This document shows, piece after piece, positions 1-64,000 of a DNA stretch of 64,000 nucleotides. Numbering within the stretch: the first letter of the stretch is position 1; the number at the start of each line of letters is the position of its first letter. A program made the translations under genes and the position numbers. The notes under the pieces are model-generated. The model had not been told where the DNA came from and did not search any database. It saw nothing but the letters and a program-made list of their open reading frames with translations. The stretch is from Amphiscolops sp. MND2022 (taxonomy: Eukaryota). The DNA is taken from assembly GCA_964187785.1 (NCBI GenBank), contig OZ076415.1, positions 28,458,001 to 28,522,000 on the forward strand, read 5' to 3'.

Positions 1-145
1 GAATTTCAAAAGGAAAAAATAAATCTTTTCGGATTTGTGGGAATCGAACCGACGATCTTTAGAGACCGAGTCCAAGGCTCTACTGACTGAGCAATCACTG
101 CCTAATAAATGTTTTTTATATATTAACGATATTGCTACCACAACA
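1..145 (-). repeat. 3' LTR (partial) of BEL/Pao element 1
   Basis: Begins TGTTG on minus directly after a purine-rich tract. Aligns by eye with the 5' LTR at 5477-5760, with clear divergence. Confidence 0.85.
29..102 (-). ncRNA. tRNA-derived module (Pol III A/B boxes) inside the 3' LTR; not a canonical tRNA gene
   Basis: Minus strand reads GCTCAGTCAGTAGAGC (A-box/D-arm), TTGGA-CTCGGTC-TCTAA (anticodon-like arm), GGTTCGATTCC (B-box/T-loop). Acceptor stem is decayed. Confidence 0.7.
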
Positions 146-157
146 TTCTCCGGCCCC
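146..157 (-). promoter_or_regulatory. Polypurine tract of BEL/Pao element 1
   Basis: GGGGCCGGAGAA on minus, immediately before the LTR start TGTTG. Confidence 0.7.
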
Positions 158-264
158 AAGAAGAAGAAAAATATCTTATAGACAAAACAAAAAGTTTTTT
201 TTATTTTGTTCACACATGTTGTTACATTGAGCATGAATAAAAGAAGTTGAGAAAAAAATGTTGT

Positions 265-3200
265 TTATTCTGGAGATGGAAGGACGGGAGCGAGTTTGAC
301 TATTGGGCGAACAAGGTTACCATATGTTGTTCTGACTTCAGCGGACTTAGTGACAGCATCTGTGCCGAAGGCTTTACAACACAAGTTAGTGAATAATGCC
401 CTCTAGGTTCAACAATCCACCCGAAAGCTTCGGTTTTAAGATCTTCGTTTGATTGCGATGACCACTTCGAACGGCGGTTCAGCGTGGGAACGTATTCTTA
501 TATTCACCTGCTCCATTTTACGTCGGAATAAGCCTGCGCTCGAGCGTAACCCTTGTGATGGTCGACGTCTACTTGCTGATGCGAAGGTAGTACTGAACCC
601 GGAGAAATGAGTAGAAAATGATTTTGAGTTAAGGCTTCCAAGCCGGATGCATATGCACTAGCAGGTACTAACGGTTGTGCATTCAAACTTTGGTTTACGA
701 GGCAGAACGTGGTTGCAATATTTTCGACTGTCAGACGTCTGTTCCCGAGGACAGCGTAGAATACGTGCTTGAAACTATGTACCAAAAGTTCTGAAACACC
801 TCCATGGTGAGGAGCACTGGGTGGTTCAAATTTCTACTTGATTCTTTTCTTAACAAGTGATTCAGCGAGGACTTCTTGATTCAAGTTTCTGACGTTCTGT
901 AACATTTCCTTGTAACTGGCTTTAAAGTTGGTGCCGTTGACCGATCAAAGAACTGACGGAGTGCCTTGTCGCGCAGCAAATTGTTCAATTCTCATCACGC
1001 AACTACTGGTGTCCATTGATGGCACAACTTCAAAATGAACGGCCCGCGTAGTCAGGCAAAAAGCAATCCCCAACGTTTCTCAGTAAAAAGTTTCACGGAC
1101 ACACAGAAGGGACCAACTTAGTCGATTCCAGTATTGCTGAATGGTCTTTTGTATGCAAGTCTCTCTCGTCGAAGATCGGACATCATAAAAGCTAACGTCT
1201 CAGCTTTGCGCTTACGGCAGGTGATGCACCTGGATACAATTGACTTCAAGGTTGCTGTCAATTTGACAATTGCGTACTATTGATGGGTCAACGCCCTCAA
1301 GTATTCAACACCTTGGTGGCATAGATTGCTATGAAAGTTTTACAGGAACAACTGAACTAGTTGATGACGACTATCTCCAGTGGAAGTGTCTTTCATGTCA
1401 AACGAAGCAACATCCAGCTATTTGGTGACATTCTGAAACTCGCAATGAACCATTACGTCCAATTAAAGGGAAAAATTTTAGAAGACCTGCTGAGGGGGGA
1501 TGACTTCAACAAGCGTTTCTTTTCAGTAATAAACGACTCAAGTTGTTAAAGATGGAACGTTCGCTGTTGGGCATTATCGAGTTCAGCTAGATCCGTAATG
1601 CCTCCGTTGTCAGTGCGCTGTGATTTGTTCGTTCTTCTGAAGAAGACGTAACCTGTAAGCCACAATGCGCAGAAGCGTCTCGTATGAGCTATACTTTGGC
1701 CACTCGAAAAATTTTGTAATTTCGGCTACTGTTGCAGAGATTGTAGTACACTGATATTCTTTGGTTTCGATAGCTTCAGTGGAATTAGCGCCTTTTTTGA
1801 ACTTTACTGTCTGACGAAATTCCTCTGGAGTTTTTAAAGGAAAGTCGGATGTTTTAGAAAGTCGGTCCGGTCAGCCAACTACTGTTCAAAAGGGCTGTGC
1901 AGATAACTCACGGGTGCTCGCAACAGTCGGGTTATGAGCTGTAGCGACGTATTGCCACTCCTCAACGGTAATTAACTCTAGAATATCGCATACTCGGTTC
2001 GCGAGAAATGTGGGTTGCTTTTCTAAGGACGTACACTACTGAAGCACATTAGACACAAACTCTGTCAGTTTAAACCTACCCAAAGGAAGCATTTTAACAA
2101 GATCCTTCGCTTTGTTGAAGGCTTCGTTAGCAATTGGACTTGATTCGATGTAATCGTCCATGAAAAAGTTGTTGTGAACGCTCCGTGCTGCATCTGGAAA
2201 GTTGGCTTAGTTATCTGTGGCGGTTCGTTTCAGTACGTACTTAGAGCATGTTGGCGAATCTTTGGAGCCAAAAATAGGCCAAAAAATCTCAAAAACAGCA
2301 ATTTCGATTGTGGTGGGGTGCTCCCGTCACAAAAATTGAAGTGATGGTCTGTCACGTGGGATCCAACTTGAAGAAACATTCCTTCGATGTCCGCAGATAC
2401 AGCAAGAGGATCTTGACAGAAACAACAAAAATGCGGAGTAGGTTTTGCATCAAATCTGGTCCTGCTAGAAGAGCACTGTCCAAGGACTGACCATGAAAGT
2501 TTGCAGCTCCATCAAGAACCATACGGACTCTGCCAGGCTTAGGGTTAAGAGGATGCACGACCGGATGATGCGGCACATGCCATTCACGGGCTGGTCTATT
2601 TTTAATAGTCTAAACAGTCAATTTTTTCCACTTGAACAGTACAGCCTTCCGCGAAATCAACGCTAGTTGCTTCAGTGTAACTGGTTTTTCAAACGGCATC
2701 CTTTTGTAGACGTCGCTCAAGTGATTTCAGTTGAACGAGGGCAGAAAAATAAATGTTCGGTAATCGACTTTCATCGTCGGTCCACAACCTACCCTGTTGG
2801 TATCGGGACCCATGATGGTATTTCGTTTCATCGAACGTCTTCGCCGCTCTTGCGTCAGTAGCGGAACGGGAATTCACTTGTTTAAACGCGCCGTACGATT
2901 CTATGTCATACCAACATCGGAGTCGGTCGGAGAGTGTCAAATCGTGCTCTCTCTGGGTAACAGCTTTAAAGCATGTCGCAAACATGCCCGTGGTCGACGG
3001 AAGGGGTCCACTCATTACCCAGCCCAATGATACACGGACAGCAACTGGGGTTTTTCGACGGTCGGATTCCAACTACTCCAGTGGTCAGATAGAGTGGGAA
3101 ACGTCCTGACCAAAAACCATTTTCACATTTGTGTAGCTGTACTTGCTGAGAGCGATTGGTTCAAGGAGTGGATAGCAAGACGTCAAATCATCTACGTCGA

Positions 3201-3433
3201 TTAAATCATTTTCAATAGTCAGTTAACCTCGCACATGAGGTTTGACAGTAAAAGAGGTGCAAGAGTCACCCAAAAGAACCGGTGTCAACTTGAGTTCGAC
3301 CATTTGAGTGTCAACAACTTTTTTGGAGTTATTTTTGTGTACACATCAAATTTGCGGGCTAGTTCAGAGGAAACCCAAGAATGACTACACGCTGAGTTGC
3401 ACAAACCAATACCCTCTCCAATTTTTCTGAAGG
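265..3433 (-). pseudogene. BEL/Pao pol (protease-RT-RNaseH-integrase) pseudogene
   Basis: ORF fragments 504-785, 2352-2576 and 2689-3072 carry Pao-type motifs; the frame ends VKLAPVLPSPE* near 265. Confidence 0.88.
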
Positions 3434-5478
3434 TTGCATTTCCATTTCCGTTTTTAGTAACAATCCTTCCACGTCAGAGACAGAAGTGATGCATGAGCTG
3501 ACTTGGTTTTTCTTTTTGATTGCTGTCGATTCGCTACAAGTAGTTGTTTCACTATTGCTCTCTTCCGGGGCAGTGGGCAGTTGCGGAACGAGTGTTGTCC
3601 ATTGAAGCAAGAGAAGCAAAATTTATTCTCAATGACAACCTTCGCTTGTTCCGTTGGAGCCTCTTTTCTTATCACTGACATTGCCACAACGGTTGTGAAC
3701 CTTTGCAAACTACACTACTGGCTTGGGATTTCTAGGTTGACGGCTTGGTTGCCAGGGTATTTCTAGTGGAAGTTGTTCTTGCAGCGAACACTTTATAATC
3801 CGTATTGGTTTTTGGTACGTTGCCGGTTGGGTTTTCGTCAATTTTTGGTTTTCCCAAGTAAAATTTTCATCCTTTCGTGAGCCTCAGCTTCGGCCTCCAG
3901 CCAATCGTTCGAGAAAGTAATCAATGACATGTATTGGAAAGTGCGACAGAAAGTTGCGTGATCGCTTCACGAACTCGCCAAAACGATTGGACCCCCAATG
4001 GCTGAAGCCGAGTCACTTGCAACGTTCGAGTCGTATTTGAATGACGAAGACGAAGTTCGAGCAATGAGTGCCTCTGTATGGACACCATATAAAATTTTTA
4101 TTTAACTAAAGTTTGTTGCATTTCCATTTCCGTTTTTAGTAACAATCCTTCCACGTCATAGACAGAAGTGATGCATGAGCAGACTTCGTTTTTCTTTTTG
4201 ATTGCTGTCGATTCGCTACAAGTAGTTGTTTCACTATTGCTCTCTTCCGGGGCAGTGGGCAGTTGCGGAACGAGTGTTCTCCATTGAAGCAAGAGAAGCA
4301 AAATTTATTCTCAATGACAACCTTCGCTCGTTCCGTTGGAGCCTCTTTTCTTATCACTGACATTGCCACAACGGTTGTGAACCTTTGCAAACTACACTAC
4401 TGGCTTGGGATTTCTAGGTTGACGGCATGGTTGCCAGGGTATTTCTAGTGGAAGTTGTTCTTGCAGCGAACACTTTATAATCCGTCTTGGTTTTCGGTAC
4501 GTTGCCGGTTGGGTTTTCGTCAATTTTTGGTTTTCCCAAGTAAAATTTTCATCCTTTCGTGAGCCTCAGCTTCGGCCTCCAGCCAATCGTTCGAGAAAGT
4601 AATCAATGACATGTATTGGAAAGTGCGACAGAAAGTTGCGTGATCGCTTCACCAACTCGCCAAAACGATGGGACCCCCAATGGCTGAAGCCGAGTCACTT
4701 GCAACGTTCGAGTCGTATTTGAATGACGAAGACGAAGTTCGAGCAATGAGTGCCTCTGTATGGACACCATATAAAATTTTTATTTAACTAAAGTTTGTTG
4801 CATTTCCATTTCCGTTTTTAGTAACAATCCTTCCACGTCAGAGACAGAAGTGATGCATGAGCTGACTTGGTTTTTCTTTTTGATTGCTGTCGATACGCTA
4901 CAAGTAGTTGTTTCACTATTGCTCTCTTCCGGGGCAGTGGGCAGTTGCGGAACGAGTGTTGTCCATTGAAGCAAGAGAAGCAAAATTTATTCTCAATGAC
5001 AACCTTCGCTCGTTTCGTTGGAGCCTCTTTTCTTATCACTGACATTGCCACAACGGTTGTGAACCTTTGCAAACTACACTACTGGCTTGGGATTTCTAGG
5101 TTGACGGCTTGGTTGCCAGGGTATTTCTAGTGGAAGTTGTTCTTGCAGCGAACACTTTATAATCCGTCTTGGCTTTCGGTACGTTGCCGATTGGGTTTTG
5201 TCAATTTTTGGTTTTCCCAAGTAAAATTTTCATCCTTTCGTGAGCCTCAGCTTCGGCCTCCAGCCAATCGTTCGAGAAAGTAATCAATGACATGTATTGG
5301 AAAGTGCGACAGAAAGTTGCGTGATCGCTTCACGAACTCGCCAAAACGATGGGACCCTCAATGGCTGAAGCCGAGTCACTTGCAACGTTCGAGTCGTATT
5401 TGAATGACGTAGACGAAGTTCGAGCAATGAGTGCCTCTGTATGGACACCATATAAAATTTTTATTTAACTAAAGTTTG
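3434..5478 (-). repeat. Three near-identical ~682-bp tandem copies of the BEL leader and 5' gag (zinc knuckle)
   Basis: Equivalent ORFs at 3454-3708, 4136-4390 and 4818-5072 are spaced 682 bp apart. Unit junctions AAAGTTTG|TTGCATT fall at ~4115 and ~4797. Confidence 0.95.
5441..5450 (-). promoter_or_regulatory. Candidate primer-binding site of BEL element 1
   Basis: TGGTGTCCAT on minus, ~27 nt inside the LTR end; repeated in each tandem unit. Primer tRNA not identified. Confidence 0.4.
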
Positions 5479-5760
5479 TATTGAAGATCAAGATGGAACA
5501 ATAATGAATCGAAGTCAAGTTTTATTTACCGCCAAGTAAAGACTTGATCACACAAACATGAGAAAAGGACCAACTTTTTGATCTCAATAGCAAGACGTTT
5601 TCGATAGTATTTTAGAGAGTTTAAATAAGAATAAATGAAATTTTTCGGACTTGTGGGAGTCTAACCAACAATCTTTAGGTTCCAAGCCCAACGCTCTACT
5701 GACTGAGTTTTCACTGCCAAAAAATGTTTATTATAAGTCAACGATATTGCTACCGCAACA
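5477..5760 (-). repeat. 5' LTR of BEL/Pao element 1
   Basis: Minus strand runs TGTTG...ATACA. Homologous to 1-145. The CA end coincides with the tandem-unit breakpoint. Confidence 0.85.
5646..5718 (-). ncRNA. tRNA-derived module in the 5' LTR (B-box degenerate)
   Basis: CTCAGTCAGTAGAGCGTTGGG-CTTGGAA-CCTAAAGATTGTTGGTTAGACTCCCACAAGTCCG on minus; same position as in the 3' LTR. Confidence 0.6.
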
Positions 5761-5852
5761 AAGTTTTTTCTAGGAGACGTTTTAGTCTCGTCAAGGTGTT
5801 CGACATGGTTCTCTTCAGCTAGAGGAGCTTCAAGATCTCTTGAGACTAGTTC

Positions 5853-7500
5853 TTCTATGGCTTTACTTTTCTGACCTTTAGTTGTCATTTTCTGAAAAAA
5901 GAAGAGTTTTGAAATTTGAGAGTTTTGTGTTAAAACTTCAACGTTTTGTCTACGTTAGAAAAGAATGCGAGTAACAAGGTAGTTAATCAACTGAAGTTTT
6001 ATGTTATTATCAAAGTATATAATCATTTGCTTCCCAGCATTATTTTTTGTTACCTAAAATATCCTAGGTATCCTAAAAATTAGGTTTTTCTACCGGAAAA
6101 CTCATTTGATTCATATCATTTCAGTCCTGCGTCATAAATCCAGGTGTCGAAATTCCTAGTTGCGTCAACTATTCGTCACCTCTGTTGAAATTATAAGTTG
6201 TTCAGGCTGACACATTTCCTCTTTGAGCGTTAATAGGCGGCAAAATAAAAGTGTTCTCGACTTTATTTTGATGAAAGCACGCTGGCGTAATAAATGAACC
6301 ATTTTCAAACAGGAGAAATTAAAAAGATCGAGACAAAAGTATAACTAGCAGAATTGGCTACGTCATTAAATGGAAAAAAATGTTTCCGAAGTTGAGACTG
6401 AGAAATACGGAGGAAAAGTGATGCTGAAAAGTTACAGATTTAGTAATGAACATTTTCCTAATGGTGATACTATCCGTGTAATTACTTCATTATTTTTACA
6501 TAAAGGAGTATAACGTAAACAGCACGTTAAATATACAACGAAACATCATCAACATTATCTCAAACTAGCAAATCAACAGCATCAACAGGGTCTTATGTTT
6601 TAGAATCTATTGCAAAATTCAGTTGAAAGGACATTTTCTGGTAGTTTTCTCAATTTGGATGAACGTTAATTTTACCTCGCGTTTTCATACTACATGAAAA
6701 AAAGAGTGCAATAAAGCGTTTAAATCGGAAAGGAATATAAATTGTAGGAAACAAACCAGTAGGCCGCTTTGTTAATGCGCTTCTGAACAGTTGCATAAAT
6801 CAATTCAGGTCAGAAGTTATTTTACTCCTTTGGTGAATTCATTGATATTTTCATATCTTGCCTTACAAATAGCTTCCCTAACTTAACTAGAAACTATTTT
6901 GTGGCATTCATTTAAATTTTCTTGTGTAAGAATTCTCATATTCAGAGAAGAACGTTGCTCGTTAATAGAAATCACTTTCAACTGCAACGTAGCGTCAACT
7001 TGTGAATTAAGATTAGGTATAGCTGACTAACGGGTGACGGAGGGATTACGTCAAGCTCAGAAATCATTCTAATTCTCTTATTAATGACGTCACAAAAATA
7101 TTTCTCATTGGTCTGAGCGCAAATAAACTGGCATAGCTGCAACGTTTTTGGTCCGTTGAGGTACTGGCTAATTTGGGAATTGAATTTACTGCAAGACGCT
7201 TTCTTTACGTTGTGATGATTTGATTAGATAACACTCTTGTAATTTTTGTATATTAACAACGTCCTCAAAACAATTTTATTTTACTATTTCGAGCATTTTT
7301 TTGGTATTTCATGTTGGCCGTTACCCGCTGAAATAACGGGTTAAATGTTGTTTCATTTTTAGTTTCAATGAACAAAATGGATAGATTTGATTTTCGAAGT
7401 TAAATTTCTGTTTCCATTTTTAAGTTGTTATAAAATCTCGTTGCGAAAATGAAATCGGAAATAGAAAACAAGAATGTGTGAAAAATTGAACCGGACGTTT
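5853..7500. repeat. Near-identical direct duplicate of 8701-10350 (left arm of the fold-back element)
   Basis: TTCTATGGCTTTACTTTTCTGACC starts at ~5853 and ~8701; sequences match through ...GAACCGGACGTTT. Confidence 0.93.
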
Positions 7501-8697
7501 TCCATGGTGGTATTTCGTTTCATCGAACGTCTTCGCCGCTCTTGCGTCAGTAGCGGAACGGGAATTCACTTGTTTAAACGCGCCGTACGATTCTATGTCA
7601 TACCAACATCGGAGTCGGTCGGAGAGTGTCAAATCGTGCTCTCTCTGGGTAACAGCTTTAAAGCATGTCGCAAACATGCCCGTGGTCGACGGAAGGGGTC
7701 CACTCATTACCCAGCCCAATGATACACGGACAGCAACTGGGGTTTTTCGACGGTCGGATTCCAACTACTCCAGTGGTCAGATAGAGTGGGAAACGTCCTG
7801 ACCAAAAACCATTTTCACATTTGTGTAGCTGTACTTGCTGAGAGCGATTTGTTCAAGGAGTGGATAGCAAGACGTCAAATCATCTACGTTGATTAAATCA
7901 TTTTCAATAGTCAGTTAACCTCGAACATGAGGTTTGACAGTAAAAGAGGTGCAAGAGTCACCCAAAAGAACCGGTGTCAACTTGAGTTCGACCATTTGAG
8001 TGTCAACAACTTTTTTGGAGTTATTTTTGTGTACACATCAAATTTGCGGGCTAGTTCAGAGGAAACCCAAGAATGACTACACGCTGAGTTGCACAAACCA
8101 ATACCCTCTCCAATTTTTCTGAAGGTTGCATTTCCATTTCCGTTTTTAGTAACAATCCTTCCACGTCAGAGACAGAAGTGATGCATGAGCTGACTTGGTT
8201 TTTCTTTTTGATTGCTGTCGATTCGCTACAAGTAGTTGTTTCACTATTGCTCTCTTCCGGGGGGCAGTGGGCAGTTGCGGAACGAGTGTTGTCCATTGAA
8301 GCAAGAGAAGCAAAATTTATTCTCAATGACAACCTTCGCTCGTTCCGTTGGAGCCTCTTTTCTTATCACTGACATTGCCACAACGGTTGTGAACCTTTGC
8401 AAACTACACTACTGGCTTGGGATTTCTAGGTTGACGGCTTGGTTGCCAGGGTATTTCTAGTGGAAGTTGTTCTTGCAGCGAACACTTTATAATCCGTCTT
8501 GGTTTTCGGTACGTTGCCGGTTGGGTTTTCGTCAATTTTTGGTTTTCCCAAGTAAAATTTTCATCCTTTCGTGAGCCTCAGCTTCGGCCTCCAGCCAATC
8601 GTTCGAGAAAGTAATCAATGACATGTATTGGAAAGTGCGACAGAAAGTTGCGTGATCGCTTCACGAACTCGCCAAAACGATGGGACCCCCAATGGCT
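7501..8697 (-). repeat. Duplicated BEL fragment (copy of ~2810-3995)
   Basis: ORF 7420-7764 repeats the peptide of 2689-3072; nucleotide identity runs to GGGACCCCCAATGGCT. Confidence 0.93.
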
Positions 8698-8759
8698 TCT
8701 TTCTATGGCTTTACTTTTCTGACCTTTAGTTGTCATTTTCTGAAAAAAAGAAGAGTTTT

Positions 8760-11700
8760 GAAATTTGAGAGTTTTGTGTTAAAACTTCAACGTTTTGTCT
8801 ACGTTAGAAAAGAATGCGAGTAACAAGGTAGTTAATCAACTGAAGTTTTATGTTATTATCAAAGTATATAATCATTTGCTTCCCAGCATTATTTTTTGTT
8901 ACCTAAAATATCCTAGGTATCCTAAAAATTAGGTTTTTCTACCGGAAAACTCATTTGATTCATATCATTTCAGTCCTGCGTCATAAATCCAGGTGTCGAA
9001 ATTCCTAGTTGCGTCAACTATTCGTCACCTCTGTTGAAATTATAAGTTGTTCAGGCTGACACATTTCCTCTTTGAGCGTTAATAAGCGGCAAAATAAAAG
9101 TGTTCTCGACTTTATTTTGATGAAAGCACGCTGGCGTAAACAATGAACCATTTTCAAACAGAAGAAATTAAAAAGATCGAGACAAAAGTATAACTAGCAG
9201 AATTGGCTACTTCATTAAATGGAAAAAAATGTTTCCGAAGTTGAGACTGAGAAATACGGAGGAAAAGTGATGCTGAAAAGTTACAGATTTAGTAATGAAC
9301 ATTTTCCTAATGGTGATACTATCCGTGTAATTACTTCATTATTTTTACATAAAGGAGTATAACGTAAACAATACGTTAAATATACAACGAAACATCATCA
9401 ACATTATCTCAAACTAGCAAATCAACAGCATCAACAGGGTCTTATGTTTTAGAATCTATTGCAAAATTCAGTTGAAAGGACATTTTCTGGTAGTTTTCTC
9501 AATTTGGATGAACGTTAATTTTACCTCGCGTTTTCATACTACATGAAAAAAAGAGTGCAATAAAGCGTTTAAATCGGAAAGGAATATAAATTGTAGGAAA
9601 CAAACCAGTAGGCCGCTTTGTTAATGCGCTTCTGAACAGTTGCATATATCAATTCAGGTCAGAAGTTATTTTACTCCTTTGGTGAATTCATTGATATTTT
9701 CATATCTTGCCTTACAAATAGCTTCCCTAACTTAACTAGAAACTATTTTGTGGCATTCATTTAAATTTTCTTATGTAAGAATTCTCATTTTCAGAGAAGA
9801 ACGTTGCTCGTTAATAGAAATCACTTTCAACTGCAACGTAGCGTCAACTTGTGAATTGAGATTAGGTATAGCTGACTAACGGGTGACGGAGGGATTACGT
9901 CAAGCTCAGAAATCATTCTAATTCTCTTATTAATGACGTCACAAAAATATTTCTCATTGGTCTGAGCGCAAATAAACTGGCATAGCTGCAACGTTTTTGG
10001 TCCGTTGAGGTACTGGCTAATTTGGGAATGAATTTACTGCAAGACGCTTTCATTACGTTGTGATGATTTGATTAGATAACACTCTTGTAATTTTTGTATA
10101 TTAACAACGTCCTCAAAACAATTTTACTTTACTATTTCGAGCATTTTTTTGGTATTTCATGTTGGCCGTTACCCGCTGAAATAACGGGTTAAATGTTGTT
10201 TCATTTTTAGTTTCAATGAACAAAATGGATAGATTTGATTTTCGAAGTTAAATTTCTGTTTCCATTTTTAAGTTGTTATAAAATCTCGTTGCGAAAATGA
10301 AATCGGAAATAGAAAACAAGAATGTGTGAAAAATTGAACCGGACGTTTTTGTTAAAATCTTGCTTTCTAAAATTCTGCGTTGTATGGTCATCGATGGAAG
10401 CGTTAGTTTTAAGTTAGTAAAACCTTTGCTTACAGCACAGCCAAACTTTTCTTAAAGGAATTTGAACATAGAAGTTGACGTTCATACGTCGCAGAATTTT
10501 AGCCAGCAAAATTTCAATAAGAACTTCCAATTCAACATTTCACACATAGTTATTGTCTTTTTCCGGTTTCATTTTCTGAACGATTTCCATTTTATTCAAT
10601 TTATCAAAACAGAAGTATAAATTCTAGGGAAAACTTATTCATCGTGTTTATTGAAACTAAAAATGAAACAACATCTAACCCGTTATTTGAACGGTCACCA
10701 TACAACCTGGAAAACCAAAAGAAACAAGTGTTGAAAATGGTAAAGAAGGTTTGCTTCGGAGCCGTTGGTAAAAGTTATTAAAACTGCAATCATTTAATCT
10801 AAGCAAATGTTCACAACGTCTTGGAAGCGTCCTACAGCGAGTTCAGTTTCCCAAATAGCTAGCTCGACGGACCAAAAGCGTTGCAATCACTGCAGTTTAT
10901 TTTCATTCAGGTCAAAGAGAATGATTTTTTTGACTTCATCAGAAAGAGAATTTGAATGATTTTTGAGCTTGACGTAATCCCTCCGTCAACCTTCAGTCAG
11001 CTATAGCCAATCCCAATACACATTTGGACGCTACGTTGCATTTGAACGTTTTCTAATGATGAGCAACCCTCTTCCCCAAAAGGAAGGAGATTTCCACAAT
11101 ACTAAATGAACGGCACGAAAATTTTAGTTGCTACGAGTTTTAGTCAGGTTAGGAGGCTGTGCTGTGATGCAAGACATGAAATCATCATTGAAGTCATCAG
11201 AGGAGGAAATTGCTTACTTGACCTGAAATGATAAATGCATGTTTTTAAACGCGCGTTAACCAAACGAGCGTTGTAATACCATGTTTCCTAAAAAGTATGT
11301 GTTCGAAAAAGTATATGCAATACCAAGTTCCTAAAAAGTATCCGACTTAGGCGCTCGATTGCTCTATCTTTCGAAATAGTATAAAAATGCGACGTAAGGT
11401 TAACGTTGATCCAAATAGAACAAACTGCAAGAATATGTCTTTTCAACAGAGAAAGTGTAGCAGTTGCAAGCGTGACTTCGTTCATATTTTGGATTGTAAT
11501 GATGTTAAACCATCATGATGCTGTTAATTTGCTACTTGGATATAATGTCCTTAACTAATATGTTCAGTTGTATATTTAAGGTGCAGTTTACGTTACACCA
11601 GTTTGGAGCGCGCTGCGACAAAGATTACCCAATTAGCTCGAGAAAAGAGCATATCTGCTCGTCTTGTTCTCGCCCCTGAGAACAATATTTTTGGTAAAAT

Positions 11701-11900
11701 AATTTGTAGTTGTTGCAAATTCAAGAAAAACCTCGTTTAAAATTTGTCAGTTGTCGATAACATAATACAAAACCAGTTTCTGATGACAATGCTTGAGCTG
11801 TGACTCAGTCCTGTTTTTCAAAGATAATGGTATACAATTAGGCTCCGTCAGCCACTTATAGACTTTCCTCGAGTTGTCAACTGTTTTTTCTTGGTGACTG
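8760..11900. repeat. Long imperfect palindrome (fold-back-like element) centred near 10430, arms ~1.5 kb, non-coding
   Basis: Inverted matches: 9881-9920 GGGTGACGGAGGGATTACGTCAAGCTCAGAAATCATTC vs ~10954-10990; 10369 AAAATTCTGCG vs 10489 CGCAGAATTTT; 9360-9440 vs ~11510-11600. Confidence 0.8.
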
Positions 11901-11949
11901 TTCAACAGTATTTTGACGAAAACACCTTAGTTTGCTTTGCTGTTGAAGG

Positions 11950-14450
11950 TGAAACGTTTTCGATTTCTGGAAAAAACTGCACAGTGGAAAAGATTACTCT
12001 CAATAGTCCACGTTGCATTCTTCAAATTTTACTTGAACAAATTTTGGTCTCTGAACGCCAATTTATAAGAAATCAGTACGCCATAACTTTTATCGAGTTA
12101 AGTTACGCGTACGAGTGTTAAGATAAAATTATATACTTGCGTTGGTACCTATGACCACAACTGTAAAATCAGCCACAAAACAAATGCAGCTTGTTAACGA
12201 TGTATCAATGTGCTGATTGAACCGTATCTATTTGTATACACGAACTCCTGAATTCTTACAGAACAGTTTCTTTTACAGTGACCTCATTTTGTTTCGAAAC
12301 CTGTGGCTTCTCGAATCCAAAAAGCATCGTTTCTTATTTATCTGTAATGATAGTTATTGGCAAACAACCAGTCCGAGACTACATCTGTATCTTGGCCCAG
12401 CGTTGATCAATGGAGTGTCATCACCAAAAATTATTACTTTACTATCACCACATACTATCACCCACATTGGGGGAACATTAGTGAGTTAACTGTAACTAGA
12501 AATCCATTTATAAATACATGCAGCCACCGATCACTGAGGTAACTTTTAATCATTGCATGTATCGGCCCTCTATAGCCGTATCGTTCCAGATTTCTAAAAG
12601 AATTGTGCGATCCAGCGTAGTAAATGCCTTCTGAAGATTTTTGAAACATGCCTGTCTTGTGAATTTCAGATCTCAATAATTATGTAATTGGAGCTATCAC
12701 ATCTTCACATGATGTTTTCTATCGGCATCCATACTGGTGGTTTTTAACAATTTCTTTTGGTTCCACAGAAAAAATCAATAATCGTTTTTGCTTTATCTTT
12801 TCGAAAATCTCACTTAAAGAACTAAGTATCTAGTCTATAATTTTCATTTTTATTCCTTTTGTGTATGTGTACTGATTTGACTTTTCTCTAAAAACTTTAG
12901 GAATAGTACTTTTTACGATAGTTTCCTTGAACGCGAACGCATTGACTATTGAGTTTTCAACAACTTGGGAACAGCATTTAAGTATCTCATTTGTCATCCT
13001 GAGGTCTTATTGTTCAACTGTTCATCATTTTCCAGCATTTCTTACTCATTTGTCAGTTGAAATTTTGTTATTGAGTATTTGGTAATCTTTTCAGTTTTTT
13101 AGGCGTAGATGATAGCATTGCGCCTATGGAAATAAATTTCGCCTATGGAAATACTCTCTTGTAATTGAGAGGACGCGAGGGCTTCCTCGATAATTTCAAT
13201 TTGCTACCTGCAGTGTTAAATAGACTATTCAGTTTTGTTTGGGGGTGGTGGGCAATGTTTTTACAGTTACTTCAAGAAAATGTTTCCGATTCAAGTTTTG
13301 TTTTCCCCACATACCTTCTTGATCATCGGACGAAGAGTTTTGATTCGTATTTTTTGGCATTGGTGTCAATTGTTTTTAATCCTTAAGTTGTTCCTTCTTG
13401 GAAGGTAGTTTGATGCTGTAGCACATCTGATTGTAATTGGTGTTCCTTGTTCGTTGTAGTGCAACGTTTGCAAGGTTATCGACATCTTTTTTGTTGCGCA
13501 CAAGTTTGGATATAGTCTTTTCAAGTGTTTGCGAGAAGACTTGCACGTGACTGTTGTATGTAGGCGTAACCAAGTTTTTTTCTTTTTCCTTGTACAATTT
13601 CAACTGCTTATCATTTTTCGTTAATCTTTCTCATAGATAGATGGGCTTTTTGTTTTTTGGGTTAACCATATTCGGGCGACTCAGAACCAGACATTTAAGT
13701 GAAACATCAATTTTGTGATGAAATTACAGAAACTTGACAATCACTGGTGGAATTTGTTATTTTTCAGTTTTTGGTAGAAAATGGCAGTCTTTCAATATAA
13801 CATTTTGCAGTCTATAGTCCAAGAATGTTTCAAACAATTGGTGCGTATTGCGCAACTGAGGCTATTGTATATTGTAGATAAAAAAACTATCAATAATAAC
13901 GCTGTCCTCTTTGGTGCCGATTCGTACCTCCTGGAAGTGAATTTCCTTCTGCATTTCGTATATCTTCCAGTCGTTTTTCGACAAAGTTTTTTTTATAATT
14001 GCACGATACTCTGCTCCTGGAATACCATTTTGTCTATTATAATTTTTTTCCAGAGTTTCTATTTCAAATGTTTTGAAGCTTTGTTCAATACTTTTAAAGA
14101 TCATTTTGAGATTTTGGAACGACAAGTACTTCTACGATTTTCTGTTTCCGTTGCGTAACATAGTTGAAGAAAGCCATTTCAGCTGGTAAACACGCGGTAA
14201 ACATGTAATTATTTACTACAAAAATTCCGTTTGGTTGAATGTCAGTCACTCTAGAGCATGGTTTTGTAAAAGTAAGAAAAACCTAACTCAGCAATTGGTA
14301 CTCTCAGATTTCATTGGTAAGAAAATATTCCTCTATTATCTCCTGTTCCGTAAAACTGTTGAGGAAGTTGAAAAATGAATTAGAAATGGATTCATGACAA
14401 GATTTTGCCGCAAAAATGCTTTGAAATACACTAACAATTTGAGCATTGTT
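11950..14450 (-). mobile_element. Degraded non-LTR retrotransposon (CR1/L2-group-like) fragments
   Basis: Minus strand shows an RT region (NLERYGYRGPIHAMIKSYLSDR...; FGDDT equals the YADD box near 12425), an APE-like VRIGTKEDSVIIDSFF (~13880-13930) and an ORF1-like PPVIVKFL...KPIYL (~13640-13750). Confidence 0.7.
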
Positions 14451-17400
14451 CCTTGAAGAAGTCACTTCGGAACCAAAGCTTCAAGTTCACTTTTGCTTTA
14501 CAACTTGGCTACGAATATGGTACCATAGCGTGCCATCCGAACGGGCGCCATCCGAACATGCCCGATTGCATGAGTAGACCTAACAACTGCAACCTCTAAT
14601 CGTTACAAACTCAGAATACTCAACTATTTGTCTAGTTCATAAAGCTGCTAAAATGAGAAAAAAACGACTGGCTTAGCCGATCGTAAAGTATTGAATCTTC
14701 TTTCAAGTAAACCAATACAGTGCATATTTTTCATGTCATGAAGCATTGATTTATACAATCTAGCGGATAGTATTCGTTAATGTAAAAATATCGAAAACCA
14801 CAACAACGACTGTTGTGGTTGGTCTTCAATTATACCTGAAACGTCGTTTAGTGTACATTCAGAAAGCATCATTCACAGTCGTAGAGCTACAGTAACCATG
14901 GTTACCAGTTTCAGTGCTATTAACACTGATGGGTGATCCGATTGCTAATTACCTACTCTAATTTGTAGCAGGTGCGAAAGAATATTGTGTGATGGTATGT
15001 ATTAGTTAGTGACGACTGTAACACGCAGTCGTAATTGCGCTGTAATTAACACCTGAAGTAACCGCCAACCAGAAAGCAGCAACTTACGACGCATAATCGT
15101 CCATCCCTTGCAGTTGGGGAACTTACCTTTCTTCTTCCTTTGGGTTACAGTGAAGCAAAATCAGATATGTTATCGTTTCGCAAGTTACCACTCACAAAAA
15201 GATCTGAAGCTGAAGTGCTTCAGGTATCTGCGCTAGTGAAAAGTCATTAGCATCTCCATTTTCTGTTCGAGCACCGGATTGGCAAACTGCCTCATTAGAA
15301 TTAGGGTGCTGGACATCGAGTGGAGTTATACACTTTTCCTTCTGTAGTGAACGAATATTTTTCAGACAGAATAAATCGGTTTGACGAAGACCGCTCAAGG
15401 CTATATTGCTCTGAGTTTAATTTGGAAAACTCACAGTTTTTTAATGACTATTGGTACTGTAAAGATGTTTTCCTTGAGAAGGAATAAAAATATTTCTGCT
15501 TTTTTCTTGATCACATTAAACTTTCATTTTTGACAGCTTTCAAAAAGTTCTTACAAGAAACATGACCACTGATTCTAGGGTATTTACTTTGCGCCAGAGT
15601 ACGAAACGTAAACTAGTCATGTTGGGCTTTGGATTTGTAATAATTTCTTTGGATTAGTAGTTAGTATGAGGATTTTGAATTGATGCAAAAACGAATTATC
15701 ACTGCAAAGTAAGATTGAGTCCTTAGTTTGAACAATTTAAAAAGTTGATTTTTTGTAACTATTCTGTAACAATTGAATGCAGTGAGAAAAAGAGAAACCT
15801 AATCCGTGATGAGTCGGTTCCTATCTCGAGTGACTATGATCCCATTGGGCCAAAATCATGGTTATTGTTTTGATCAATCCTTTTCCTCCTGATTTTGAAA
15901 TTGTTACATTCAAACCATCGCCATTAAAATGCCGGTCCATGTAAGTTTTTCATTCAAGATCGATGAATTCAAAAACGTTTTGACAGTTTCGGGGAAATTG
16001 AGGTCTTGTTCAACGAAAAGATATGCAATCTAGCTTCGAGGAAAGTGGTTTTGGCCAGTTTTAACAAAGAGTTCACACATTTTATGAGGGACGTGAATGC
16101 TTGCAGTCGCTGTGTTTCAAAAAATTCATAGCAAAAACAATATTAGTCTACCACATTGTCATATGACTCATAGCAAAAAATTCATAGCAAAAACAATATT
16201 AGTTTACCACATTGACATATGTCTTATTTTGACAATACCAAACCAATTTAGGGCATTTTTAGACAACGCTTTTCGAAAATAGAGCACACTCATACAATGA
16301 CGGGTTTTAACCTTGTTTTCTCTATTGAGAAAAAAAAACGAAATTGTCTGAAGAAAGAATCACACTAAAAAAGTCCTTTTGTTCAATTTGTTGGTGGCTT
16401 TTTTGTATCGTCTGGCTGCTGATTGTTTCCTAGTGTGTGAACGTTCTAGAGACACTTGGTAACTCTTTTACATTTTCCTGAAAACCATGGTAGGATTTTC
16501 CATCAAGGGCGTAAACAAATATGAGCTATCTTGCAATATTTGGCCGAGAAGTTCAAAAGAAATGCTAACAAGTGAATGGAGGCAAGACGCCCGCTGTGCG
16601 CCGGGATATTTTCCGCCATCAAAGTGATGGCTTGTTTTCCAACCTCCGCATCCTTCTTAGTATAATGCAAAATAGTTCAGATAAAACGTCAAAAATTAGA
16701 ATATAGCGCAATAATTTCGAACCTCCGCCTCCTCCTTAGTAAAACGCAATTTACTTCGTATATACCGTTAGAAGTTTGGATAAAGCGTGCTAGTACGGTA
16801 CACATGGCAGGTCTTTTTATAAGCACCAAGGGATAAGACATAAAGTGGAGTAAAAAATGGAGATTTGCCAGAATTTGTGGAAAAAAAAACGCAAGACAGA
16901 TTATGATTTTCCTCCCCGATTTATGTGAGCGGAAAATAATAAACAACAACCGGAGCCAACGGTGGCTTGATCAGCGTATCTTCTACGTCAGGGCCATTCA
17001 CACTACGAATCAACAATCACATCCCAACAAATCAAAGAATTTTGATATGCGTAATCGAATTCGAAACTTTGTTAATGTCAAAAATTTGTTCTTCTATTGC
17101 TGTCGACATGATGTCACGATGTTGTTTGTCAATGATCAAAATTGTCCAAATTGGTGGCTAAGATAACTACAGAAAACGTATCACTCACATGGTTTTACCA
17201 TGTTTTTCAACAAACAATTTAAATTCTTGAAAAACGACACCATCATTTTCTGCTGGTGCTGACATGGTCATTTTTAACGATAAACTTTGGTTCTTCCGCT
17301 GAATATAATTTTTGCTCCTGTCTGGACAAATTTTGATGCGTCTCAATTTCAGTGGCTCTGCGTAGCATAAAACAGCTACCTGTCTTTTCGTCTTATGCAA

Positions 17401-17489
17401 TTAAACCTAATCAATTTCAACCGCTGTCATTTCAAACCATTACTTTCTACAGCTTGCAATTTCGACCACTTAGTAGCACGCAAGGTTCC

Positions 17490-20300
17490 GCTTGCTCTGT
17501 GTACAACTATTCACTTCAAAAATTGATTTATACTACGCATATCGACAAATGAAACTACACATAGAGCAGAGACAAGCGAACAATGCGTATTTGCAAAAAC
17601 CGGGGTTAAACGGTCTTTCCGCAATATCCGCACTATTACAAAAGAAAATTATTCGAACTCCAGAAAAATGCACACCGGCTGGGCTAGATGATGCAATAGT
17701 ACAGACTCACGGAAACGTATTTGAACTTGAAACCACCGAACTTTACAACGGAATTGATATCATGCCTCGGTGCAAATTAATAGTTACCAAAAGTTCTACC
17801 GAAGCTATCGGAAAGGGCAGAGAGACGCAGACAACTACTGAACAAAACTGAATCACGGGAAGGGGAAAATGAACAGGAAGAAGGTTTCACCTATATCAAA
17901 CGGATGTAAGCTAAACAGCAATGCCTAGCACATTACGCTAAAGATACATAAATTATGGTTACAATGGATGCAAGTAAAACCGGCATTGGGATACATTTTG
18001 GCTACAACAAGATAACTAAGATATACATCTGATTGCCCTATACAGAAAAAGCAATTCAATTTTAACTATAATTTTTGTTCTCTGATGACCAGACACTAGA
18101 ACCGTTGACGATGCGGAACTGCAGCAACCACCAATATAGCGTGAGGCTCACCCGGTGGCAAAATTACCTGGCTCATTTCGATTTTGTCGTTCAACACATC
18201 GCTGGTATCAACTTGTAGCAACTCAAAAGTTACCAATTTTCAGTAGAACCTCGGTATGTGGAGCAGCATCGGAAGGCACATATGAGGAATAATACGCAAG
18301 AAACATATTTAACGAGCACGCAGAATTGAACCTGAAACTACCGGATAGAAGCGAGTTCGCAATTCGACAAGCAATCAGAATGCAGGAAAAAAACCGAAAG
18401 AGAGCAAAACCTGTCCGAAAGTGAAGCTGAGCACGAAAATAGCCCGTCACAAACGGGTAGAATTTTTCGGGAAAACGCAACATGAACAAATTCAACACAT
18501 ACGAAATTTTTTACATCCGGGCACACTAACATTTGCACCTCAATCTCCACAAAAAGAAAAGGTTACAGAGATGAACAAAGAACATTTGTATCAATCGGGA
18601 GCTACATGAGAAAGCATTGTGATTACTTGAAGACAAAACAAAAGCCCGGAAAAACGAAGACTTGTGGAACAGAGAACTTTTAGCAAGACCCGGCCGAACA
18701 ACACACGGCCGAAGCAAAATCTGTCCGAGAGAGACATTGAGCACGAAAATAACCCATCACAAACGAGTAAAATGTTCAAGAAAAACGCATCATGAACAAA
18801 TTCAACGCATTCGAAAGTTTTTACATCCGGGCACACTGAGATTTGCACCTCAATTATAGGTTATCTCCACAAAAAGAATAAGTTACCGAAATGAATAAAA
18901 AACATTTTTATCAATCGGAAGCTACATGAGAAAGCATGGTGATTATTTGAAGACAAAACAAAAGCCCGGAAACATGCGGACTTTTGGAACGAAAAACTTT
19001 TAGCAAGACCCGGCCGAACAATGCGGAGAAGATTTTATCCAAAATCACCGAGGACTTCATTCGCGCCATCTAGACAAAACAAACGGAGCTGAGAAAAACT
19101 TGCGGAGACAAAAACCCAATTGACACAAAGAGCAAATTGGCTGAGCAGTAGAATATTAGAGTGACAGAAGGCGAACTAGAAGACGAACGAAAAGCTGAGG
19201 ACACCGAAGAAGACAGTGTCATCACGTGGTGCGACAACCTAACAATTGTGGATCTAAGAAAGTACCACCCGGAACCAGAACCGGAGGATTATCTACAGGC
19301 TGAAAAGCGTTCTTTGAAAAGTATTTTTGGTGGGGATAGATGTTCGTAGATATTCAAATCGCCGTTCCGTGATACTTAAGAAGAAGACAACTTGACGTAA
19401 TAAACGTCGGTTATTCCCGAAATACGAAATTGACAATCGAAGCAAGGATTTTCTAGTGGCCGAAAATGCGGAAAGACATCAAACAGAAATTAAAAGGAAG
19501 TACCGCATTCTTAGCCACATGTAAGAATTCTAAATATCGAATTACAAGTAATCAATACGGAAAGTTAGAGAATTGGGAGCTGAACCGGACAAGAATTACA
19601 AAAGACATTACCGGAAAACTACATAAAAACCTTAAACGGAGATTCCCAGAAACCAATGATAATAGACGCTTTAGCAAATGACCGACAGCGAAAACCTGTA
19701 AAACATCAGAAACAAAAGATGTCATAAACGTTTCAAAGAAAATTGTTTTTCTATACGGAATACCAGAGAGAATACAATACGATAGAGGAAGGATGTTTAT
19801 TTCAACTGAATCTGCAGAGTTTTGCAAATCCCTAATAAAAAAATCAATTCTGCCCATCCGGAATGCGCAACATCAACCGAACTGTTGAACGAGCAATATG
19901 GACGTTGAAAAAAGTAAAACTAATAATCATGAAAGACCGAATTAATTTATTCGAGAGCGTGAATGGAGCACTTGAATGCGACTAGCACTTCACACGGAAT
20001 TAAAAAAACATTGTTCGAGCTACACCACGGTAGACACCTGGGAAACGAATTAACAGATGTTTTTTTTTCAGAGTTGTCACCATTGTTCATTTCAGCACCA
20101 AACAAATCAATTGTACCGAAATGTGTCCATTGGCAAAACAAATCAAATCGAAACATATTCGGAAGACGAAGATGATGACGACGAAGAAGAAGATCAGATG
20201 CTGGAGTCTACGACGTTTCTGAAAAAGACTGTTGCTACGCTCCAATCCGAACGGATCTGGAAAAAGACGTAACTCAGTTCTACACTGATAAATAAATGCC
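17490..20300 (+). mobile_element. Degraded Ty3/Gypsy pol remnant (RT-RNaseH-integrase)
   Basis: FTSKIDLYYAYRQMKL (RT); VTMDASKTGIG and RLTRWQNYLAHFDFVVQHIAG (RNaseH); VERAIWTLK and KTLFELHHGR (integrase). Many stops. Confidence 0.85.
18215..19025. repeat. ~0.8-kb insertion of about 2.5 copies of a ~290-320-bp unit inside the Gypsy RNaseH end
   Basis: TTTTTACATCCGGGCACACT at ~18508 and ~18818; GAAGACAAAACAAAAGCCCGGAAA at ~18630 and ~18950. Gypsy homology stops at ~18215 and resumes at ~19025. Confidence 0.75.
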
Positions 20301-21230
20301 ACAGGGTGAGAAATTTGAATTGAATGTATTGAAGGACTTATAACTTATCAAGGAGTTTTTTGGGTTTGACTTCTTTATTAGAATTGTTACAAGCTCAATC
20401 TGGAACAACACAAAGGGCTTACCCCAGTTGGAAAATGTCTAAAGCCCCAGGACTTTCTACCGGGAGAGATGAGTCATGTCACATGCCGCCACCCGGCCCA
20501 TCTTCATATGAAAGAAAAACTCGAAGAGAAGAGGGAATGTTCTACGGTTCAACCGTTATTGCCGCCATTAACCTCTACCTCAGTTTACCTGAGCCATTAA
20601 CCTCTTTGAGTTTCGGTTGTGGACGTACCTGCCTTTATTTACAAACAGTGAACTCCAGATATAAAACTTAGATGTATCAATTTTTGCTTTACGCTTCCAA
20701 ATTTCAGTTCCAATTTTCACAATTGTTCGGGTTGAGCCGAAGAGCAATTTGAAGAGAAATCTAGCAGGGTTTCAGTTAAGTGAAAACCTTATGCACCGAT
20801 TAAAAATTGATTCTCTAAATTTTCTACACAAATCTGACGGGGTGTCTTCTGAATCACTAAGTATCTTCAGTGCAATAAGTATCTGTCGCAACCCAGAAGT
20901 TGCGTGGGAGCCGTGGCGCACCAGTGAATAAAGCCGAACGAGAAAGCAGCCACAGCAAACTCTTAAAACTAAATTATGGGTTAAAACTGCAAACCAATAA
21001 ACTAACATTTTGCTGTGATTTCGTTGATTTTGTAAGTCATGTAAATACAATATTTATAAAATGTTTGCCTTTATTGAAGCCTTTTCTCATGTCACTAATG
21101 GACATTAAAACTTCATTGTGAACCCTTATTTACATATTCAATGAGTTGCCCTAGTCTTAGATGACGTAATTGGAAGCTTAGATACATTTGAAATTGTCCC
21201 CAGATAGTAACTTACACCTTAGCATGGTAC

Positions 21231-21415
21231 CACTATGCGGTAGCATGCGGATCGAGGATTGACGTATACTCGTAACTATGCGGAATTAGCCACTCTATTA
21301 TGCGGCATTATACGTTTCGAGGTGTGACGCATACTCGTCACTATACGTTTTTCACAGAGACACTATGCGGCATCCTGCGGATCGTGTAGTGACGTATACT
21401 CGTCACTATGCGGTT
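21231..21415. repeat. Minisatellite, about three copies of GACGTATACTCGTCACTATGCGG-containing units
   Basis: Motif near 21260, 21327 and 21391. Confidence 0.8.
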
Positions 21416-21640
21416 CCAGCAGGACCTTCTATATAATGTAGAAAGCTGAAACAGTGCTAGTTGGAAACCATCTCAAATGCATTTTATACTGTATTCTAAG
21501 TAAATTCTAGGGTTTTCCTAGTCCTTTCCTTGAATATACTTTAAACGCGAAGTAATTCAGTCGATGCTATAAATAGTATGACGTTACCCTGACGTAATCC
21601 TATTTTTATCTTTTTCCAATAATGACTACAGTAAAAAAGG

Positions 21641-21660
21641 AGTGTCATGGTACCATTTGG
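21641..21660 (+). promoter_or_regulatory. Probable LTR 3' end (...GTGTCA) followed by a PBS (TGGTACCA...)
   Basis: CA immediately followed by TGG, ~200 bp upstream of a gag-like ORF. Confidence 0.45.
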
Positions 21661-21850
21661 AGCTATTTCATTTCAAAATCGAGGGAGAACAACATTCAAA
21701 TCTCAACCGTCAACTAGTGCAGTTGCTCTCTTCAAACATCTGTAAACCTTTTGGTAACTTCGTGATACTTCCAAATCTTGTTGTTTTGAATAAACAAGAT
21801 AATTCAAATTCTTCCCCAAAAGCTAGAAACTATTTTTCACTCAAAGCAAT

Positions 21851-22483
21851 ATGGGAAACAGACGCAATAGACGTTCTAGAAGATTAGAAACTCCTTCCCC
21901 AGATAGAGAAGTAGAAGTAACTCAAGTAGGGACACCCATTACAGGTAATGAGACTTTAACTAATGTTAGTACTGTAATTCAAGGAGATTTAGGTGAAAAC
22001 AACTTAGGAGACCAATTTACTGAACCCAGTCAAATAAGCAACGAAATCCAAGCATGGACCCAGATTATGGAACAAAAGAATAATGATAGGATTGAAAAGA
22101 TGAGAGAAGAGATGGAATATAAACTTGAAACGATCTTAAAGGAAATAAAGTCTTATAAAAGTGCATCAACTGTGACAAACACAAGGTCAGAAATTAACGA
22201 AAACAGAGACCCACAACCATCAGGATCCAAAACAATTAGGTCTCTAGGAGTTCACGCATCTAATAACGAAGACTCAGATTCTGAAAACGACGATTATCCT
22301 CTCAGAGCTTCTAAAATGAAAGACTTAAGACATCCTGCCAGACCGGTATTCTACAACGAATCAGACGTAGATGTAACTATACATCCGGATGAAGAATCCG
22401 ATGCAGAAGAAGTAGAGGATTCTCACAGTATCACTGCTATTAGTATAAATTTACAGATTATCGATAATATATCCTTTTTATAA
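21851..22483 (+). pseudogene. Truncated gag-like N-terminal ORF of an LTR retrotransposon
   Basis: Clean 210-aa ORF (basic N-terminus, coiled coil IMEQKNNDRIEKMREEME, acidic tail) after a putative LTR/PBS; ends just before a Helentron-like repeat. No diagnostic gag motif is retained. Confidence 0.45.
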
Positions 22484-22552
22484 ACAACCAGAAGGGACAC
22501 GTAGCAGGGTAATCAGTGATAATAGTGGTAATAACAAAATTAGTGTTTTTAG

Positions 22553-23628
22553 TCGGCGCCTTTTCCCTTAAGGAAAAAAGCCCGACTCTTACAGTGGGTA
22601 GTTTTTTTAGTCGGCGCCTTTTCCCTTAAGGAAAAAAGCCCGACTCTTACAGTGAGTAGTTTTTTTTGTTTTTTTTTTGTTTTTTTTTAGTTGACAATCT
22701 CACTCTGAGTGGTCCACTTTTCTTACAATTTTTGTTCATCTTTCATATTTGTTCATCTTCCATCTTCGACCCAGCCGGAGAGCGTGGGTTCGATTCTCGC
22801 GCTAAACCATAAATTTTTTAATGCTTCCAAAAGTACATGTGAGACCAAAGGGTCCCCCCTTTGGGTTTTTTTTCGGCACTATGCGACTTTTTTCGAAAAT
22901 TTTCGAAATTTATCAAAGGGTACCCCCTTGAATTTTTTTAAAGTTTTCGGTTTGTAGAAAACGTTGAATGAGCCTGAATGGCCTCTTTTTGAGTTTTTCG
23001 GCATTGTGCGACCTAAAAAATACTTTTTTTCGAAAAAAAAATCAAAATTTTTTTTTGAAAAAAAATTTTTTCCAAATTTTTCCAATAGTTGTTCCTTGAA
23101 TATTTTTGAGCCTAAGATATGGCGCCGACTTGGGATGTTCCCGTCTTGTTTTTTTTTCAGTTGACAATCTCACTCTGAGTGGTCCACTTTTCTTACAATC
23201 TTTGTTCACATTTGTTCACATTTGTTCAACTAATTTTCTGAGAAGCAGGGGATCGTGGGTTCGATTCTCGCACTAAACCACAAATTTTTTATGCTTCCAA
23301 AAGTAGATGCGAGACCAAAGCTTTGTTTCGTTTCGTTTGATTTTTTTCGTTTTTTTTCGGCACTATGCGACTTTTTTTCGAAAATTTTCGGAATCTATCA
23401 ATTGCATTTTTTTTGAAGTTTTCGGTTTGTAAAAACGTTTAATGAGCCTGAATGGCCTCTTTTTGAGTTTTTCGGCATTGTGCGACTTTCTAAAAAATAC
23501 TTTTTTTCGAAAAAAAAATTTCAAATTTTTTTTGAAAAAAATAATTTTTCCAAATGTTTCCAATAGTTGTTCTTTGAATATTTTTGAGCCTTAGATATGG
23601 CGCCGACTTGAGACGATCCCGTCTTGTT
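22553..23628 (-). mobile_element. Non-autonomous Helentron/DINE-1-like element with a duplicated ~470-bp body and duplicated 3' hairpin
   Basis: The minus 5' end reads AACAAGACGGG...AGTCGGCGCC (at 23628 and 23150). The inverted subterminal GGCGCCGACT lies in a hairpin AGTCGGGC-TTTTTTCCTTAAGGGAAAA-GGCGCCGACT (22553-22590, 22610-22646). T-rich flanks. Confidence 0.5.
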
Positions 23629-25659
23629 ATACGTTATTTCACCAAATTATGGCCATTTTAGTCGTTATTCTAGTAGAATACAGCATTTTGGCCATACTTT
23701 AACAAAATAACGTAATTTCAGACCCTATTTTAAAGGTAATCAGATCAGAAATGAAATACAATATCTAAAAATTTTGACTCGATTTTTCGGATTAGAATTT
23801 TTCATTTTCAAAAATTTTGTTGACTTTTTTGATAAAAAACGACAAATTTTTCAATTCATGTGACAAAATCCAGCAAACATGATTGTAAAAACCTAGAATA
23901 GGCCTTTTTGTTAAATTTCGATGTTTTTTTCATGGTTTTTGACGCTGAAAAATGTTTGAAAAAAATTTGAATTTCGAACCAATCAAAACAGTCTTATTTT
24001 GATATTCCGTTCTAAAGTAGTCCCTGAAAAAATTGTGTAGAACTTCTATCTGAAAATGAGTTTGTTTTTTTTTATACCGAAAAGTGATAAATATTGCCTA
24101 TTCCAACAGTTTGCATGCAAAAAAAATTTTCCACTGAAAAAAAATCCAGTAATACGAATTTGTTTGCCATATTTGCACTCGTCGACTATTTGTTTACGTC
24201 ATATTGGAGCGTCTGTGCTTACAAAATTCGAGACCTTGTCCACGAAAACCTACAATTTTTCGCGTGGAATTTGTTTTTAGTTTCCTTGATGTTATTCTGA
24301 AAACCCGCTAAATTGTAAAGAAATCTTGGTAACTACCTGAAAAATTAGTGACGCAGCATGAAAATATTGAGCATGAAAACTTCTCCAAGCAGCTACCAAA
24401 AACCTAATGACTTAGCCTTGCAACCTATAAAAGCATGTAAAACTTTCGGGCACTTTCAACCTGGGAGAGAACTTTGACTAATAGCGCTCGTCAGCTAAAA
24501 ATGATTTTTCTAAATATTTCAGAAATATTTATATTTTCGATTCTGGGGGAAATGAAGATAGAGGTGACAAAATATAAAAACTTTCGTTTTATCTGTCTTC
24601 GGTTGAAAAAATTGATTGAATCAATTATACTATCATACTTCAACTAATTGTTCACATTGTTCATTATAATTGTTCACATTGCTCATTCTAATTGTTCATT
24701 ATCGATCGGATTCCAATTTTGTTGTCTGGAATGAATGATCCAAATTAGTTAAATAGCTAATTGTTACCTGGTATGAACCAAGAGAAGCTGTTTTGACCAC
24801 GACCACACTTTAGTACACAGTTTTAAGATCAATTTTTACCTTTTTGCTATTCTTAATTTTACCCAATCGACAAAACGTTTTGAAGCAATATTAAAGTTAT
24901 AAAAGGAGCAAGGGAGTATTAACATCAAAACAAAAACTTCGGTTTTTTCTGTTCCCCGCCGCCAATTCATGTTTGAAAATTTATTGGGAAAAGGCCAAAT
25001 ACCTACAAACGAAAGCAAAACCTTTCAAAATTGAATTTATATTCAAAGTGACAATTTAGGATTCAGTTATAAACTTTGTTCAGATTTAACCCTAAATGGA
25101 CGACGGTACAATTTCGTACCAGTTACTTTCTGCAATCTTCTGAAAGCACCAGTTGACCGTATGGTAACGAAAACTAGTGAATAAGATTTACGGATGATTT
25201 TACAAAGCATTGCTCGCCTTTTCACCGAAGATTGTCTTGATGTCCTCGAAAGTGAGAAAATGGGACCAACAACTAAAATAAATAGGGGGCAGTTTTTCCG
25301 TTTTTCAATTTTTCGTTCGAGGTCACTTTATACAACTGGTATCAAGATTGGGTCAAAGTGACTCTAGCATGTTTTCAAACACGCTGAAATGTAGTCAGAA
25401 GCACAAAACTTGCAAAGTTTTGGCGCAAAGTCCGGAACCAGTGCGGCGAAGCGGGCCCCAGCCCAGCAGTTCAAAAATTAAATTGAAAGCACTGATTGTC
25501 TTCTTTCGAAAGCGCTAAAAATCGCTTGTCGGACTTAATTAGTTCAGGAGATATCGCGGTTTGAAGTTGAAGCACCAGATTTTCAGATGGATCCGGAAAT
25601 TTCCCCGTCCATTTAGGGTTAATCCATATGAAGTCACGTAATCTTGAATAGGAAATCAA

Positions 25660-25848
25660 TGTTGTATTCTCACAAAATAAAGTATGTTCTCGAACTTGTA
25701 TTAATTCTTGGTACCTAAAAGGCAACTCTAGCGAACAAAAAATGATATAAAAGTTTTTATCTTAAGTCTCTCGCTGGTACACACGAGCAGGTTCTTTCTG
25801 TGACCAAAACGCGGTAGACGTCATATTGATAGGATGAACCGTATGACA
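25660..25848 (-). repeat. Isolated LTR related to the 5' LTR of the Gypsy at 38874-39056
   Basis: TGTTGTATTCTCACAAAA...GAACCGTATGACA aligns end to end with 38874-39056. No TSD recognised. Confidence 0.82.
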
Positions 25849-26822
25849 TTTGCCCTTCCCTCCCGGTTCGTTTGCATCTGTGAAGTTCCAGATGATGTCA
25901 TGTATCCCTGCATGAAGTCCGCAGTTTTCTGTACCTTCTCCGGCTGGGGTCTTTTTGTTCTGCTCCAGATGGGACCTATAACAATCATGATTAATCAATC
26001 CTATCCGAAATTTTTTGTATAGGGCATGCTACCGTATCTTACATTTCTACTTACATTTCGGCTAAACGCTGTGTATTATCAGTAGGTTTCTCCCCCTGCG
26101 GAGTTTCTCCCTCTGTGTGTATTTGGATAATCACATTCTACGGACTGTTTCAGTAGGGACGTATCTTCAGTCCCTTTCTGAGGTGTCATAACTTCTTTCC
26201 GGCGTCTTGCGGCATTCTTTCGTATCCTTCTTCATCATCATTATCATTATCATCATCATGTTTATCATAGACGATCCGACACTCAAAATTTCGAAAAAGT
26301 GGGTCAAAGCGTCTCTTGGGGGCCGTTTACTGGGAGTTGGAGAGTCTAGTCAAAAAATCGAATGTTTTTTGAAAGATTAGATTTTTCATTTTAGCAATTT
26401 CATTCACAATTAAAAACGTAAAAACTACATTTAAAAAGAACGTTCAGTTTTCATATGCAATACTTGGTACGTTTTTAGTCAAGTGGCTATAGAGACGCAA
26501 TGATGTCATTATGAGATAATAGAGACGTTCCGACAGTAGGGAATTATAATACTAGCATCCATGACGTCATTCATATGATGATTTGAATCTCACATTTTAT
26601 TCATTTTTGACCAATCAGAGCTCTCCATTCAGAGTTGTAATAGCATTATTACCACACATCTTGTTTGCACAATATTTTCACTGCGAATGGTCGCTTTGAC
26701 ATCAATCTGTATAGAAACTATACATACAAGTGACGCTCTGTCAACTTTTACAAATTCAATCGTTCATTGCTGAAAATTTTTTAGTTTCTGAAATTACCCT
26801 TCCTTACATTCCTTACACGTTT

Positions 26823-28039
26823 ATGTCAGAACGAACCTTCGATGAGTTGTCGAACCTCACAGAAGTGGCTGGGCTTTGTTATTCCCCAATTGCAAACGAT
26901 GCGCTTCGTCGAGTTACCAGTCAGATGATAGAAGCAGCAGACAACGAAAATGCAGAAATTGTAGGCGAACAAGTCCCAAACAATGATAACGAGCCGTACA
27001 CTTTTTGGAGTCGAATGGCCGCATAGGACCCTTGTTGCAACATTTTAAAGAAAAATTTGATGACATGAAGAATAAGAAAGTGCTCACTACTTTCGAGCAC
27101 AAAACTGGGTCCAACTTCCCCAATTTCATTCGAATAACTGCAAATGGATCGAAGACCTTCACAAAAAATTTGTTGAAGAAAAAGATGGGGAGGCCCCAAA
27201 GTTTGCATTTCCATCTCCAAGTAACAAAAAATTCACTTGTCAAGCAAAGTACCTAAAGGAGACCATAAATCGGCTTTTCGCCATTGATGACAAGCTTTAC
27301 AACCCGGACACCGTTTGTAAAGCCTGGGACAGTTACCGTACCAATACAAACTTTGTGGATGGCACTGTTGCGATCCTTTACCAACTGAATACCGGTCATT
27401 TTGAAGCCACACGAAACAAGTACTACCTAAAACCGGCCACAAATGAAGAAATCACGAAGTTTCTCGACAAACAATTGAACTTGATTGAGGACCCCGAAAA
27501 CTGCTATGTTGCGGACGATGACCCCACAAAGCCCATGCCAGAGGTTGAGGATCCTCAGGAGGAGATGGAGGAACAAGTAGACGGTGGAGAAGATGAAAAT
27601 GAGGAACGAAGCGACAAACACAATCATGACAGAGACGCTGCGACCCCAGATGCAGCTGAGGAGAACAGAACCGAGGATTCGGACAAAGAAAATAGCGCAT
27701 CCGACACCCTATCCCTCGCGAATGACGACTCGTTTCCGGATGTTGACGATTGCGAGCCACCGAAGAAGGCCAAGAAGAAACAATCCACCAAAAGAAGAAT
27801 CCGTTAACGCACTTGCCGAGAAAGCCAAAAGATGGTCCGAGATTCGTGTCAAACTTTTGAAATTCAAAGGCCCTGACGATCCACTGCGAAAACAGCTTAT
27901 TGCCCTGTTTCATCAAGTTTGCGACCGCATGCGGTACAATCCACGTGGGGAGCTCAAACAATTGGCCCAAGCCCAATGTGCCAGTGAGAGAGAAGCCAGC
28001 ATTTTAGCTGAGAAAGCCATCAAAAAGTATGTAACGTAA
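26823..28039 (+). pseudogene. Crypton-like tyrosine recombinase copy 1, internally deleted and frameshifted
   Basis: Fragments homologous to 31842-33983: SNLTEVAGLCYSP, FEHKTGSNFPNFIRIT, DDKLYNPDTVCKAWD, LYQLNTGHFEATRNKYYLKPAT, KFKGPDDPL. The zinc fingers and first catalytic box are missing. Confidence 0.85.
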
Positions 28040-28697
28040 TTAAAAGTTTGGGATACTAAACCTAGCTACAATTGCTTTTAATTGTTCTTACATTACTTTG
28101 TTGAGTTGTTCTTAGGTAACGTACCTTACTTTGACTTGTTATTTTGTGTTTTATGGTCTTTCCAGCCGTTGAATTAAAAGTTTGAGTTTTTCGTTGAAAC
28201 GTTTTTATTGTCCTAAAAAGTCTAAGCGTCTAGTATCAGCATATTGAAACCTTCATAACGTATCTATAGTCACCTACAATAGTGGTTAAAAAATAGGAAA
28301 GCAGCTAACAAAGAAATCGTAAAAAAATTTAAACATGGTTTTTTTGATAAACTAAATCATTCCCTTTGAGAAAACAACGAAAAACTGATTGTTTGAAATG
28401 CATCAATAGGGTATCCTATAGGAACCTGAAAACTGGACTGAGCGTCTCTAGTGTCTCATTTCACAAGTATGCAATTAAGTTTTCTCTGTAACTTTACTGA
28501 ATCATTTCGAGCGGAACAGTTTTCAAAAATGAAATAAAGGAGCATCAGGCACGTCCGTAGAAACCTTGAAAACAAACGAGATTCTTTCTCTGTAAATTCT
28601 ACAGTGATTTTGCTGGAGCGTATCTATTATAATCCAAAAGAGGGGTCAAAGCGTAGAGTATTGACACTGAAAAGAGTCAGAGCGTATCCGATAAACG

Positions 28698-28772
<75 letters not shown>
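28698..28772. repeat. (CAT)25 microsatellite
   Basis: Perfect TCA/CAT run; a shorter imperfect run lies at ~26233-26262. Confidence 0.97.
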
Positions 28773-29321
28773 GGATCATCGGAGACCCATCGTAGTCCTA
28801 AAGTATCTCGGGGGTGTACCCTGAGTCTCCAAAACTCCCAAAACCCTATGTACCAGAAATCTCACGGAAAATTTATTATGTTTTTTTACGAACTCCCTAC
28901 TTTTGATCCCGCCAATAAATTAAAAATTTCAACAGTACTCCACAAGCAAAAAAACAGGCGGTTCCCATCAAAGCTCAAAAAATGACATTTTGAAAATCCT
29001 AGACTACTTGTAAAATTTTGGACTAATCGGAGACTCATTGTACAACAACACTTTCGACTAAAGTCGCAACTTTTCTTCAGCGTCTACTTCTATTTTATCC
29101 TCAAAGGAAGTGCCAGCACGTGCGAACGTGTACAGTTAGTTTGAGTCAACTAATATTGGCAGGTGTGAAAATTTTGAGTCTTTTTCTACTTCAGAGACGC
29201 TGCGTACACTTTTTGAATTAAAGACAGGTGTCATTTTCTCTTACAGCTTCCAACTGATCAGTCGGTCTAAAAGTTTGAACGAAAAATTGTTTTCTGGTTA
29301 TAATTGTTCCAATACATTACC

Positions 29322-29978
29322 ATGAGCGAAGAAGAGACATTACAACCAACAGTTGTTGGTATTTTGGGGAATGAGACCTCGGAAATGATCGACCAAAAAC
29401 TAGCTGAAATGTCAACTTTTGAACTGAATACCAACTCAGATCTCGGTCTACAACTTTCCCCCGCAGCTGATGTTCCCGCGGCAACTTTTACACAGGTTGA
29501 AGTTCCTCTAGAAGAAGAACCAACACATGGGCAGGTCATTTTGACTTCCAAACGGCGAAAAATTCACAAAAAAACATCGAAGGAAGCAGTACGTGATTGT
29601 ACAATTTGCCACAAAAAAGTCGCAAAAATAGAACAGCACCTTGACAAAGTGCATAGAAACCTTCTACCAGAGCACCGGAAGTTCCTGATGTTGTTCTATT
29701 TTACTAAAAACGCCCGCGGTCCAGTTTCACAGTGTGTTAATTGCCCTTTGAGGATGACGAATCCCCGGAGACACAATAATGATTTCCCTCGACACATCAT
29801 TCTGAAGGTCAGAAATAAGAAGTCGGATGAAGAATTCCCACCCCAGATACGGGAGTTGTCAGAAAGAAATGATTTAGGGCCTAAATCTGCAGAATTGTTG
29901 GAGGAGTATTCCAAAAAAGGACTTACTTGCCATCAGACATTGATAATCAGAGACGCTGTGTGCAGTATCAAAAATTAA
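29322..29978 (+). pseudogene. Crypton-like copy 2: zinc-finger N-terminus only, recombinase domain absent
   Basis: CTICHKKVAKIEQHLDKVH...HRKFLMLFY...QCVNC aligns with CVLCLTKVANLRQHFSKSH...QRKFLLSFY...QCNGC of copy 3; stop follows. Confidence 0.75.
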
Positions 29979-31149
29979 ACCGAAGACGACCATATGGATA
30001 CCCCGTGATAATCAGACCCCAATGATGCACGAATACCTCAGCATGAACTAGAAGGTCTCAGCCCCTCATGTTCGAGGACAATTGAAGACGATGACGCATA
30101 TACAACAGACCCTTTGAATACATCCTCGTCCGAGAATACACTTGGAACTTTGGATACAGCACCTCAAAGAGGTGTTTGTGCTAACACAAACTCGAATTCT
30201 GGGTTGTCAACTTGTAGCACTTTTTCCCCCAGTTCAGTTAAAACTAGGACACGAATAATAACAGTTCCTGGAAGGTTTGTCAAAGCAGAAACTCAAGTGA
30301 ATCCTATTTTGAAGAATTGCACTGAAGAATGCGAATGTTCAAGGGGCCACGAGATCCACTGCATGCAAGCATAATTAGTTTTTTTTGGTTTCCTGAGAAA
30401 AGTAGGTGGAAAATTGTCCAAATCAGAGGTTAGGAACCTCATGCTGCCAATGAAAATGAATTTGAAGACCAAAAAGCTGTGCTCACCAAAGTGTACTGAC
30501 AATAAAATAACATTTGCTAGCATTTGGACCTTTAAACTATTAGTTCCGTCCAACCAAAACTTCATTCAACCTTTCATTTATTGTTACGGAATGGTTTTGC
30601 ATTCATTCCAATGTTCAAGGCTTGGTATTTGTTGATATATCTGAAGAAACATTCCCATGTTTCTCTTTTTTTGATGTAAACCCAGGATCGCTAATTTTCC
30701 TAGCTGGTACACAGCGTCTCGATTTTTTAAACTCAAAACCATAAACGAAAGGTATCTCGAAACTGACGTTTTACGTGGCGAATACGTTCCCTAGGCGAAC
30801 TTTAAATCCATGGTTGGACTGTTGATACAACCAACTTTTGCACCGTACTTGAAGTCTCCGATTTTCATTTTGCTGTACACAGAGTACTACATTTTCTCAA
30901 GTTTTGTACGCCTGTTTCTCCATTTTTTACATTTTCAAGCTGATTACTCCGTTTTTTAAACGGCTCTCAAATTTCTCCTAAAACTTGTCGTAGCAACGTC
31001 AGATTCCGTCTGTGGGTCAAAAATTAAGTTTACTAGAATAGCCGAACATAAAAAACGGTAATCTTTTGGTAATTTTTGTAACAAAACCAGGGAGAAGCAC
31101 CTGAAAATTGGGACCCTGTACCTACATTCTCCAATGATCGAGGGCCGAT

Positions 31150-31321
31150 NNNNNNNNNNNNNNNNNNNNNNNNNNNNNNNNNNNNNNNNNNNNNNNNNNN
31201 NNNNNNNNNNNNNNNNNNNNNNNNNNNNNNNNNNNNNNNNNNNNNNNNNNNNNNNNNNNNNNNNNNNNNNNNNNNNNNNNNNNNNNNNNNNNNNNNNNNN
31301 NNNNNNNNNNNNNNNNNNNNN
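31150..31321. other. Assembly gap (N run)
   Basis: Run of N. Confidence 1.
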
Positions 31322-31841
31322 AGCACCCAGGAAACTCCAAAAGGGGGGTCAGGCAGTCTCTCTGGCAATTTTAGTCGGGGGTTGGAAAGTATTTTAGAAA
31401 TTTTTTCTTATTTTCAAATGGTACAATTTTTTCGATATTCGTTATTGAATCGCGAAGCAATATAAAACTTTTCGGCATAGTTTTCAGTTCGATTCATTCA
31501 CGGTTTAAAAAAATCTTTTTTAGAATATAGACTCGCTTCAACTGTTTTGAGTGAATATAGAGACGTTCAACAGTAGGGAAGATTATAATATGCTTGCTGA
31601 CGTAATATCACGTGACTTAAATTCTCTTATTTTATTAGCGTAAGAACCAATCAGAATCGCTCAAGCTTACTTTTCTCATCGCTGCAGGTAATTTGTACGC
31701 ACTCTCGCATAATAAGCGGTCGTATAATCGTTGTCAAAGTGAATGTGATTTGAAAGTAAAACGGCAGAGACGCGCTGTCAACTATTTGCACCTTTTATCT
31801 AATTTCATGTGAAATTTCAAAATCTTGTATTTTCAGACACC

Positions 31842-33983
31842 ATGTCACAAGCTGATACGTCCTTCGATTGTATTTCCAACCTCACAGAAATTGCCGGATT
31901 GGCGTATTCTCCGAGTACAAACGCTCTTGTGAACAGAACTTGTATGGATATCATGGAGTCAGTCAACGCATGTTCAAGCCGAATTTTGGATGATTCTGAT
32001 ATGCCTACGCAAGCTCAGTCGCCCAATGAGATAGTTTCTGAACCAAGGGAACCAAGTGATTCAAATGAGCCACAAACAACGACGCGCCGAGGCAGACAAT
32101 TGCAGCGAAACCAATTGCAAGGCAAACGGCCCAAACAACCACAGGTAAAACAGTGTGTACTTTGCCTTACAAAAGTGGCGAATCTGAGACAGCATTTCTC
32201 CAAGAGCCATAATCTCACAACCCAACAACGAAAATTCTTGCTATCTTTTTATGCTACAAGGATTTGTGTGTCTACAGTGTACCAATGCAACGGCTGCTTC
32301 ATAAGGCTCACTGGAAAGAAGAAACACAAAAAAAATTGCAGAAAGCATGAAATTATCAAAGTAAACCCCAAATCTATGGACGAATTCCCCTCACACTTCC
32401 GCTTTGACATTCCTGGTATACGGGGAAAAACTTTCAACCACCATAAACTGCTCGACGAGTATGATGAGAACCGGAACGAGGCCGGTGATGAAAACATGAC
32501 CCGCTTCCAGAAGACTTTTTTGGCTCAAATTCTTAGTGGAACGTCCTTTTTGAGGAAACCCGAGGCTGTCAAGTCAACATTTTATCGAATCAAGTCAGAA
32601 AAAAACTACACGTTCCAAACAATGCGGAAATTAATGTTTGAATTCAATCGTTTTCTCGAGTTTTGCAACTCCTGCAAACAAAAAGAATTGAGATTCAACA
32701 TGGCTTTGTTCAAAGGAGAGGTCAGAAACCTTCCGAAAAAGACTGCAAAGGAGGCTTCGAAAGAGGTTAATCGGCGTATGCAAGCCAGGTTCGATTCGGT
32801 GCCAAATTTGTACCAAGTTAGCCATCTTCGTCAAATGGTTAAAGAAATGCTGGGTCAGAACGTCTACAGCTCGTTCACTTACCTCGAGTATTTATGCCTT
32901 TTGGTGTTTGTAATCCATTCAGAATCGAACTGCAGAATCGGTGCATTGCTGAACTTGACCTTTGAGGACTATAAAGTCATGCAAGAGAAGAAGGTTATGA
33001 CTTCATTCGAGCACAAAACTGGGGCGAAGTTTCCCAATTTCATACGGATAACAAAAGAGAATAGAAAATGGGTAGATGACCTTCATCAATACTTCCAGGA
33101 AGAAAACAATGGTCTGACGCCTAAGCTCGCTTTTCCGTCCAACACCAACAAGAAGTTCACCTGCCAAGCCAAATATTTCAAGGAGGCCATATACAAATAC
33201 TTTCGAATTGACGACAAGCTGTATAACCCCGACAATGTTCGAAAAGCATGGGATACCTTCTTCGAGAAGTCTCAGTTTGTCACAGGTCAAAATGCCCTGC
33301 TATACCAGATGAACACTGGCCATTGTGAGGCTACACGTCGAAAATACTACCTGAAACCGGCGACCGATAATGAAATTGAAAGCTTCTTAGATGAGCAATT
33401 GAAGATAATTGATGACCCCGAAAGCTGCTACGTGGCCGAAGACGATCCCCCGCCCCCACCACCAGTTGAGCAAGAGGACAATCCTGAACAGCACGAAAGT
33501 GAAGAAGAAACTATGGACACGGGAAACGTTGGTGATACACAGGAAGAAAACGTCGACGGAGGCGCTCTGACACCTGACAATGAAGACGCCAACAACAACT
33601 CATTGGTGATTGACGAGGATGACATGTGTGAAGATGATGCTCCAACACAAATCCCTAGCGACCAAGACGATGAAGATTATAAGCCCGATCCAGGGGTAAA
33701 GGTCAAATGGGAAACAGAAAGAACATTGAAAACTAGAGAAAACGATGCGACAAAATGGGAAGCTATAGGTGAAAAACTGATGAAATTCAAAGGACCTGCA
33801 GATCCCCTGCAACCATTTCTCGAGGAACTGTTTACCAAAGTTGTTGCTGCTCAGTTCTACACAGGTCGGGGCCAACTCAGAGACCTGTGCAAGCTGATGA
33901 AGCTCAGTAATGCTGATCGTGAGAAGGTACTTGATAAGGCTACTAAAAAGCTTTCAAATGTAATGAAAAACACGAAAAACTGA
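31842..33983 (+). CDS. Intact Crypton-like zinc-finger/tyrosine-recombinase protein (~713 aa from the first ATG), intronless
   Basis: Uninterrupted ORF. N-terminal C2H2-like fingers, then YR-type motifs SNCRIGALLNL (Arg), FEHKTG (Lys), PDNVRK (HxxR position) and NTGHCEATRRKYY (His/Tyr), then an acidic region and a basic C-terminus. Confidence 0.8.
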   Translation: MSQADTSFDCISNLTEIAGLAYSPSTNALVNRTCMDIMESVNACSSRILDDSDMPTQAQSPNEIVSEPREPSDSNEPQTTTRRGRQLQRNQLQGKRPKQPQVKQCVLCLTKVANLRQHFSKSHNLTTQQRKFLLSFYATRICVSTVYQCNGCFIRLTGKKKHKKNCRKHEIIKVNPKSMDEFPSHFRFDIPGIRGKTFNHHKLLDEYDENRNEAGDENMTRFQKTFLAQILSGTSFLRKPEAVKSTFYRIKSEKNYTFQTMRKLMFEFNRFLEFCNSCKQKELRFNMALFKGEVRNLPKKTAKEASKEVNRRMQARFDSVPNLYQVSHLRQMVKEMLGQNVYSSFTYLEYLCLLVFVIHSESNCRIGALLNLTFEDYKVMQEKKVMTSFEHKTGAKFPNFIRITKENRKWVDDLHQYFQEENNGLTPKLAFPSNTNKKFTCQAKYFKEAIYKYFRIDDKLYNPDNVRKAWDTFFEKSQFVTGQNALLYQMNTGHCEATRRKYYLKPATDNEIESFLDEQLKIIDDPESCYVAEDDPPPPPPVEQEDNPEQHESEEETMDTGNVGDTQEENVDGGALTPDNEDANNNSLVIDEDDMCEDDAPTQIPSDQDDEDYKPDPGVKVKWETERTLKTRENDATKWEAIGEKLMKFKGPADPLQPFLEELFTKVVAAQFYTGRGQLRDLCKLMKLSNADREKVLDKATKKLSNVMKNTKN

Positions 33984-34596
33984 TTTGATTTGAGTTTGTG
34001 ACATTGTATTTATCCCTGTTACTTTGTTTCTTTTGGCAACTTAGCCAGTACTTGTTGTTTGAATGCTTTGAGTTCATGATATGTTACCTTGATATGTAAC
34101 TTGAGTTTTAACCAGAACGTCTCTATTTACCAAAGTGGGTTGAAGGTTATCTGATAGTCTTCCTTGAAAGTATGAAACGTCTCTATATGCACATCAATGG
34201 ACCTTTAAAGTAGTCGTTGAAAACATTTTATCAGTTGGAAATACGGTGAGACTGGAAGAAAATAATCATAAGAAGGTTAAAAAAACTTGAAAGAGGTCAA
34301 AAGTTGAATTCTAATTGAACGCCTCTGAACCCGTAATTGTCACTCATGTTAGTATCAAAAAGTATCTATATTCTCATTTTGACATAGACAAAATAAAATT
34401 TCTAGATTTTCTAATTCCTGCAATGATAGGACTCCAGCCCACCGGCATGAAATTCGTGACATTTCCCCCAAACTAAGGCGTGCTCAACATTCCACTTTCT
34501 ATCTTTTGGGAGACTCCAGAAGGGCAAAAAAATCAAAGCTTTTCTGTATAATCACAAAAAGGGGTCAGCGGTGCCTAATATTGTCTGGAATTTTGA

Positions 34597-34747
34597 NNNN
34601 NNNNNNNNNNNNNNNNNNNNNNNNNNNNNNNNNNNNNNNNNNNNNNNNNNNNNNNNNNNNNNNNNNNNNNNNNNNNNNNNNNNNNNNNNNNNNNNNNNNN
34701 NNNNNNNNNNNNNNNNNNNNNNNNNNNNNNNNNNNNNNNNNNNNNNN
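34597..34747. other. Assembly gap (N run)
   Basis: Run of N. Confidence 1.
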
Positions 34748-37700
34748 TTTTATTTTGTACTTTTATCATTTTGTAGCGGAGAATGTCTCGTAGGATCTCG
34801 TCCGAATTCCCGTATTTCCCGTCGAGGCCCCGGAGACAGTTATGTTTTTGTTTTTACAGTACTTTCGGTTCCAAAAATGGCAGTTTGTGTTTTTGTTTGA
34901 AGTCTGTTTTCTGGAGATTTTCAATTTGATTCTTTTCAACAAAGTTGAATGGTAATCATAGCAGAATTTTCTTCTTAGGGGATTTTGACTCTGAGGCCAA
35001 CTGCTTTTCTCAGATTTTGGCCCTCGCCATTATCATAGGGTTTGATTTTTTGTTATCCGCATCTCGGACGACATAGATTGGTAACTTTGGTCTACTCGGT
35101 GCTGAAATAAAGACTTCTGACCAGTCTGATAGGTGTGATTCACCGTCTTCTGAAAATTTTGAAAGGTCGGTCCCACGGTTTTGTCAAAGTTTTATTTCAA
35201 ACGGTTTCTTTTTTCCTACGGTATGTATTGTGAATCTCATTGCTTTCAATGCTCAGTAAATACTTTGCATCATACTTTCAACGTCTTCTGAGTCCGCGGT
35301 AATCAGATTTTTCAAAGTTTGTATCGCTCGTTCCACTTCTACGTTTCCGGTATGAAATAGTGGTGGGCAGTATTCACTTTCAATGTTTGGGCTTTTGCAA
35401 GATTCCTGATACTATTTTGATATAAATGCGCCCCAGTGTCAGATTTGATTTTTTTTATTCATCCGAATAAATTGAAGTTTTTTATTAGAAAATCATTATT
35501 TTTGTCCGTTTCAGAGTTTTCACATCTTTTTGTTGTCGACTATCTGAACCTAATGAACCTACTTACTGCGAATATTACTTGTGCGTCTCGATTTACGTTT
35601 TCGTTACGTAATTTTTCGGTGGAACCTATTTGTAACTAATGACCCGTTTCATACAATGTTTCCAATGGAAACGTTTCATACAATAATAGGGTTTTGGAAC
35701 TTGGTGTTTAAGATTCTTATCTGTTGCAAGGCAGGTTGTGCAATCATTTAGTTTTTGCTCAATATCTGTCCGTATTTCCCGCCACCACCACCATTAAGAA
35801 CTTCTCTCGAATGAACGGAGTGTGGAATATACAATAATCGTTTCCGTAGATCATACGGTATTGCTATCTGGTCGTCCACAAAAAATAGGACACACAAAAT
35901 CGACAGTTTTTTTAAAAAAAGGTTTGTAACCTTCCGATGGAGTCGCCGTGTCTTTTCGTCGCATGCTTGACCGAACGCAAGTCATCTCGGGATCAATTGC
36001 TGTCTTCAATATCAAAATGTTTAGGTTCAGCATGAAATCCAATTCGACCAACTATATACAGTCTTCTGTGATCTTCTTGTTCGTCTTCAAATAGCTTACC
36101 TTGTGGTTGATATAGATACCGTGGCATTCTTTCTCTTCTGTGTGGTATTTGCTCCAGTTTACAGTAGACAGGTTGTCTCCTCGCGTGATAACGCTATCTT
36201 CTTCGGTATCAACCAGTTTTTGTTCGTTATCAACTTCACCATCTTCCGAAGTTTCGGCTTCTTGTTTTTCTTTTTCTTTTTCGGCTATTGGTCGTATTGG
36301 TTGGTATCCACTCCCTGGCAGATTAGCTCTAAGTGGTAGCTCCGCATTAGTTTCTGCACCGCTTATTGTCTATTCTGGCGTGACGGCTCTTACAATGTCC
36401 CCTAACATTGAGGATCTTACCTTTTTCGCATGAATCTAAACTACATTTTCTAATCCTCAAACTACTGATAGTTATTCGAGTTCACCGATGGAGTAATACT
36501 TCTCGGTAACATCGAAGTGTCTGCTGTCGAATGCAGTTGGTTTCAATCCTCCATTTTCTTGTTCATGCCATAAAGTAATACCAAGCCTGCTTCGCAGCAT
36601 CTGTCGTAACCATGTTTTCTTTATCTTTTGCGAAATATGCTAGACATGGTTTTTCGGTTAGCATCTCTTTAAACCGAACAAAAATATTTTTTCTTGTAAA
36701 TCCATGTTTTGGTCTTTTGCCTTTTAGGTCTGTCCGTCTGTTCCAATATTTTTGGTAAGAAGTTATTTTGCACCAAGGAGTGATTTCAATTTCTTTGTGT
36801 TCTTCAGTTATTGTAATTTATCATTGCATCCACTTTCTCTTTAATCTGTTTTATACTGTGTTCATCAATTTTGCGTGGCAACTAATTCTTTTTTGTTTTC
36901 AGAAAGATTTCGTCTTTTCTTTTACTTGCTCGGTATCCGGTTTTCCCAAGTTTTGATACTTAAGTTTAAATTTTTTTCTCGTGTAATCGTTTACTTCAGT
37001 GTGTTAGTATAATGATGACGTCTAAGCATGCCGGTGTCATACTTCATTTGATCAGTCGGGTTTCTCTTGAAAGTTTTTGGGTATTTCAGCAAGTCCGAAA
37101 AAACCCTTTTTTGAAGATACAGCATCTAGTTAATTTCGTTCCGCCTATTACAAATTCGCATTGTCGGCTAAGTTCTTGGAATAATTTCAATTGTCCGTGT
37201 GCATCATCGAAATCATTTTTTGAAATAAAGAATTGTGCCTTCCGATCTCGCCTAATCTCCACCGTTAACTGATTTTATAATTCTTTCAAGTTTGGCCATG
37301 TGGGCTTACTATTTATGCAGCTATCGTTCTCTTTTCGGGAGTCTAACGCGATTTTAACCGATTTACTGTTTTTCACTGTAAATACGACCGGTGGTAAGAA
37401 ACAATCTTCATCTACATTAATTAATTTTACTAGATATCCAGCTTTATTTAGTTTTTCCACATCTCTTCGCCACGTCATGTTTCCTTGTAAAGATGGTGAT
37501 ATTGGTCTTGTTTTAAGATACACCGGATAATATCACAGTTTAAATTGTATGTTTATTTCAGCACCTTTAATAGACCAGTTCTCAAATAAATCCGGGAAAT
37601 TGTCGAATAGTTTTTCGGATCGGTTGTTTTCGCCAAATGTTTCGTTCCTATTGAAATTCACACTTTTTCTTTCAACCCATTCCGAGTAGTTTGGTTGTTG

Positions 37701-38860
37701 TTTCCATACATATTATCGATCGCTATTTTCCCCGGAACTTCGTTTCATTCTTTTTCAAGTCTTGATTCGAATAAGTGATTTTCTGGATTTCGGTTTGTCT
37801 CATTATTCGTTCATCTGATGGCATTTTTGGTACGGGTCAACTGGTATCTATTACGAATTCTTTCTCATTTCATTCACTTGGGTTGTTGCGTTGCAATGTT
37901 TCCGTCTGCTTTCAATCGTCCTACTTTCATTTAAATTGTTCATGCTTCCGCCTGATTCGCTCATTGCTTCGTCTTGTTCGTATGTTTCTCCTTCGATAAG
38001 TTTTCTCCATTTTATTCGTTCTTTGTTTACTTGCTGTTGCGTAGTGACCTTTCTTTCCGCAGTTGTTGCAGATTAATTCTAAAGCGGGACATTTATGTAT
38101 TGGACTCCAATTTGGTGTATTACAAAATATACATGGCCGGCTTCCTATGAATTTTTTTTCGGCCTCGTATCATTTTTTTCCAATCTTTGTGTTACTTCTT
38201 CCTTCATCGTTTGTCTTTCATTTGTCGTAATTATTGCCACCTGTATCGTATCCGTTTTGTTATTTTTTACGTAAATTTTGTGTTTGAATAATTCAATAAA
38301 CTTTTTTATTTGCAGAGTTTTTTCGTCAGTTTGTCCCGTAATGTTTGGTCGGTAATTGCTGTCATTTCTTCTGACATTAATAATTCTTCGGCTGATTTCG
38401 TGTTGAATTTACTTTTTTTCCCAATCTCGATTTATCGTCTTCTAAATTCTTCTGGTGATTCTTCTTTTTTCGTCCAAAGGAAGCCTCTTCTGCTGTGGTA
38501 AGTATTCCGCTCCAGTAAGTAATATTCGGTGAAAAACCAGAATAGGTTTTTCGTTTTATAATATCGGGTTCTGTTTTATACTTGGCTCTGGTTGTTTGGT
38601 AGAGTTTTTTGGGTACCACTTCCCAGATAAAATCAACTTGTCTTTGTTGTTCTTTTCTAATCCATCCCGTTTCTGTTTATTCTTCTCCTTCTATTAATAG
38701 TGCAATATCTATTTTTTGTTCATTTTTCGTGAATTGCCGAAATCTTTCCCGTCATTGTTTCGGTGGTAAAACCGGATTCCCGTCCGTGGCTTTTGCTTAT
38801 AAGTTCGGTACAATGTTTCTTTTTGTCATTGTTTTCTTTGGGAAGTGTCATTTAAAATTT

Positions 38861-38873
38861 AATGACTGCGCCA
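38861..38873 (-). promoter_or_regulatory. Primer-binding site (TGGCGCAGTCATT)
   Basis: TGG directly abuts the LTR terminal CA on minus. Confidence 0.75.
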
Positions 38874-39056
38874 TGTTGTATTCTCACAAAACAAAATATG
38901 CGCTAGAACTTGTATTAATTCTTGGTATCTAAAAGGTAACTAAACACAAAATGATATAAAGTTTTATATTTTAGTCTCTTTTGTTGGTACACACAAACAG
39001 ATCGTGTCTGACCGAGACTCGGTTTAGGACTTTTTGATCGAATGAACCGTATGACA
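38874..39056 (-). repeat. 5' LTR of the Gypsy element
   Basis: TGTCA...CAACA on minus, followed by the PBS; paralogous to 25660-25848. Confidence 0.85.
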
Positions 39057-39650
39057 ATCAGTAGCTCCAGTTAACTCCTTATTAGGGATAAATTTCACTT
39101 TCATTCGGGCCAGTTTGAAAGACTCAAAGTTTTCTTTCAAAAAGTTAGATGCTGGGGCAGGGGACAAAAAATGTTTGTTTACAACTGTTACAGATGGAAT
39201 GATCCATTACAACTAAATTTTGAAACGTGGCATATTCGAAAGCTACTATTAAAAATATGTATTGCAATAAACTGTTCTCAAGCCAATGATCTAAATCATA
39301 CTAATCATTTTTACTCTCTAAGATGCTTGCTTCTTACTGAAGCATTTTTTTTCGATCACGCTAACATACACCTGTGCGAAATTCATTTTTGCGAATCAGA
39401 ACAAAATGGGAGTTGAGCTGAACAAATTTTAGAAAAAATACTCTTCAATATTGAAAAAGGAGATTTTTTTTTAAATTACGTGAAATGTTTCATTGAAAAC
39501 TCAATTGAGAGCAAATTACTTGCTAAAACAATATCATCCAGAAACGTGTGTGCAAAAAGAAAAAGTTCCGAAGTTTCTTTTCCTAGTTGGTTCTTGATTA
39601 TCATTATGCCCACAACAGAACTTTCGTCGACAAGTATATCGGAAAGGGCT

Positions 39651-41492
39651 ATGGCAACTTTCGTGTGTTTCATTCTTATATCTGTTATTTGTGGTGGCGC
39701 ATTCACATCAGTTGAAGATCAAAACCTTGAAGAAAAATCTGACCCTGGTGAAGACACTTCACATTTGAATTCGTTAGTTGAAGATCGAGAGCTCGAGCAA
39801 GATCATGACCATCGAGTTGACCCCGATCTTTCAGCTGCAACAGATGATGATCTGGAAGAAAAAAGACAATCAGATGGACATGGGCTTCCTTCGTTAAGAA
39901 GTTGTGGACAGAACGACGAAACTTGCAAAAGGGATACTGCGCAACGAGTCCCCTGTTCCCATTTGCCAGGTGGGCTCAGACGCCTAACCCTTGGTGTACA
40001 TATTGCCAACTTGACCTTGAGGCCCCTGGATTACATTGCACCCGATGGGTATGCCTTGCCGGTTATAAGGTTGAATTGTCGCAAGGACAGGACATGGACC
40101 AACCAACAGAATTCGGTAGCCTATTTAAAACCTGAAGAAGTCAGCAACATTCATAACATCAATGCAGGCAACTTACAAGCCTCAAGCGAAGTTTTTAAAT
40201 CGTCATGGGATGTGAAAGATTCCATTGAAGCGCACATTGAAGTAAGTGGAATCTACAAAAAGGTGGGAGGCTCTTTGGGTGCAACCTTTCAACGTATGTC
40301 CCAGGAAATCCGCCAGAACGAACGGAAAATCACAGACGTTTCAGCATTCACGGCAGCAATGGAAGTTCAATTCAGGGATTTTGGTTTGACTTTGGACGCG
40401 CATGCGCAGAAATATCTGGACAGATTACCCGATGACATCACGAAGGACCGCGAGGGGTACGCTAAGTTTGTGGATCTTTTTGGCACTCACCACTTCAGGG
40501 TCGGAAAACTTGGTGGCATTTTGAAAAGTACAACTACAACAGATATGAGTAAAGTGACAGACATTTCGGAATTCGATATATCTGCTGAAGCATCATCCAA
40601 TTTCGTAATAAAAATAATTACCGTAGGTTTGGCAGGAGGAATTGGATATGACAAAAGACAATTGACTTCAAATTTTTCGACTACTTCATCAACCAAAATC
40701 AGGTTCTACGGAGGAAATACAAACTTGTTAGAAAAAGATGGAATCAAGAAGTGGCAACCAACTGTCTACGACGAACCATGGGTCTATTGGGGAAGTTTCC
40801 GTGAAATTTATCACTTGTTAGACGAAAATGATAAAAAACGAGAAGCACTCAAGATAGCGGTGGAATCTCGTTTGAATGAAGACTTTAAAAAGCATCTCGT
40901 ACAGACATTCAACGAAGTGTTGACGGTATACCAGAAGCTTAGTATCAGTGTAACTGCTTTGACCAAACTGAAATTAGATTTAGACAAGGAAGTTAACAAG
41001 CAGTTTCCTCTATTCAGTGAACTCTCTAAAATTGAAAAAAAGTTGAGGGCCATTGTGAACCCCCCTAAATGGTGGAAACGAGTAAAGCTTTGCTTCGATG
41101 TAAGGGGTGAATATCCAACTTTCGTATCTCCTCATGTAGGGAACGAGAAAACTCTCTGCGCACAAACAGATTCATTCACCGAGAAATACTGGACCCAGGT
41201 GTACAGTTCAAGTTACGTATCTGAAATGAAATGGGGAATCATGACAAATGGTTACTACGATTCCTATTTCAATCGGGTCGAATGGTGTGTGCGTTATCTA
41301 CCAATTTATGGTTACTTTTGCGACGAAGATTTCTACTTGAAGTTTTTTGACGAAGAATGCGCACCCGTAAATACTTACACCCCACTTTTATTTTATGCAA
41401 TGCGAGCTGATAAAAACGGATGCAAGTTCGTTTTTCGTTCTCACTGTCGCAAAAGCTATTTACACTTTTCTAAAGAACAAGACATAGACTAG
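39651..41492 (+). CDS. Secreted MACPF-domain pore-forming protein, perivitellin-2 67-kDa subunit-like; single exon, ~613 aa
   Basis: Signal peptide MATFVCFILISVICGGAFTS; acidic pro-region ending EEKR; N-terminal CSHLPGGLRRLTLGVHIANL...DGYALPVIRLNC; MACPF signature FGTHHFRVGKLGG; Cys/aromatic C-terminal domain; no stops. Confidence 0.88.
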   Translation: MATFVCFILISVICGGAFTSVEDQNLEEKSDPGEDTSHLNSLVEDRELEQDHDHRVDPDLSAATDDDLEEKRQSDGHGLPSLRSCGQNDETCKRDTAQRVPCSHLPGGLRRLTLGVHIANLTLRPLDYIAPDGYALPVIRLNCRKDRTWTNQQNSVAYLKPEEVSNIHNINAGNLQASSEVFKSSWDVKDSIEAHIEVSGIYKKVGGSLGATFQRMSQEIRQNERKITDVSAFTAAMEVQFRDFGLTLDAHAQKYLDRLPDDITKDREGYAKFVDLFGTHHFRVGKLGGILKSTTTTDMSKVTDISEFDISAEASSNFVIKIITVGLAGGIGYDKRQLTSNFSTTSSTKIRFYGGNTNLLEKDGIKKWQPTVYDEPWVYWGSFREIYHLLDENDKKREALKIAVESRLNEDFKKHLVQTFNEVLTVYQKLSISVTALTKLKLDLDKEVNKQFPLFSELSKIEKKLRAIVNPPKWWKRVKLCFDVRGEYPTFVSPHVGNEKTLCAQTDSFTEKYWTQVYSSSYVSEMKWGIMTNGYYDSYFNRVEWCVRYLPIYGYFCDEDFYLKFFDEECAPVNTYTPLLFYAMRADKNGCKFVFRSHCRKSYLHFSKEQDID

Positions 41493-41696
41493 TTTTGTTC
41501 TCCAATTTTTTGAAACTTCATTTTTGAAAGATAACCCAGTTGAGTACTCTTGCAGTTGTCATTATACGCTGACAAATCAAAACCCAGAGTCTTTTTGATG
41601 TTTGCTTTCGGATGCTGCAAGTGTTTTCGAGTTGGCCCTATCCATAACCAAAAGTCCCTAAAGACTTCTTTAATTCTCGGTAACTGAAGTCCGCTT

Positions 41697-42035
41697 GTAA
41701 AGAAAACAATAAAGGTGACGGTATTTATTGGAATTTTTTGTCGGTAGCAAACGGATCAACAATGGTCTAGAAATAAATATGTGTTTAAATAAATACAACT
41801 GACAAATGAACATAAATAAAACATGATTAGCAAGAATTAGTAAACAACACTTTGGAAATGAATTCCAGACGTTTTGGAGATTTTCAAAAAACGTGAAATA
41901 ATTCCGACTTGTGAGAATCGAACCGGCGACCTTCAGACTCCGAGTCCAACGCTCTATGGGCTGTGCTAAAGCGGCTAGGAATCAATCGGTTTCTATTTAT
42001 TTTTATTCTTATAGCAAAGTTATTGTTTGTCAATA
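41697..42035 (-). repeat. 3' LTR of BEL element 2 (distal boundary approximate)
   Basis: Starts TATTG (mutated TGTTG) after the PPT-like CCGCCAAGAGAG; contains the tRNA-like module. Confidence 0.6.
41903..41975 (-). ncRNA. tRNA-derived module in the BEL-2 LTR, best-preserved cloverleaf
   Basis: GCCGCTTTAGCACAGCCCATAGAGCGTTGGA-CTCGGAG-TCTGAAGGTCGCCGGTTCGATTCTCACAAGTCGGA; CCG(-)CTT/AAGTCGG can form an acceptor stem. Confidence 0.72.
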
Positions 42036-45000
42036 CTCTCTTGGCGGAAAATGAAAGAATAGATTTGTCGAGATTTTTTTCTTTTTTTTTCAGGTTATTT
42101 CACGAAACAAAAATTTTGTCATACATGTTAACACATGAAACAGAAATAAAGGAAGGTAAAGAAACAAAACGTTATCGATTCGAGAATGTGAAGGACGAAA
42201 GCGAGTTTGACTACTGGGAGAACACGATGCAGTTCTGAGTTCAACGAACATGTCAATGGCATCTGTGTCGAACTGAAGCTTTACAACACGAGCTAGTGGA
42301 TAGTGTCCTCTAGGTGAGGTTGGTTCAACAATCCACACAAAATCGCCGGTCCTAAGATAGCTGTTTGAGCTCGAAGATCACTTCGAACGGCGGCAGTTCA
42401 TCGTGGGAACGTATTCTCGTAACCACCTGTTTCATATGGTGTCGGACTAGGCTTGCATTCGAGCGTAACGCTTGAAATGGTGGACGTCTGCTTGCTGATA
42501 CGAATGCAGTACTGAACCCGAAGTTCTAATTAGAAAATGATTAGGAGATAAAGCGTCCAAGCTGGTTGCATCTGCTCCAGCGGCAACTTTGCTCGCAAGG
42601 CAGAACACGGTTCCAATAATTTCATCAGTTAGAGGTCTATTTCTGATGACAACGTAGTAATGTCAGTGCTTGAAACTAAGTACTAAACGTTCTCGAACAC
42701 AACCAAGGTGCGGAGCACTGGGTGGATTGATGTTCCATTTGATTCAGTTAGGACTTGTTGCTTCCAGTTCCGCTTGCTCTGCAACAGTTCTTCGTCACTC
42801 ACTATTAAGTTGGCGCCGTTTTCTGAAGGGAGAACTTGAAAGTGTCTCGTCGGGCAATGGTTTGTTCGATTCACACAACTGCTAGCATCCATTGATGCTA
42901 CAACTTCGAAATTTGATGGCACAAATCCGAGTAGCTAGGGACGTGGAAAGTAATCCCCATCACTTCTCAGCAGAACGTTTCAGGGACAATAAGAAAGGAG
43001 CAAGAAGTCGATTCCAGTGTTGCAAAATCAAAAATCAGTGTTTGCGAGTTTCTCCCCTCGAAGATCGGACATCATGGTAGTTAGGGTCTCAGCTTTGCGC
43101 TGGATACATATAGGATATAGGATGTTATACATATGGATACAAATGACCTCAATGTTGATCTCAACTTGACAATTGCGAACTTGTGTTGGATCAAATTCGT
43201 CAAGTAATCAAAACCCTAGTGGCATTGTTTATCATAGAAGTTTTGCAGGAACAATAGGAGTAGTGGATGAAAACTGTCCTCTATCGAGTTCAGCTGGATC
43301 TGTAATGTAAATGTTGACGGTAAGCTTGGATTTGTCTTTTTAAAGAAGACGCAACAAATAAGACACAATGTGCAGAAGTTTCATGCATGAGCTCTACTTC
43401 TCTCATACGAAAGTTGCTACATCTGCGGTTACGTTTGCAGTGAGTGTATGACACTGATTTTCTTTGGTTTTGAAAATTTCAGTACAATCAGCGCCTTTGT
43501 TGATGTTTACCTTATGACGAATTTCTTCGGACGGATTGTAGGGGAAGTCTGGTTTTCCCAAACGATCCGGTCCGATCAACTGGTTCATAAGGGCAGTTGA
43601 TGATAACCCCCAGAAGCCGATTGTGAGCTGAGTGTAGTGCCACTCATCAACAGTAGTAATTTCAAGAACTTCGCCGACTTGGTTCGCAACAAATGCGGCT
43701 GCTTTTCGAAGGAATGTAACCACTTATACATAGTTGAACTGTCGCTCCATAAGAAAGTTCTGTCTGTCCTCAATGCAATGACAGTGCACGGTGACCCTCG
43801 TCTTGCCTTCGCTTTGGAAGTAGTGCAACTGGTAGCTCCAATTTGGATAGTTAGTGCATTCGAGAGCAGCCTTTAATTTTCTAAAAAAACGGAAGCCAGC
43901 TGCGTCAAACCACCGTGATCGCTAACTAGTCATCCACGCAAGAAAAGGACTGCTTTGAAAGCATCTTGTGAGCCGTAACCAAACAAGTGTAGCTCAATCG
44001 TTTCAACAGTTTGACAGAAGTGTTTTCCTTGGTATGTTAGTTTCAATCAAGGTTCTCAGCTCCTTTGTCCATTGCGTGAACATTGTTACAATTTGGTCTG
44101 ATAATTACTCGTCCCACTGCTGGCCTGTAAGTCTCCAATGATTTTTGAAAGCAAGCGCGCTTTGATCGTAAATGACGCAACGAGACAGTAAAACCCTTTG
44201 AAACACATTTGCGTCGGTGTTTGGACTTGTTCTTCTTCCTACAACAAAGGCATCAGTTGAGTGGTTCCATTTTAGTCCAAGAACGTTTGAGAGATTTTCT
44301 GCAGTAGGAATCTCTTTCGTTTCCGTAGTCTGGTTCTCGCTGTTCGGTTTTACTTCGACGGAGATGTTTGGTTTAGTTAGTTGTTCAAGTAATCGTCCAT
44401 ACATAAATTGTTGTGAACGCTCTGAGCTGCATCTGGAAGTATCTTCGCGCTCTTGAGTCAGTTGCGGAACGAAATTCGACGTGTTTCTACTCCTCGTTCG
44501 TGTCTATAGCGTACCATCTTCGGAATCAGTCGAAGATTGTACAATCGTTCCTTTTTTTGTAAGTCTCGAATCATGTCGAAAACAGGCCGGTGGTTGACGG
44601 AAGGCGTCCACTCAGTACCCAACCCAACGGTAAAGGGACGGCAATCAGGGTTTTTCGGCTGTCTGAATAGGAATATTCCATTGCGCGGATAGAATGGAAA
44701 ACATCCTGACCCACGATCATTCTGACACCTGAGTAACTGTAATTTCCGAGAGCGATTGGTTCTCGGTGTAGATAGCGAGCCTTCAAGTCATCCACGTCTA
44801 ATATTATGCTTACTACATTAGTTAGTTGATCTCGCACATTAATCTTGATAGTAACGGAGGTAGCGAATGAGCTGTTGTCAACTTGACTCCGACCATTTTA
44901 GTTTCAACAACTTTATCCGAAAAAGATTTTACGCTGGGTCGCATAAAACCAAGACCCTGTTGAAGTTCTCTTTAGTTTGCAGTTCCAATTCAGTGGATTG

Positions 45001-46749
45001 TAATGATCGTTTCACATTGGACACAGGTTGCAGACATGAGGTGACTTCACCTGTTTTTTGGTTCTCTGTCATTATATTGCAATTTTACGACGCCAATCGG
45101 GGAAGATTTGATTTTTCAAGAATTGACAGAAGTTGGTGTTCTCACCTACCAAAATGTGTTTTCAAGAATTGACAAACGTTGTGCACTTCAAAGAAAATGG
45201 CAGTGCCGCCAAAATGATTGTAGAAATCTCACACACTAATATTAGCAGTGCAAAAGTGAAATTTTCAAGAAATGAGAAAATTGATTTGTGGATTCTTCAC
45301 AATAATGACAATCTATGCTGCACTTGTAACAATATTGGTGTGAGGGTTCGTCGCATTTTGTCATTTCCTGTACTTTTTTCTCATTTCTTGAAAACTTTTC
45401 TGATTTCTTGAACACTTTTCTAAATTCTTGAACACATACCTGGATTCTTCAAACACTAATGATAAATAATTCTAATTTCTTTCTGGATTCTACAAAAAGT
45501 TAACTAAACTTTTTTAACAATAACTCTAAATAAAATCGACGCAGAATCGACAGACTGATACACACAGTGACTGATTGGAACAAGAATCAATGATGATTCT
45601 GTCCATAAGTGTTCTATTTGAATTCATTTCCTAAAAATTCTCTCTGTTCTTCAGATATCTCCAAACGACTCTTCACGAGCAAAGCAACGACTCCATGAGT
45701 GTATTAGCGACAGCTAGTTCGTTCTTTAAATGGCTGACCACGAGTGAATATGATCAACACGTAGACTTCAGACATAGTTTCACGTTCCAATGACAATTAT
45801 TTTTGTCTAGAATTGTGCTATTTGAAATCAAACATTTTATATCCAAAGTTGATTCGTTCATAGAATAAATTTTATTTTATTTCAATTTTTTTTAATTTAG
45901 ATTTTTGTCATTAGTTGTAAGACTCCCTGAGTGTATGACTCCATGAGTGTATGAACAACAGGTGAGCAATACATTTATGATTAAATTGTAACAACCCCGG
46001 GTGTGTATTCCTAAATAACTATAAATGATTCAGAAACAATGCAAATAAATCTAAGAGTGAACAGTTGCAGTTTTTGATTCTAAATCATTTGACTCTGACT
46101 GTGGAGAGCCAACTCGGAACGACTGGACTTTTTTTGTACTACTAGCATTTCTGAATTAGCAAAATAACGACTCCATGAGTGTAAAAACAGATGCTAAAGA
46201 ACATTTTGCCGGTGCATATCGAAAGAAAACACGGGTATTGACAAACACGTTAGTTCATGCGTGTCGTTGATGCTTAAAACTAATAACAATGGTTATTTAA
46301 CAAATTTAATAACAATGGACAGTTCATGGTTCATGTGTGTCATTGACAGTCAATATTTAAAAAAGAGTAGGTATCAAAATCAAATGAATAAGTTTCAATG
46401 TAAAATGTTTGCCCAGACATCTTCGTTATAAATTGTCCACTACTGAGTTTTGTCGAACGATGTCCCTGTACGTATTGAACCCTCCGCCAATCAATGTGAT
46501 ACAGCACTTGATGCACGACACGGCAAATGTTTTTTTTTTGATCAGAAACCGCATCGTTTTGATGTATTTGTAACTGTGACTGTATTTGCCAGCCTTTCGG
46601 TGCCACAACTTCCCCAACACTGAATCCCATGATTCATGCCACCCCTTTTCACCTGAGGGGATTGAGATATTGAATGTCAAATCTCTGTTATTCTCAATTC
46701 CGAGTGGAGAGTTCATCAGCCAAACACAAGATCCTTGCATATCCAGACC

Positions 46750-47153
46750 GCGACGATAGGGCCAGTCCCACAGCGTTCCTCACCGCTGCAAATAAAGAAC
46801 ACACCTTACTGATTGGATGTTCGACGCTGCCAACCAAGTTTGCATTGCTTTTGTGGCTCAAGGAGTTTCCTTCAAAGAACACAATTTTGCTCGAGGGCAT
46901 TGTGATGGAAATGTTCTCAAAATGTTCCGACACCATTGTCACGAGAACAAGTGGTTGCTCTTTTTTCCATACGAGCTTCAGGCTGCGAATGATGGATGGT
47001 TCCCCACAGTGATCCATCACTTTCCCACCTTCATGCCAAATCCCATTCACACGTGGGAAATGATGAGTGGAACTGGAACATCATTGAAAGTTGAAGATTT
47101 TGTCATCAAGTGGAAAACCAATGGTCAGACAAGACACAAGATTTACATCGAGG
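46750..47153 (+). CDS. Unassigned probable coding exon inside the giant element
   Basis: Open frame WMFDAANQVCIAFVAQG...KWKTNGQTRHKIYIE ending at a GAG|GTATG donor. No motif recognised. Confidence 0.3.
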
Positions 47154-47849
47154 TATGTCTTTAAACTCGACACTTTCAATTTCAACTTCTACATTAACAT
47201 CTTAACAACCTATTTCAAATTCTATAGAAACATTTTAACAACCCCAGGAATATCCAAATGTTCTAAGCAGCATTTCTGTACCGAAACCATAACGACTCCA
47301 GGAGCATGTAAATTCGTAGAATATTTCTAAACTAACACCCTAACTACTCCGGGAGCATACTTTTTTAAAATACATTCTTGTGTTAGGCACACATCATGAA
47401 ACTGATTTTGCTGAGTGGTGGCAAAATTTTACCATGGACAAACGCTTGAAGGGAAATCATAACTAAATTGATGGGCGTAGATCTGTTTCCCACTGGAAAC
47501 CAAGTGGTCAAACCAACAACGCTGAGACAAGGTGTACACAGAACAATTGGTACACCGACTGGAACCGATGAGTCACTTGAACCCGTGAACAATCATTCCA
47601 CAATGCAGACAAATCCACCAAAGCCCGAAAACAATCAGTCTACAACTTACGTAGTTCCCCGAGGGAAAAGAGTAATTAAGACTCCAAAAATCTCCAATCA
47701 CCTATTGGAAGTTCGTTTTGCGTCATGCAAAAAGAAACAACGTCGACTCTGAAGCTCTACTAGACGTCATCCTTCACTTTTCCAGAACAAAACAGCCAGA
47801 GTACTTAAAATCAGTCATTTAAAAAATCTTCCCTAACTTTCAGTCGCGA

Positions 47850-49680
47850 GAAACAATAATCTCCAATGTTGCGGTTTCCCTCAAGTCAGGCAAAGTAGAA
47901 GACTTGTTATTTCCTCAATCTTCGAATTTGAAAATCAATAAGTTAAGAAAAATCCAAAATCTCGTACCATCATACCGTGCCGTCCAAAGATACCAGAGTC
48001 AGATCATGGAAAACTTTATCTCGGTGTGTAAGCCTGAAGCCACCTTTTCTGGATTCCGTTGTGATCTGGTGTCATGTGTCAAACTTGCTGCGTGGATTTT
48101 TTTACAAGAGAGACGAAATATCTGAGCTCAATATAGGATGGTTGTGAAATTAGCGGTGTTGATCACACAAGGCTGTGTTTCAGAATTTTGAAAACTTCTC
48201 TCATAAAATACCAGCGCAATCACTAATTATAATATTTTGTTTCAGTGGTAAGTTGTAGTTATTTTTACTGATTCTGTAAATTCCAATTGCCACTTAGTAA
48301 GGTAATTTCATTACTGGGAAGAATCCACAAAAATAAACGAACTTTAAATTCGTGGACCACTACTTTCAGTTTGCACTCTCGCATGTTTAATTATTCAATT
48401 ATACATTCTTCACACCTTGTATAGTAATTAGTCTTTCGATTATACTGCTTAATTTACCGTGGTATACCAAATCTAAAACAAACAAAGGGTGTCAAATGTC
48501 AATCGAAACATCAAATGTAATTTTTGTTATGATATGTTAAGCATTCCGAGGCAAAGACAGCAGATTCGTACTGGAGCAAAATTTGGGACCAGAGATAGCT
48601 GGGAAACAAGGACGGGGTGGCTGTACAAGCAAACTAAAGAGTTGAGTACACAAGGGGCGGTGGTCACCTATACTGGTACAATCCTTTTCTGTACCGTCTC
48701 ATATTGGCTATAGACAGCGATGCAGCGAACCAATACCCATCAGACTTGGCGCTGTATGTGGGATCTGAAAAGTATCTTCCAACAGATGTGGATGATTATA
48801 CTGGTATGCGTCACAATCTGAAAGCTCCGTTCAGAAAAGAAACTACACAAAACTCCCTTGTGTACCTTGAGGATATAAGATGTGTCATGCCAGATGTAAC
48901 GCACATGATCACAAGGTGCGAAGAGAGTGATCTCCGCAAAGCTGCACAGAAAATAGTGAACAAAAAACCAGTGTACAAAGTGCCCCTGCAGCAGTTGGAA
49001 AAAAACTGTACTCGAAAAGCATTGAGAAAGCCGAAATTTCAGTTTGACTTGCACATGAAAGGATCTGAAGTGAAAAAAGGAATCGTTGGACCAGTATCGC
49101 TATCCGGGACATCAGCGCTAATAGCTATCGCTGAAGAAGAAGAATTTGAACAAAATGTTCCGAATCTTTTTGAAAATGTGTGGAAAACGCAATCCTTTTT
49201 GAGACGAGAGACAACACAAACAAAGAAAATGCGCGAGCTGTCAGCAATGCCTTTTCAGTTCTGAAATCCATGCACCCACCCATATCAAAATCAGACAAAT
49301 TCACGACAAACGACTATGTGAATCTCTTGCAGCATAGTTTGAATAAATGCACTATTATTTTGCGGGCATCCAAAAACGGTCTAAACACGGAACAGTTCAA
49401 GTTTTGGTCTGAGTCATATTATCAATCGTCGTTGCTTCTTTTTTCCGGGAAAGACGGACTCACCCCCTACAAAATGAAAATGTTGCTAATCCCACAGATG
49501 ATGGACGCAGGGTTTGTTCGGAGTCCATGGCATCACATGTGTGAAGCGATGGAGAAGTCGAACCATCATGCTCACAAGGACTTCCAAACCAAAACATTAA
49601 GGGCGGAGGAAAATTGTACAGCCATGATCCTTTATTCTAGGAAGGTTTCTTTTTCTACTGCCATTACCTCGACATAGATT
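47850..49680 (+). pseudogene. RAG1/Transib-like DDE transposase, frameshifted
   Basis: Ordered motifs LVPSYRAVQRYQ...SGFRCDL, DGCEISG (first Asp), LAIDSDA (second Asp candidate), CVMPDVTHMITRCE (D..H...R box), GLTPYKMK...CEAMEKSNH (Glu). Confidence 0.62.
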
Positions 49681-49789
49681 CAAAACACAAATAAAACCAG
49701 TGAGCGATACATTTGACAAGCTTCAGAAACAATTCCAGCAGATAACAACCTTATCCGAAATATGCAAAAATGTAGTCAAGCCTGTAATG

Positions 49790-50245
49790 ATAGAAGTAGG
49801 TGCCACTAGAGATTCAAGTAGGCTTCTGAGTGGACTTCGTTTTCACGTGGTTGGGCACTTTACTGGTTTAATTGGAAAAGTTGTGGTGGATATAATTACT
49901 CGTTTGGGGGCGGGGGGAAGGACTGAGTAAAGACAAAGCTCTTGGGCTATGAAAGCGCCATTCCTCAACCCCAAATTGTTTTGTAGCAGTGGAAAATGAC
50001 ACTGAATTGCTCATGGCAACGAAGAGTGAAAACAGCTCATGATCCGGATCAGACAGCGACACGTGTTCATCGAACACTCAACGAAAAATAGCTCCAGCAA
50101 AATAGTGAAAAAGGCAACAAATCAAGGATCAATCAGGGTATGCAAAGAATTTGCCGCCACTGATTTCAAGTTTTTGAGTATAGCATACATTCAAGATGTT
50201 AAAAAAAGGCTGTGTTTTGGACCCTTCCGAATACTTGTTTGTTAA
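49790..50245 (+). pseudogene. BRCT-like domain downstream of the transposase
   Basis: LLSGLRFHVVGHF...VVDIITRLGAGG, then (frameshifted) TPNCFVAV and FKFLSIAYIQD, matching BRCT N- and C-terminal patterns. Confidence 0.48.
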
Positions 50246-50987
50246 AGGTGCGATTGAGTGAGCATGTCTAAAATACCAACGTCCATTATTTGAGAGACAA
50301 AGAGATCTCGAAATATCAGACCTTGATTACAGATCATTGATTACTTCATTGAAAATTTCAAGAAAAAGAGCAAGAGAGGAAAGCAACCAGACGATAAAAT
50401 TGCTAATCATTTAAGCCAGTAGGCAAAAAAATGTCGGAGAAATTTGATTTGTTTGAATTTGTATGACAAGTAGTTTACTTCGATCAAAATAAAAATTTTT
50501 ACACTTATATCGTTTTCGAAAACCACAGCTTGCGTTTCAAAAGAGCCCTAGAAATGAGAAAGTAACTGTTAAACATGGTTTGCAGAATCAATATATCAAT
50601 ATTGAACCATCGCTAGTTATTGTTTAAATGTAGTGTACACTAATTTTAAACAAGCGTTGAAGCCAATTTTGTGGATTCTTCAGATTGCAATAGCTCAGCT
50701 TGCGCTAAAAATGCGCTCTAGAATTGAGAAACTAACTATTAGGCCTGGTTTAAAGAATCTATATATCAATGTTAAACCATTCCTAGTTATTATTTGAAGG
50801 TGGTATATTGCATTGTTTTTGGGCAATCGTTCGAGTTGGTTCAGCCGATTCTCAGCTGTAAATATAATAAATTACGTAACGACTCCGCGAGCAGATACAG
50901 TTCACAAAAACCATTCTAAACCAACTAGGTAAAAACTCCAGGATCTTATTATTTTTTAATAACCAATCGATTGGAAATTTTTGAATT

Positions 50988-51400
50988 CTAACTGAACATA
51001 ATTTCCGAATACTCCAATGGCAATGCCGCAATGTCAGTCTTAGCTACCATGACCAGGACGTCTTTGTTCTGTGCTATGTTTACCAGCACCGGTTTCACAT
51101 TTGCTTCCTTGGACGACTTGTGATTAATTAATCTCGCAAGGCACCGGTTGTTCGGATGTTCGTCGCAGATTTCCTTGGAAGAGTCAACATTGGTTGTGGT
51201 TACTGCTGCGTGACCCAAGCTTTTCACGTGGACGTCACAGATTGATGGCCATTGCTGTGACTTAATTCGTCTGCCAAGCGCCCTCTTGAAGTTATCTGTT
51301 TGTTCGTTATGAGCTGGCAGGAACAAGCCTTCGTGGCGAAGTGAAACTGTTGGAGTCTGTAGTCCTCCGGATTCAATCGATTTGTGACAATCTTGAACGT
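50988..51400 (-). pseudogene. SET domain (KMT5A/PR-Set7-like), internally deleted
   Basis: QQWPSICDVHVKSLGHAAVTT (N-terminal strand); VDSSKE...LARLINHK...ANVKP...LVMVAKTDIAA...EIMFS* (RxxNH and ELxFxY boxes, the Tyr position being TAG). Confidence 0.68.
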
Positions 51401-51581
51401 CTGTAGTTATTAGAACAACATGAAATTGTTAATCAAATGTTATTTTGTTCACTTCGCCCCAGCTATTATATTGCTGGTAAATTTTTTTTGCAGTGTAAAT
51501 GAATCCTTCTCATGCAATGTAGCTGTTGCTTTACTGAAGAAAAAAGTCATTGCGTCAAATGCTGCTGGTCAAAAAAGATAC

Positions 51582-53100
51582 CTTTTTCAGGTCTTCTTCA
51601 GTGTTCCATGTGTTCTTGGCGTAAAACTCTATGAGTCGCTGCCTGGTGGGTTCCGTGTGGTTGCGTTTGCTGCCACAAAACGCGATGATTTCTTTCGCTC
51701 GCAGCACTTGGCGGGCATATCGTTGCGCATTGAGGCGTCTGACAACGTAAGGACCCAGCTGTCGCTCAGTGATACTGTGTATTGCAGCCCAGGCCTTGTC
51801 AACACCTGCCCAGATCTCAGCGATGGCCTGCGTTTCCCTCATGAATCCGGCATTCCTGGATAAAGGCAGAGGAAGGGCTTTGTGGACACACTCCAGCAGT
51901 ATATCATCCACTGTTTCCCGGGCATCTTTTCCATCTTCAACAGAGTGAGAACGAAATTGTAAAGCAACACAACTGCGGAAAATTTGAATTGTGTGATGAT
52001 AATCTGACAAAAGAGTTGTTACATGAAAGAATGAAAATGATACTTCCAAAAAATCCCGCACTCGTTACTTGTAACAATAAGTTTTACAACTTCAATGCTC
52101 TCAATGCTCCTAATGGTTCAATTTTTACCTTGTCCATGAACTCCTCAGCAAAAGATCTGGAGTTGAAGTTCGCATTCCCTTTTGAAGTTACAAAGAAATG
52201 CTCCGTAGCAACCTCTTCGACGCCACTATCGTCCCGTTGAAATGCTCTCGTCACAATTCTTGGTGATTTCCGTTGGAAAGTTGGCCTCACATTGAGGTGA
52301 TACACCCGCATAGCATTCACCACCCATCGTTCAACACGGTGTTCCACTCGAATAGTGTTTCCTAAAACGAATTTAGTTCATAGTTCTAGATTTGGACATT
52401 TATTTTCTTGCCTTATGTTCAAATTTATATTCTCATATCAACAATTTATACGTCCGCATTTTATTTTGTTGAAAACGTGAAACCATATGCTAATAATTTG
52501 ATATCTACACAGAACATCCTACGTCGTTTTCAAGTTTTAGAAAAAGGGTCCAGTATATATACCCAAAGATGGTTCGAGAATCAATTCGCAAGGGTCATTC
52601 TCGCTCAAGTCATCAAGTTGTATTATAACTTGGGTGACGGCATGCACTGTCACACCCAAAATGCTTTTCGTCATCACTGTCACTGGCTCGGCATACATGT
52701 ACAGGTACGATATAATGCCGTGGAAGAGGGTTAATTGTTGCTGGTATGTCAGCGCTCTACATTTGTTGTACGTTTCTAACCCCCTCTAATGTATTTTTAG
52801 TATGGTGTCCGACTTTCGCTGACCACTGCAGTCGGGGCAATTTTGGTTGTGACTCTAAACACGTCTTAGCAGGAAAGTCGAAGCTGCGCTTTACGGAGGT
52901 GATTGTAGAAAGTGCACACGTTTCGTATTGAGTGTTTTTGACTTGATTGTCGGATGTGTACTACTTGATGTGCTGCTTTGAGTGAAATACGGAGGGTCCT
53001 TTCGCTTGTTGCCAATATTTGAGAAAAGTTGGTTGGACAAGGGATCGTAGTGCCCATATACGACTCGTGGAATGAGAAGTTTTTTTGATTTCGATGAATC
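51582..53100 (-). pseudogene. Degenerate Crypton-type tyrosine-recombinase region
   Basis: LTLFHGIISYLYMY...KSILGVTV (box-I-like); RWVVNAMRVYHLNVRP...EHFFVTSKG (Y...vRP...fF.t.kG pattern); C-terminal AQRYARQVLRAKEII...EPTRQRLIEFYAKNTW. Catalytic residues not confidently located. Confidence 0.42.
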
Positions 53101-54084
53101 GACGCCGGAGTGCTATGAAAATGAATTTCATTAGGGGTTTGTGGAGGTTGTAAAGGAGTTAGGACTGGACTGAGTATATTGCGTGAAGTCGCTGTTACAA
53201 ATTGAGATGTTTCTTAGAGGTTGTTCCGACATTATGAAGTTTTAGTTTACTCCGATATCAAAAGGGAAAACAAAAATTTTCAAAATTGAGCTGCTGGGAA
53301 CTGCAAGAGTAATCGGTCTAGAATTTTGAAGAATATTCTTAAATTGGTTGAACAGCTGGTTATTGCGAGAGTAATCGGTCTAGAAGATGGAAGAATTGAT
53401 TTTGAATAGTGTATTTATAGTTGTTAAATCAATTGGAAAAAAATCGAACGCATTTGTTGACGCATATTAAACTGCCCATGACGCTGCATTTATTGGAAGC
53501 GTTTAACTAATTTTTAAATTACAATCAGAGTTTGTCAAAAATTTACTCAAGTAACAACTGAGTGCAAAAGTAATCGATCGCAGTTAGTAGCTTTTAAAAA
53601 TTTGATGTTTAGATGATTATTTTAAAATAATCTATGACACCCCTGATTGTGTTAGATTTGGTACATCGGGTTGATTTCAAACTACACGGTGAACTACCCA
53701 ATAGAAATGAGGCACTAATTACTTATCATGGTGTGAAGAATCTATAATTGAATGATTAAACATGCGGTAGTGCAAATTGAAGGTAGTAGTACACGAAATC
53801 AAACTGAACACGTTCGTTTATTTTTGTGGATTGTTCACAACAATAGGACTGCTGTGAACCTACGTTTGTAAATTTTGTACAAAACTGGTTTGGTTTATGA
53901 ATATTTGAATTCTCGAATACAAAAATAATCTACAATTGCATCAACCTTCAATTGAAAAATGAGCTTATGGTTCCTAAACAAACGCTCCTGGAGTCATTAC
54001 AAAATAATGGAAGAGTCTTTTTTGCATCCAGAAAAATGAAATAATCGAACTCCACTAAAACGTATGAAAATGCCAGATATTTAC

Positions 54085-54510
54085 CTGACATCACGTATTC
54101 GGAAGGATCCAAAACACAGCACTTTTTCTCAACATCTTCAATAAATGTCGCCTTATGGTTTTGAAAAAGTATCAATCAAAAAAAATTATTTGATTAGAGA
54201 GGTTGTCAAAAATCAATCATCACTCAGAACAAAATATAAAAATGTATACAAAATAACGATCAGAGAAGCGAAAGATCGATTTCGTGTGAGTATTTATGTG
54301 TGCAACACAACGGCATAAAGGGGATGGTAGCGCAGTTGATATTTCACATGGGTATGTAATGAAGCTAGACGCGTTGTCTACCACCGGATCGATTCTCACA
54401 TAGACACTGTTGACTCTATACAGACCACTCTGTATTCCTCCATATCGATTTGGTAAACGACATCGTTCCACTTCACAGCGATCGGGGGGCATAATAGAAG
54501 ATCCAATCAA
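54085..54510 (-). pseudogene. BAH-like segments
   Basis: Short AG/GT-bounded exon ATFIEDVEKKCCVLDPSEYVMS resembles the BAH motif (i.gkC.Vld...Y); upstream SFITYPCEI resembles the BAH F..nE box. Confidence 0.4.
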
Positions 54511-54524
54511 CTGCGCTACTGCAT

Positions 54525-55085
54525 CCCTTTTTGATGTGAAAAGGATAAATCATTGTTGATCGTTATTTTTACAGCGATAGGAAGGCACTATTGAAAATCC
54601 ACTGCCTTCAGGGGTGTTCATTAAATAATTATGGGTAAGAATACTTGAAATGGATGAAATAAAAATTTATATTTCTGCAATCAAATGAACAGAAAAAATT
54701 TTTTCGAATCTGTAGACAAATTATTATTCTTGAGATAACTAAATCTAACTAAGAACGTTTAATTCAACCTATCGCCAGCCAATTAAATTCGAACATACAG
54801 AAATCTTGAGCTAATTTCCAGCTTGAGCTAATAATTCTTTTAACAAAAAAATAAAACTCTTTATTTTTCCACTATGAAAATAAAATAATTGGTTTTTAGG
54901 CAACAATATTAATCGAATAAAATATAAAACACCCCTGACTGAATCCCTTTTTGATGTGAAAAAAGATCAGTTGATCGTTGTTATCTTCCTTCACAGCGAT
55001 AGGAAGGCACTTTTGAAGATCCAATGCATCCCTTTCTGATGTGATGCATCCCGTTTCGTTGGTATTTTTCACAGCGATAGGAATG
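54525..55085. repeat. Dispersed short repeats ATCCCTTTTTGATGTGAAAA and CAGCGATAGGAA(GGCACT)
   Basis: Copies near 54523/54572, 54943/54995 and 55028/55073. Confidence 0.7.
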
Positions 55086-56269
55086 CGCAATTGAAGGTTC
55101 AATCCGCCAAATCCGTTTTTGATGAAAGCCGTAATGTCTATTTTCCATAACTAAAAAGAAATATAAACTATTAAATTATAAAATTATAAAACATCATTTA
55201 CTCATTATAAATGGAAACTTTCCCCACACACACACACTTTTTATAGAATAAGTGTGAACAAAGTTTGTATTCCAACTATAAACTGTCACTCTGGAAATAC
55301 CTGTAAAATTGATGAAATCTGGTCTGTAATCAAGTAGTTTTGTTATTATAGGTAATTGCAAAAACATCATCTTGAAAAGTGTGGGGAGGAGGAAAGTCCT
55401 AAATGGACATCACTGGATGAGAATAAAGAGAATAATATAAATCTGTATATTGGGTTAGGCGTCGAATTGCGCAGTGGAATCGGGGGACTAATTACTATAC
55501 ATGGTGGGAAGAATCTACAATTGGATAATAAAACATGCGAGAGTGTAAACTGAATGTATTGGTCCAAGAATTCAAACCAAATTTGTTCGTTTATTTTTGT
55601 GGATTCTTCACAACAATAGGACTGCTATGAACATACCTTTTATAACTTCATGCAAAACTGGTTTGCAATTTTGACTCATTTGAAAAAAAAAGACAATTCC
55701 TTTAGTAATCACGCTGTCTAAGCTCGTTTAAAAAATTTCAAGTGGTAACTGTATCTTGATTTTCTTGGACCATATGGTACTGATCGATCTCTTAGTTGAA
55801 CAATTTGTTCAACTAGGCAGGTATCTTATCAACACTATTGTTGATCATTGTTCTTTTAACAACCGCTACCACATTCCACCGCCAACAATTGACGGTTGGG
55901 AATTTTCATTAATATACTAATGAACATAACTAAGTTTGTTTCTTTTTATTTGGTACAGTTGAAGTTATGCGCTGATGGAGCAATCACAATGACGTCTCGG
56001 TACTTCATGAAATCAGACTGCAGACAAGGCCTGACTTCGAAAGAGCGGGTAGCAACCTATTTTTCTGCAAGGTTCCATTCTGAAGCAGTAACATGCAGTC
56101 GTAACATCTGGGAGCGATTGTCTACGGGAGGGGAACCATTGGATGACTTGGAAATTCGGGAGCATACAAATTGAAAGAAGGTTCTTTATTGCAGATTTTG
56201 TACAACGATTACTTTGAAGGTAAACGTTTTTTTGAATGCATAAGTACCATTTTATTAATAAACATCTAC

Positions 56270-56545
56270 CTCTCCGGTGGCTTCGGATCAGCTGCGGAGT
56301 GGCTGCAATCTCTCGAGTGACCAATGTGAGACTATCTACGGCCTCGCAGAGATCGTTTTCAGCATACGGTGGCTGGTTGCATGGGGGGATGGCTGGTTGG
56401 AAATTGGAACCGACCATGATCATCGGTTTTCGTTCCAGGACGGGGGCCAAGTTCGTCTTCTTAGGTTGATCAAGAAGCTTCCTCCTGGATAAAGTTTTTT
56501 GCTTGGCTTCTCGTCGAACACAGCCATGTTGAAGGCAGGAAACAC
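56270..56545 (-). pseudogene. ELM2-like exon
   Basis: KPMIMVGSNFQPAIPP matches the ELM2 opening I-x-VG-x-x-[YF]Q-A-x-IP; the exon is bounded by CAG| and |GT. Confidence 0.5.
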
Positions 56546-57224
56546 CTGTAACAAACACGTTTATCTTAACAGGTTTATTGGGGAGTATTTGGGGTCTAAA
56601 TACTATTGAGATACTGTTAGGATACATCTCTACCCCTCGTAAAATTATTCAATCTGGGAATTGCTCACAACAACAGAACAACGAGCATTTTTGCTAAAAT
56701 ACTTACTTCTGTAGTGAAAGCTTCTCCGTCCTTCATGTGTTCTGCCACTTTTCGGAAGAGGTGCCTGTACTCATCACCCAAGTAGTTGGGGCACAGCTTG
56801 CGGTAGTTGTACAGCAACACACTCCACACTGTCGTCAAACGGTGATATCTGGAATACATAAAAATTATACTCCAGGTAACAATTCACAAAAGAAAAATTG
56901 GTGGAGGGATGTTAGATGTTAGAAGCTTATGAGATCTGACAAATTGTTCCGGAGTCGTTACAAAACTTTGTTTGGGGGGATTGTTTCTAATTGGTCCCCA
57001 AAGATGCTTCCGGAGTCGTTACAAAATGTTGGGATGGATTGTGTCTTCAATAACATTTTGAATTTATTGCCTAATATGCTCCCGGAGTCGTTACAAAATA
57101 AAAAAGGGAGGTGTTTCTGCTTCTTTTGATGTCTACAAAGGGCTCCTTCACTTTCTCGTTTCAGCTATATAGAAAGTAAAGGAAGTATAGTGATGTTGTA
57201 TATTTACTATATAAAAAACGTTAC

Positions 57225-59087
57225 CGTGTATCTTCTTCAATGTCGAAGTTAGCATCAACAATTAGTCAACTGTGGCCAAAACTCAGAAAATTGGCACCGA
57301 GTATCACTGAGTCGCCCTGGGTCAGGACACAGTGAATCTACTTGGCCCTTTGCGTGGATCCTGTGACATCCCCTTCTAGCGTCTGTATTATTGTTCTAAA
57401 TATCACACATAATAAACTTAAATGGGAGTTTCGATAGAATTCAGTTGGGTGCTCATTTTTAGGATTACCCGAACAATGAACTTTTTATCTTGAAGAGATT
57501 TTCTTTTTTCTATACACTGAACGAACATTTTAGGAAATTGACGTGAAGTATGATGTTTATACTTACAAGCTGCGAGGATCTTCTCACTGTACTGCTGGAA
57601 GAGTTTCAAGTTCTTCTTTGTTGGCTCAACAAGTCAGAAGATTTTCTCACACAACAGTACCACGTAGAAAACTGACGTGCTTGCGTATTCAATGTGCCAC
57701 GGGGTGACAACATTTGTCGTTGAAAAGTAACAGGTAGTTCCAGGTGCTCTCCGTCAAGTACCCATCGCTCTGAGAAGCTGCCAGTTTTGACTCTACATAG
57801 CGGTCGATTGCCGCATTTTGTACCGCAGTAGGTGGTGAAAATATCTAAAAACGCGTGTACGTGAACTTTTTAAAATGCGAATTTTGCTTTATTATTTTTA
57901 GGAAGAAAATTTTGCAAAGACGATTCTGTATCGTTTACATATGGGAACTGGGCACCTATTAAATCTAACTTTTCAGTCACTTTCAAAGTTATTTAAAAAG
58001 TGGTTCTTCACTCTATTGGCTAACTACTTTCAATTTTATCTAAATATCTCATTACCGCATGTTGAAGGGTGGCATCTAGTACGTTCACAGGAAAGAGTCC
58101 CTCACGGGCTGCTTCTGGGCCGCAACGCTGTTCTGCCAGATAATCGTCTCTAGTCAGATTTCGTATCTGCAAATTCATTTTGTACTCTAGTTCAAATGAT
58201 TTTTTGTTGAATGTGAAAACGCAGTAGAATTGAGACAATAGTGACTAAACATGTTGTGAAGAATCCACCTTTGGATAATAAACCATTGGAAAATTAAACA
58301 GAACGTAGTAGTCCATGATTTCAAAACTACACGAAGTATACAATTTTGTGGGTTCTCCGCAAATATGTGATTTCAAAAATTAGGTTGTGGCTGCGTGAAC
58401 GCAGTAGAAATGGGACAATAATGATAAAACACGTTGCGAAGAATCTACCACTGGATAATAAAACATTGAAAGTTTAATTTGATGGTAGTGGTTCATGATT
58501 GTAAAGCTACACAAAACATACAGTTTTGTGAAATCTCCTCAAAAATGTGATTTCAACAATTTTGTTTTGGCTGCGTGAACGCAGTAGAATTGGGACAATA
58601 ATGACAAGACACGTTGTGAAGAATCTACCACTGGATAATAAACCATTAAAATATTAATTTGAAGGTAGTTGTCCATGATAAATCACAACGATACAAATAT
58701 AAAGTTTCGTGGACTTTTCACAGCAATAAATATACGCGTTTGTGTGCGTTCTCTTAAATCCAGGAAAGTTTTTCTGTAAATTACCAGCAAGTTATAGTTT
58801 AAAATCTTACCTCGTTCACTTTTGCCGACTTTGCAGTTATGGGGACTTCCGGGTTGGCAACATGCTGCAACAAATGTTCTGCTAGAGGCGGAAACTGAGT
58901 TGCCTTGTCCTCCGGATCATGGGGAATGACGAGGCCTTCCGCGTTGTCCCTGGCGCCTCTCCACAGGATGGGGAAACCATGGGCCAAATAACAGAACATT
59001 TTCTTCGTCTGATCTTCCACGGTCCCATTCCAAACAACGCACTTTGGAACGGTGCTCTGACGCGTCCCCCCGATGTGCTTGTAGTAC
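57225..59087 (-). pseudogene. JmjC histone-demethylase domain, KDM2/KDM7(PHF8)-type
   Basis: GFPILWRG...GLVIP; VNVLDATLQ; FSPPTAVQ; STTNVVTPWHIEYASTSVFYVVLLCEKIF*LVEPTKKNLKLFQQY; *IHCVLTQGDSVILGANFL. The H-x-E...H iron ligands are retained. One frameshift; stops at conserved Trp positions. Confidence 0.87.
58220..58720. repeat. Three ~180-bp tandem units containing GAAGAATC(C/T)AC, related to 53640-53900 and 55480-55670
   Basis: ACGCAGTAGAA...GTGAAGAATCCACC...GGATAATAAA at ~58219, ~58399 and ~58579; lies in an intron of the JmjC gene. Confidence 0.85.
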
Positions 59088-59351
59088 CTATGTACAAAAA
59101 ACAACTACTTGTTCAACTACAAGGTCTTTATTATCCTGGCTCGGAAAAAATATTTATTTTGAACTTCCTCTAGGCATGAAAAGTTTGTGTTTTGACATCT
59201 GTTGTATTCTGGTAAGGTCAGCTATAGTTTTAACATAATAAGTATTCAATTTTCCTTTCATTTCTTTGAAACTTGCATTAACATTATGCCTAAAAATACT
59301 TGAGTACTCTATGTATTCTGTAGCAAAGCTTTCAACACGAAGTTCCCTCAC

Positions 59352-59939
59352 CTGTAAGTGCCGTCCTTAGCCGACTTTCTGGGAAACCGCGAGAAGTTCA
59401 TGTCCTTGAACCTGTGATTCGGCACTCGCTCCAGATGCCGCAGCAGATTGCTCCGTGAAGAAAACTGCTGTTCACAACCCTCACAGCTTGTTGGCTTGAG
59501 CTTCCCTGTTACAGTCTCTAAAATAAAACAAAAACCAACTTCAAAACATGGGCGTTACGGGTCTATACCGCAAGCACAACTATAAAGTTATCATTAGTTT
59601 CTCAAAAGTGTAAAAGATACTTGTATTCATATATAACAAGACTGTTTCTGTAGATTGGTTTGTAATGACATCGTAACTTACTGTATTTTTTCAGAGCTGG
59701 GGAAAGACCTTGAGCCAATAATTTCGCCCTCTTGGCACAGCTCAGGGTCTGCTGATGACGTTTGAGGGCATCTTTTGTGCACACAGGTTGCAGACACAGG
59801 TTGCAAGTGAAGCTACCACTTCCGCTCTCCACCTCCGGCACCGGTTTGGGTCCTTGTCTTTTTCGTGTCTGTTGTAGTTAAACAACCTGGTCGACTCGTA
59901 AAAGCACTTCGGACACATCATCTTGGGTGTTGGCGGCAT
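59352..59939 (-). pseudogene. Three C2H2 zinc-finger motifs (exons 1-2)
   Basis: CPKCFYESTRLFNYNRH; CNLCLQPVCTKDALKRHQQ; CEGCEQQFSSRSNLLRHLERVPNH. One frameshift in exon 1. Confidence 0.8.
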
Positions 59940-61893
59940 TTTCTGGTTTTTAAGGAGAAATTTAGTTTTCTTTAAAAATTTGTTTCCTTGTGTTCTGTTT
60001 CCATATTTCTTTATATTTATTGCACACCTGGAGCCGTTACAATCACCTGGCTAAACGTTAACTTGTTGTACTCTATCCGTTGCGCTCTTGGAGTCGTTAC
60101 ATCTTACTAAACATTTGTATTTATTCCTGTTGTTATCATGCTCATGGAGTCGTTACGAGGGGTTCCCAAATAACATCAGAGCAAATAGCATACAATTAGT
60201 TTCAAATAACACAAAATTGAAATGGTTTTTACTAAACATGTTGTTTGAATTTTTTTTTCATTTTTATGTTATTTGACAGTAATTTTGTTTCTATGTTATT
60301 TGCACGTATGTTATTTGGTATGTAATCGTCGTTAAAATTTTCTAAACACTCGTTTCATATCTTACTTTCATCGCAGTCTTGGAGTCGTTACATCTAACCA
60401 AACAATTATTGTGCCCTATTTCTATGGTGCTCATGGAGCTGTTAACTCGGTGTACTCTATTCATTCCGTTAAATGTTTGGGACAGCTAAACTTAATTGGT
60501 ACCAAGAAAAACACTTGACTTACCTTAGTTGAATGTCGAATTAGTTTGATTGTTCAAATTGGAGTCTTCGCTTGCAGTCTTCGTGAAATTCTTGTATGCT
60601 TCGGGAAATTCTTGGAGTCTTCAGGAGATTGAGAAAACGTCTGATTGTCAGCAGCACTGGTTGTTAAATAACCTTATTGGATAAACCGCGGGATTTTGAA
60701 GATTGTTTACATGACGCACCAAATTCTGCGAGTCATGGTCACGTGACAAGAAGTTCTTTCAATCACCGAATCAAATTCGAGTAAAAATCATGAAAGTATT
60801 TGCTCATTTGAATGGCTTAATATTTCTTGGACAACCTGATACACACTCAATTTTTGTGAATTAATGTAGTCGATAAACCACGGGAAGTTACCCTCCCCCC
60901 CACAGACACACTTTTTAAGATGATGTTTAAGTTTAGGTTTAACTGCAACAAAAACTCATCGCTGTTAGCAGGGGGGTTAACATTTTCGCGCTTTTTGTAG
61001 GGGGGGGGGGTTTAAAAAAGATCCCCGACAGTCAATATAAGAAGAGGATGACAATATTTGATAATATCATTTGAACGCTCCTGGAGTCGTTACAAAACTA
61101 ATTTACTCATTTCAATGCGATTCTTTTCAAGCAATACTCAATACAATCTATATTCGATCCTGGAGTGACTCTTTTCAAACAATATTCGATACAATTTATT
61201 TGAACGCTCCTGAAGTCGCTGCAAAAATATCGTTTTCATTAAAATGATAAAAAGTTTTTCGAAGTTGACAATTGGAGGGAGGGGTCTTTAAAACATTTTC
61301 TTTGAAAGCTCCTGGAGTCGTTACAAAATTGGCTCTTTTCTGTTATTACCCCCCACCAGTTCAATTCCCCCCACTTAGGCGGTCAAGTGAAATTGTCATT
61401 GAATTAATATTAACAACCAATCAAATTGCTGTTTTTTATAACTCTAACTGCAACTGAAACTCATCGCTGATAGTGGTGGGGAAATAAAATTTCCGCGCTT
61501 ACTGTGGGGGAATTAACAGAAAAGATCCACAAAACTATTTGTTTCATTACAAGTAACAGGCATTTTTTTAAATTTGGCAAACAGAGAGGACGTATTTTTA
61601 AAAATTTTTGCTTGAGTGCTCTTGGAGTTGTTTCATTTTTATTTCTGCAGTTGATGTTTTGAAAACCTTTTCCTTGAAAACATTTTGTCGGGCACAAATA
61701 CTAGCTGGGATTACAAATCTCAGCGAAGTATGCTTTTGCCCAGTATAATGTAGTTTTAAGAGACTCTTCGTTTGGGGATCACATAGTGTCGCTCATAACA
61801 AGACCCACGTCGTGAACGTGGCCTTTAAAAGGTCTCAAAATCTAATTTACAAATTCTACTACAAAAACATACTAACTACATTTTTACAAAAAG

Positions 61894-62109
61894 TTAATTG
61901 TACAAAATACTAACTACAGGTAATCTACAGTAAGGACATCTTATAATAGCTGCATTTGCTAAACTATCCAAATAATGTTTTATACACTCTCTACAGGCTA
62001 AATGTAATCTATGATCTAGATGGAAACTTTGTATTTCCTCTGAGCTCAAGTTTTCAAAGCATATAAAACATTCTCTCTTCTTGGGAGCAACTGCCTTCTT
62101 CACCCTCAT
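61894..62109 (-). CDS. Small RING-finger protein (71 aa), putative E3 ligase
   Basis: ATG-initiated ORF: CFICFE...HLDHRLHLACRECI...IRCPYCR. Confidence 0.72.
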   Translation of the reverse strand: MRVKKAVAPKKRECFICFENLSSEEIQSFHLDHRLHLACRECIKHYLDSLANAAIIRCPYCRLPVVSILYN

Positions 62110-62284
62110 TTATAAGGGATAGAGTAAGTAATGATTGAGCGAAAAGATAGAAGAAGAATAACGATTTAGTTTTTTTAGAGAAAGCAGAGATTTGCAGAGT
62201 AAGTTGAGATCAGTGAGTGCAGAGAGGAATCTTAATTGCCAATAATTCCTTACAAGGGAATAATTCCTGACAATAGACTTTTTT

Positions 62285-63010
62285 AGAAGTTGGCAAACAA
62301 GGGGGGGAGAATAATTTTGAACATTCTTTTTAAACAGTTCTGGAGTTCTTACAAAATTATTTGTTTCATTACAATTAGAAATAGGAATTTTTCAAATTTG
62401 GCAAACAGGGGGGAGTATCTGTTTGAAACATTCTACCTAAACGCTCCTGGAGTCGTTACAAAACAATTTGTTTCATAACAATTGGAAATAAGAATTTTTT
62501 AAATTTGGAAAACAGGTGAGAGTATCTGTTTGAAACATTCTACCTAAACGCTCCTGGAGTCGTTACAAAATAATTTGTTTCATTACAACTAAAATTCGAG
62601 ATTTTTTAATTTGACAAACATGGGGGGTTTTAATTACTTGGACCAATCTACTTAATCAATTCTGGAGTCGTTACAAAATTATTTGTTTTATTACAAATAG
62701 AAATAGGGATTTTTTAATTTGACAATTATGGGAGGGGGGTAATTATTTAGAACATTCTACTTTAACAATTCTGGAGGCGTTACAAAAGTATTTGTTTCAT
62801 CACAATTAGAAATCTATTTTTTTAATCGACTAACAGGGGGAAGGGTTTGTAACTATTTTAAACATTCTACTTAAACGCTCCTGGAGTCGTTACAAAATTA
62901 TTTGATTCATTGCAAATAGAAATAGGGATTTTTTAATTTGACAAACAAGAAGGTGTATTTATTTGAAACATTCTAGTTTAACAATTCTGGAGGCGTTACA
63001 AAATCATTTG
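62285..63010. repeat. Subterminal tandem array, about seven ~108-bp units each with (CT)CCTGGAGTCGTTACAAAA
   Basis: Motif near 62340, 62444, 62552, 62661, 62770, 62878 and 62986. Confidence 0.9.
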
Positions 63011-63453
63011 TTTCATCACAATTACTAGGAAGTTTTTAGAATTCGGCAAACAGGGAATATATTGTGAAAACCATTCAACATATTCATCAAAATTATTCAT
63101 ATACAAATGAAAGAATCCACAAATTTTATTTAATGGTATTTCAGTGAATTCATACGAAACGAAGAATCCACAAAAACTTGGTACCTCCATACAGTGACCT
63201 AATTAGCGAAGAATCCATGTCAACTAATAATTGCTTAGGGAAGAATCCACACAATTTCAAGATTCGAGAGAAACGAGAGAAATTTTCTTTTGGCGATTCT
63301 TCGCAGGTTACACACGGTATTAGTGCAAGAAACCAGAAAATGTTTCACTCCACTTTTTAATTCTTGAAACGCATGTGTTATAATGCCGCTGAAGAATCCA
63401 CATAAGACTACAACAGGTTTGTTGCAGTCACTGTTTTTCCCCGATTGACATCG

Positions 63454-64000
63454 TAATGAACTTGGTCCTTCACCAATGCTCTGCACAACAGATGCCTTCC
63501 TCCACAGCCGTCTTTTTTGGGTTGCGTCTTGAGGCAGTTGTACAATGAAGCCATAGAAACAAAAAAAATTCCCGGCAACAGTTTTTGCTCGTTCAGTTGG
63601 AGTCTTCTTTTTGAGCACTTGTCACTGCCACAACAGATGTTTGTCTTTGAAGACTACACAACTGACCTGGGGTTTCAAGGTTGACACCTTTGTGCACCTG
63701 GTGTTTTTGCTGGAAGTTGTTGCAACGAACACTTTAGGATTGGTTTTGGTATTCGTTACGTTTTCGTTTGGAGTTTCATTAACTTTCGGTTTTCCAGAAA
63801 GAACTTCATGGAGAACCTCTCGTGAGCTTCGGGTGTGTCCTTCAGCCAGCCGTTGAAGTCAATCACAGTCGGTTGGTTCAAATTGCGCTTCACTGTATGC
63901 ATCGATCAAGATTCGTCCGTGTTTTATGGAAGCTTTTGGACAGCTTGACTAAGCAGTGAAGCACTCAAAACATCTTGAACGTAGTTCAGATATCAAAAAA
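63454..64000 (-). mobile_element. BEL/Pao element 2, 5' part (gag zinc-knuckle region); continues beyond the window
   Basis: KKTPTERAKTVAGNFFCF and SLYNCLKTQPKKDGCGGRH are homologous to KEAPTERAKVVIENKFCFSCFNGQHSFRNCP of element 1. Confidence 0.8.

What the first reader, a model, noticed from the sequence alone, without database searches (positions are those of the whole stretch)
45088..63453. 18.4-kb giant TIR transposon defined to the base, carrying a chromatin-modifying cargo
Seen: 17-bp imperfect TIRs, TA on both sides, and BEL gag homology that stops at 45087 and resumes at 63454. Removing the insert plus one TA gives a continuous frame (NCLKTQPKKDGCGGRHLLCRALVKDQVH*NCNIMTENQKTGEVTSC) matching element 1. 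Inside are a RAG1/Transib-like transposase with BRCT (+), a ZnF-JmjC-ELM2-BAH-YR-SET gene (-), a RING ORF (-) and oriented motif arrays. Established: Transib/RAG-type elements are normally a few kb and carry little cargo beyond RAG2-like genes. Inference: an undescribed family of large cargo-carrying DNA transposons. I know of no described element with this gene set but cannot run a search.
Basis: partly seen in the sequence, partly recalled or inferred. Interest (0 to 1): 0.93.

Follow-up and report, generated by a model that had tools for sequence, protein, structure and literature searches.

The report
Dead giant transposon with chromatin genes
This is a decayed 18.4-kb copy of a real multi-copy family of cut-and-paste transposons whose transposase has the RAG1/Transib fold and which carries its own histone methyltransferase and demethylase genes, kept under selection in intact relatives; I found no description of this gene set in an animal transposon.

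Summary
The insertion is real, but its ends are 5 bp further out than reported. The element spans 45083-63458 and has 22-bp inverted ends (consensus CATTACGACGCCAATCGGGGAA). It made a 2-bp duplication (AA), not TA: the "TA" belongs to the inverted repeat. Three complete copies (window, C, D) show matching flanking dinucleotides (AA/AA, AA/AA, GG/GG).

Related copies from ENA assembly ERZ25074608 are collinear end to end. Copy D (20.6 kb) has perfect ends, an uninterrupted two-exon transposase and unbroken cargo exons.

A family transposase model matches RAG1 (Z 19.1), HzTransib (17.5) and BbRAGL (16.9), with a C-terminal BRCT. No sequence-level match to RAG1 or Transib was found. Ends starting CA and ending TG, plus a 2-bp duplication, fit the CACTA-Mirage-Chapaev-Transib group better than Transib proper.

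Supported cargo:
- a KMT5A/SETD8-like SET domain
- a PHF8/KDM2/KDM7-like JmjC domain
- C2H2 fingers
- a RING, present in this sublineage only

ELM2 is weak. BAH and the tyrosine recombinase got no support.

Cargo dN/dS between copies C and D is 0.09-0.20, like the transposase. The window copy is a fossil, with 14 frameshifts and 8 stops in the transposase and a 126-nt deletion in SET.

Earlier notes of this scan describe what looks like this family on other DNA of this genome.

The parts
45081..45082 (.). Left copy of the 2-bp target-site duplication (AA)
   Evidence: Matches AA at 63459-60. The same pattern holds in copies C (AA/AA) and D (GG/GG).
45083..45104 (+). Left 22-bp terminal inverted repeat (TTTTACGACGCCAATCGGGGAA; consensus starts CATTA)
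   Evidence: Alignment to copy D starts at 45085 and to copy C at 45085.
46343..47161 (-). Remnant of a conserved left-end gene of unknown function. It lacks about 1.25 kb that copy D has.
   Evidence: Homologous ORFs in C and D and at least 25 protein clusters on long ENA contigs. No Pfam match.
47400..48247 (+). Transposase pseudogene, exon 1 (start approximate). An 11-nt deletion lies in the DLWGDG motif near 48136.
   Evidence: Collinear with P0020, P0025 and P0013. 5 frameshifts and 4 stops versus copy D. Motif loss seen.
48248..48541 (+). Conserved phase-1 intron (GTAAGT...AG) holding a short repeat (48310-48461) also found at 53685-53844 and 55465-55617
   Evidence: Splicing restores F-S-A-F-R-G-K-D, as in homologues. 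The same interruption occurs in copies B, C and D.
48542..50430 (+). Transposase pseudogene, exon 2: catalytic core plus the BRCT remnant (about 49750-50210). End approximate.
   Evidence: 90 homologues found. Family fold matches RAG1 at Z 19.1 and BRCT at Z 11. 9 frameshifts and 4 stops versus D.
50961..51428 (-). SET-domain exon, KMT5A/SETD8-like in intact copies. Here it has a 126-nt deletion and a broken C-terminus.
   Evidence: Window piece: Pfam SET E 0.011. Copy C: E 9.4e-12. PDB: KMT5A E 1.5e-9. Defects.
51579..53232 (-). Three conserved exons upstream of SET (E3 51579-51929, E2 52159-52368, E1 52561-53232). This is the region read as 'YR'.
   Evidence: Conserved in B, C, D and in L021. 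dN/dS 0.11-0.20. No recombinase match by any test.
56160..56850 (-). Conserved exons with a weak ELM2-like start (IMVGSNFQPAIP)
   Evidence: ELM2 E 0.004-0.008, below the Pfam cutoff, in W, C and D.
57221..57844 (-). JmjC demethylase exons (PHF8/KDM2/KDM7-like). Broken here by stops and a frameshift.
   Evidence: Copy C exons hit PHF8 at E 1.5e-8 and a KDM7 homologue at 1.5e-5. Copy D gives Pfam JmjC halves. Window defects.
58793..59104 (-). Conserved exon of unknown function between the zinc fingers and JmjC
   Evidence: 64-70% amino-acid identity to C and D, dN/dS 0.12. No Pfam match.
59345..60050 (-). C2H2 zinc-finger exons
   Evidence: zf-C2H2 scores 27-30 bits in C and D, above the cutoff. 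Window piece is weak. A further finger was read at 59345-59524.
60757..62701 (-). Segment specific to the W/B sublineage, holding a RING-finger ORF (61897-62209)
   Evidence: Absent from D and from that position in C, present in B. zf-C3HC4 21.3 bits against a cutoff of 21.
45685..62998 (.). Dispersed arrays of a roughly 20-bp near-palindromic motif (TTTTGTAACGACTCCAGGAGC). They lie on the + strand up to 50886 and the - strand from 53990, and include a 107-bp tandem array at 62302-63024.
   Evidence: 21 inside and 0 outside in W, 25/0 in C, 10/0 in B, 16/0 in D.
63437..63458 (-). Right 22-bp terminal inverted repeat (CATTACGATGTCAATCGGGGAA on the - strand)
   Evidence: Alignment to copy D ends exactly at 63458.
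63459..63460 (.). Right copy of the 2-bp target-site duplication (AA)

Best explanation
Window 45083-63458 is a dead copy of a cut-and-paste DNA transposon family.

Shown:
- The element has 22-bp inverted ends that start CA and end TG, and it made a 2-bp target duplication when it inserted into a BEL/Pao-like retroelement.
- The family's two-exon transposase has the RAG1/Transib catalytic-core fold followed by a BRCT domain.
- The element carries a KMT5A-like SET methyltransferase gene, a PHF8/KDM7-like JmjC demethylase gene with C2H2 fingers, a left-end gene of unknown function and, in this sublineage, a RING protein.
- A family-specific motif of about 20 bp is scattered through the element with opposite polarity in its two parts.
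- These genes were kept by purifying selection while the lineages diverged.

Inferred:
- The transposase binds the ends and excises and reinserts the element by a DDE reaction, probably through hairpin intermediates as in RAG and Transib. The active sites would be spaced to give a 2-bp stagger.
- The cargo proteins act on chromatin for the element's benefit. They could be guided to the element by zinc fingers that read the motif arrays, to counter silencing. Or they could set H4K20 methylation to help repair the double-strand breaks left by excision, with the BRCT domain linking to repair.
- Which of these holds is untested.
For: Ends and duplication.

Family: copies B, C and D are collinear with different flanks. 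At least 25 clusters of the left-end ORF lie on long contigs.

Intact relative: copy D has perfect inverted repeats, transposase ORFs of 306 and 628 aa joined by a GTAAGT...AG intron, and unbroken SET, JmjC and zinc-finger exons.

Fold: the top 45 Foldseek hits are all RAG1, Transib or BbRAGL. VIA-align gives Z 19.1 (RAG1), 17.5 (HzTransib) and 16.9 (BbRAGL), against 11.3 for the P element. BRCT scores Z 11, and Pfam BRCT is above its cutoff in P0042.

Cargo identity.

Selection: dN/dS 0.09-0.20 for cargo and 0.11-0.16 for the transposase between C and D.

Conserved linkage: a transposase only 41% identical (L021, a different sample) also has a tail-to-tail E2-E3-SET gene. A 31%-identical one has a SET ORF next door.

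Motif: exclusive to the elements in all four copies.

Decay of the window copy.
Against: - No sequence-level match to RAG1 or Transib was found (profile against PDB E > 0.4; no Pfam RAG1 family). Kinship rests on a predicted fold of a homologue about 40% identical, and PDB holds no CACTA, Mirage or Chapaev structure for comparison.
- The catalytic residues were not mapped.
- No empty site, transcript or transposition event was seen.
- The window's left end reads TTTTA rather than CATTA, so the 22-bp model needs two substitutions there.
- dS between C and D is saturated for the cargo (1.1-1.8) and higher than for the transposase (0.6-0.8), so the ratios are rough and the modules may have separate histories.
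- Short metagenome contigs with more distant transposases showed no cargo, which is uninformative rather than supportive.
- The proposed cargo function is inference from the nearest solved homologues only.
Confidence: 0.85

Rival explanations
1. One reading: a Transib/RAG-type element whose ends are the 17-bp CGACG... repeats and which duplicates TA on insertion into a strongly preferred palindromic site, CAT-TA-ATG.
For: TA is adjacent to CGAC at all 9 ends examined. Apparent TA duplications are reported for RAG1-like ESTA elements in fungi (PMC12730594) and for a Transib relative, Oriex (bioRxiv 10.64898/2026.08.26.747230).
Against: This model needs a near-invariant 8-bp palindromic target. 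It does not explain why the dinucleotide outside CATTA/TAATG is a direct repeat in 3 of 3 complete copies (chance 3.7e-4); a palindromic target predicts complementary flanks, not identical ones. The alignment to the BEL paralogue stops before the junction under this model and runs through it under the 22-bp model.
Confidence: 0.1
2. The 18 kb is a composite. A separate mobile unit carrying SET and JmjC, mobilised by its own tyrosine recombinase (Crypton-like), sits nested inside or was recently captured by a smaller RAG1-like transposon. On this view two recombination chemistries coexist.
For: Earlier first-reader notes in this genome describe SET/JmjC modules without a DDE transposase (not checked here). 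Cargo dS between C and D is higher than transposase dS, which allows module exchange. The E2-E3 region has an R...H/RxxR...Y-like spacing by eye, and its predicted secondary structure is not incompatible with a recombinase.
Against: No recombinase signal came from Pfam, the protein atlas, a PDB profile search or fold searches. The model had pLDDT of only 53, so the fold result is inconclusive. The His of the putative HxxR is not conserved: L021 has QHYSR where W and C have QRYAR. There is no similarity to the Crypton-like units elsewhere in this window. The whole layout is collinear in W, B, C and D, the family motif runs through the cargo region, and the tail-to-tail linkage persists at 41% transposase identity.
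Confidence: 0.1
3. The cargo genes are passengers of no use to the element: host gene fragments captured by chance and carried along.
For: In the window copy every cargo gene is broken. RING is present in only one sublineage.
Against: dN/dS is 0.09-0.20 across SET, JmjC, the zinc fingers and the unknown exons between diverged copies, equal to the transposase. The Fe-binding HxD...H residues in JmjC and the SET motifs are kept in C and D. Linkage to SET persists in lineages whose transposases are 31-41% identical.
Confidence: 0.05

Closest known systems
CMCT group (CACTA/EnSpm, Mirage, Chapaev, Transib and relatives) as defined in PMC12730594; by duplication length closest to Mirage
   Same: Ends start CA and end TG (CATTA against CACTA), the target duplication is 2 bp, motifs are repeated inside the element, there are several genes, and the transposase fold is nearest to RAG1/Transib.
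   Different: No sequence-level match to any Pfam CACTA or RAG1 model. The motif arrays run through the whole element rather than only near the ends. The transposase has a BRCT tail. The cargo is chromatin enzymes. The phylogenetic position was not determined.
Transib transposons and RAG1 (HzTransib, BbRAGL, mouse RAG1 structures)
   Same: The catalytic-core fold aligns over about 400 residues (Z 17-19), covering RAG1 residues 479-1006.
   Different: About 10% identity and no HMM-level match. The duplication is 2 bp rather than 5 bp. The ends read CATTACG rather than the RSS-like CACAGTG heptamer. There is no RAG2-like gene. The element is 18-21 kb rather than a few kb.
ESTA elements of rust fungi (PMC12730594)
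   Same: RAG1-like transposase by remote homology, an apparent TA next to the ends, and an epigenetic enzyme carried as cargo.
   Different: The host is a fungus and the cargo is a TET/JBP dioxygenase. Here the TA is part of the inverted repeat. The sequences could not be compared.
HarbingerS and MuDR families of Phytophthora carrying SET genes (Repbase Reports, cited in PMC12730594); enlarged 16-20-kb En/Spm elements of Chondrus crispus (cited in PMC6431247)
   Same: DNA transposons that carry a histone methyltransferase, or that have grown to 16-20 kb with 4-5 ORFs.
   Different: These belong to other superfamilies or kingdoms. No combination of a SET writer, a JmjC eraser, zinc fingers and a BRCT-tailed transposase is reported in the texts I could read.
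VANDAL (MuDR) elements with the VANC anti-silencing protein in Arabidopsis (cited in PMC12730594)
   Same: An element-encoded factor acts in a sequence-specific way on motifs within the element itself. This is the working model for the motif arrays here.
   Different: A different superfamily and a non-enzymatic protein. Here any link between the zinc fingers and the motif is only a hypothesis.

Membership tests
Transib superfamily | 5-bp target-site duplication | tested here: not met
   The duplication is 2 bp in three complete copies. A 2026 preprint does report 3-bp and apparent TA duplications in Transib relatives (10.64898/2026.08.26.747230).
Transib superfamily | RSS-like terminal heptamer (CACAGTG-like) | tested here: not met
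   The ends read CATTACG; only the first two bases match.
Transib superfamily | Recognisable sequence similarity to the Transib/RAG1 core | tested here: not met
   A profile of 25 homologues against PDB gave no RAG1 or Transib hit at E <= 10. No Pfam RAG1 family was found in 10 long homologues. The only hint is an atlas lead to RAG1_ZnH2 at rank 37.
Transib superfamily | RAG1/Transib catalytic-core fold | tested here: met
   Z 19.1 (RAG1), 17.5 (HzTransib) and 16.9 (BbRAGL), against 11.3 for the P element. Tested on a model of homologue P0020 (pLDDT 76, core above 90).
CMCT group (PMC12730594) | Termini 5'-CA...TG-3' | tested here: met
   CATTA...TAATG at 8 of 9 ends.
CMCT group (PMC12730594) | 2-5-bp target-site duplication | tested here: met
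   AA, AA and GG.
CMCT group (PMC12730594) | [quoted passage not shown] | tested here: inconclusive
   Invariant RCVCPDxTH and PWxHMCExxEKSNHH blocks exist. The catalytic triad was not mapped onto a structure alignment.
CMCT group (PMC12730594) | Placement in a transposase phylogeny with EnSpm, Mirage, Chapaev and Transib | not testable with these tools
JmjC histone demethylase, KDM2/KDM7/PHF8 type | JmjC domain with Fe-binding HxD...H | tested here: met
   In copies C and D: WHIDF and WIHCV. PHF8 E 1.5e-8, KDM2A 1.7e-7, KDM7 homologue 1.5e-5. Pfam JmjC halves in D. In the window copy the domain has stops and a frameshift.
SET lysine methyltransferase, KMT5A/SETD8-like | Complete SET domain (NH and ELxFDY motifs) | tested here: met
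   Copy C: Pfam E 9.4e-12, full profile. PDB: KMT5A E 1.5e-9. The window copy lacks 42 residues and the C-terminal motif.
Tyrosine recombinase (Crypton-like) | Integrase catalytic fold with the R-K-H-R-H/W-Y residues | tested here: inconclusive
   No hit from Pfam, the atlas, a PDB profile, Foldseek or VIA-align. The model was low confidence (pLDDT 53). The candidate His is not conserved.
BAH domain | Pfam BAH match | tested here: not met
   No BAH hit in any ORF of W, C or D.
ELM2 domain | Pfam ELM2 match above the cutoff | tested here: inconclusive
   17.5-18.6 bits against a cutoff of 21.7, covering only the first 25-27 of 53 positions, in W, C and D.
BRCT domain on the transposase | BRCT fold C-terminal to the core | tested here: met
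   Z about 11 to the 53BP1, BRCA1 and XRCC1 BRCT domains for model residues 835-995. PF00533 scores 22.7 bits, above its cutoff, in P0042. A remnant is alignable in the window.

The most novel reading that the evidence does not exclude
The element edits the chromatin of its own copies. Its C2H2 fingers read the roughly 20-bp motif arrays that occur only inside the element. They bring a KMT5A-like writer and a PHF8/KDM7-like eraser, enzymes whose nearest solved relatives act on the same mark (H4K20me1). The effect would be either to keep the element out of silent chromatin or to call in 53BP1-type end-joining repair, helped by the transposase's BRCT, at the breaks made by excision. That would be a self-addressed writer/eraser system on an animal RAG1-fold transposon.
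Probability: 0.2. Interest if true: 0.85.

Novelty: new variant of a known kind. Interest (0 to 1): 0.62.

Why it matters
If the family is as it appears, three things follow.

- RAG1-fold transposases in animals would include lineages with CACTA-like ends and a 2-bp duplication. This adds to recent evidence that end and target rules vary around a conserved RAG/Transib core.
- DNA transposons carrying epigenetic enzymes are known from fungi (TET/JBP) and oomycetes (SET). This family would extend that to an animal, here with a methyl-lysine writer and eraser together and under selection.
- It gives a concrete system for asking how a transposon manipulates chromatin or break repair: copy D's intact genes, the defined 22-bp ends and a defined internal motif.

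The window copy itself is only a fossil. Its value is as a dated insertion with both junctions.

Tried and rejected
- Single exons of the window copy against Pfam and PDB gave almost nothing. The copy is too decayed, and progress came from relatives.
- A profile of 25 transposases against PDB gave no RAG1 hit.
- A JGI metagenome scan returned 16 short loci with more distant transposases. No cargo was detectable, and the neighbours were PLAC8 and an LTR integrase. This is uninformative.
- The first scan attempt with the broad alignment failed for lack of conserved columns.
- The word-based homologue search with the L021 ORF found nothing.
- Atlas searches on the E3 exon and the L021 ORF gave no usable lead.
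- AlphaFold on the E2-E3 region had pLDDT 53, and its fold searches returned only helical hairpins.
- Sequence-motif parallels with mouse RAG1 that I recalled from memory turned out inconsistent in their order, so I dropped them.
- I considered single-base assembly errors as the cause of the frameshifts. Only some sit in homopolymers, several remove the G of a CpG, and there are also 8 substitution stops and large deletions. Real decay is therefore the better reading, although base-calling error at methylated CpG cannot be excluded for a few.
- The base-level empty site could not be fixed from the BEL reading frame, because both BEL copies are frame-broken.

Full report
**1. The observation**

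They match 15/17. A degenerate search with two mismatches finds only these two sites in 64 kb, against 0.02 expected.

The DNA on both sides is collinear with a paralogous retroelement near 2990-3909. The identity is 64-73%, and the spacing is about 255 bp against 273 bp once the insert is removed. So an insertion into a BEL/Pao-like element is real. I checked the BEL/Pao label only weakly, through a DUF5641 hit at E 1.3e-3.

The motif TAACGACTCC, with one mismatch allowed, occurs 21 times against 2.7 expected. All 21 lie inside the insert. They are on the + strand from 45685 to 50886 and on the - strand from 53990 to 62998. Part of the array is a 107-bp tandem repeat at 62302-63024. The full motif is about 20 bp and nearly palindromic: TTTTGTAACGACTCCAGGAGC.

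**2. Other copies, and the true ends**

A HMMER search of 1.84 billion representative proteins with the longest transposase ORF gave 90 hits. From the closest hits I retrieved loci in ENA assembly ERZ25074608 and joined them into three further copies.

| Copy | Contig | Extent | Ends |
|---|---|---|---|
| B | ctg177417 | cut at the left by the contig end | right end only |
| C | ctg182462 | 21.3 kb | perfect |
| D | ctg183218 | 20,597 bp | perfect |

A fifth left end is in L022.

The window element aligns with D from 45085 to exactly 63458, at 82-95% identity and in one collinear chain. The flanks of all copies are unrelated to each other.

The five bases next to CGAC are CATTA at 8 of 9 ends; the window's left end reads TTTTA. 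The two bases outside that are the same on both sides of each complete copy:
- window: AA and AA
- copy C: AA and AA
- copy D: GG and GG

The chance of three such matches is about 3.7e-4.

A palindromic TA target would predict complementary outer bases, not identical ones. Removing 45083-63458 plus one AA gives an ungapped local alignment to the BEL paralogue that runs through the junction.

I therefore read the element as 45083-63458 (18,376 bp), with 22-bp inverted ends (consensus CATTACGACGCCAATCGGGGAA) and a 2-bp duplication (AA).

**3. The transposase**

In the window the gene is collinear with full-length homologues, but it lies in many frame pieces.

It has one conserved phase-1 intron, at 48248-48541 (GTAAGT...AG). 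Removing the intron restores the FSAFRGKD sequence seen in homologues. The same interruption occurs in B, C and D.

Measured against copy D, the window copy has 14 frameshifting indels and 8 in-frame stops. One of the indels is an 11-nt deletion inside the DLWGDG motif. In copy D the two exons are uninterrupted ORFs of 306 and 628 residues, each aligning to P0020 in a single piece.

Sequence methods do not link the family to RAG1:
- no Pfam RAG1 family in ten long homologues;
- no RAG1 or Transib chain in a profile search of PDB.

Structure does. An AlphaFold model of homologue P0020 was built from a 25-sequence alignment; it has mean pLDDT 76 and a core above 90. Its 45 best Foldseek hits in PDB are all RAG1, HzTransib or BbRAGL. 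VIA-align results:

| Target | Z | Detail |
|---|---|---|
| mouse RAG1 | 19.1 | about 380-400 residues, rmsd 3.6 Å; model 290-797 on RAG1 479-1006 |
| HzTransib | 17.5 | |
| BbRAGL | 16.9 | |
| P element transposase (next family) | 11.3 | |
| 53BP1, BRCA1 and XRCC1 BRCT domains | about 11 | model residues 835-995 |

Pfam BRCT is above its cutoff in homologue P0042.

In AlphaFold DB the nearest clusters are uncharacterised proteins.

PDB has no CACTA, Mirage or Chapaev structure. The fold result therefore places the family in the wider RAG1/Transib/CMC group, not in Transib itself.

**4. The cargo**

Using the better-preserved copies C and D:

- **SET.** The last minus-strand exon is a full SET domain (Pfam E 9.4e-12). 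Its nearest solved relatives are KMT5A/SETD8 (E 1.5e-9).
- **JmjC.** Two exons make a JmjC domain with WHIDF and WIHCV. They hit PHF8 (1.5e-8), KDM2A and KDM7 (about 2e-7) and a nematode KDM7 homologue (1.5e-5) at consecutive positions. Pfam finds both halves in D.
- **C2H2 fingers** score above the cutoff.
- **RING.** The RING ORF passes zf-C3HC4 marginally. It lies in a 1.9-kb segment present only in the window and B.
- **ELM2** stays below its cutoff in all copies.
- **BAH** never appears.

The region read as a tyrosine recombinase (exons E1-E3 upstream of SET) is conserved, and it is also present next to a transposase only 41% identical (L021). It gave no integrase signal in Pfam, the atlas, a PDB profile or fold searches. 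The structure model was poor, at pLDDT 53. I treat that claim as unsupported rather than refuted.

In the window copy the cargo genes are broken: SET lacks 126 nt and has a broken C-terminus, JmjC carries stops and a frameshift, and E1 has four frameshifts.

**5. Is the cargo part of the element?**

- The whole layout is collinear in four copies.
- The family motif occurs only inside the elements: 21/0, 25/0, 10/0 and 16/0 inside versus outside.
- Between copies C and D, dN/dS is 0.09-0.20 for SET, E1-E3, JmjC, the unknown exon and the fingers. The transposase gives 0.11-0.16.
- dS is saturated for the cargo and higher than for the transposase. The ratios are therefore rough, and module exchange is possible.
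- A SET ORF also lies beside a transposase only 31% identical.

**6. How it likely works**

*Shown:* the ends, the duplication, the fold, the gene set and the selection on it.

*Inferred:* DDE cut-and-paste with RAG/Transib-like chemistry and a 2-bp stagger. The cargo acts on chromatin, either to resist silencing, with the fingers perhaps reading the motif arrays, or to promote repair of excision breaks through H4K20 methylation and the BRCT domain.

Motif clusters sit 30-200 bp upstream of the transposase, zinc-finger and ELM2-like exons in W and D. This would also fit a shared promoter element.

**7. What is known**

- PMC12730594 defines the CMCT group, with CA...TG ends and 2-5-bp duplications.
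- The same paper describes ESTA, a RAG1-like fungal lineage with apparent TA duplications that carries TET/JBP.
- It also cites SET genes in oomycete Harbinger and MuDR elements.
- PMC6431247 cites 16-20-kb En/Spm elements with 4-5 ORFs in a red alga.
- bioRxiv 10.1101/2021.11.30.470311 reports frequent fusion or capture of chromatin domains by transposons.
- bioRxiv 10.64898/2026.08.26.747230 shows that duplication length varies among Transib relatives.
- Six full-text searches found no animal element with this gene set.
- Earlier notes of this scan describe, on other DNA of this genome, what appears to be the same family. I did not use them as evidence.

**8. Verdict**

This is a real insertion and a real, apparently undescribed family, but a new variant of a known kind. 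The window copy is a fossil.

Noticed in passing
window 39480-41492 (+): An uninterrupted 670-residue ORF with a MAC/perforin domain (Pfam MACPF, E 1.1e-19) lies just upstream of the BEL-like element. It has no introns, in an otherwise repeat-rich stretch.
   Followed up: no
window 48310-48461, 53685-53844, 55465-55617 (and 58221-58646): A short repeat of about 150 bp occurs inside the transposase intron and, in inverted orientation, twice in the cargo region. Related sequence forms a 180-bp tandem array at 58218-58679. In copy C the related repeats lie between the transposase and SET in the opposite orientation.
   Followed up: partly
L022 (ERZ25074608 ctg185920), reversed coordinates 4009 and 8110: The left end of an element, together with its 12-bp flank, is present twice 4,101 bp apart. 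This is either a tandem segmental duplication or an assembly artefact.
   Followed up: no
window 48190, 48677, 49595, 50098: Several single-base deletions private to the window copy remove the G (or C) of a CpG that is present in copies B and C. This could reflect mutation at methylated CpG or base-calling error at modified sites.
   Followed up: no
copies C and D (L004, L024, L025): Synonymous divergence between C and D is about twice as high in the cargo exons (1.1-1.8) as in the transposase (0.6-0.8). This hints that transposase and cargo modules have been exchanged between lineages.
   Followed up: no
window 60757-62701: The RING-bearing segment is specific to the window/B sublineage but contains the family motif (61083, 61314). 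It therefore looks like an integrated module rather than a foreign insertion.
   Followed up: partly

What the first reader, a model, noticed from the sequence alone, without database searches (positions are those of the whole stretch)
45685..63005. Polarised GGAGTCGTTAC motif arrays: a candidate self-recognition code for anti-silencing
Seen: about 8 copies as AACGACTCC(A/G)NGAG in the left part (~45687, 45922, 45937, 46167, 47291, 47343, 50877, 50934). About 20 copies occur as the reverse complement CTCCTGGAGTCGTTAC in the right part (~53985, 56950, 57009, 57081, 60028, 60088, 60144, 60379, 61077, 61206, 61309, 62340-62990). They lie mostly in introns and intergenic DNA, flip orientation between ~50.9 and ~54.0 kb, and I did not notice them outside the element. 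Established: Arabidopsis VANDAL TEs encode VANC proteins that bind short motifs accumulated in their non-coding regions and remove silencing; CACTA elements have subterminal transposase-binding arrays. Inference: the motif is the binding site for the element's C2H2-JmjC protein (an animal analogue of VANC) or for the transposase.
Basis: partly seen in the sequence, partly recalled or inferred. Interest (0 to 1): 0.84.

Follow-up and report, generated by a model that had tools for sequence, protein, structure and literature searches.

The report
Conserved motif arrays inside giant transposon
A 17-base motif really is repeated about 28 times through the non-coding DNA of an active 18-kb RAG1-like DNA transposon and has been kept by selection. 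It is probably a docking site for one of the element's own proteins, but which protein is unproven, and the striking orientation flip is not conserved in a sister family.

Summary
GGAGTCGTTAC (full form GCTC-NN-GGAGTCGTTAC) occurs 20 times at one mismatch or fewer against 0.66 expected. All copies lie inside one element (window 45083-63458). They sit on the minus strand up to 50.9 kb and on the plus strand from 52-54 kb. Genome-wide the 17-bp form occurs 547 times against 0 for the control, clustered in other copies.

The element has TIRs beginning CATTACGACGCC, a 2-bp target duplication, a RAG1/Transib-fold transposase with a BRCT tail, and a C2H2-JmjC-ELM2-SET cargo gene. Three copies are 100% identical, so the family moved recently.

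The motif core is better conserved than its flanks between subfamilies. It is letter-perfect in a sister family (F1b) that is about 25% diverged, although site positions turn over.

- In four F1b copies every site points the same way, so there is no flip.
- A second motif, GTGGATTCTTC, occupies the true subterminal zones and is the better transposase-site candidate.

Best reading (about 0.4): a self-marking platform for an element-encoded DNA-binding protein. The binder is unresolved and anti-silencing is untested.

The parts
45083..63458 (+). Whole element (18,376 bp), an old and degenerate F1 copy. It is flanked by a 2-bp target-site duplication, AA (45081-45082 and 63459-63460).
   Evidence: Own-genome BLAST homology stops at these points. 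Flanks were read. Five of five copies with both ends show a 2-bp duplication (AA, GA, GA, GT, AA).
45083..45105 (+). Left terminal inverted repeat. It reads TTTTACGACGCCAATCGGGGAAG here; most copies read CATTACGACGCCAATCGGGGAA.
63436..63458 (-). Right terminal inverted repeat, CATTACGATGTCAATCGGGGAAA.
45288..45450 (+). Left subterminal motif-B sites (GTGGATTCTTC), pointing inward. Intact copies have 4-6 of them.
63110..63401 (-). Right subterminal motif-B array, five sites pointing inward, 60-350 bp from the end.
45684..46180 (-). Motif-A sites of the left arm at 45684, 45988 and 46164, plus half-sites at 45916-45954. They start about 600 bp inside the left end.
47289..47356 (-). Two motif-A sites inside the short first intron of the transposase gene.
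   Evidence: GT...AG intron read in the intact copy L003, 3847-4004.
46817..50245 (+). Transposase gene, RAG1/Transib fold with a BRCT tail. It is frameshifted in this copy.
   Evidence: 628-aa open frame in intact copies; BRCT; invariant D, D, E; RAG1 6cg0 at E 1.8e-8; HzTransib at 3e-5.
50876..50945 (-). Two motif-A sites in the spacer between the convergent 3' ends of the transposase and SET genes. These are the last minus-strand sites.
50991..60050 (-). Cargo gene: C2H2 fingers (59351-60050), JmjC (57421-57869), ELM2 (56016-56648), SET (50991-51428).
   Evidence: SET E 3.7e-13 in the intact copy.
53984..54000 (+). First strong plus-strand motif-A site, in an intron of the cargo gene. A motif-B copy lies 164 bp upstream.
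56945..57094 (+). Cluster of three motif-A sites between the ELM2 and JmjC exons.
60024..60445 (+). Cluster of five motif-A sites in the intron just upstream of the ATG-bearing zinc-finger exon.
61077..61634 (+). Four dispersed motif-A sites at 61077, 61206 (degenerate), 61308 and 61618.
61897..62109 (-). RING-finger exon.
62302..63024 (+). 107-bp tandem array, 6.7 units with one motif-A per unit, 450-1150 bp from the right end. Unit number varies between copies (2-7).

Best explanation
Motif A (GCTC-NN-GGAGTCGTTAC) is a selectively maintained, family-specific protein-docking site. It is kept at 10-28 copies per element in the introns, spacers and inner subterminal zones of an active RAG1/Transib-fold DNA transposon family.

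I read it as a self-marking platform. An element-encoded, sequence-specific DNA-binding protein recognises the element's own non-coding DNA through many redundant sites. It then regulates the element's transcription or chromatin. It does not position the cleavage complex; the TIR plus the subterminal motif B fit that job better.

New sites arise by local tandem and segmental duplication, which is why neighbouring sites share orientation.

Shown here: the motif, its specificity to the element, its conservation, the turnover of its positions, its avoidance of exons, and the gene content. Inferred: that a protein binds it, which protein, and what binding does. My split for the binder is C2H2-JmjC-ELM2-SET cargo protein about 0.25, and transposase N-terminal region or the left-gene product acting as an autoregulator about 0.15.
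For: - Enrichment and exclusivity: (547 genome-wide against 0 for the control).
- Selection between subfamilies: the core is more conserved than the flanks between three subfamilies about 10% apart. With sites chosen in one lineage and measured in the other two, identity is 0.94 against 0.81-0.83 (p 8e-5 and 8e-4). This holds despite a hypermutable CpG in the core.
- Selection in a sister family: F1b has about 75% nucleotide identity and 73-84% transposase identity, yet carries 10 letter-perfect 17-bp sites in 17 kb.
- Positions turn over while the sequence does not. The sites in the F1 transposase intron are absent in F1b, and F1b has sites where F1 has none.
- All 18 sites of the intact copy avoid the homology-supported exons, which make up about 43% of the element.
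- The terminal 450-600 bp lack motif A and carry motif B instead. B-like arrays recur in relatives whose transposases are only 38-41% identical, whereas A is restricted to F1 and F1b.
- Four F1b copies have no exact A core in their right terminal part. A is therefore not needed at both ends.
- The element encodes zinc fingers joined to chromatin enzymes.
- Family F2 (zinc-finger exon 44%, transposase 60% identical) has different motifs that share only halves of A.
Against: - No binding data of any kind, and no RNA runs were listed.
- The zinc-finger exon is only 59% identical between F1 and F1b although the motif is identical. The three fingers are dispersed and partly C2HC, so they are an unlikely reader of 15 specified bases.
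- The transposase N-terminal exon diverges in step with the zinc-finger exon (73% and 42% against 59% and 44%). Co-variation therefore does not single out a binder.
- Long runs of co-oriented sites (13/13, 9/9, 9/9 and 6/6 in F1b) are not needed for a simple marking function. They are explained only by appeal to duplication history.
- The 17-bp length could also suit a bipartite transposase DNA-binding domain.
Confidence: 0.4

Rival explanations
1. Transposition cis-elements. Motif A would be an outer tier of subterminal binding sites for the transposase or an accessory protein. These sites would pair or bend the two arms, as TNPA sites do in En/Spm, so that the ends of an 18-20-kb element can meet.
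For: - Mirror orientation relative to the two ends in six F1 copies.
- A seven-unit array 450-1150 bp from the right end.
- Right-end sites are kept in short deletion derivatives.
- Weak resemblance between the TIR tip (TTACGACGCC) and the inward-read motif (TAACGACTCC). The weight-matrix score is in the top 0.1-0.3% of background.
- F2 carries an A-like array (GTCGATACAAA, three 42-bp units) antisense in the 5' region of its transposase gene.
Against: - The F1b family has multiple copies with open transposase frames, yet all its sites point one way and there are none in its right terminal part.
- Sites lie up to 9 kb from either end, and their distances from the ends are not conserved.
- Several deletion derivatives keep only 39-195 bp of the left end, with no left A site. 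Whether these derivatives ever moved is unknown.
- The TIR resemblance is not significant after allowing for the offsets tried (about p 0.13).
- Motif B sits where transposase sites are expected.
- Solved RAG1 and Transib complexes use the TIR or RSS only.
Confidence: 0.2
2. Host-factor sites. Motif A would be a recognition site for a host transcription or architectural factor, acting as enhancer, insulator or loop anchor, that the element has multiplied to secure expression or insulation.
For: - Clusters sit in the first introns next to the start codons of the transposase and cargo genes.
- Long co-oriented runs recall orientation-dependent architectural sites.
Against: - The exact 17-bp form is essentially absent outside this family: 547 hits, clustered, against 0 for the control.
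- Isolated single hits of the 11-mer on contig C1 number about 16, no more than the control predicts. A host factor should also have host targets.
- The motif is replaced in families F2 and L027 within the same or related genomes.
- Fifteen specified bases is unusually long for a general host factor.
Confidence: 0.15
3. No function. The copies would be neutral remnants of a few duplicated segments and satellite-like arrays.
For: - Several site subtypes share longer flanks and arose by tandem or segmental duplication: the 107-bp, roughly 56-bp and roughly 1.85-kb units.
- Unit number varies between copies.
Against: - The different subtypes share only the 17-bp core.
- The core is more conserved than its flanks.
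- The motif is perfect in a lineage about 25% diverged, where 0.75^15 is roughly 1% per site by chance.
- It is maintained in three recently active subfamilies.
Confidence: 0.08

Closest known systems
VANC target motifs of Arabidopsis VANDAL21 (Mutator-like) elements
   Same: A short, family-specific motif accumulated in the non-coding parts of the element's own sequence, partly as tandem repeats. Related families carry different motifs. The element itself encodes candidate binding and chromatin-acting proteins.
   Different: - This is an animal-type genome: a Cys-loop receptor gene lies next to a copy.
- The transposase has a RAG1/Transib fold, not a MULE fold.
- The candidate effector is a C2H2-JmjC-ELM2-SET protein unrelated to VANC.
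- The motif is 17 bp with 15 specified bases, against about 9 bp.
- Sites are strictly co-oriented over many kilobases.
- Binding and loss of silencing are untested.
En/Spm (CACTA) 12-bp subterminal repeats bound by TNPA
   Same: Family-specific short repeats near the ends of a large TIR transposon whose termini start CA.TA, with a short target duplication. A second element-encoded protein besides the catalytic one is plausible.
   Different: TNPA sites lie within about 180-300 bp of both ends in mixed orientation. Motif A starts 450-600 bp inside, runs through the whole element, is co-oriented, and is missing from the right terminal part of sister family F1b. The CACTA-like position is held by motif B here.
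Transib TIRs and RAG recombination signal sequences
   Same: The transposase model superimposes on the RAG1 core, HzTransib and BbRAGL. An invariant D, D, E is present. The right TIR can be read as a 7-mer, then 12 bp, then an A-rich 9-mer.
   Different: The target duplication is 2 bp rather than 5 bp, and the tip reads CATTACG rather than CACNNTG. There is a BRCT tail. RAG and Transib systems are not known to use dispersed internal motif arrays.

Membership tests
VANC-type self-recognition (anti-silencing) motif arrays | A family-specific short motif accumulated in the element's non-coding DNA, including tandem repeats | tested here: met
VANC-type self-recognition (anti-silencing) motif arrays | The motif changes together with the binding protein between related families | tested here: inconclusive
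   F1 and F1b have an identical motif with a zinc-finger exon 59% identical. F2 has a changed motif with a zinc-finger exon 44% identical. The transposase N-terminal exon diverges in parallel (73% and 42%).
VANC-type self-recognition (anti-silencing) motif arrays | An element-encoded protein binds the motif and removes silencing marks | not testable with these tools
   No protein-DNA tool was available, and no RNA or chromatin data were listed.
CACTA/En-Spm-type subterminal repeat arrays | Repeats concentrated within a few hundred bp of both ends | tested here: not met
   The nearest A sites are about 600 bp (left) and 450 bp (right) from the ends. Sites reach 9 kb inside. F1b has none in its right terminal part. 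Motif B does meet this feature.
CACTA/En-Spm-type subterminal repeat arrays | Required in cis for transposition | tested here: inconclusive
   Deletion derivatives without left A sites exist, but each is a single copy, so transposition after the deletion is not shown.
Transib/RAG1 transposase superfamily (the carrier element) | RAG1-core fold with a catalytic D, D, E | tested here: met
   The AlphaFold model has pLDDT 71.8. Foldseek gives RAG1 6cg0 at E 1.8e-8 and HzTransib 6pqx at 3.3e-5. The acidic residues are invariant. No sequence-level hit to PDB or Pfam.
Transib/RAG1 transposase superfamily (the carrier element) | 5-bp target duplication and CAC... termini | tested here: not met
   2-bp duplication in five of five copies, with a CATTACG tip.
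CMC (CACTA-Mirage-Chapaev) group | 2-4-bp target duplication | tested here: met
   2 bp.
CMC (CACTA-Mirage-Chapaev) group | Sequence similarity to CACTA or Chapaev transposases | tested here: inconclusive
   No Pfam transposase family hit on ten homologues. Chapaev is placed within the Transib superfamily in PMC4411706.

The most novel reading that the evidence does not exclude
An animal counterpart of the plant VANC system. A giant RAG1-like transposon would carry its own zinc-finger-guided histone demethylase and methyltransferase. It would seed its non-coding DNA with a private 17-bp address code, so that the enzyme rewrites chromatin only on copies of its own family.
Probability: 0.2. Interest if true: 0.85.

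Novelty: new variant of a known kind. Interest (0 to 1): 0.58.

Why it matters
Transposons that encode their own sequence-specific anti-silencing factor are established only in plants. Here an active animal family offers all the ingredients: 100%-identical 19-kb copies, a RAG1-fold transposase, chromatin-enzyme cargo, and a private, selected 17-bp motif. That makes the idea directly testable. One DAP-seq or EMSA experiment with three candidate proteins would say which one reads the motif.

Even on the conservative readings, the family shows two things. A RAG1-like transposon can carry elaborate two-tier repeat systems, with motif B at the ends and motif A inside. And the orientation of such sites can be rearranged between sister families without loss of activity.

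Tried and rejected
- Pfam and PDB sequence searches of the window's transposase exons and of homologues found no transposase family. The protein-atlas look-ups gave only weak, unrelated leads.
- The TIR tip as a weak motif-A site is suggestive but not significant after allowing for the offsets tried.
- A scan of metagenome contigs for the 17-bp pattern returned only single, scattered hits on unrelated contigs and no arrays.
- RNA evidence: no RNA run was listed in two searches.
- I walked 3 kb upstream in family F2 to reach its left end and test TIR-motif co-variation.
- A zinc-finger recognition-code reading from my own knowledge gives GAG for finger 1, which matches the CTC/GAG arms. The fingers are dispersed and partly C2HC, and no ordered triplet match exists, so I treat it as uninformative.
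- Resemblance to the CTCF core needs a gap and fails at the invariant positions. Rejected.
- An RNA hairpin from CTCCNGGAG is impossible because the loop would be 1 nt.
- An RNA-level or transcription-coupled role is disfavoured. The motif is antisense to the cargo gene in F1 but sense to it in F1b.
Full report
**1. The observation**

GGAGTCGTTAC at one mismatch or fewer occurs 20 times in the 64-kb window against 0.66 expected, and no shuffle reaches that number. All hits lie between 45684 and 62999. Extending the sites shows a bipartite motif, GCTC-NN-GGAGTCGTTAC, often followed by AAAA. At two mismatches or fewer it occurs 17 times against 0.06 expected. A weight matrix built from 50 instances finds 28 sites scoring 11 or more, all inside the element; the best score outside is 7.5.

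Seven sites on the minus strand lie at 45684-50945 and 21 on the plus strand at 52052-62999, with no exception. Counting clusters rather than sites (5 left, 8 right), a perfect split has a chance of about 2 in 1287 by my own arithmetic. 45922 and 45937 are half-sites in a 16-bp tandem. 61206 is degenerate. 62302-63024 is a 107-bp tandem array with one motif per unit.

**2. The carrier**

Own-genome BLAST of both edges fixes the element at 45083-63458. The terminal inverted repeats read CATTACGACGCCAATCGGGGAA; the window's left tip is TTTT instead of CATT. Five of five copies with both ends show a 2-bp target duplication: AA, GA, GA, GT, AA.

The plus-strand gene has no Pfam or PDB sequence hit. 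It belongs to a very large family in this 1.07-Gb genome. An AlphaFold model of a 1027-aa homologue (pLDDT 71.8) matches the RAG1 core (6cg0, E 1.8e-8), HzTransib (6pqx, 3.3e-5) and BbRAGL. Acidic residues are invariant in the motifs WGDG, CPDxxH and ExxEKSN, and there is a BRCT tail.

The minus-strand cargo gene carries C2H2 fingers, JmjC, ELM2 and SET, with SET at E 3.7e-13 in an intact copy. A further minus-strand gene lies between the left end and the transposase.

The window copy is old: about 11% diverged, frameshifted, and with a 1.2-kb deletion. The family, however, is active. Three copies are 99.9-100% identical over 19.2-19.5 kb, and three more are 98.5-99% identical. Kapitonov and Koonin place Chapaev within the Transib superfamily (PMC4411706). 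The 2-bp duplication and the CA.TA tip resemble the CMC/Mirage style more than canonical Transib.

**3. Specificity to the family**

The exact 11-mer occurs 861 times genome-wide against 299 for a reversed control. That control lacks the CpG, so it overestimates chance. The 17-bp form occurs 547 times against 0. Listed hits fall mostly into 15-25-kb clusters that coincide with transposase, end or zinc-finger hits. Isolated hits on contig C1 number about 16, no more than the control predicts.

**4. Selection**

Three F1 subfamilies about 10% apart share most site positions. I chose sites in one lineage and measured identity between the other two. The 11-bp core is 0.94 identical against 0.81-0.83 for the flanks (p 8e-5 and 8e-4). 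The third comparison, between the two closest lineages, is not significant. Most core changes are CpG to TpG or CpA.

The strongest evidence comes from a sister family, F1b. Its transposase exons are 73-84% identical and its alignable DNA about 75% identical. It carries ten letter-perfect 17-bp sites in 17 kb. Chance conservation would be about 1% per site. Site subtypes with different flanks share only the core. In the intact copy all 18 sites avoid the homology-supported exons.

**5. What weakens the 'polarised code'**

(a) Four F1b loci have all their sites on one strand: C1:100.476-100.491 Mb, C1:40.168-40.192 Mb, C2:47.144-47.160 Mb and C2:53.225-53.241 Mb, at 9/9, 13/13, 9/9 and 6/6. That strand is always opposite to the transposase and the same as the zinc-finger gene. 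None has an exact core between the zinc-finger exon and the right end. F1b copies share this layout, including an inverted internal segment, and keep long open transposase frames. The layout therefore predates their spread. The mid-element flip is not conserved. The motif is antisense to the cargo gene in F1 and sense to it in F1b, which argues against an RNA-level or transcription-coupled role.

(b) Positions turn over. For example, the two sites in the F1 transposase first intron are absent in F1b.

(c) A second element-specific motif, GTGGATTCTTC (motif B), gives 15 hits against 1.45 expected, all inside the element. It fills the true subterminal zones, 60-450 bp from each end and pointing inward. 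B-like arrays occur in distant relatives. L027 has a transposase about 41% identical, SET and JmjC cargo, 30 copies of TAGCAATTTGGATT, and no motif A. The L018 family is 38% identical and carries GTGGATTTTG next to a 136-bp array. Motif B is therefore the better candidate for the conserved transposase-end interaction.

**6. Related family F2**

F2 has a transposase 60% identical, SET 59% and the zinc-finger exon 44%, with the same gene order. It lacks motif A. It does have three 42-bp units containing GTCGATACAAA, matching the 3' half of A at 10 of 13 positions, antisense in the 5' region of its transposase gene. It also has four GCTC(C/A)C(G/A)GTT(T/C)AGAAA sites that share the 5' half of A. 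So the motif evolves between families.

**7. Interpretation**

The signature is a constant sequence, fluid positions, high copy number and confinement to non-coding DNA. The motif is absent from the terminal zones and dispensable at one end in F1b. This fits a redundant self-marking platform better than a precisely placed transpososome component.

I put this reading at about 0.4, with the zinc-finger cargo protein as reader at about 0.25 and the transposase N-terminus or left-gene product at about 0.15. A transposition-enhancer role in the manner of En/Spm is at about 0.2, host-factor sites at about 0.15, and neutral remnants at about 0.08. Co-orientation over up to 25 kb remains only partly explained by duplication history.

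**8. Limits**

- No RNA runs were listed.
- Deletion derivatives lacking left A sites exist, but each is a single copy, so they do not show that motif A is dispensable for transposition.
- No tool here tests protein-DNA binding.

Noticed in passing
window 45288-45450, 63110-63401, and internal copies at 48318, 50671, 53826, 55508, 55599 and 58258-58618: A second element-specific motif, GTGGATTCTTC (15 hits against 1.45 expected). It points inward in both subterminal zones. It also sits in a 180-bp internal tandem array (58218-58679) and in roughly 155-bp internal repeat units. Related TGGATT(C/T)T arrays occur in distant relatives.
   Followed up: partly
window 63430-63458 (minus strand); L009 right end: The right TIR can be parsed as CATTACG, then a 12-bp spacer, then GAAAAACAG. 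That is a heptamer-12-nonamer-like layout reminiscent of an RSS, next to a RAG1-fold transposase. The left TIR diverges after base 22.
   Followed up: no
L001-L006 (C12:44.297 Mb, C13:2.002 Mb, C13:46.30 Mb): Three 19-kb copies are 99.9-100% identical, with a 628-aa open transposase exon. The family appears to be transposing now or did so very recently.
   Followed up: partly
L003:1821-3463 (minus strand); window 46343-47080 (partly deleted): An extra gene lies between the left end and the transposase. The upstream exon has two Tudor/chromo-like barrel signatures. The downstream exon gives only weak protein-atlas leads to GT-A glycosyltransferases, including TET-associated ones (score 0.83-0.85).
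   Followed up: partly
L027 (ENA ERZ1742291 contig, 11.7 kb): A distant relative (transposase about 41% identical, SET convergent, JmjC on the other strand). It carries 30 copies of TAGCAATTTGGATT in clusters and head-to-head pairs.
   Followed up: partly
L044+L031 (C5:22.254-22.261 Mb) and five near-identical copies: Family F2 has the same gene order as this element at about 60% protein identity, and its copies are 99.2-99.6% identical to each other. It contains a 284-bp internal palindrome carrying GTGACGCGTCAC.
   Followed up: partly
window motif sites at 53984, 60024, 61618 and 62336, and elsewhere: Most departures from the motif consensus in old copies are CpG to TpG or CpA at the central TCG, as expected if the site is methylated in silenced copies.
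   Followed up: no
genome-wide: The RAG1-fold, BRCT-tailed transposase superfamily is very abundant in this genome. First-look candidates number 743-1510 per query. Many families have intact 1000-1175-aa intronless open frames.
   Followed up: no

Follow-up and report, generated by a model that had tools for sequence, protein, structure and literature searches.

Positions 50988 to 59939 of the window (the whole stretch of 64,000 nucleotides from Amphiscolops sp. MND2022 that was analysed) are the passenger-gene portion of a decayed member of a multi-copy family of cut-and-paste DNA transposons in an animal host. The sequence indicates that this portion contains two separate genes and not a single fused protein. 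Gene A encodes zinc fingers and a JmjC domain that is clearly of the KDM2/KDM7 (JHDM1) type, a putative histone demethylase, and gene B encodes a real SET domain of the KMT5A/PR-Set7-like kind, a putative methyltransferase. The transposase of the family, as judged from a structure prediction, has the RAG1/Transib fold together with a BRCT domain, and purifying selection on genes A and B is as strong as that on the transposase. It is highly probable that this DNA represents a decayed transposon, from a family with a transposase of the RAG1/Transib fold, with two separate passenger genes, one JmjC and one SET, the proteins of which may act in trans on chromatin.

The Transposon and Its Transposase

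The copy in the window, together with its parts other than genes A and B, is laid out as follows.

45088 to 63453, no strand assigned: whole transposon copy, decayed, 18,366 bp, with terminal inverted repeats
47450 to 50245, plus strand: remnants of the transposase gene, whose product has a RAG1/Transib fold and a BRCT tail; oriented convergently to gene B, collinear with L003:11211-14258
53233 to 55945, no strand assigned: intergenic spacer between genes A and B, made of repeats (copies at 53685-53803 and 55465-55576), with no alignment to L006
61897 to 62109, minus strand: RING-finger ORF of 70 aa, upstream of gene A (Pfam zf-C3HC4, 21.4 bits, cut-off 21)

The 17-bp termini read CGACGCCAATCGGGGAA and CGATGTCAATCGGGGAA, each with a TA flank, and the TA flank with the CGACGCCAATCGGGGAA terminus was found at the seven ends examined. 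Related copies occur at no fewer than nine further loci (L001, L003 and so on), with the same gene in the same element, and when the window is compared with L001, L003, L004, and L007, homology runs out within 5 bp of the element termini. Because the copies have common terminal repeats and the homology ends there, the passenger genes are transposon-borne, as a preliminary description of this DNA had proposed. Approximately 1,400-1,500 contigs per run match 6 kb with at least 85% likeness, and the four runs that contain this DNA show no intron-like joints and behave like genomic DNA. Within the family, non-coding stretches are 85-90% similar, the same as exons. L006 retains only ~70-78% nucleotide identity to L003, and only the exon blocks of this pair are still alignable.

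The RING-finger ORF, which belongs to the passenger set, is 79% identical to its L001 counterpart, and a RING gene is also present in L009, on the opposite strand. The fuller copies and L009 contain one more conserved ORF, putatively Tudor-like, an assignment that a Pfam search does not confirm. Elements measure ~18-22 kb and carry four or five passenger genes. The same gene set, in a rearranged order, is found in relatives with a transposase that is ~40% identical (39% in another sample).

The L003 transposase contains a BRCT domain by Pfam (26.7 bits). At the sequence level, the transposase yields no RAG1 match in Pfam or among solved structures, and its classification comes from the predicted fold of a relative, P0034 (pTM 0.59, core pLDDT 70-90). 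When this model was searched against solved structures with Foldseek, the best 48 matches were all RAG1, HzTransib/Transib, or BbRAGL/RAG-like (E down to 8e-7, probability 1.00).

Gene A Encodes Zinc Fingers and a KDM2/KDM7-Type JmjC Domain

Gene A has nine coding exons and an estimated ~650 aa, which comprise three zinc fingers, the JmjC domain, and a C-terminal part that contains an ELM2-like motif.

59709 to 59939, minus strand: exon 1, with the start codon and fingers 1 and 2; 4-nt deletion at ~59864; aligned to L004:2338-2572
59352 to 59524, minus strand: exon 2, zinc finger 3 (C2H2; Pfam zf-C2H2 22.5 bits); donor GT intact; no indels relative to L003
58811 to 59087, minus strand: exon 3 (B2), precedes the JmjC core; junction with finger 3 conserved in L003 and L006; block 71% identical in protein between subfamilies
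58056 to 58166, minus strand: exon 4 (B3); block and junctions conserved
57567 to 57844, minus strand: exon 5 (B4), first half of JmjC with H-I-E; +1 at 57711, -1 at 57583, TGA replacing Trp at 57634-57636
57225 to 57407 (5' end approximate), minus strand: exon 6 (B5), second half of JmjC with W-I-H; deletions of 1, 4, 15, and 4 nt at 57375-57344
56707 to 56848, minus strand: exon 7 (B6); junctions (...EEDTR/YP...) conserved in L003 and L006
56270 to 56545, minus strand: exon 8 (B7), ELM2-like motif; -3 at 56470, -1 at 56463; junctions conserved
55946 to 56107, minus strand: last exon (B8); stop TAA at 55946-55948, overlapping AATAAA; +1 at 56060

The three zinc fingers of the preliminary description are borne out, and are spread over two exons (59939-59709 and 59524-59352). 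Fingers 1 and 2 follow the pattern C-x2-C-x12-H-x3/5-C and finger 3 is a classical C2H2 finger, with Pfam scores of 16-22.5 bits that are all under the cut-off of 25.2. The exon 1 donor (aag/GTCTTT) is also present in L004 and L006. The claim that GT-AG exons splice the fingers straight to JmjC likewise holds, as the GT-AG junction from the finger 3 exon to the next exon lies at an identical position in L003 and the diverged L006. All GT-AG junctions are at homologous positions in these two copies. It is purely from such conservation that we infer the exon connectivity, transcript ends, and expression of genes A and B.

The JmjC domain is located at 57844-57225. Among solved structures, the L001 equivalent of its first half matches PHF8, KDM7, and KDM2A at E 1e-8, and that of its second half matches KDM7 and KDM2A at E 7e-6; the sole solved relatives of both halves are PHF8, KDM7A, KDM2A, C. 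elegans KDM7, and PHF2. In Pfam, the L003 halves score 17.8 and 23.1 bits as JmjC, and the broken pieces of the window produce no Pfam or search match by themselves. L003 reads T-P-W-H-I-D ... G-E-K ... W-I-H, and thus retains the Fe(II) ligands (H-x-D/E...H) as well as the Thr and Lys for 2-oxoglutarate. We take this Thr and Lys, both present in intact copies, to align with the 2-oxoglutarate contacts of PHF8. L009 keeps H-Q-D ... Y-I-H, and Leu replaces the second His in L006. The window copy has H-I-E where other copies have H-I-D, but is frameshifted and interrupted by a stop. The preliminary assignment to the KDM2/KDM7 type with H-x-E...H ligands agrees with both the H-I-E of the window and the exclusively KDM2/7-kind matches. 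Gene A lacks an N-terminal PHD or CXXC module and has the three zinc fingers in its place. Judged by eye, exon 7 resembles the helical region after JmjC in PHF8.

The ELM2 domain that had been proposed for gene A amounts to a half-domain motif. In five copies, it scores 15.1-18.8 bits in Pfam, under the cut-off of 21.7, and covers only the first 23-28 of the 53 model positions. A profile of this exon has zero matches among solved structures, and family 2 has lost the V-G...Q..I-P motif. ELM2 adjoins SANT in MTA, MIER, and RCOR; the exon following the ELM2-like one has no SANT match in Pfam.

Gene B Encodes a KMT5A-Like SET Domain

In L003, gene B encodes 579 aa in four exons, with a low-complexity N-terminus, ~300 aa of conserved sequence to which no fold is assigned, and SET.

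52563 to 53232, minus strand: exon 1 (B9), Ser/Thr/Pro-rich stretch, then a conserved helical region; ATG at 53232-53230; several frameshifts
52129 to 52361, minus strand: exon 2 (B10), conserved; no indels relative to L003; no Pfam match
51582 to 51934, minus strand: exon 3 (B11), conserved helical region ahead of SET; -1 at 51925; relatives P0010-P0022; no recombinase match
50988 to 51400, minus strand: last exon (B12), KMT5A-like SET; -1 at 51364; ~126 nt lost at 51197-51189; ~150 bp with the C-terminus and stop lost at ~51020

The Pfam SET model is matched over its full length (positions 1-105) by L003 at 47 bits, with a cut-off of 22.4, and a family-2 copy scores 44 bits. The window copy scores only 16.5 bits, because of its deletions. 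In a search of solved structures, the best 14 matches are all KMT5A/SETD8 (E 7e-8), followed by KMT2A with an E value ~1000 times weaker, and the SET motifs N-H and F-D-Y-G-D are present in intact copies. Both the Pfam score of L003 and these nearest solved relatives are consistent with the PR-Set7-like SET domain that had been described. The ~390 aa that precede SET are unrelated to KMT5A.

Two further domains that had been placed in this region, a BAH reader and a Crypton-type recombinase, find no support. BAH has no Pfam match at E up to 1 in pieces from the window, L003, or L006, and the AlphaFold model of the claimed region has a pLDDT of 52, which is unreliable and renders its fold matches meaningless. 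For a tyrosine recombinase, there is no Pfam match in pieces from the window, L003, or L006, a profile of 14 relatives detects no recombinase among solved structures, and hhalign against a recombinase-like 724-aa ORF in the same window returns a probability of 0.1-0.6%. The catalytic set R...K...H-x-x-R...H/W...Y is not conserved either, as the candidate Arg, Lys, and His vary (K/R/E, G/K, H/G) when compared by eye across three diverged families (L003, L008, L009). Exon 2 of gene B is probably what had been read as BAH or as part of the recombinase. The region of the claimed recombinase is under strong purifying selection; for exon 2, pN is 0.17 and pS 0.74 between L003 and L006. The junctions on either side of exon 3 are conserved in position in both copies.

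Two Genes Rather than One Polyprotein

The preliminary description joined all of these blocks into a single transcript and polyprotein, running from the fingers through JmjC, ELM2, BAH, and recombinase to SET. In the family of the window, the blocks do lie on the same strand and in that order, AG and GT sites are all retained even in the dead copy, and read-through or alternative splicing might join them. The stop of gene A, however, coincides in position between L003 (TAA) and L006 (TGA), which represent two subfamilies, with no GT donor after it, and it overlaps AATAAA in the family of the window. The ATG of gene B is likewise conserved in L003 and L006 with an in-frame stop 3-4 codons upstream (in the window, a TAA 3 codons ahead), and in the family of the window there is no AG between this stop and the ATG. 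Between the two genes lies a spacer of 1 to 4.4 kb of repeats that is unconserved between subfamilies. Finally, the transposase gene sits between genes A and B in the diverged relatives L008 and L009, the second of which is from another sample, and strands differ; L008 has no terminal repeats that could be found and may be one element or two adjoining ones. The polyprotein is, accordingly, very improbable.

Decay and Purifying Selection

Both genes are broken in the window, as in most copies seen. In L003, gene B is complete and open, and the exons of gene A are open over the portion covered. The frameshifts, the Trp-to-stop change (TGA at 57634-57636), and the SET-I deletion (~126 nt lost in the SET insert region, ~51190) had been recognized correctly, as had the verdict that this copy is dead, since both passenger genes carry lesions. 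What had been taken for a Tyr-to-stop change in SET is actually a ~150 bp deletion through which the final ~20 codons are lost, the tyrosine of F-D-Y-G-D among them. Between L003 and L006, gene A has a dN/dS of 0.15 (0.12-0.22), gene B one of 0.14 (0.08-0.20), and the transposase one of 0.18 (0.14-0.22), ratios that are imprecise because dS is saturated (pS 0.6-0.75). pN is far under pS in all blocks.

Relation to Known Systems

KDM7/PHF8 carries an N-terminal PHD module and KDM2 a CXXC module. Gene A resembles these demethylases in its JmjC halves, of which they are the sole solved relatives, and in the H-x-D...H of intact copies, but differs from them in its N-terminal zinc fingers, its unrelated C-terminal part, and its being multi-copy and encoded by a transposon. 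KMT5A/SETD8/PR-Set7 is the H4K20 mono-methyltransferase. Gene B shares with it the SET domain, whereas its transposon-borne nature and long unrelated N-terminal part set it apart.

Similarity to Transib and RAG1-like (RAGL) elements lies in the predicted fold of the transposase, for which there is no other confident match, and in a cut-and-paste organization with terminal inverted repeats. Classical Transib elements have CAC... ends and a 5-bp target duplication, whereas the ends described here begin with CGAC and have a TA flank. The BRCT tail and the four or five passenger genes in an element of ~18-22 kb are further differences. RAG-like elements pair their transposase with a PHD-finger protein that resembles RAG2 (PMC10629977). 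Fungal DNA transposons encode TET/JBP dioxygenases that act on DNA methylation (PMC12730594). These fungal elements are similar in that a DNA transposon carries an enzyme that can remove an epigenetic mark; here, the element is from an animal, belongs to another superfamily, and combines a putative histone eraser with a putative writer.

Possible Functions of the Passenger Genes

The proteins of the passenger genes may act in trans on chromatin, to the benefit of the element. In the reading that we prefer, though tentatively and at somewhat less than even odds, the gene A demethylase would strip repressive methyl marks (e.g., H3K9me2, H3K27me2) from copies of the element, to which the zinc fingers may steer it. 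What the SET enzyme would contribute is less evident. VANC, encoded by the Arabidopsis transposon VANDAL21, is sequence-guided and counteracts silencing of its own family, and offers an analogy to this anti-silencing mechanism by function alone; it is not known to be an enzyme from any recognized family of chromatin modifiers.

A less probable alternative is that the two-gene set serves repair signaling instead of anti-silencing. The KMT5A-like enzyme would methylate H4K20 where excision or integration leaves double-strand breaks, the JmjC enzyme would reset that mark or adjust its level, and the Tudor-like protein and BRCT tail of the transposase would engage the end-joining machinery of the host. 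The model for this is the host pathway leading from KMT5A through H4K20me to the Tudor and BRCT domains of 53BP1, and PHF8 removes H4K20me1. The proximity of SET to KMT5A and of JmjC to PHF8, KDM7, and KDM2, the fusion of the transposase to BRCT, the conserved Tudor-like ORF in the fuller copies and L009, and the co-travel of the whole set across deep divergence all point in this direction. Against it, the Tudor assignment lacks Pfam confirmation, similarities do not reveal substrate specificity, and other cut-and-paste transposons, as far as we are aware, manage without such a gene set. Little credence can be given to the notion that these are captured host genes that hitch-hike with no role for the element: fragments of host genes are frequently picked up by DNA transposons and most copies, including that of the window, are broken, but the dN/dS of ~0.15 is at the level of the transposase, intron-exon structures are kept complete, catalytic residues are retained in L003 and the distant L009, and the same set stands beside a 39%-identical transposase in another sample. 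A single-copy host KDM7 orthologue that adjoins unrelated repeats would fit a JmjC domain of this kind, but is refuted by the multiple copies found, with nine or more other loci that have the gene within this element, non-coding parts that match as well as exons (85-90%), and homology that ends at the terminal repeats; its probability is negligible.

A search of the literature returned no publication on this transposon family. In this family, one transposon carries both a KDM2/7-like JmjC domain, of the eraser type, and a KMT5A-like SET domain, of the writer type.

The Element and Its Copies

The stretch under study (50988-59939, minus strand) is AT-rich animal sequence, and it lies inside an element that ends at 45088 and 63453 in inverted termini of 17 bp, both adjoining a TA. 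When its longest open piece, an exon with an ELM2-like motif, was used to search 1.84 billion representative proteins, only nine short fragments were returned, and no host ELM2 protein was among the matches. The contigs of those nine fragments, together with relatives of two other pieces, yielded ten related loci, nine of them in a single ENA assembly and the tenth in a different one. Three of these (L001, L003, and L004) run collinear with the window, their 85-90% identity extends over introns and spacers, and their homology to it ends 5 bp or less from the terminal repeats. A tblastn self-search found no paralogues elsewhere in the window. About 1,400-1,500 contigs per sequencing run match 6 kb of the stretch, and the family is therefore highly repeated. 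The alternative that the stretch is a single-copy host KDM7 gene is excluded by the multiple collinear copies, by homology that stops at the terminal repeats, and by the contig numbers.

The motif GGAGTCGTTAC occurs at 20 sites in the element, where 0.66 would be expected; those in the left part all lie on one strand and those in the right part all on the opposite strand, three of the latter inside an intron of the demethylase gene, gene A (56951-57094). Other repeats are present as well. Near the right end, 62308-63053 consists of seven tandem units of ~107 bp with GGAGTCGTTAC in each, and three tandem 180-bp units occupy 58218-58757 in the gene A intron between exon blocks B2 and B3, with related pieces at 48383-48448 and in other copies. 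A repeat of ~115 bp is found in three copies that are 79-84% alike, one in the transposase region (48343-48461) and two, in inverted orientation, in the spacer between gene A and the SET gene, gene B (53685-53803 and 55465-55576). In another locus, L002, a 2.08-kb segment with gene B exons B10-B12 is repeated seven times head to tail (2497-16133). Outside the element, the window contains two runs of N, at 31150-31321 and 34597-34747, which are assembly gaps or masked sequence.

Two Genes Rather Than One Polyprotein

Between the window and L006, which represents a diverged subfamily, only discrete blocks still align, at 70-78%, and these blocks are taken to be exons. At every junction of neighbouring blocks, a GT-AG intron with good consensus is possible at the same position in L003 and L006. 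On this conservation-based model, nine coding exons make up gene A (zinc fingers 1-2, finger 3, and B2-B8), with the JmjC domain in B4/B5 and the ELM2-like motif in B7, and gene B has four (B9-B12), with the SET domain in B12. The sequencing runs that carry the stretch have genomic-looking coverage with no intron-like joints.

The preliminary description had joined all of these exons into one polyprotein, a reading that is very probably wrong. The stop of gene A falls at one and the same position in three copies (TAA in the window and L003, TGA in L006), there is no GT donor after it, and in both the window and L003 the TAA overlaps an AATAAA. Gene B has its own conserved ATG, which an in-frame stop precedes by three or four codons; in the window's family, no AG lies between the two. 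The intergenic spacer is rich in repeats, lacks conservation, and measures 2.7 kb in the window, 4.4 kb in L003, and 1 kb in L006. In the more distant relative L008, the order is gene A, the transposase on the opposite strand, a Tudor-like ORF, and gene B. In L009, a contig at 3x depth from another sample (ENA ERZ25071281) whose transposase is 39% identical, the same kinds of gene (RING, zinc-finger JmjC, SET, Tudor-like ORF, and transposase) are rearranged into the order Tudor-like ORF, gene B, transposase, gene A, and RING gene, so that in both relatives the transposase lies between genes A and B. The conserved stop, the ATG, the unconserved spacer, and the gene order in L008 and L009 together argue that the JmjC and SET enzymes are the products of two separate genes.

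Domains of Gene A and Gene B

The domains are recognizable only in other copies, not from the window's pieces alone. With the exons searched as separate pieces, the broken copy in the window never scored above threshold in Pfam (C2H2 16-22.5 bits, ELM2 17.5, SET 16.5), had no match to JmjC, BAH, or recombinase models among its open pieces, and matched no solved structure. In L001 and L003, the JmjC domain (57225-57844 in the window) is plain. Its two exons score 17.8 and 23.1 bits against Pfam, and its halves match solely PHF8, KDM7A, KDM2A, C. elegans KDM7, and PHF2 among solved structures (E of 1e-8 and 7e-6). Intact copies carry the motifs T-P-W-H-I-D, G-E-K, and W-I-H; the window has H-I-E and then a TGA replacing Trp at 57634-57636. 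The proposal of three zinc fingers on a KDM2/KDM7-type JmjC domain is borne out, the two finger exons being followed by B2-B8. The ELM2 assignment fared less well: the motif scores 15-19 bits in every copy, including L006, over the first half of the Pfam model; no SANT domain follows it, a profile of the exon matches no solved structure, and the motif is lost in family 2, a set of diverged relatives.

The SET exon of gene B in L003 covers the full Pfam model at 47 bits, and 14 KMT5A/SETD8 chains head its matches among solved structures, as expected of the PR-Set7-like domain originally proposed. A feature search of the ESM Atlas labelled one of three pieces "SET domain", the other two being uninformative. 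The BAH domain and the Crypton-type recombinase once placed upstream of the SET domain find no support in Pfam, solved structures, or hhalign. A profile of the region has only weak matches to potassium-channel linkers among solved structures, and AlphaFold, given a single contiguous ORF across it, returned a pLDDT of 52 with meaningless fold matches. Visual inspection shows a loose resemblance to a tyrosine recombinase, but the candidate catalytic positions differ among three diverged families in spite of the strong constraint on the region. Elsewhere in the window, 31809-33983 (plus strand) is an intact 724-aa ORF with Arg, Lys, Arg, and His...Tyr by eye and no Pfam match; hhalign found nothing between this recombinase-like ORF and the gene B region, and by that measure the two are unrelated.

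Decay and Selection

The window's copy retains all of its splice sites, and it is dead, as first described: both genes are broken by frameshifts, a Trp-to-stop TGA, and a deletion in the SET insert. Gene A has lost 4 nt between fingers 1 and 2; its B4 exon combines the TGA stop with a +1 and a -1 shift, deletions in B5 total 24 nt, and the frame shifts by -1 in B7 and by +1 in B8. In gene B, the frame is broken several times in B9 and by a -1 shift in B11, and B12 has a -1 shift, a loss of ~126 nt from the SET insert region, and a deletion of ~150 bp that takes out the true C-terminus. A further deletion, at ~47074, removed the Tudor-like ORF that is present in L003.

Gene B of L003 is open across its four exons (579 aa), as is gene A of that copy from finger 3, where the locus starts, to the stop. 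Between L003 and L006, dN/dS is 0.15 for gene A (bootstrap 0.12-0.22) and 0.14 for gene B (0.08-0.20), and the transposase has 0.18 (0.14-0.22); dS is saturated and the ratios are rough. In every exon block, the unassigned ones included, pN is far below pS. By these comparisons of coding sequence, selection appears to hold the histone demethylase and methyltransferase genes as tightly as the transposase.

Transposase and Further Cargo

The transposase ORF of L003 (614 aa) contains a BRCT domain (26.7 bits, Pfam), and relatives with 34-46% identity occur in other ENA, JGI, and Logan samples. Sequence search found no link from the transposase to RAG1; the link is detectable by fold search only. 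An AlphaFold model of one relative, P0034 (pTM 0.59, core pLDDT 70-90), has RAG1, HzTransib, or amphioxus RAG-like proteins as all of its best 48 solved matches, with E down to 8e-7, its predicted fold being of the RAG1/Transib kind. Conserved beside the transposase in fuller copies is the Tudor-like ORF, for which no copy has a Pfam match:

L003, 15031-15675, plus strand, Tudor-like ORF
L008, 6717-7454, minus strand, Tudor-like ORF
L009, 3891-4145, minus strand, Tudor-like ORF

Possible Functions of the Cargo

The element would supply in trans a KDM2/7-kind demethylase, a KMT5A-like methyltransferase, a RING protein, and a reader-like protein. In the demethylase, the usual histone- or CpG-reading module would have been exchanged for three zinc fingers. 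The demethylase may strip H3K9me2 or H3K27me2 from copies of the element itself, perhaps with the fingers as guides, and such an anti-silencing role is a reading that quite possibly fits, at close to an even chance. It is speculative that the three fingers recognize the GGAGTCGTTAC arrays; the more usual role of subterminal repeats of this sort is to bind the transposase. The passenger genes might instead serve break-repair signalling, by analogy with the host pathway of KMT5A, H4K20me, the 53BP1 Tudor domain, and BRCT, on which this less likely reading is modelled. Taken as a whole, the proposal of an old RAG1/Transib-kind element, present in more than one host, with a self-contained chromatin system (the four kinds of protein above, the demethylase being KDM7-like and guided by its zinc fingers) used on its own copies or its own DNA breaks, is put forward tentatively; its purpose would be escape from host silencing or the steering of repair.

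Histone-based silencing is usually described as something that transposons passively undergo. A search of about 8.4 million open papers and preprints turned up no account of a transposon that has both JmjC and SET genes, and a paper on RAG-like transposons does not mention such cargo. The nearest published analogue found is that of fungal DNA transposons with TET/JBP (PMC12730594). An element with both histone demethylase and methyltransferase genes, under selection as tight as that on its transposase, would be direct evidence of an animal transposon manipulating histone marks and, if the proposal is true, of a transposon-encoded counter-defence at the level of histones, long kept and present in more than one host. 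It would offer a testable system for the conflict between transposon and host chromatin. It also bears on the evolution of RAG, as RAG1 relatives would travel with chromatin-interacting partners other than RAG2.
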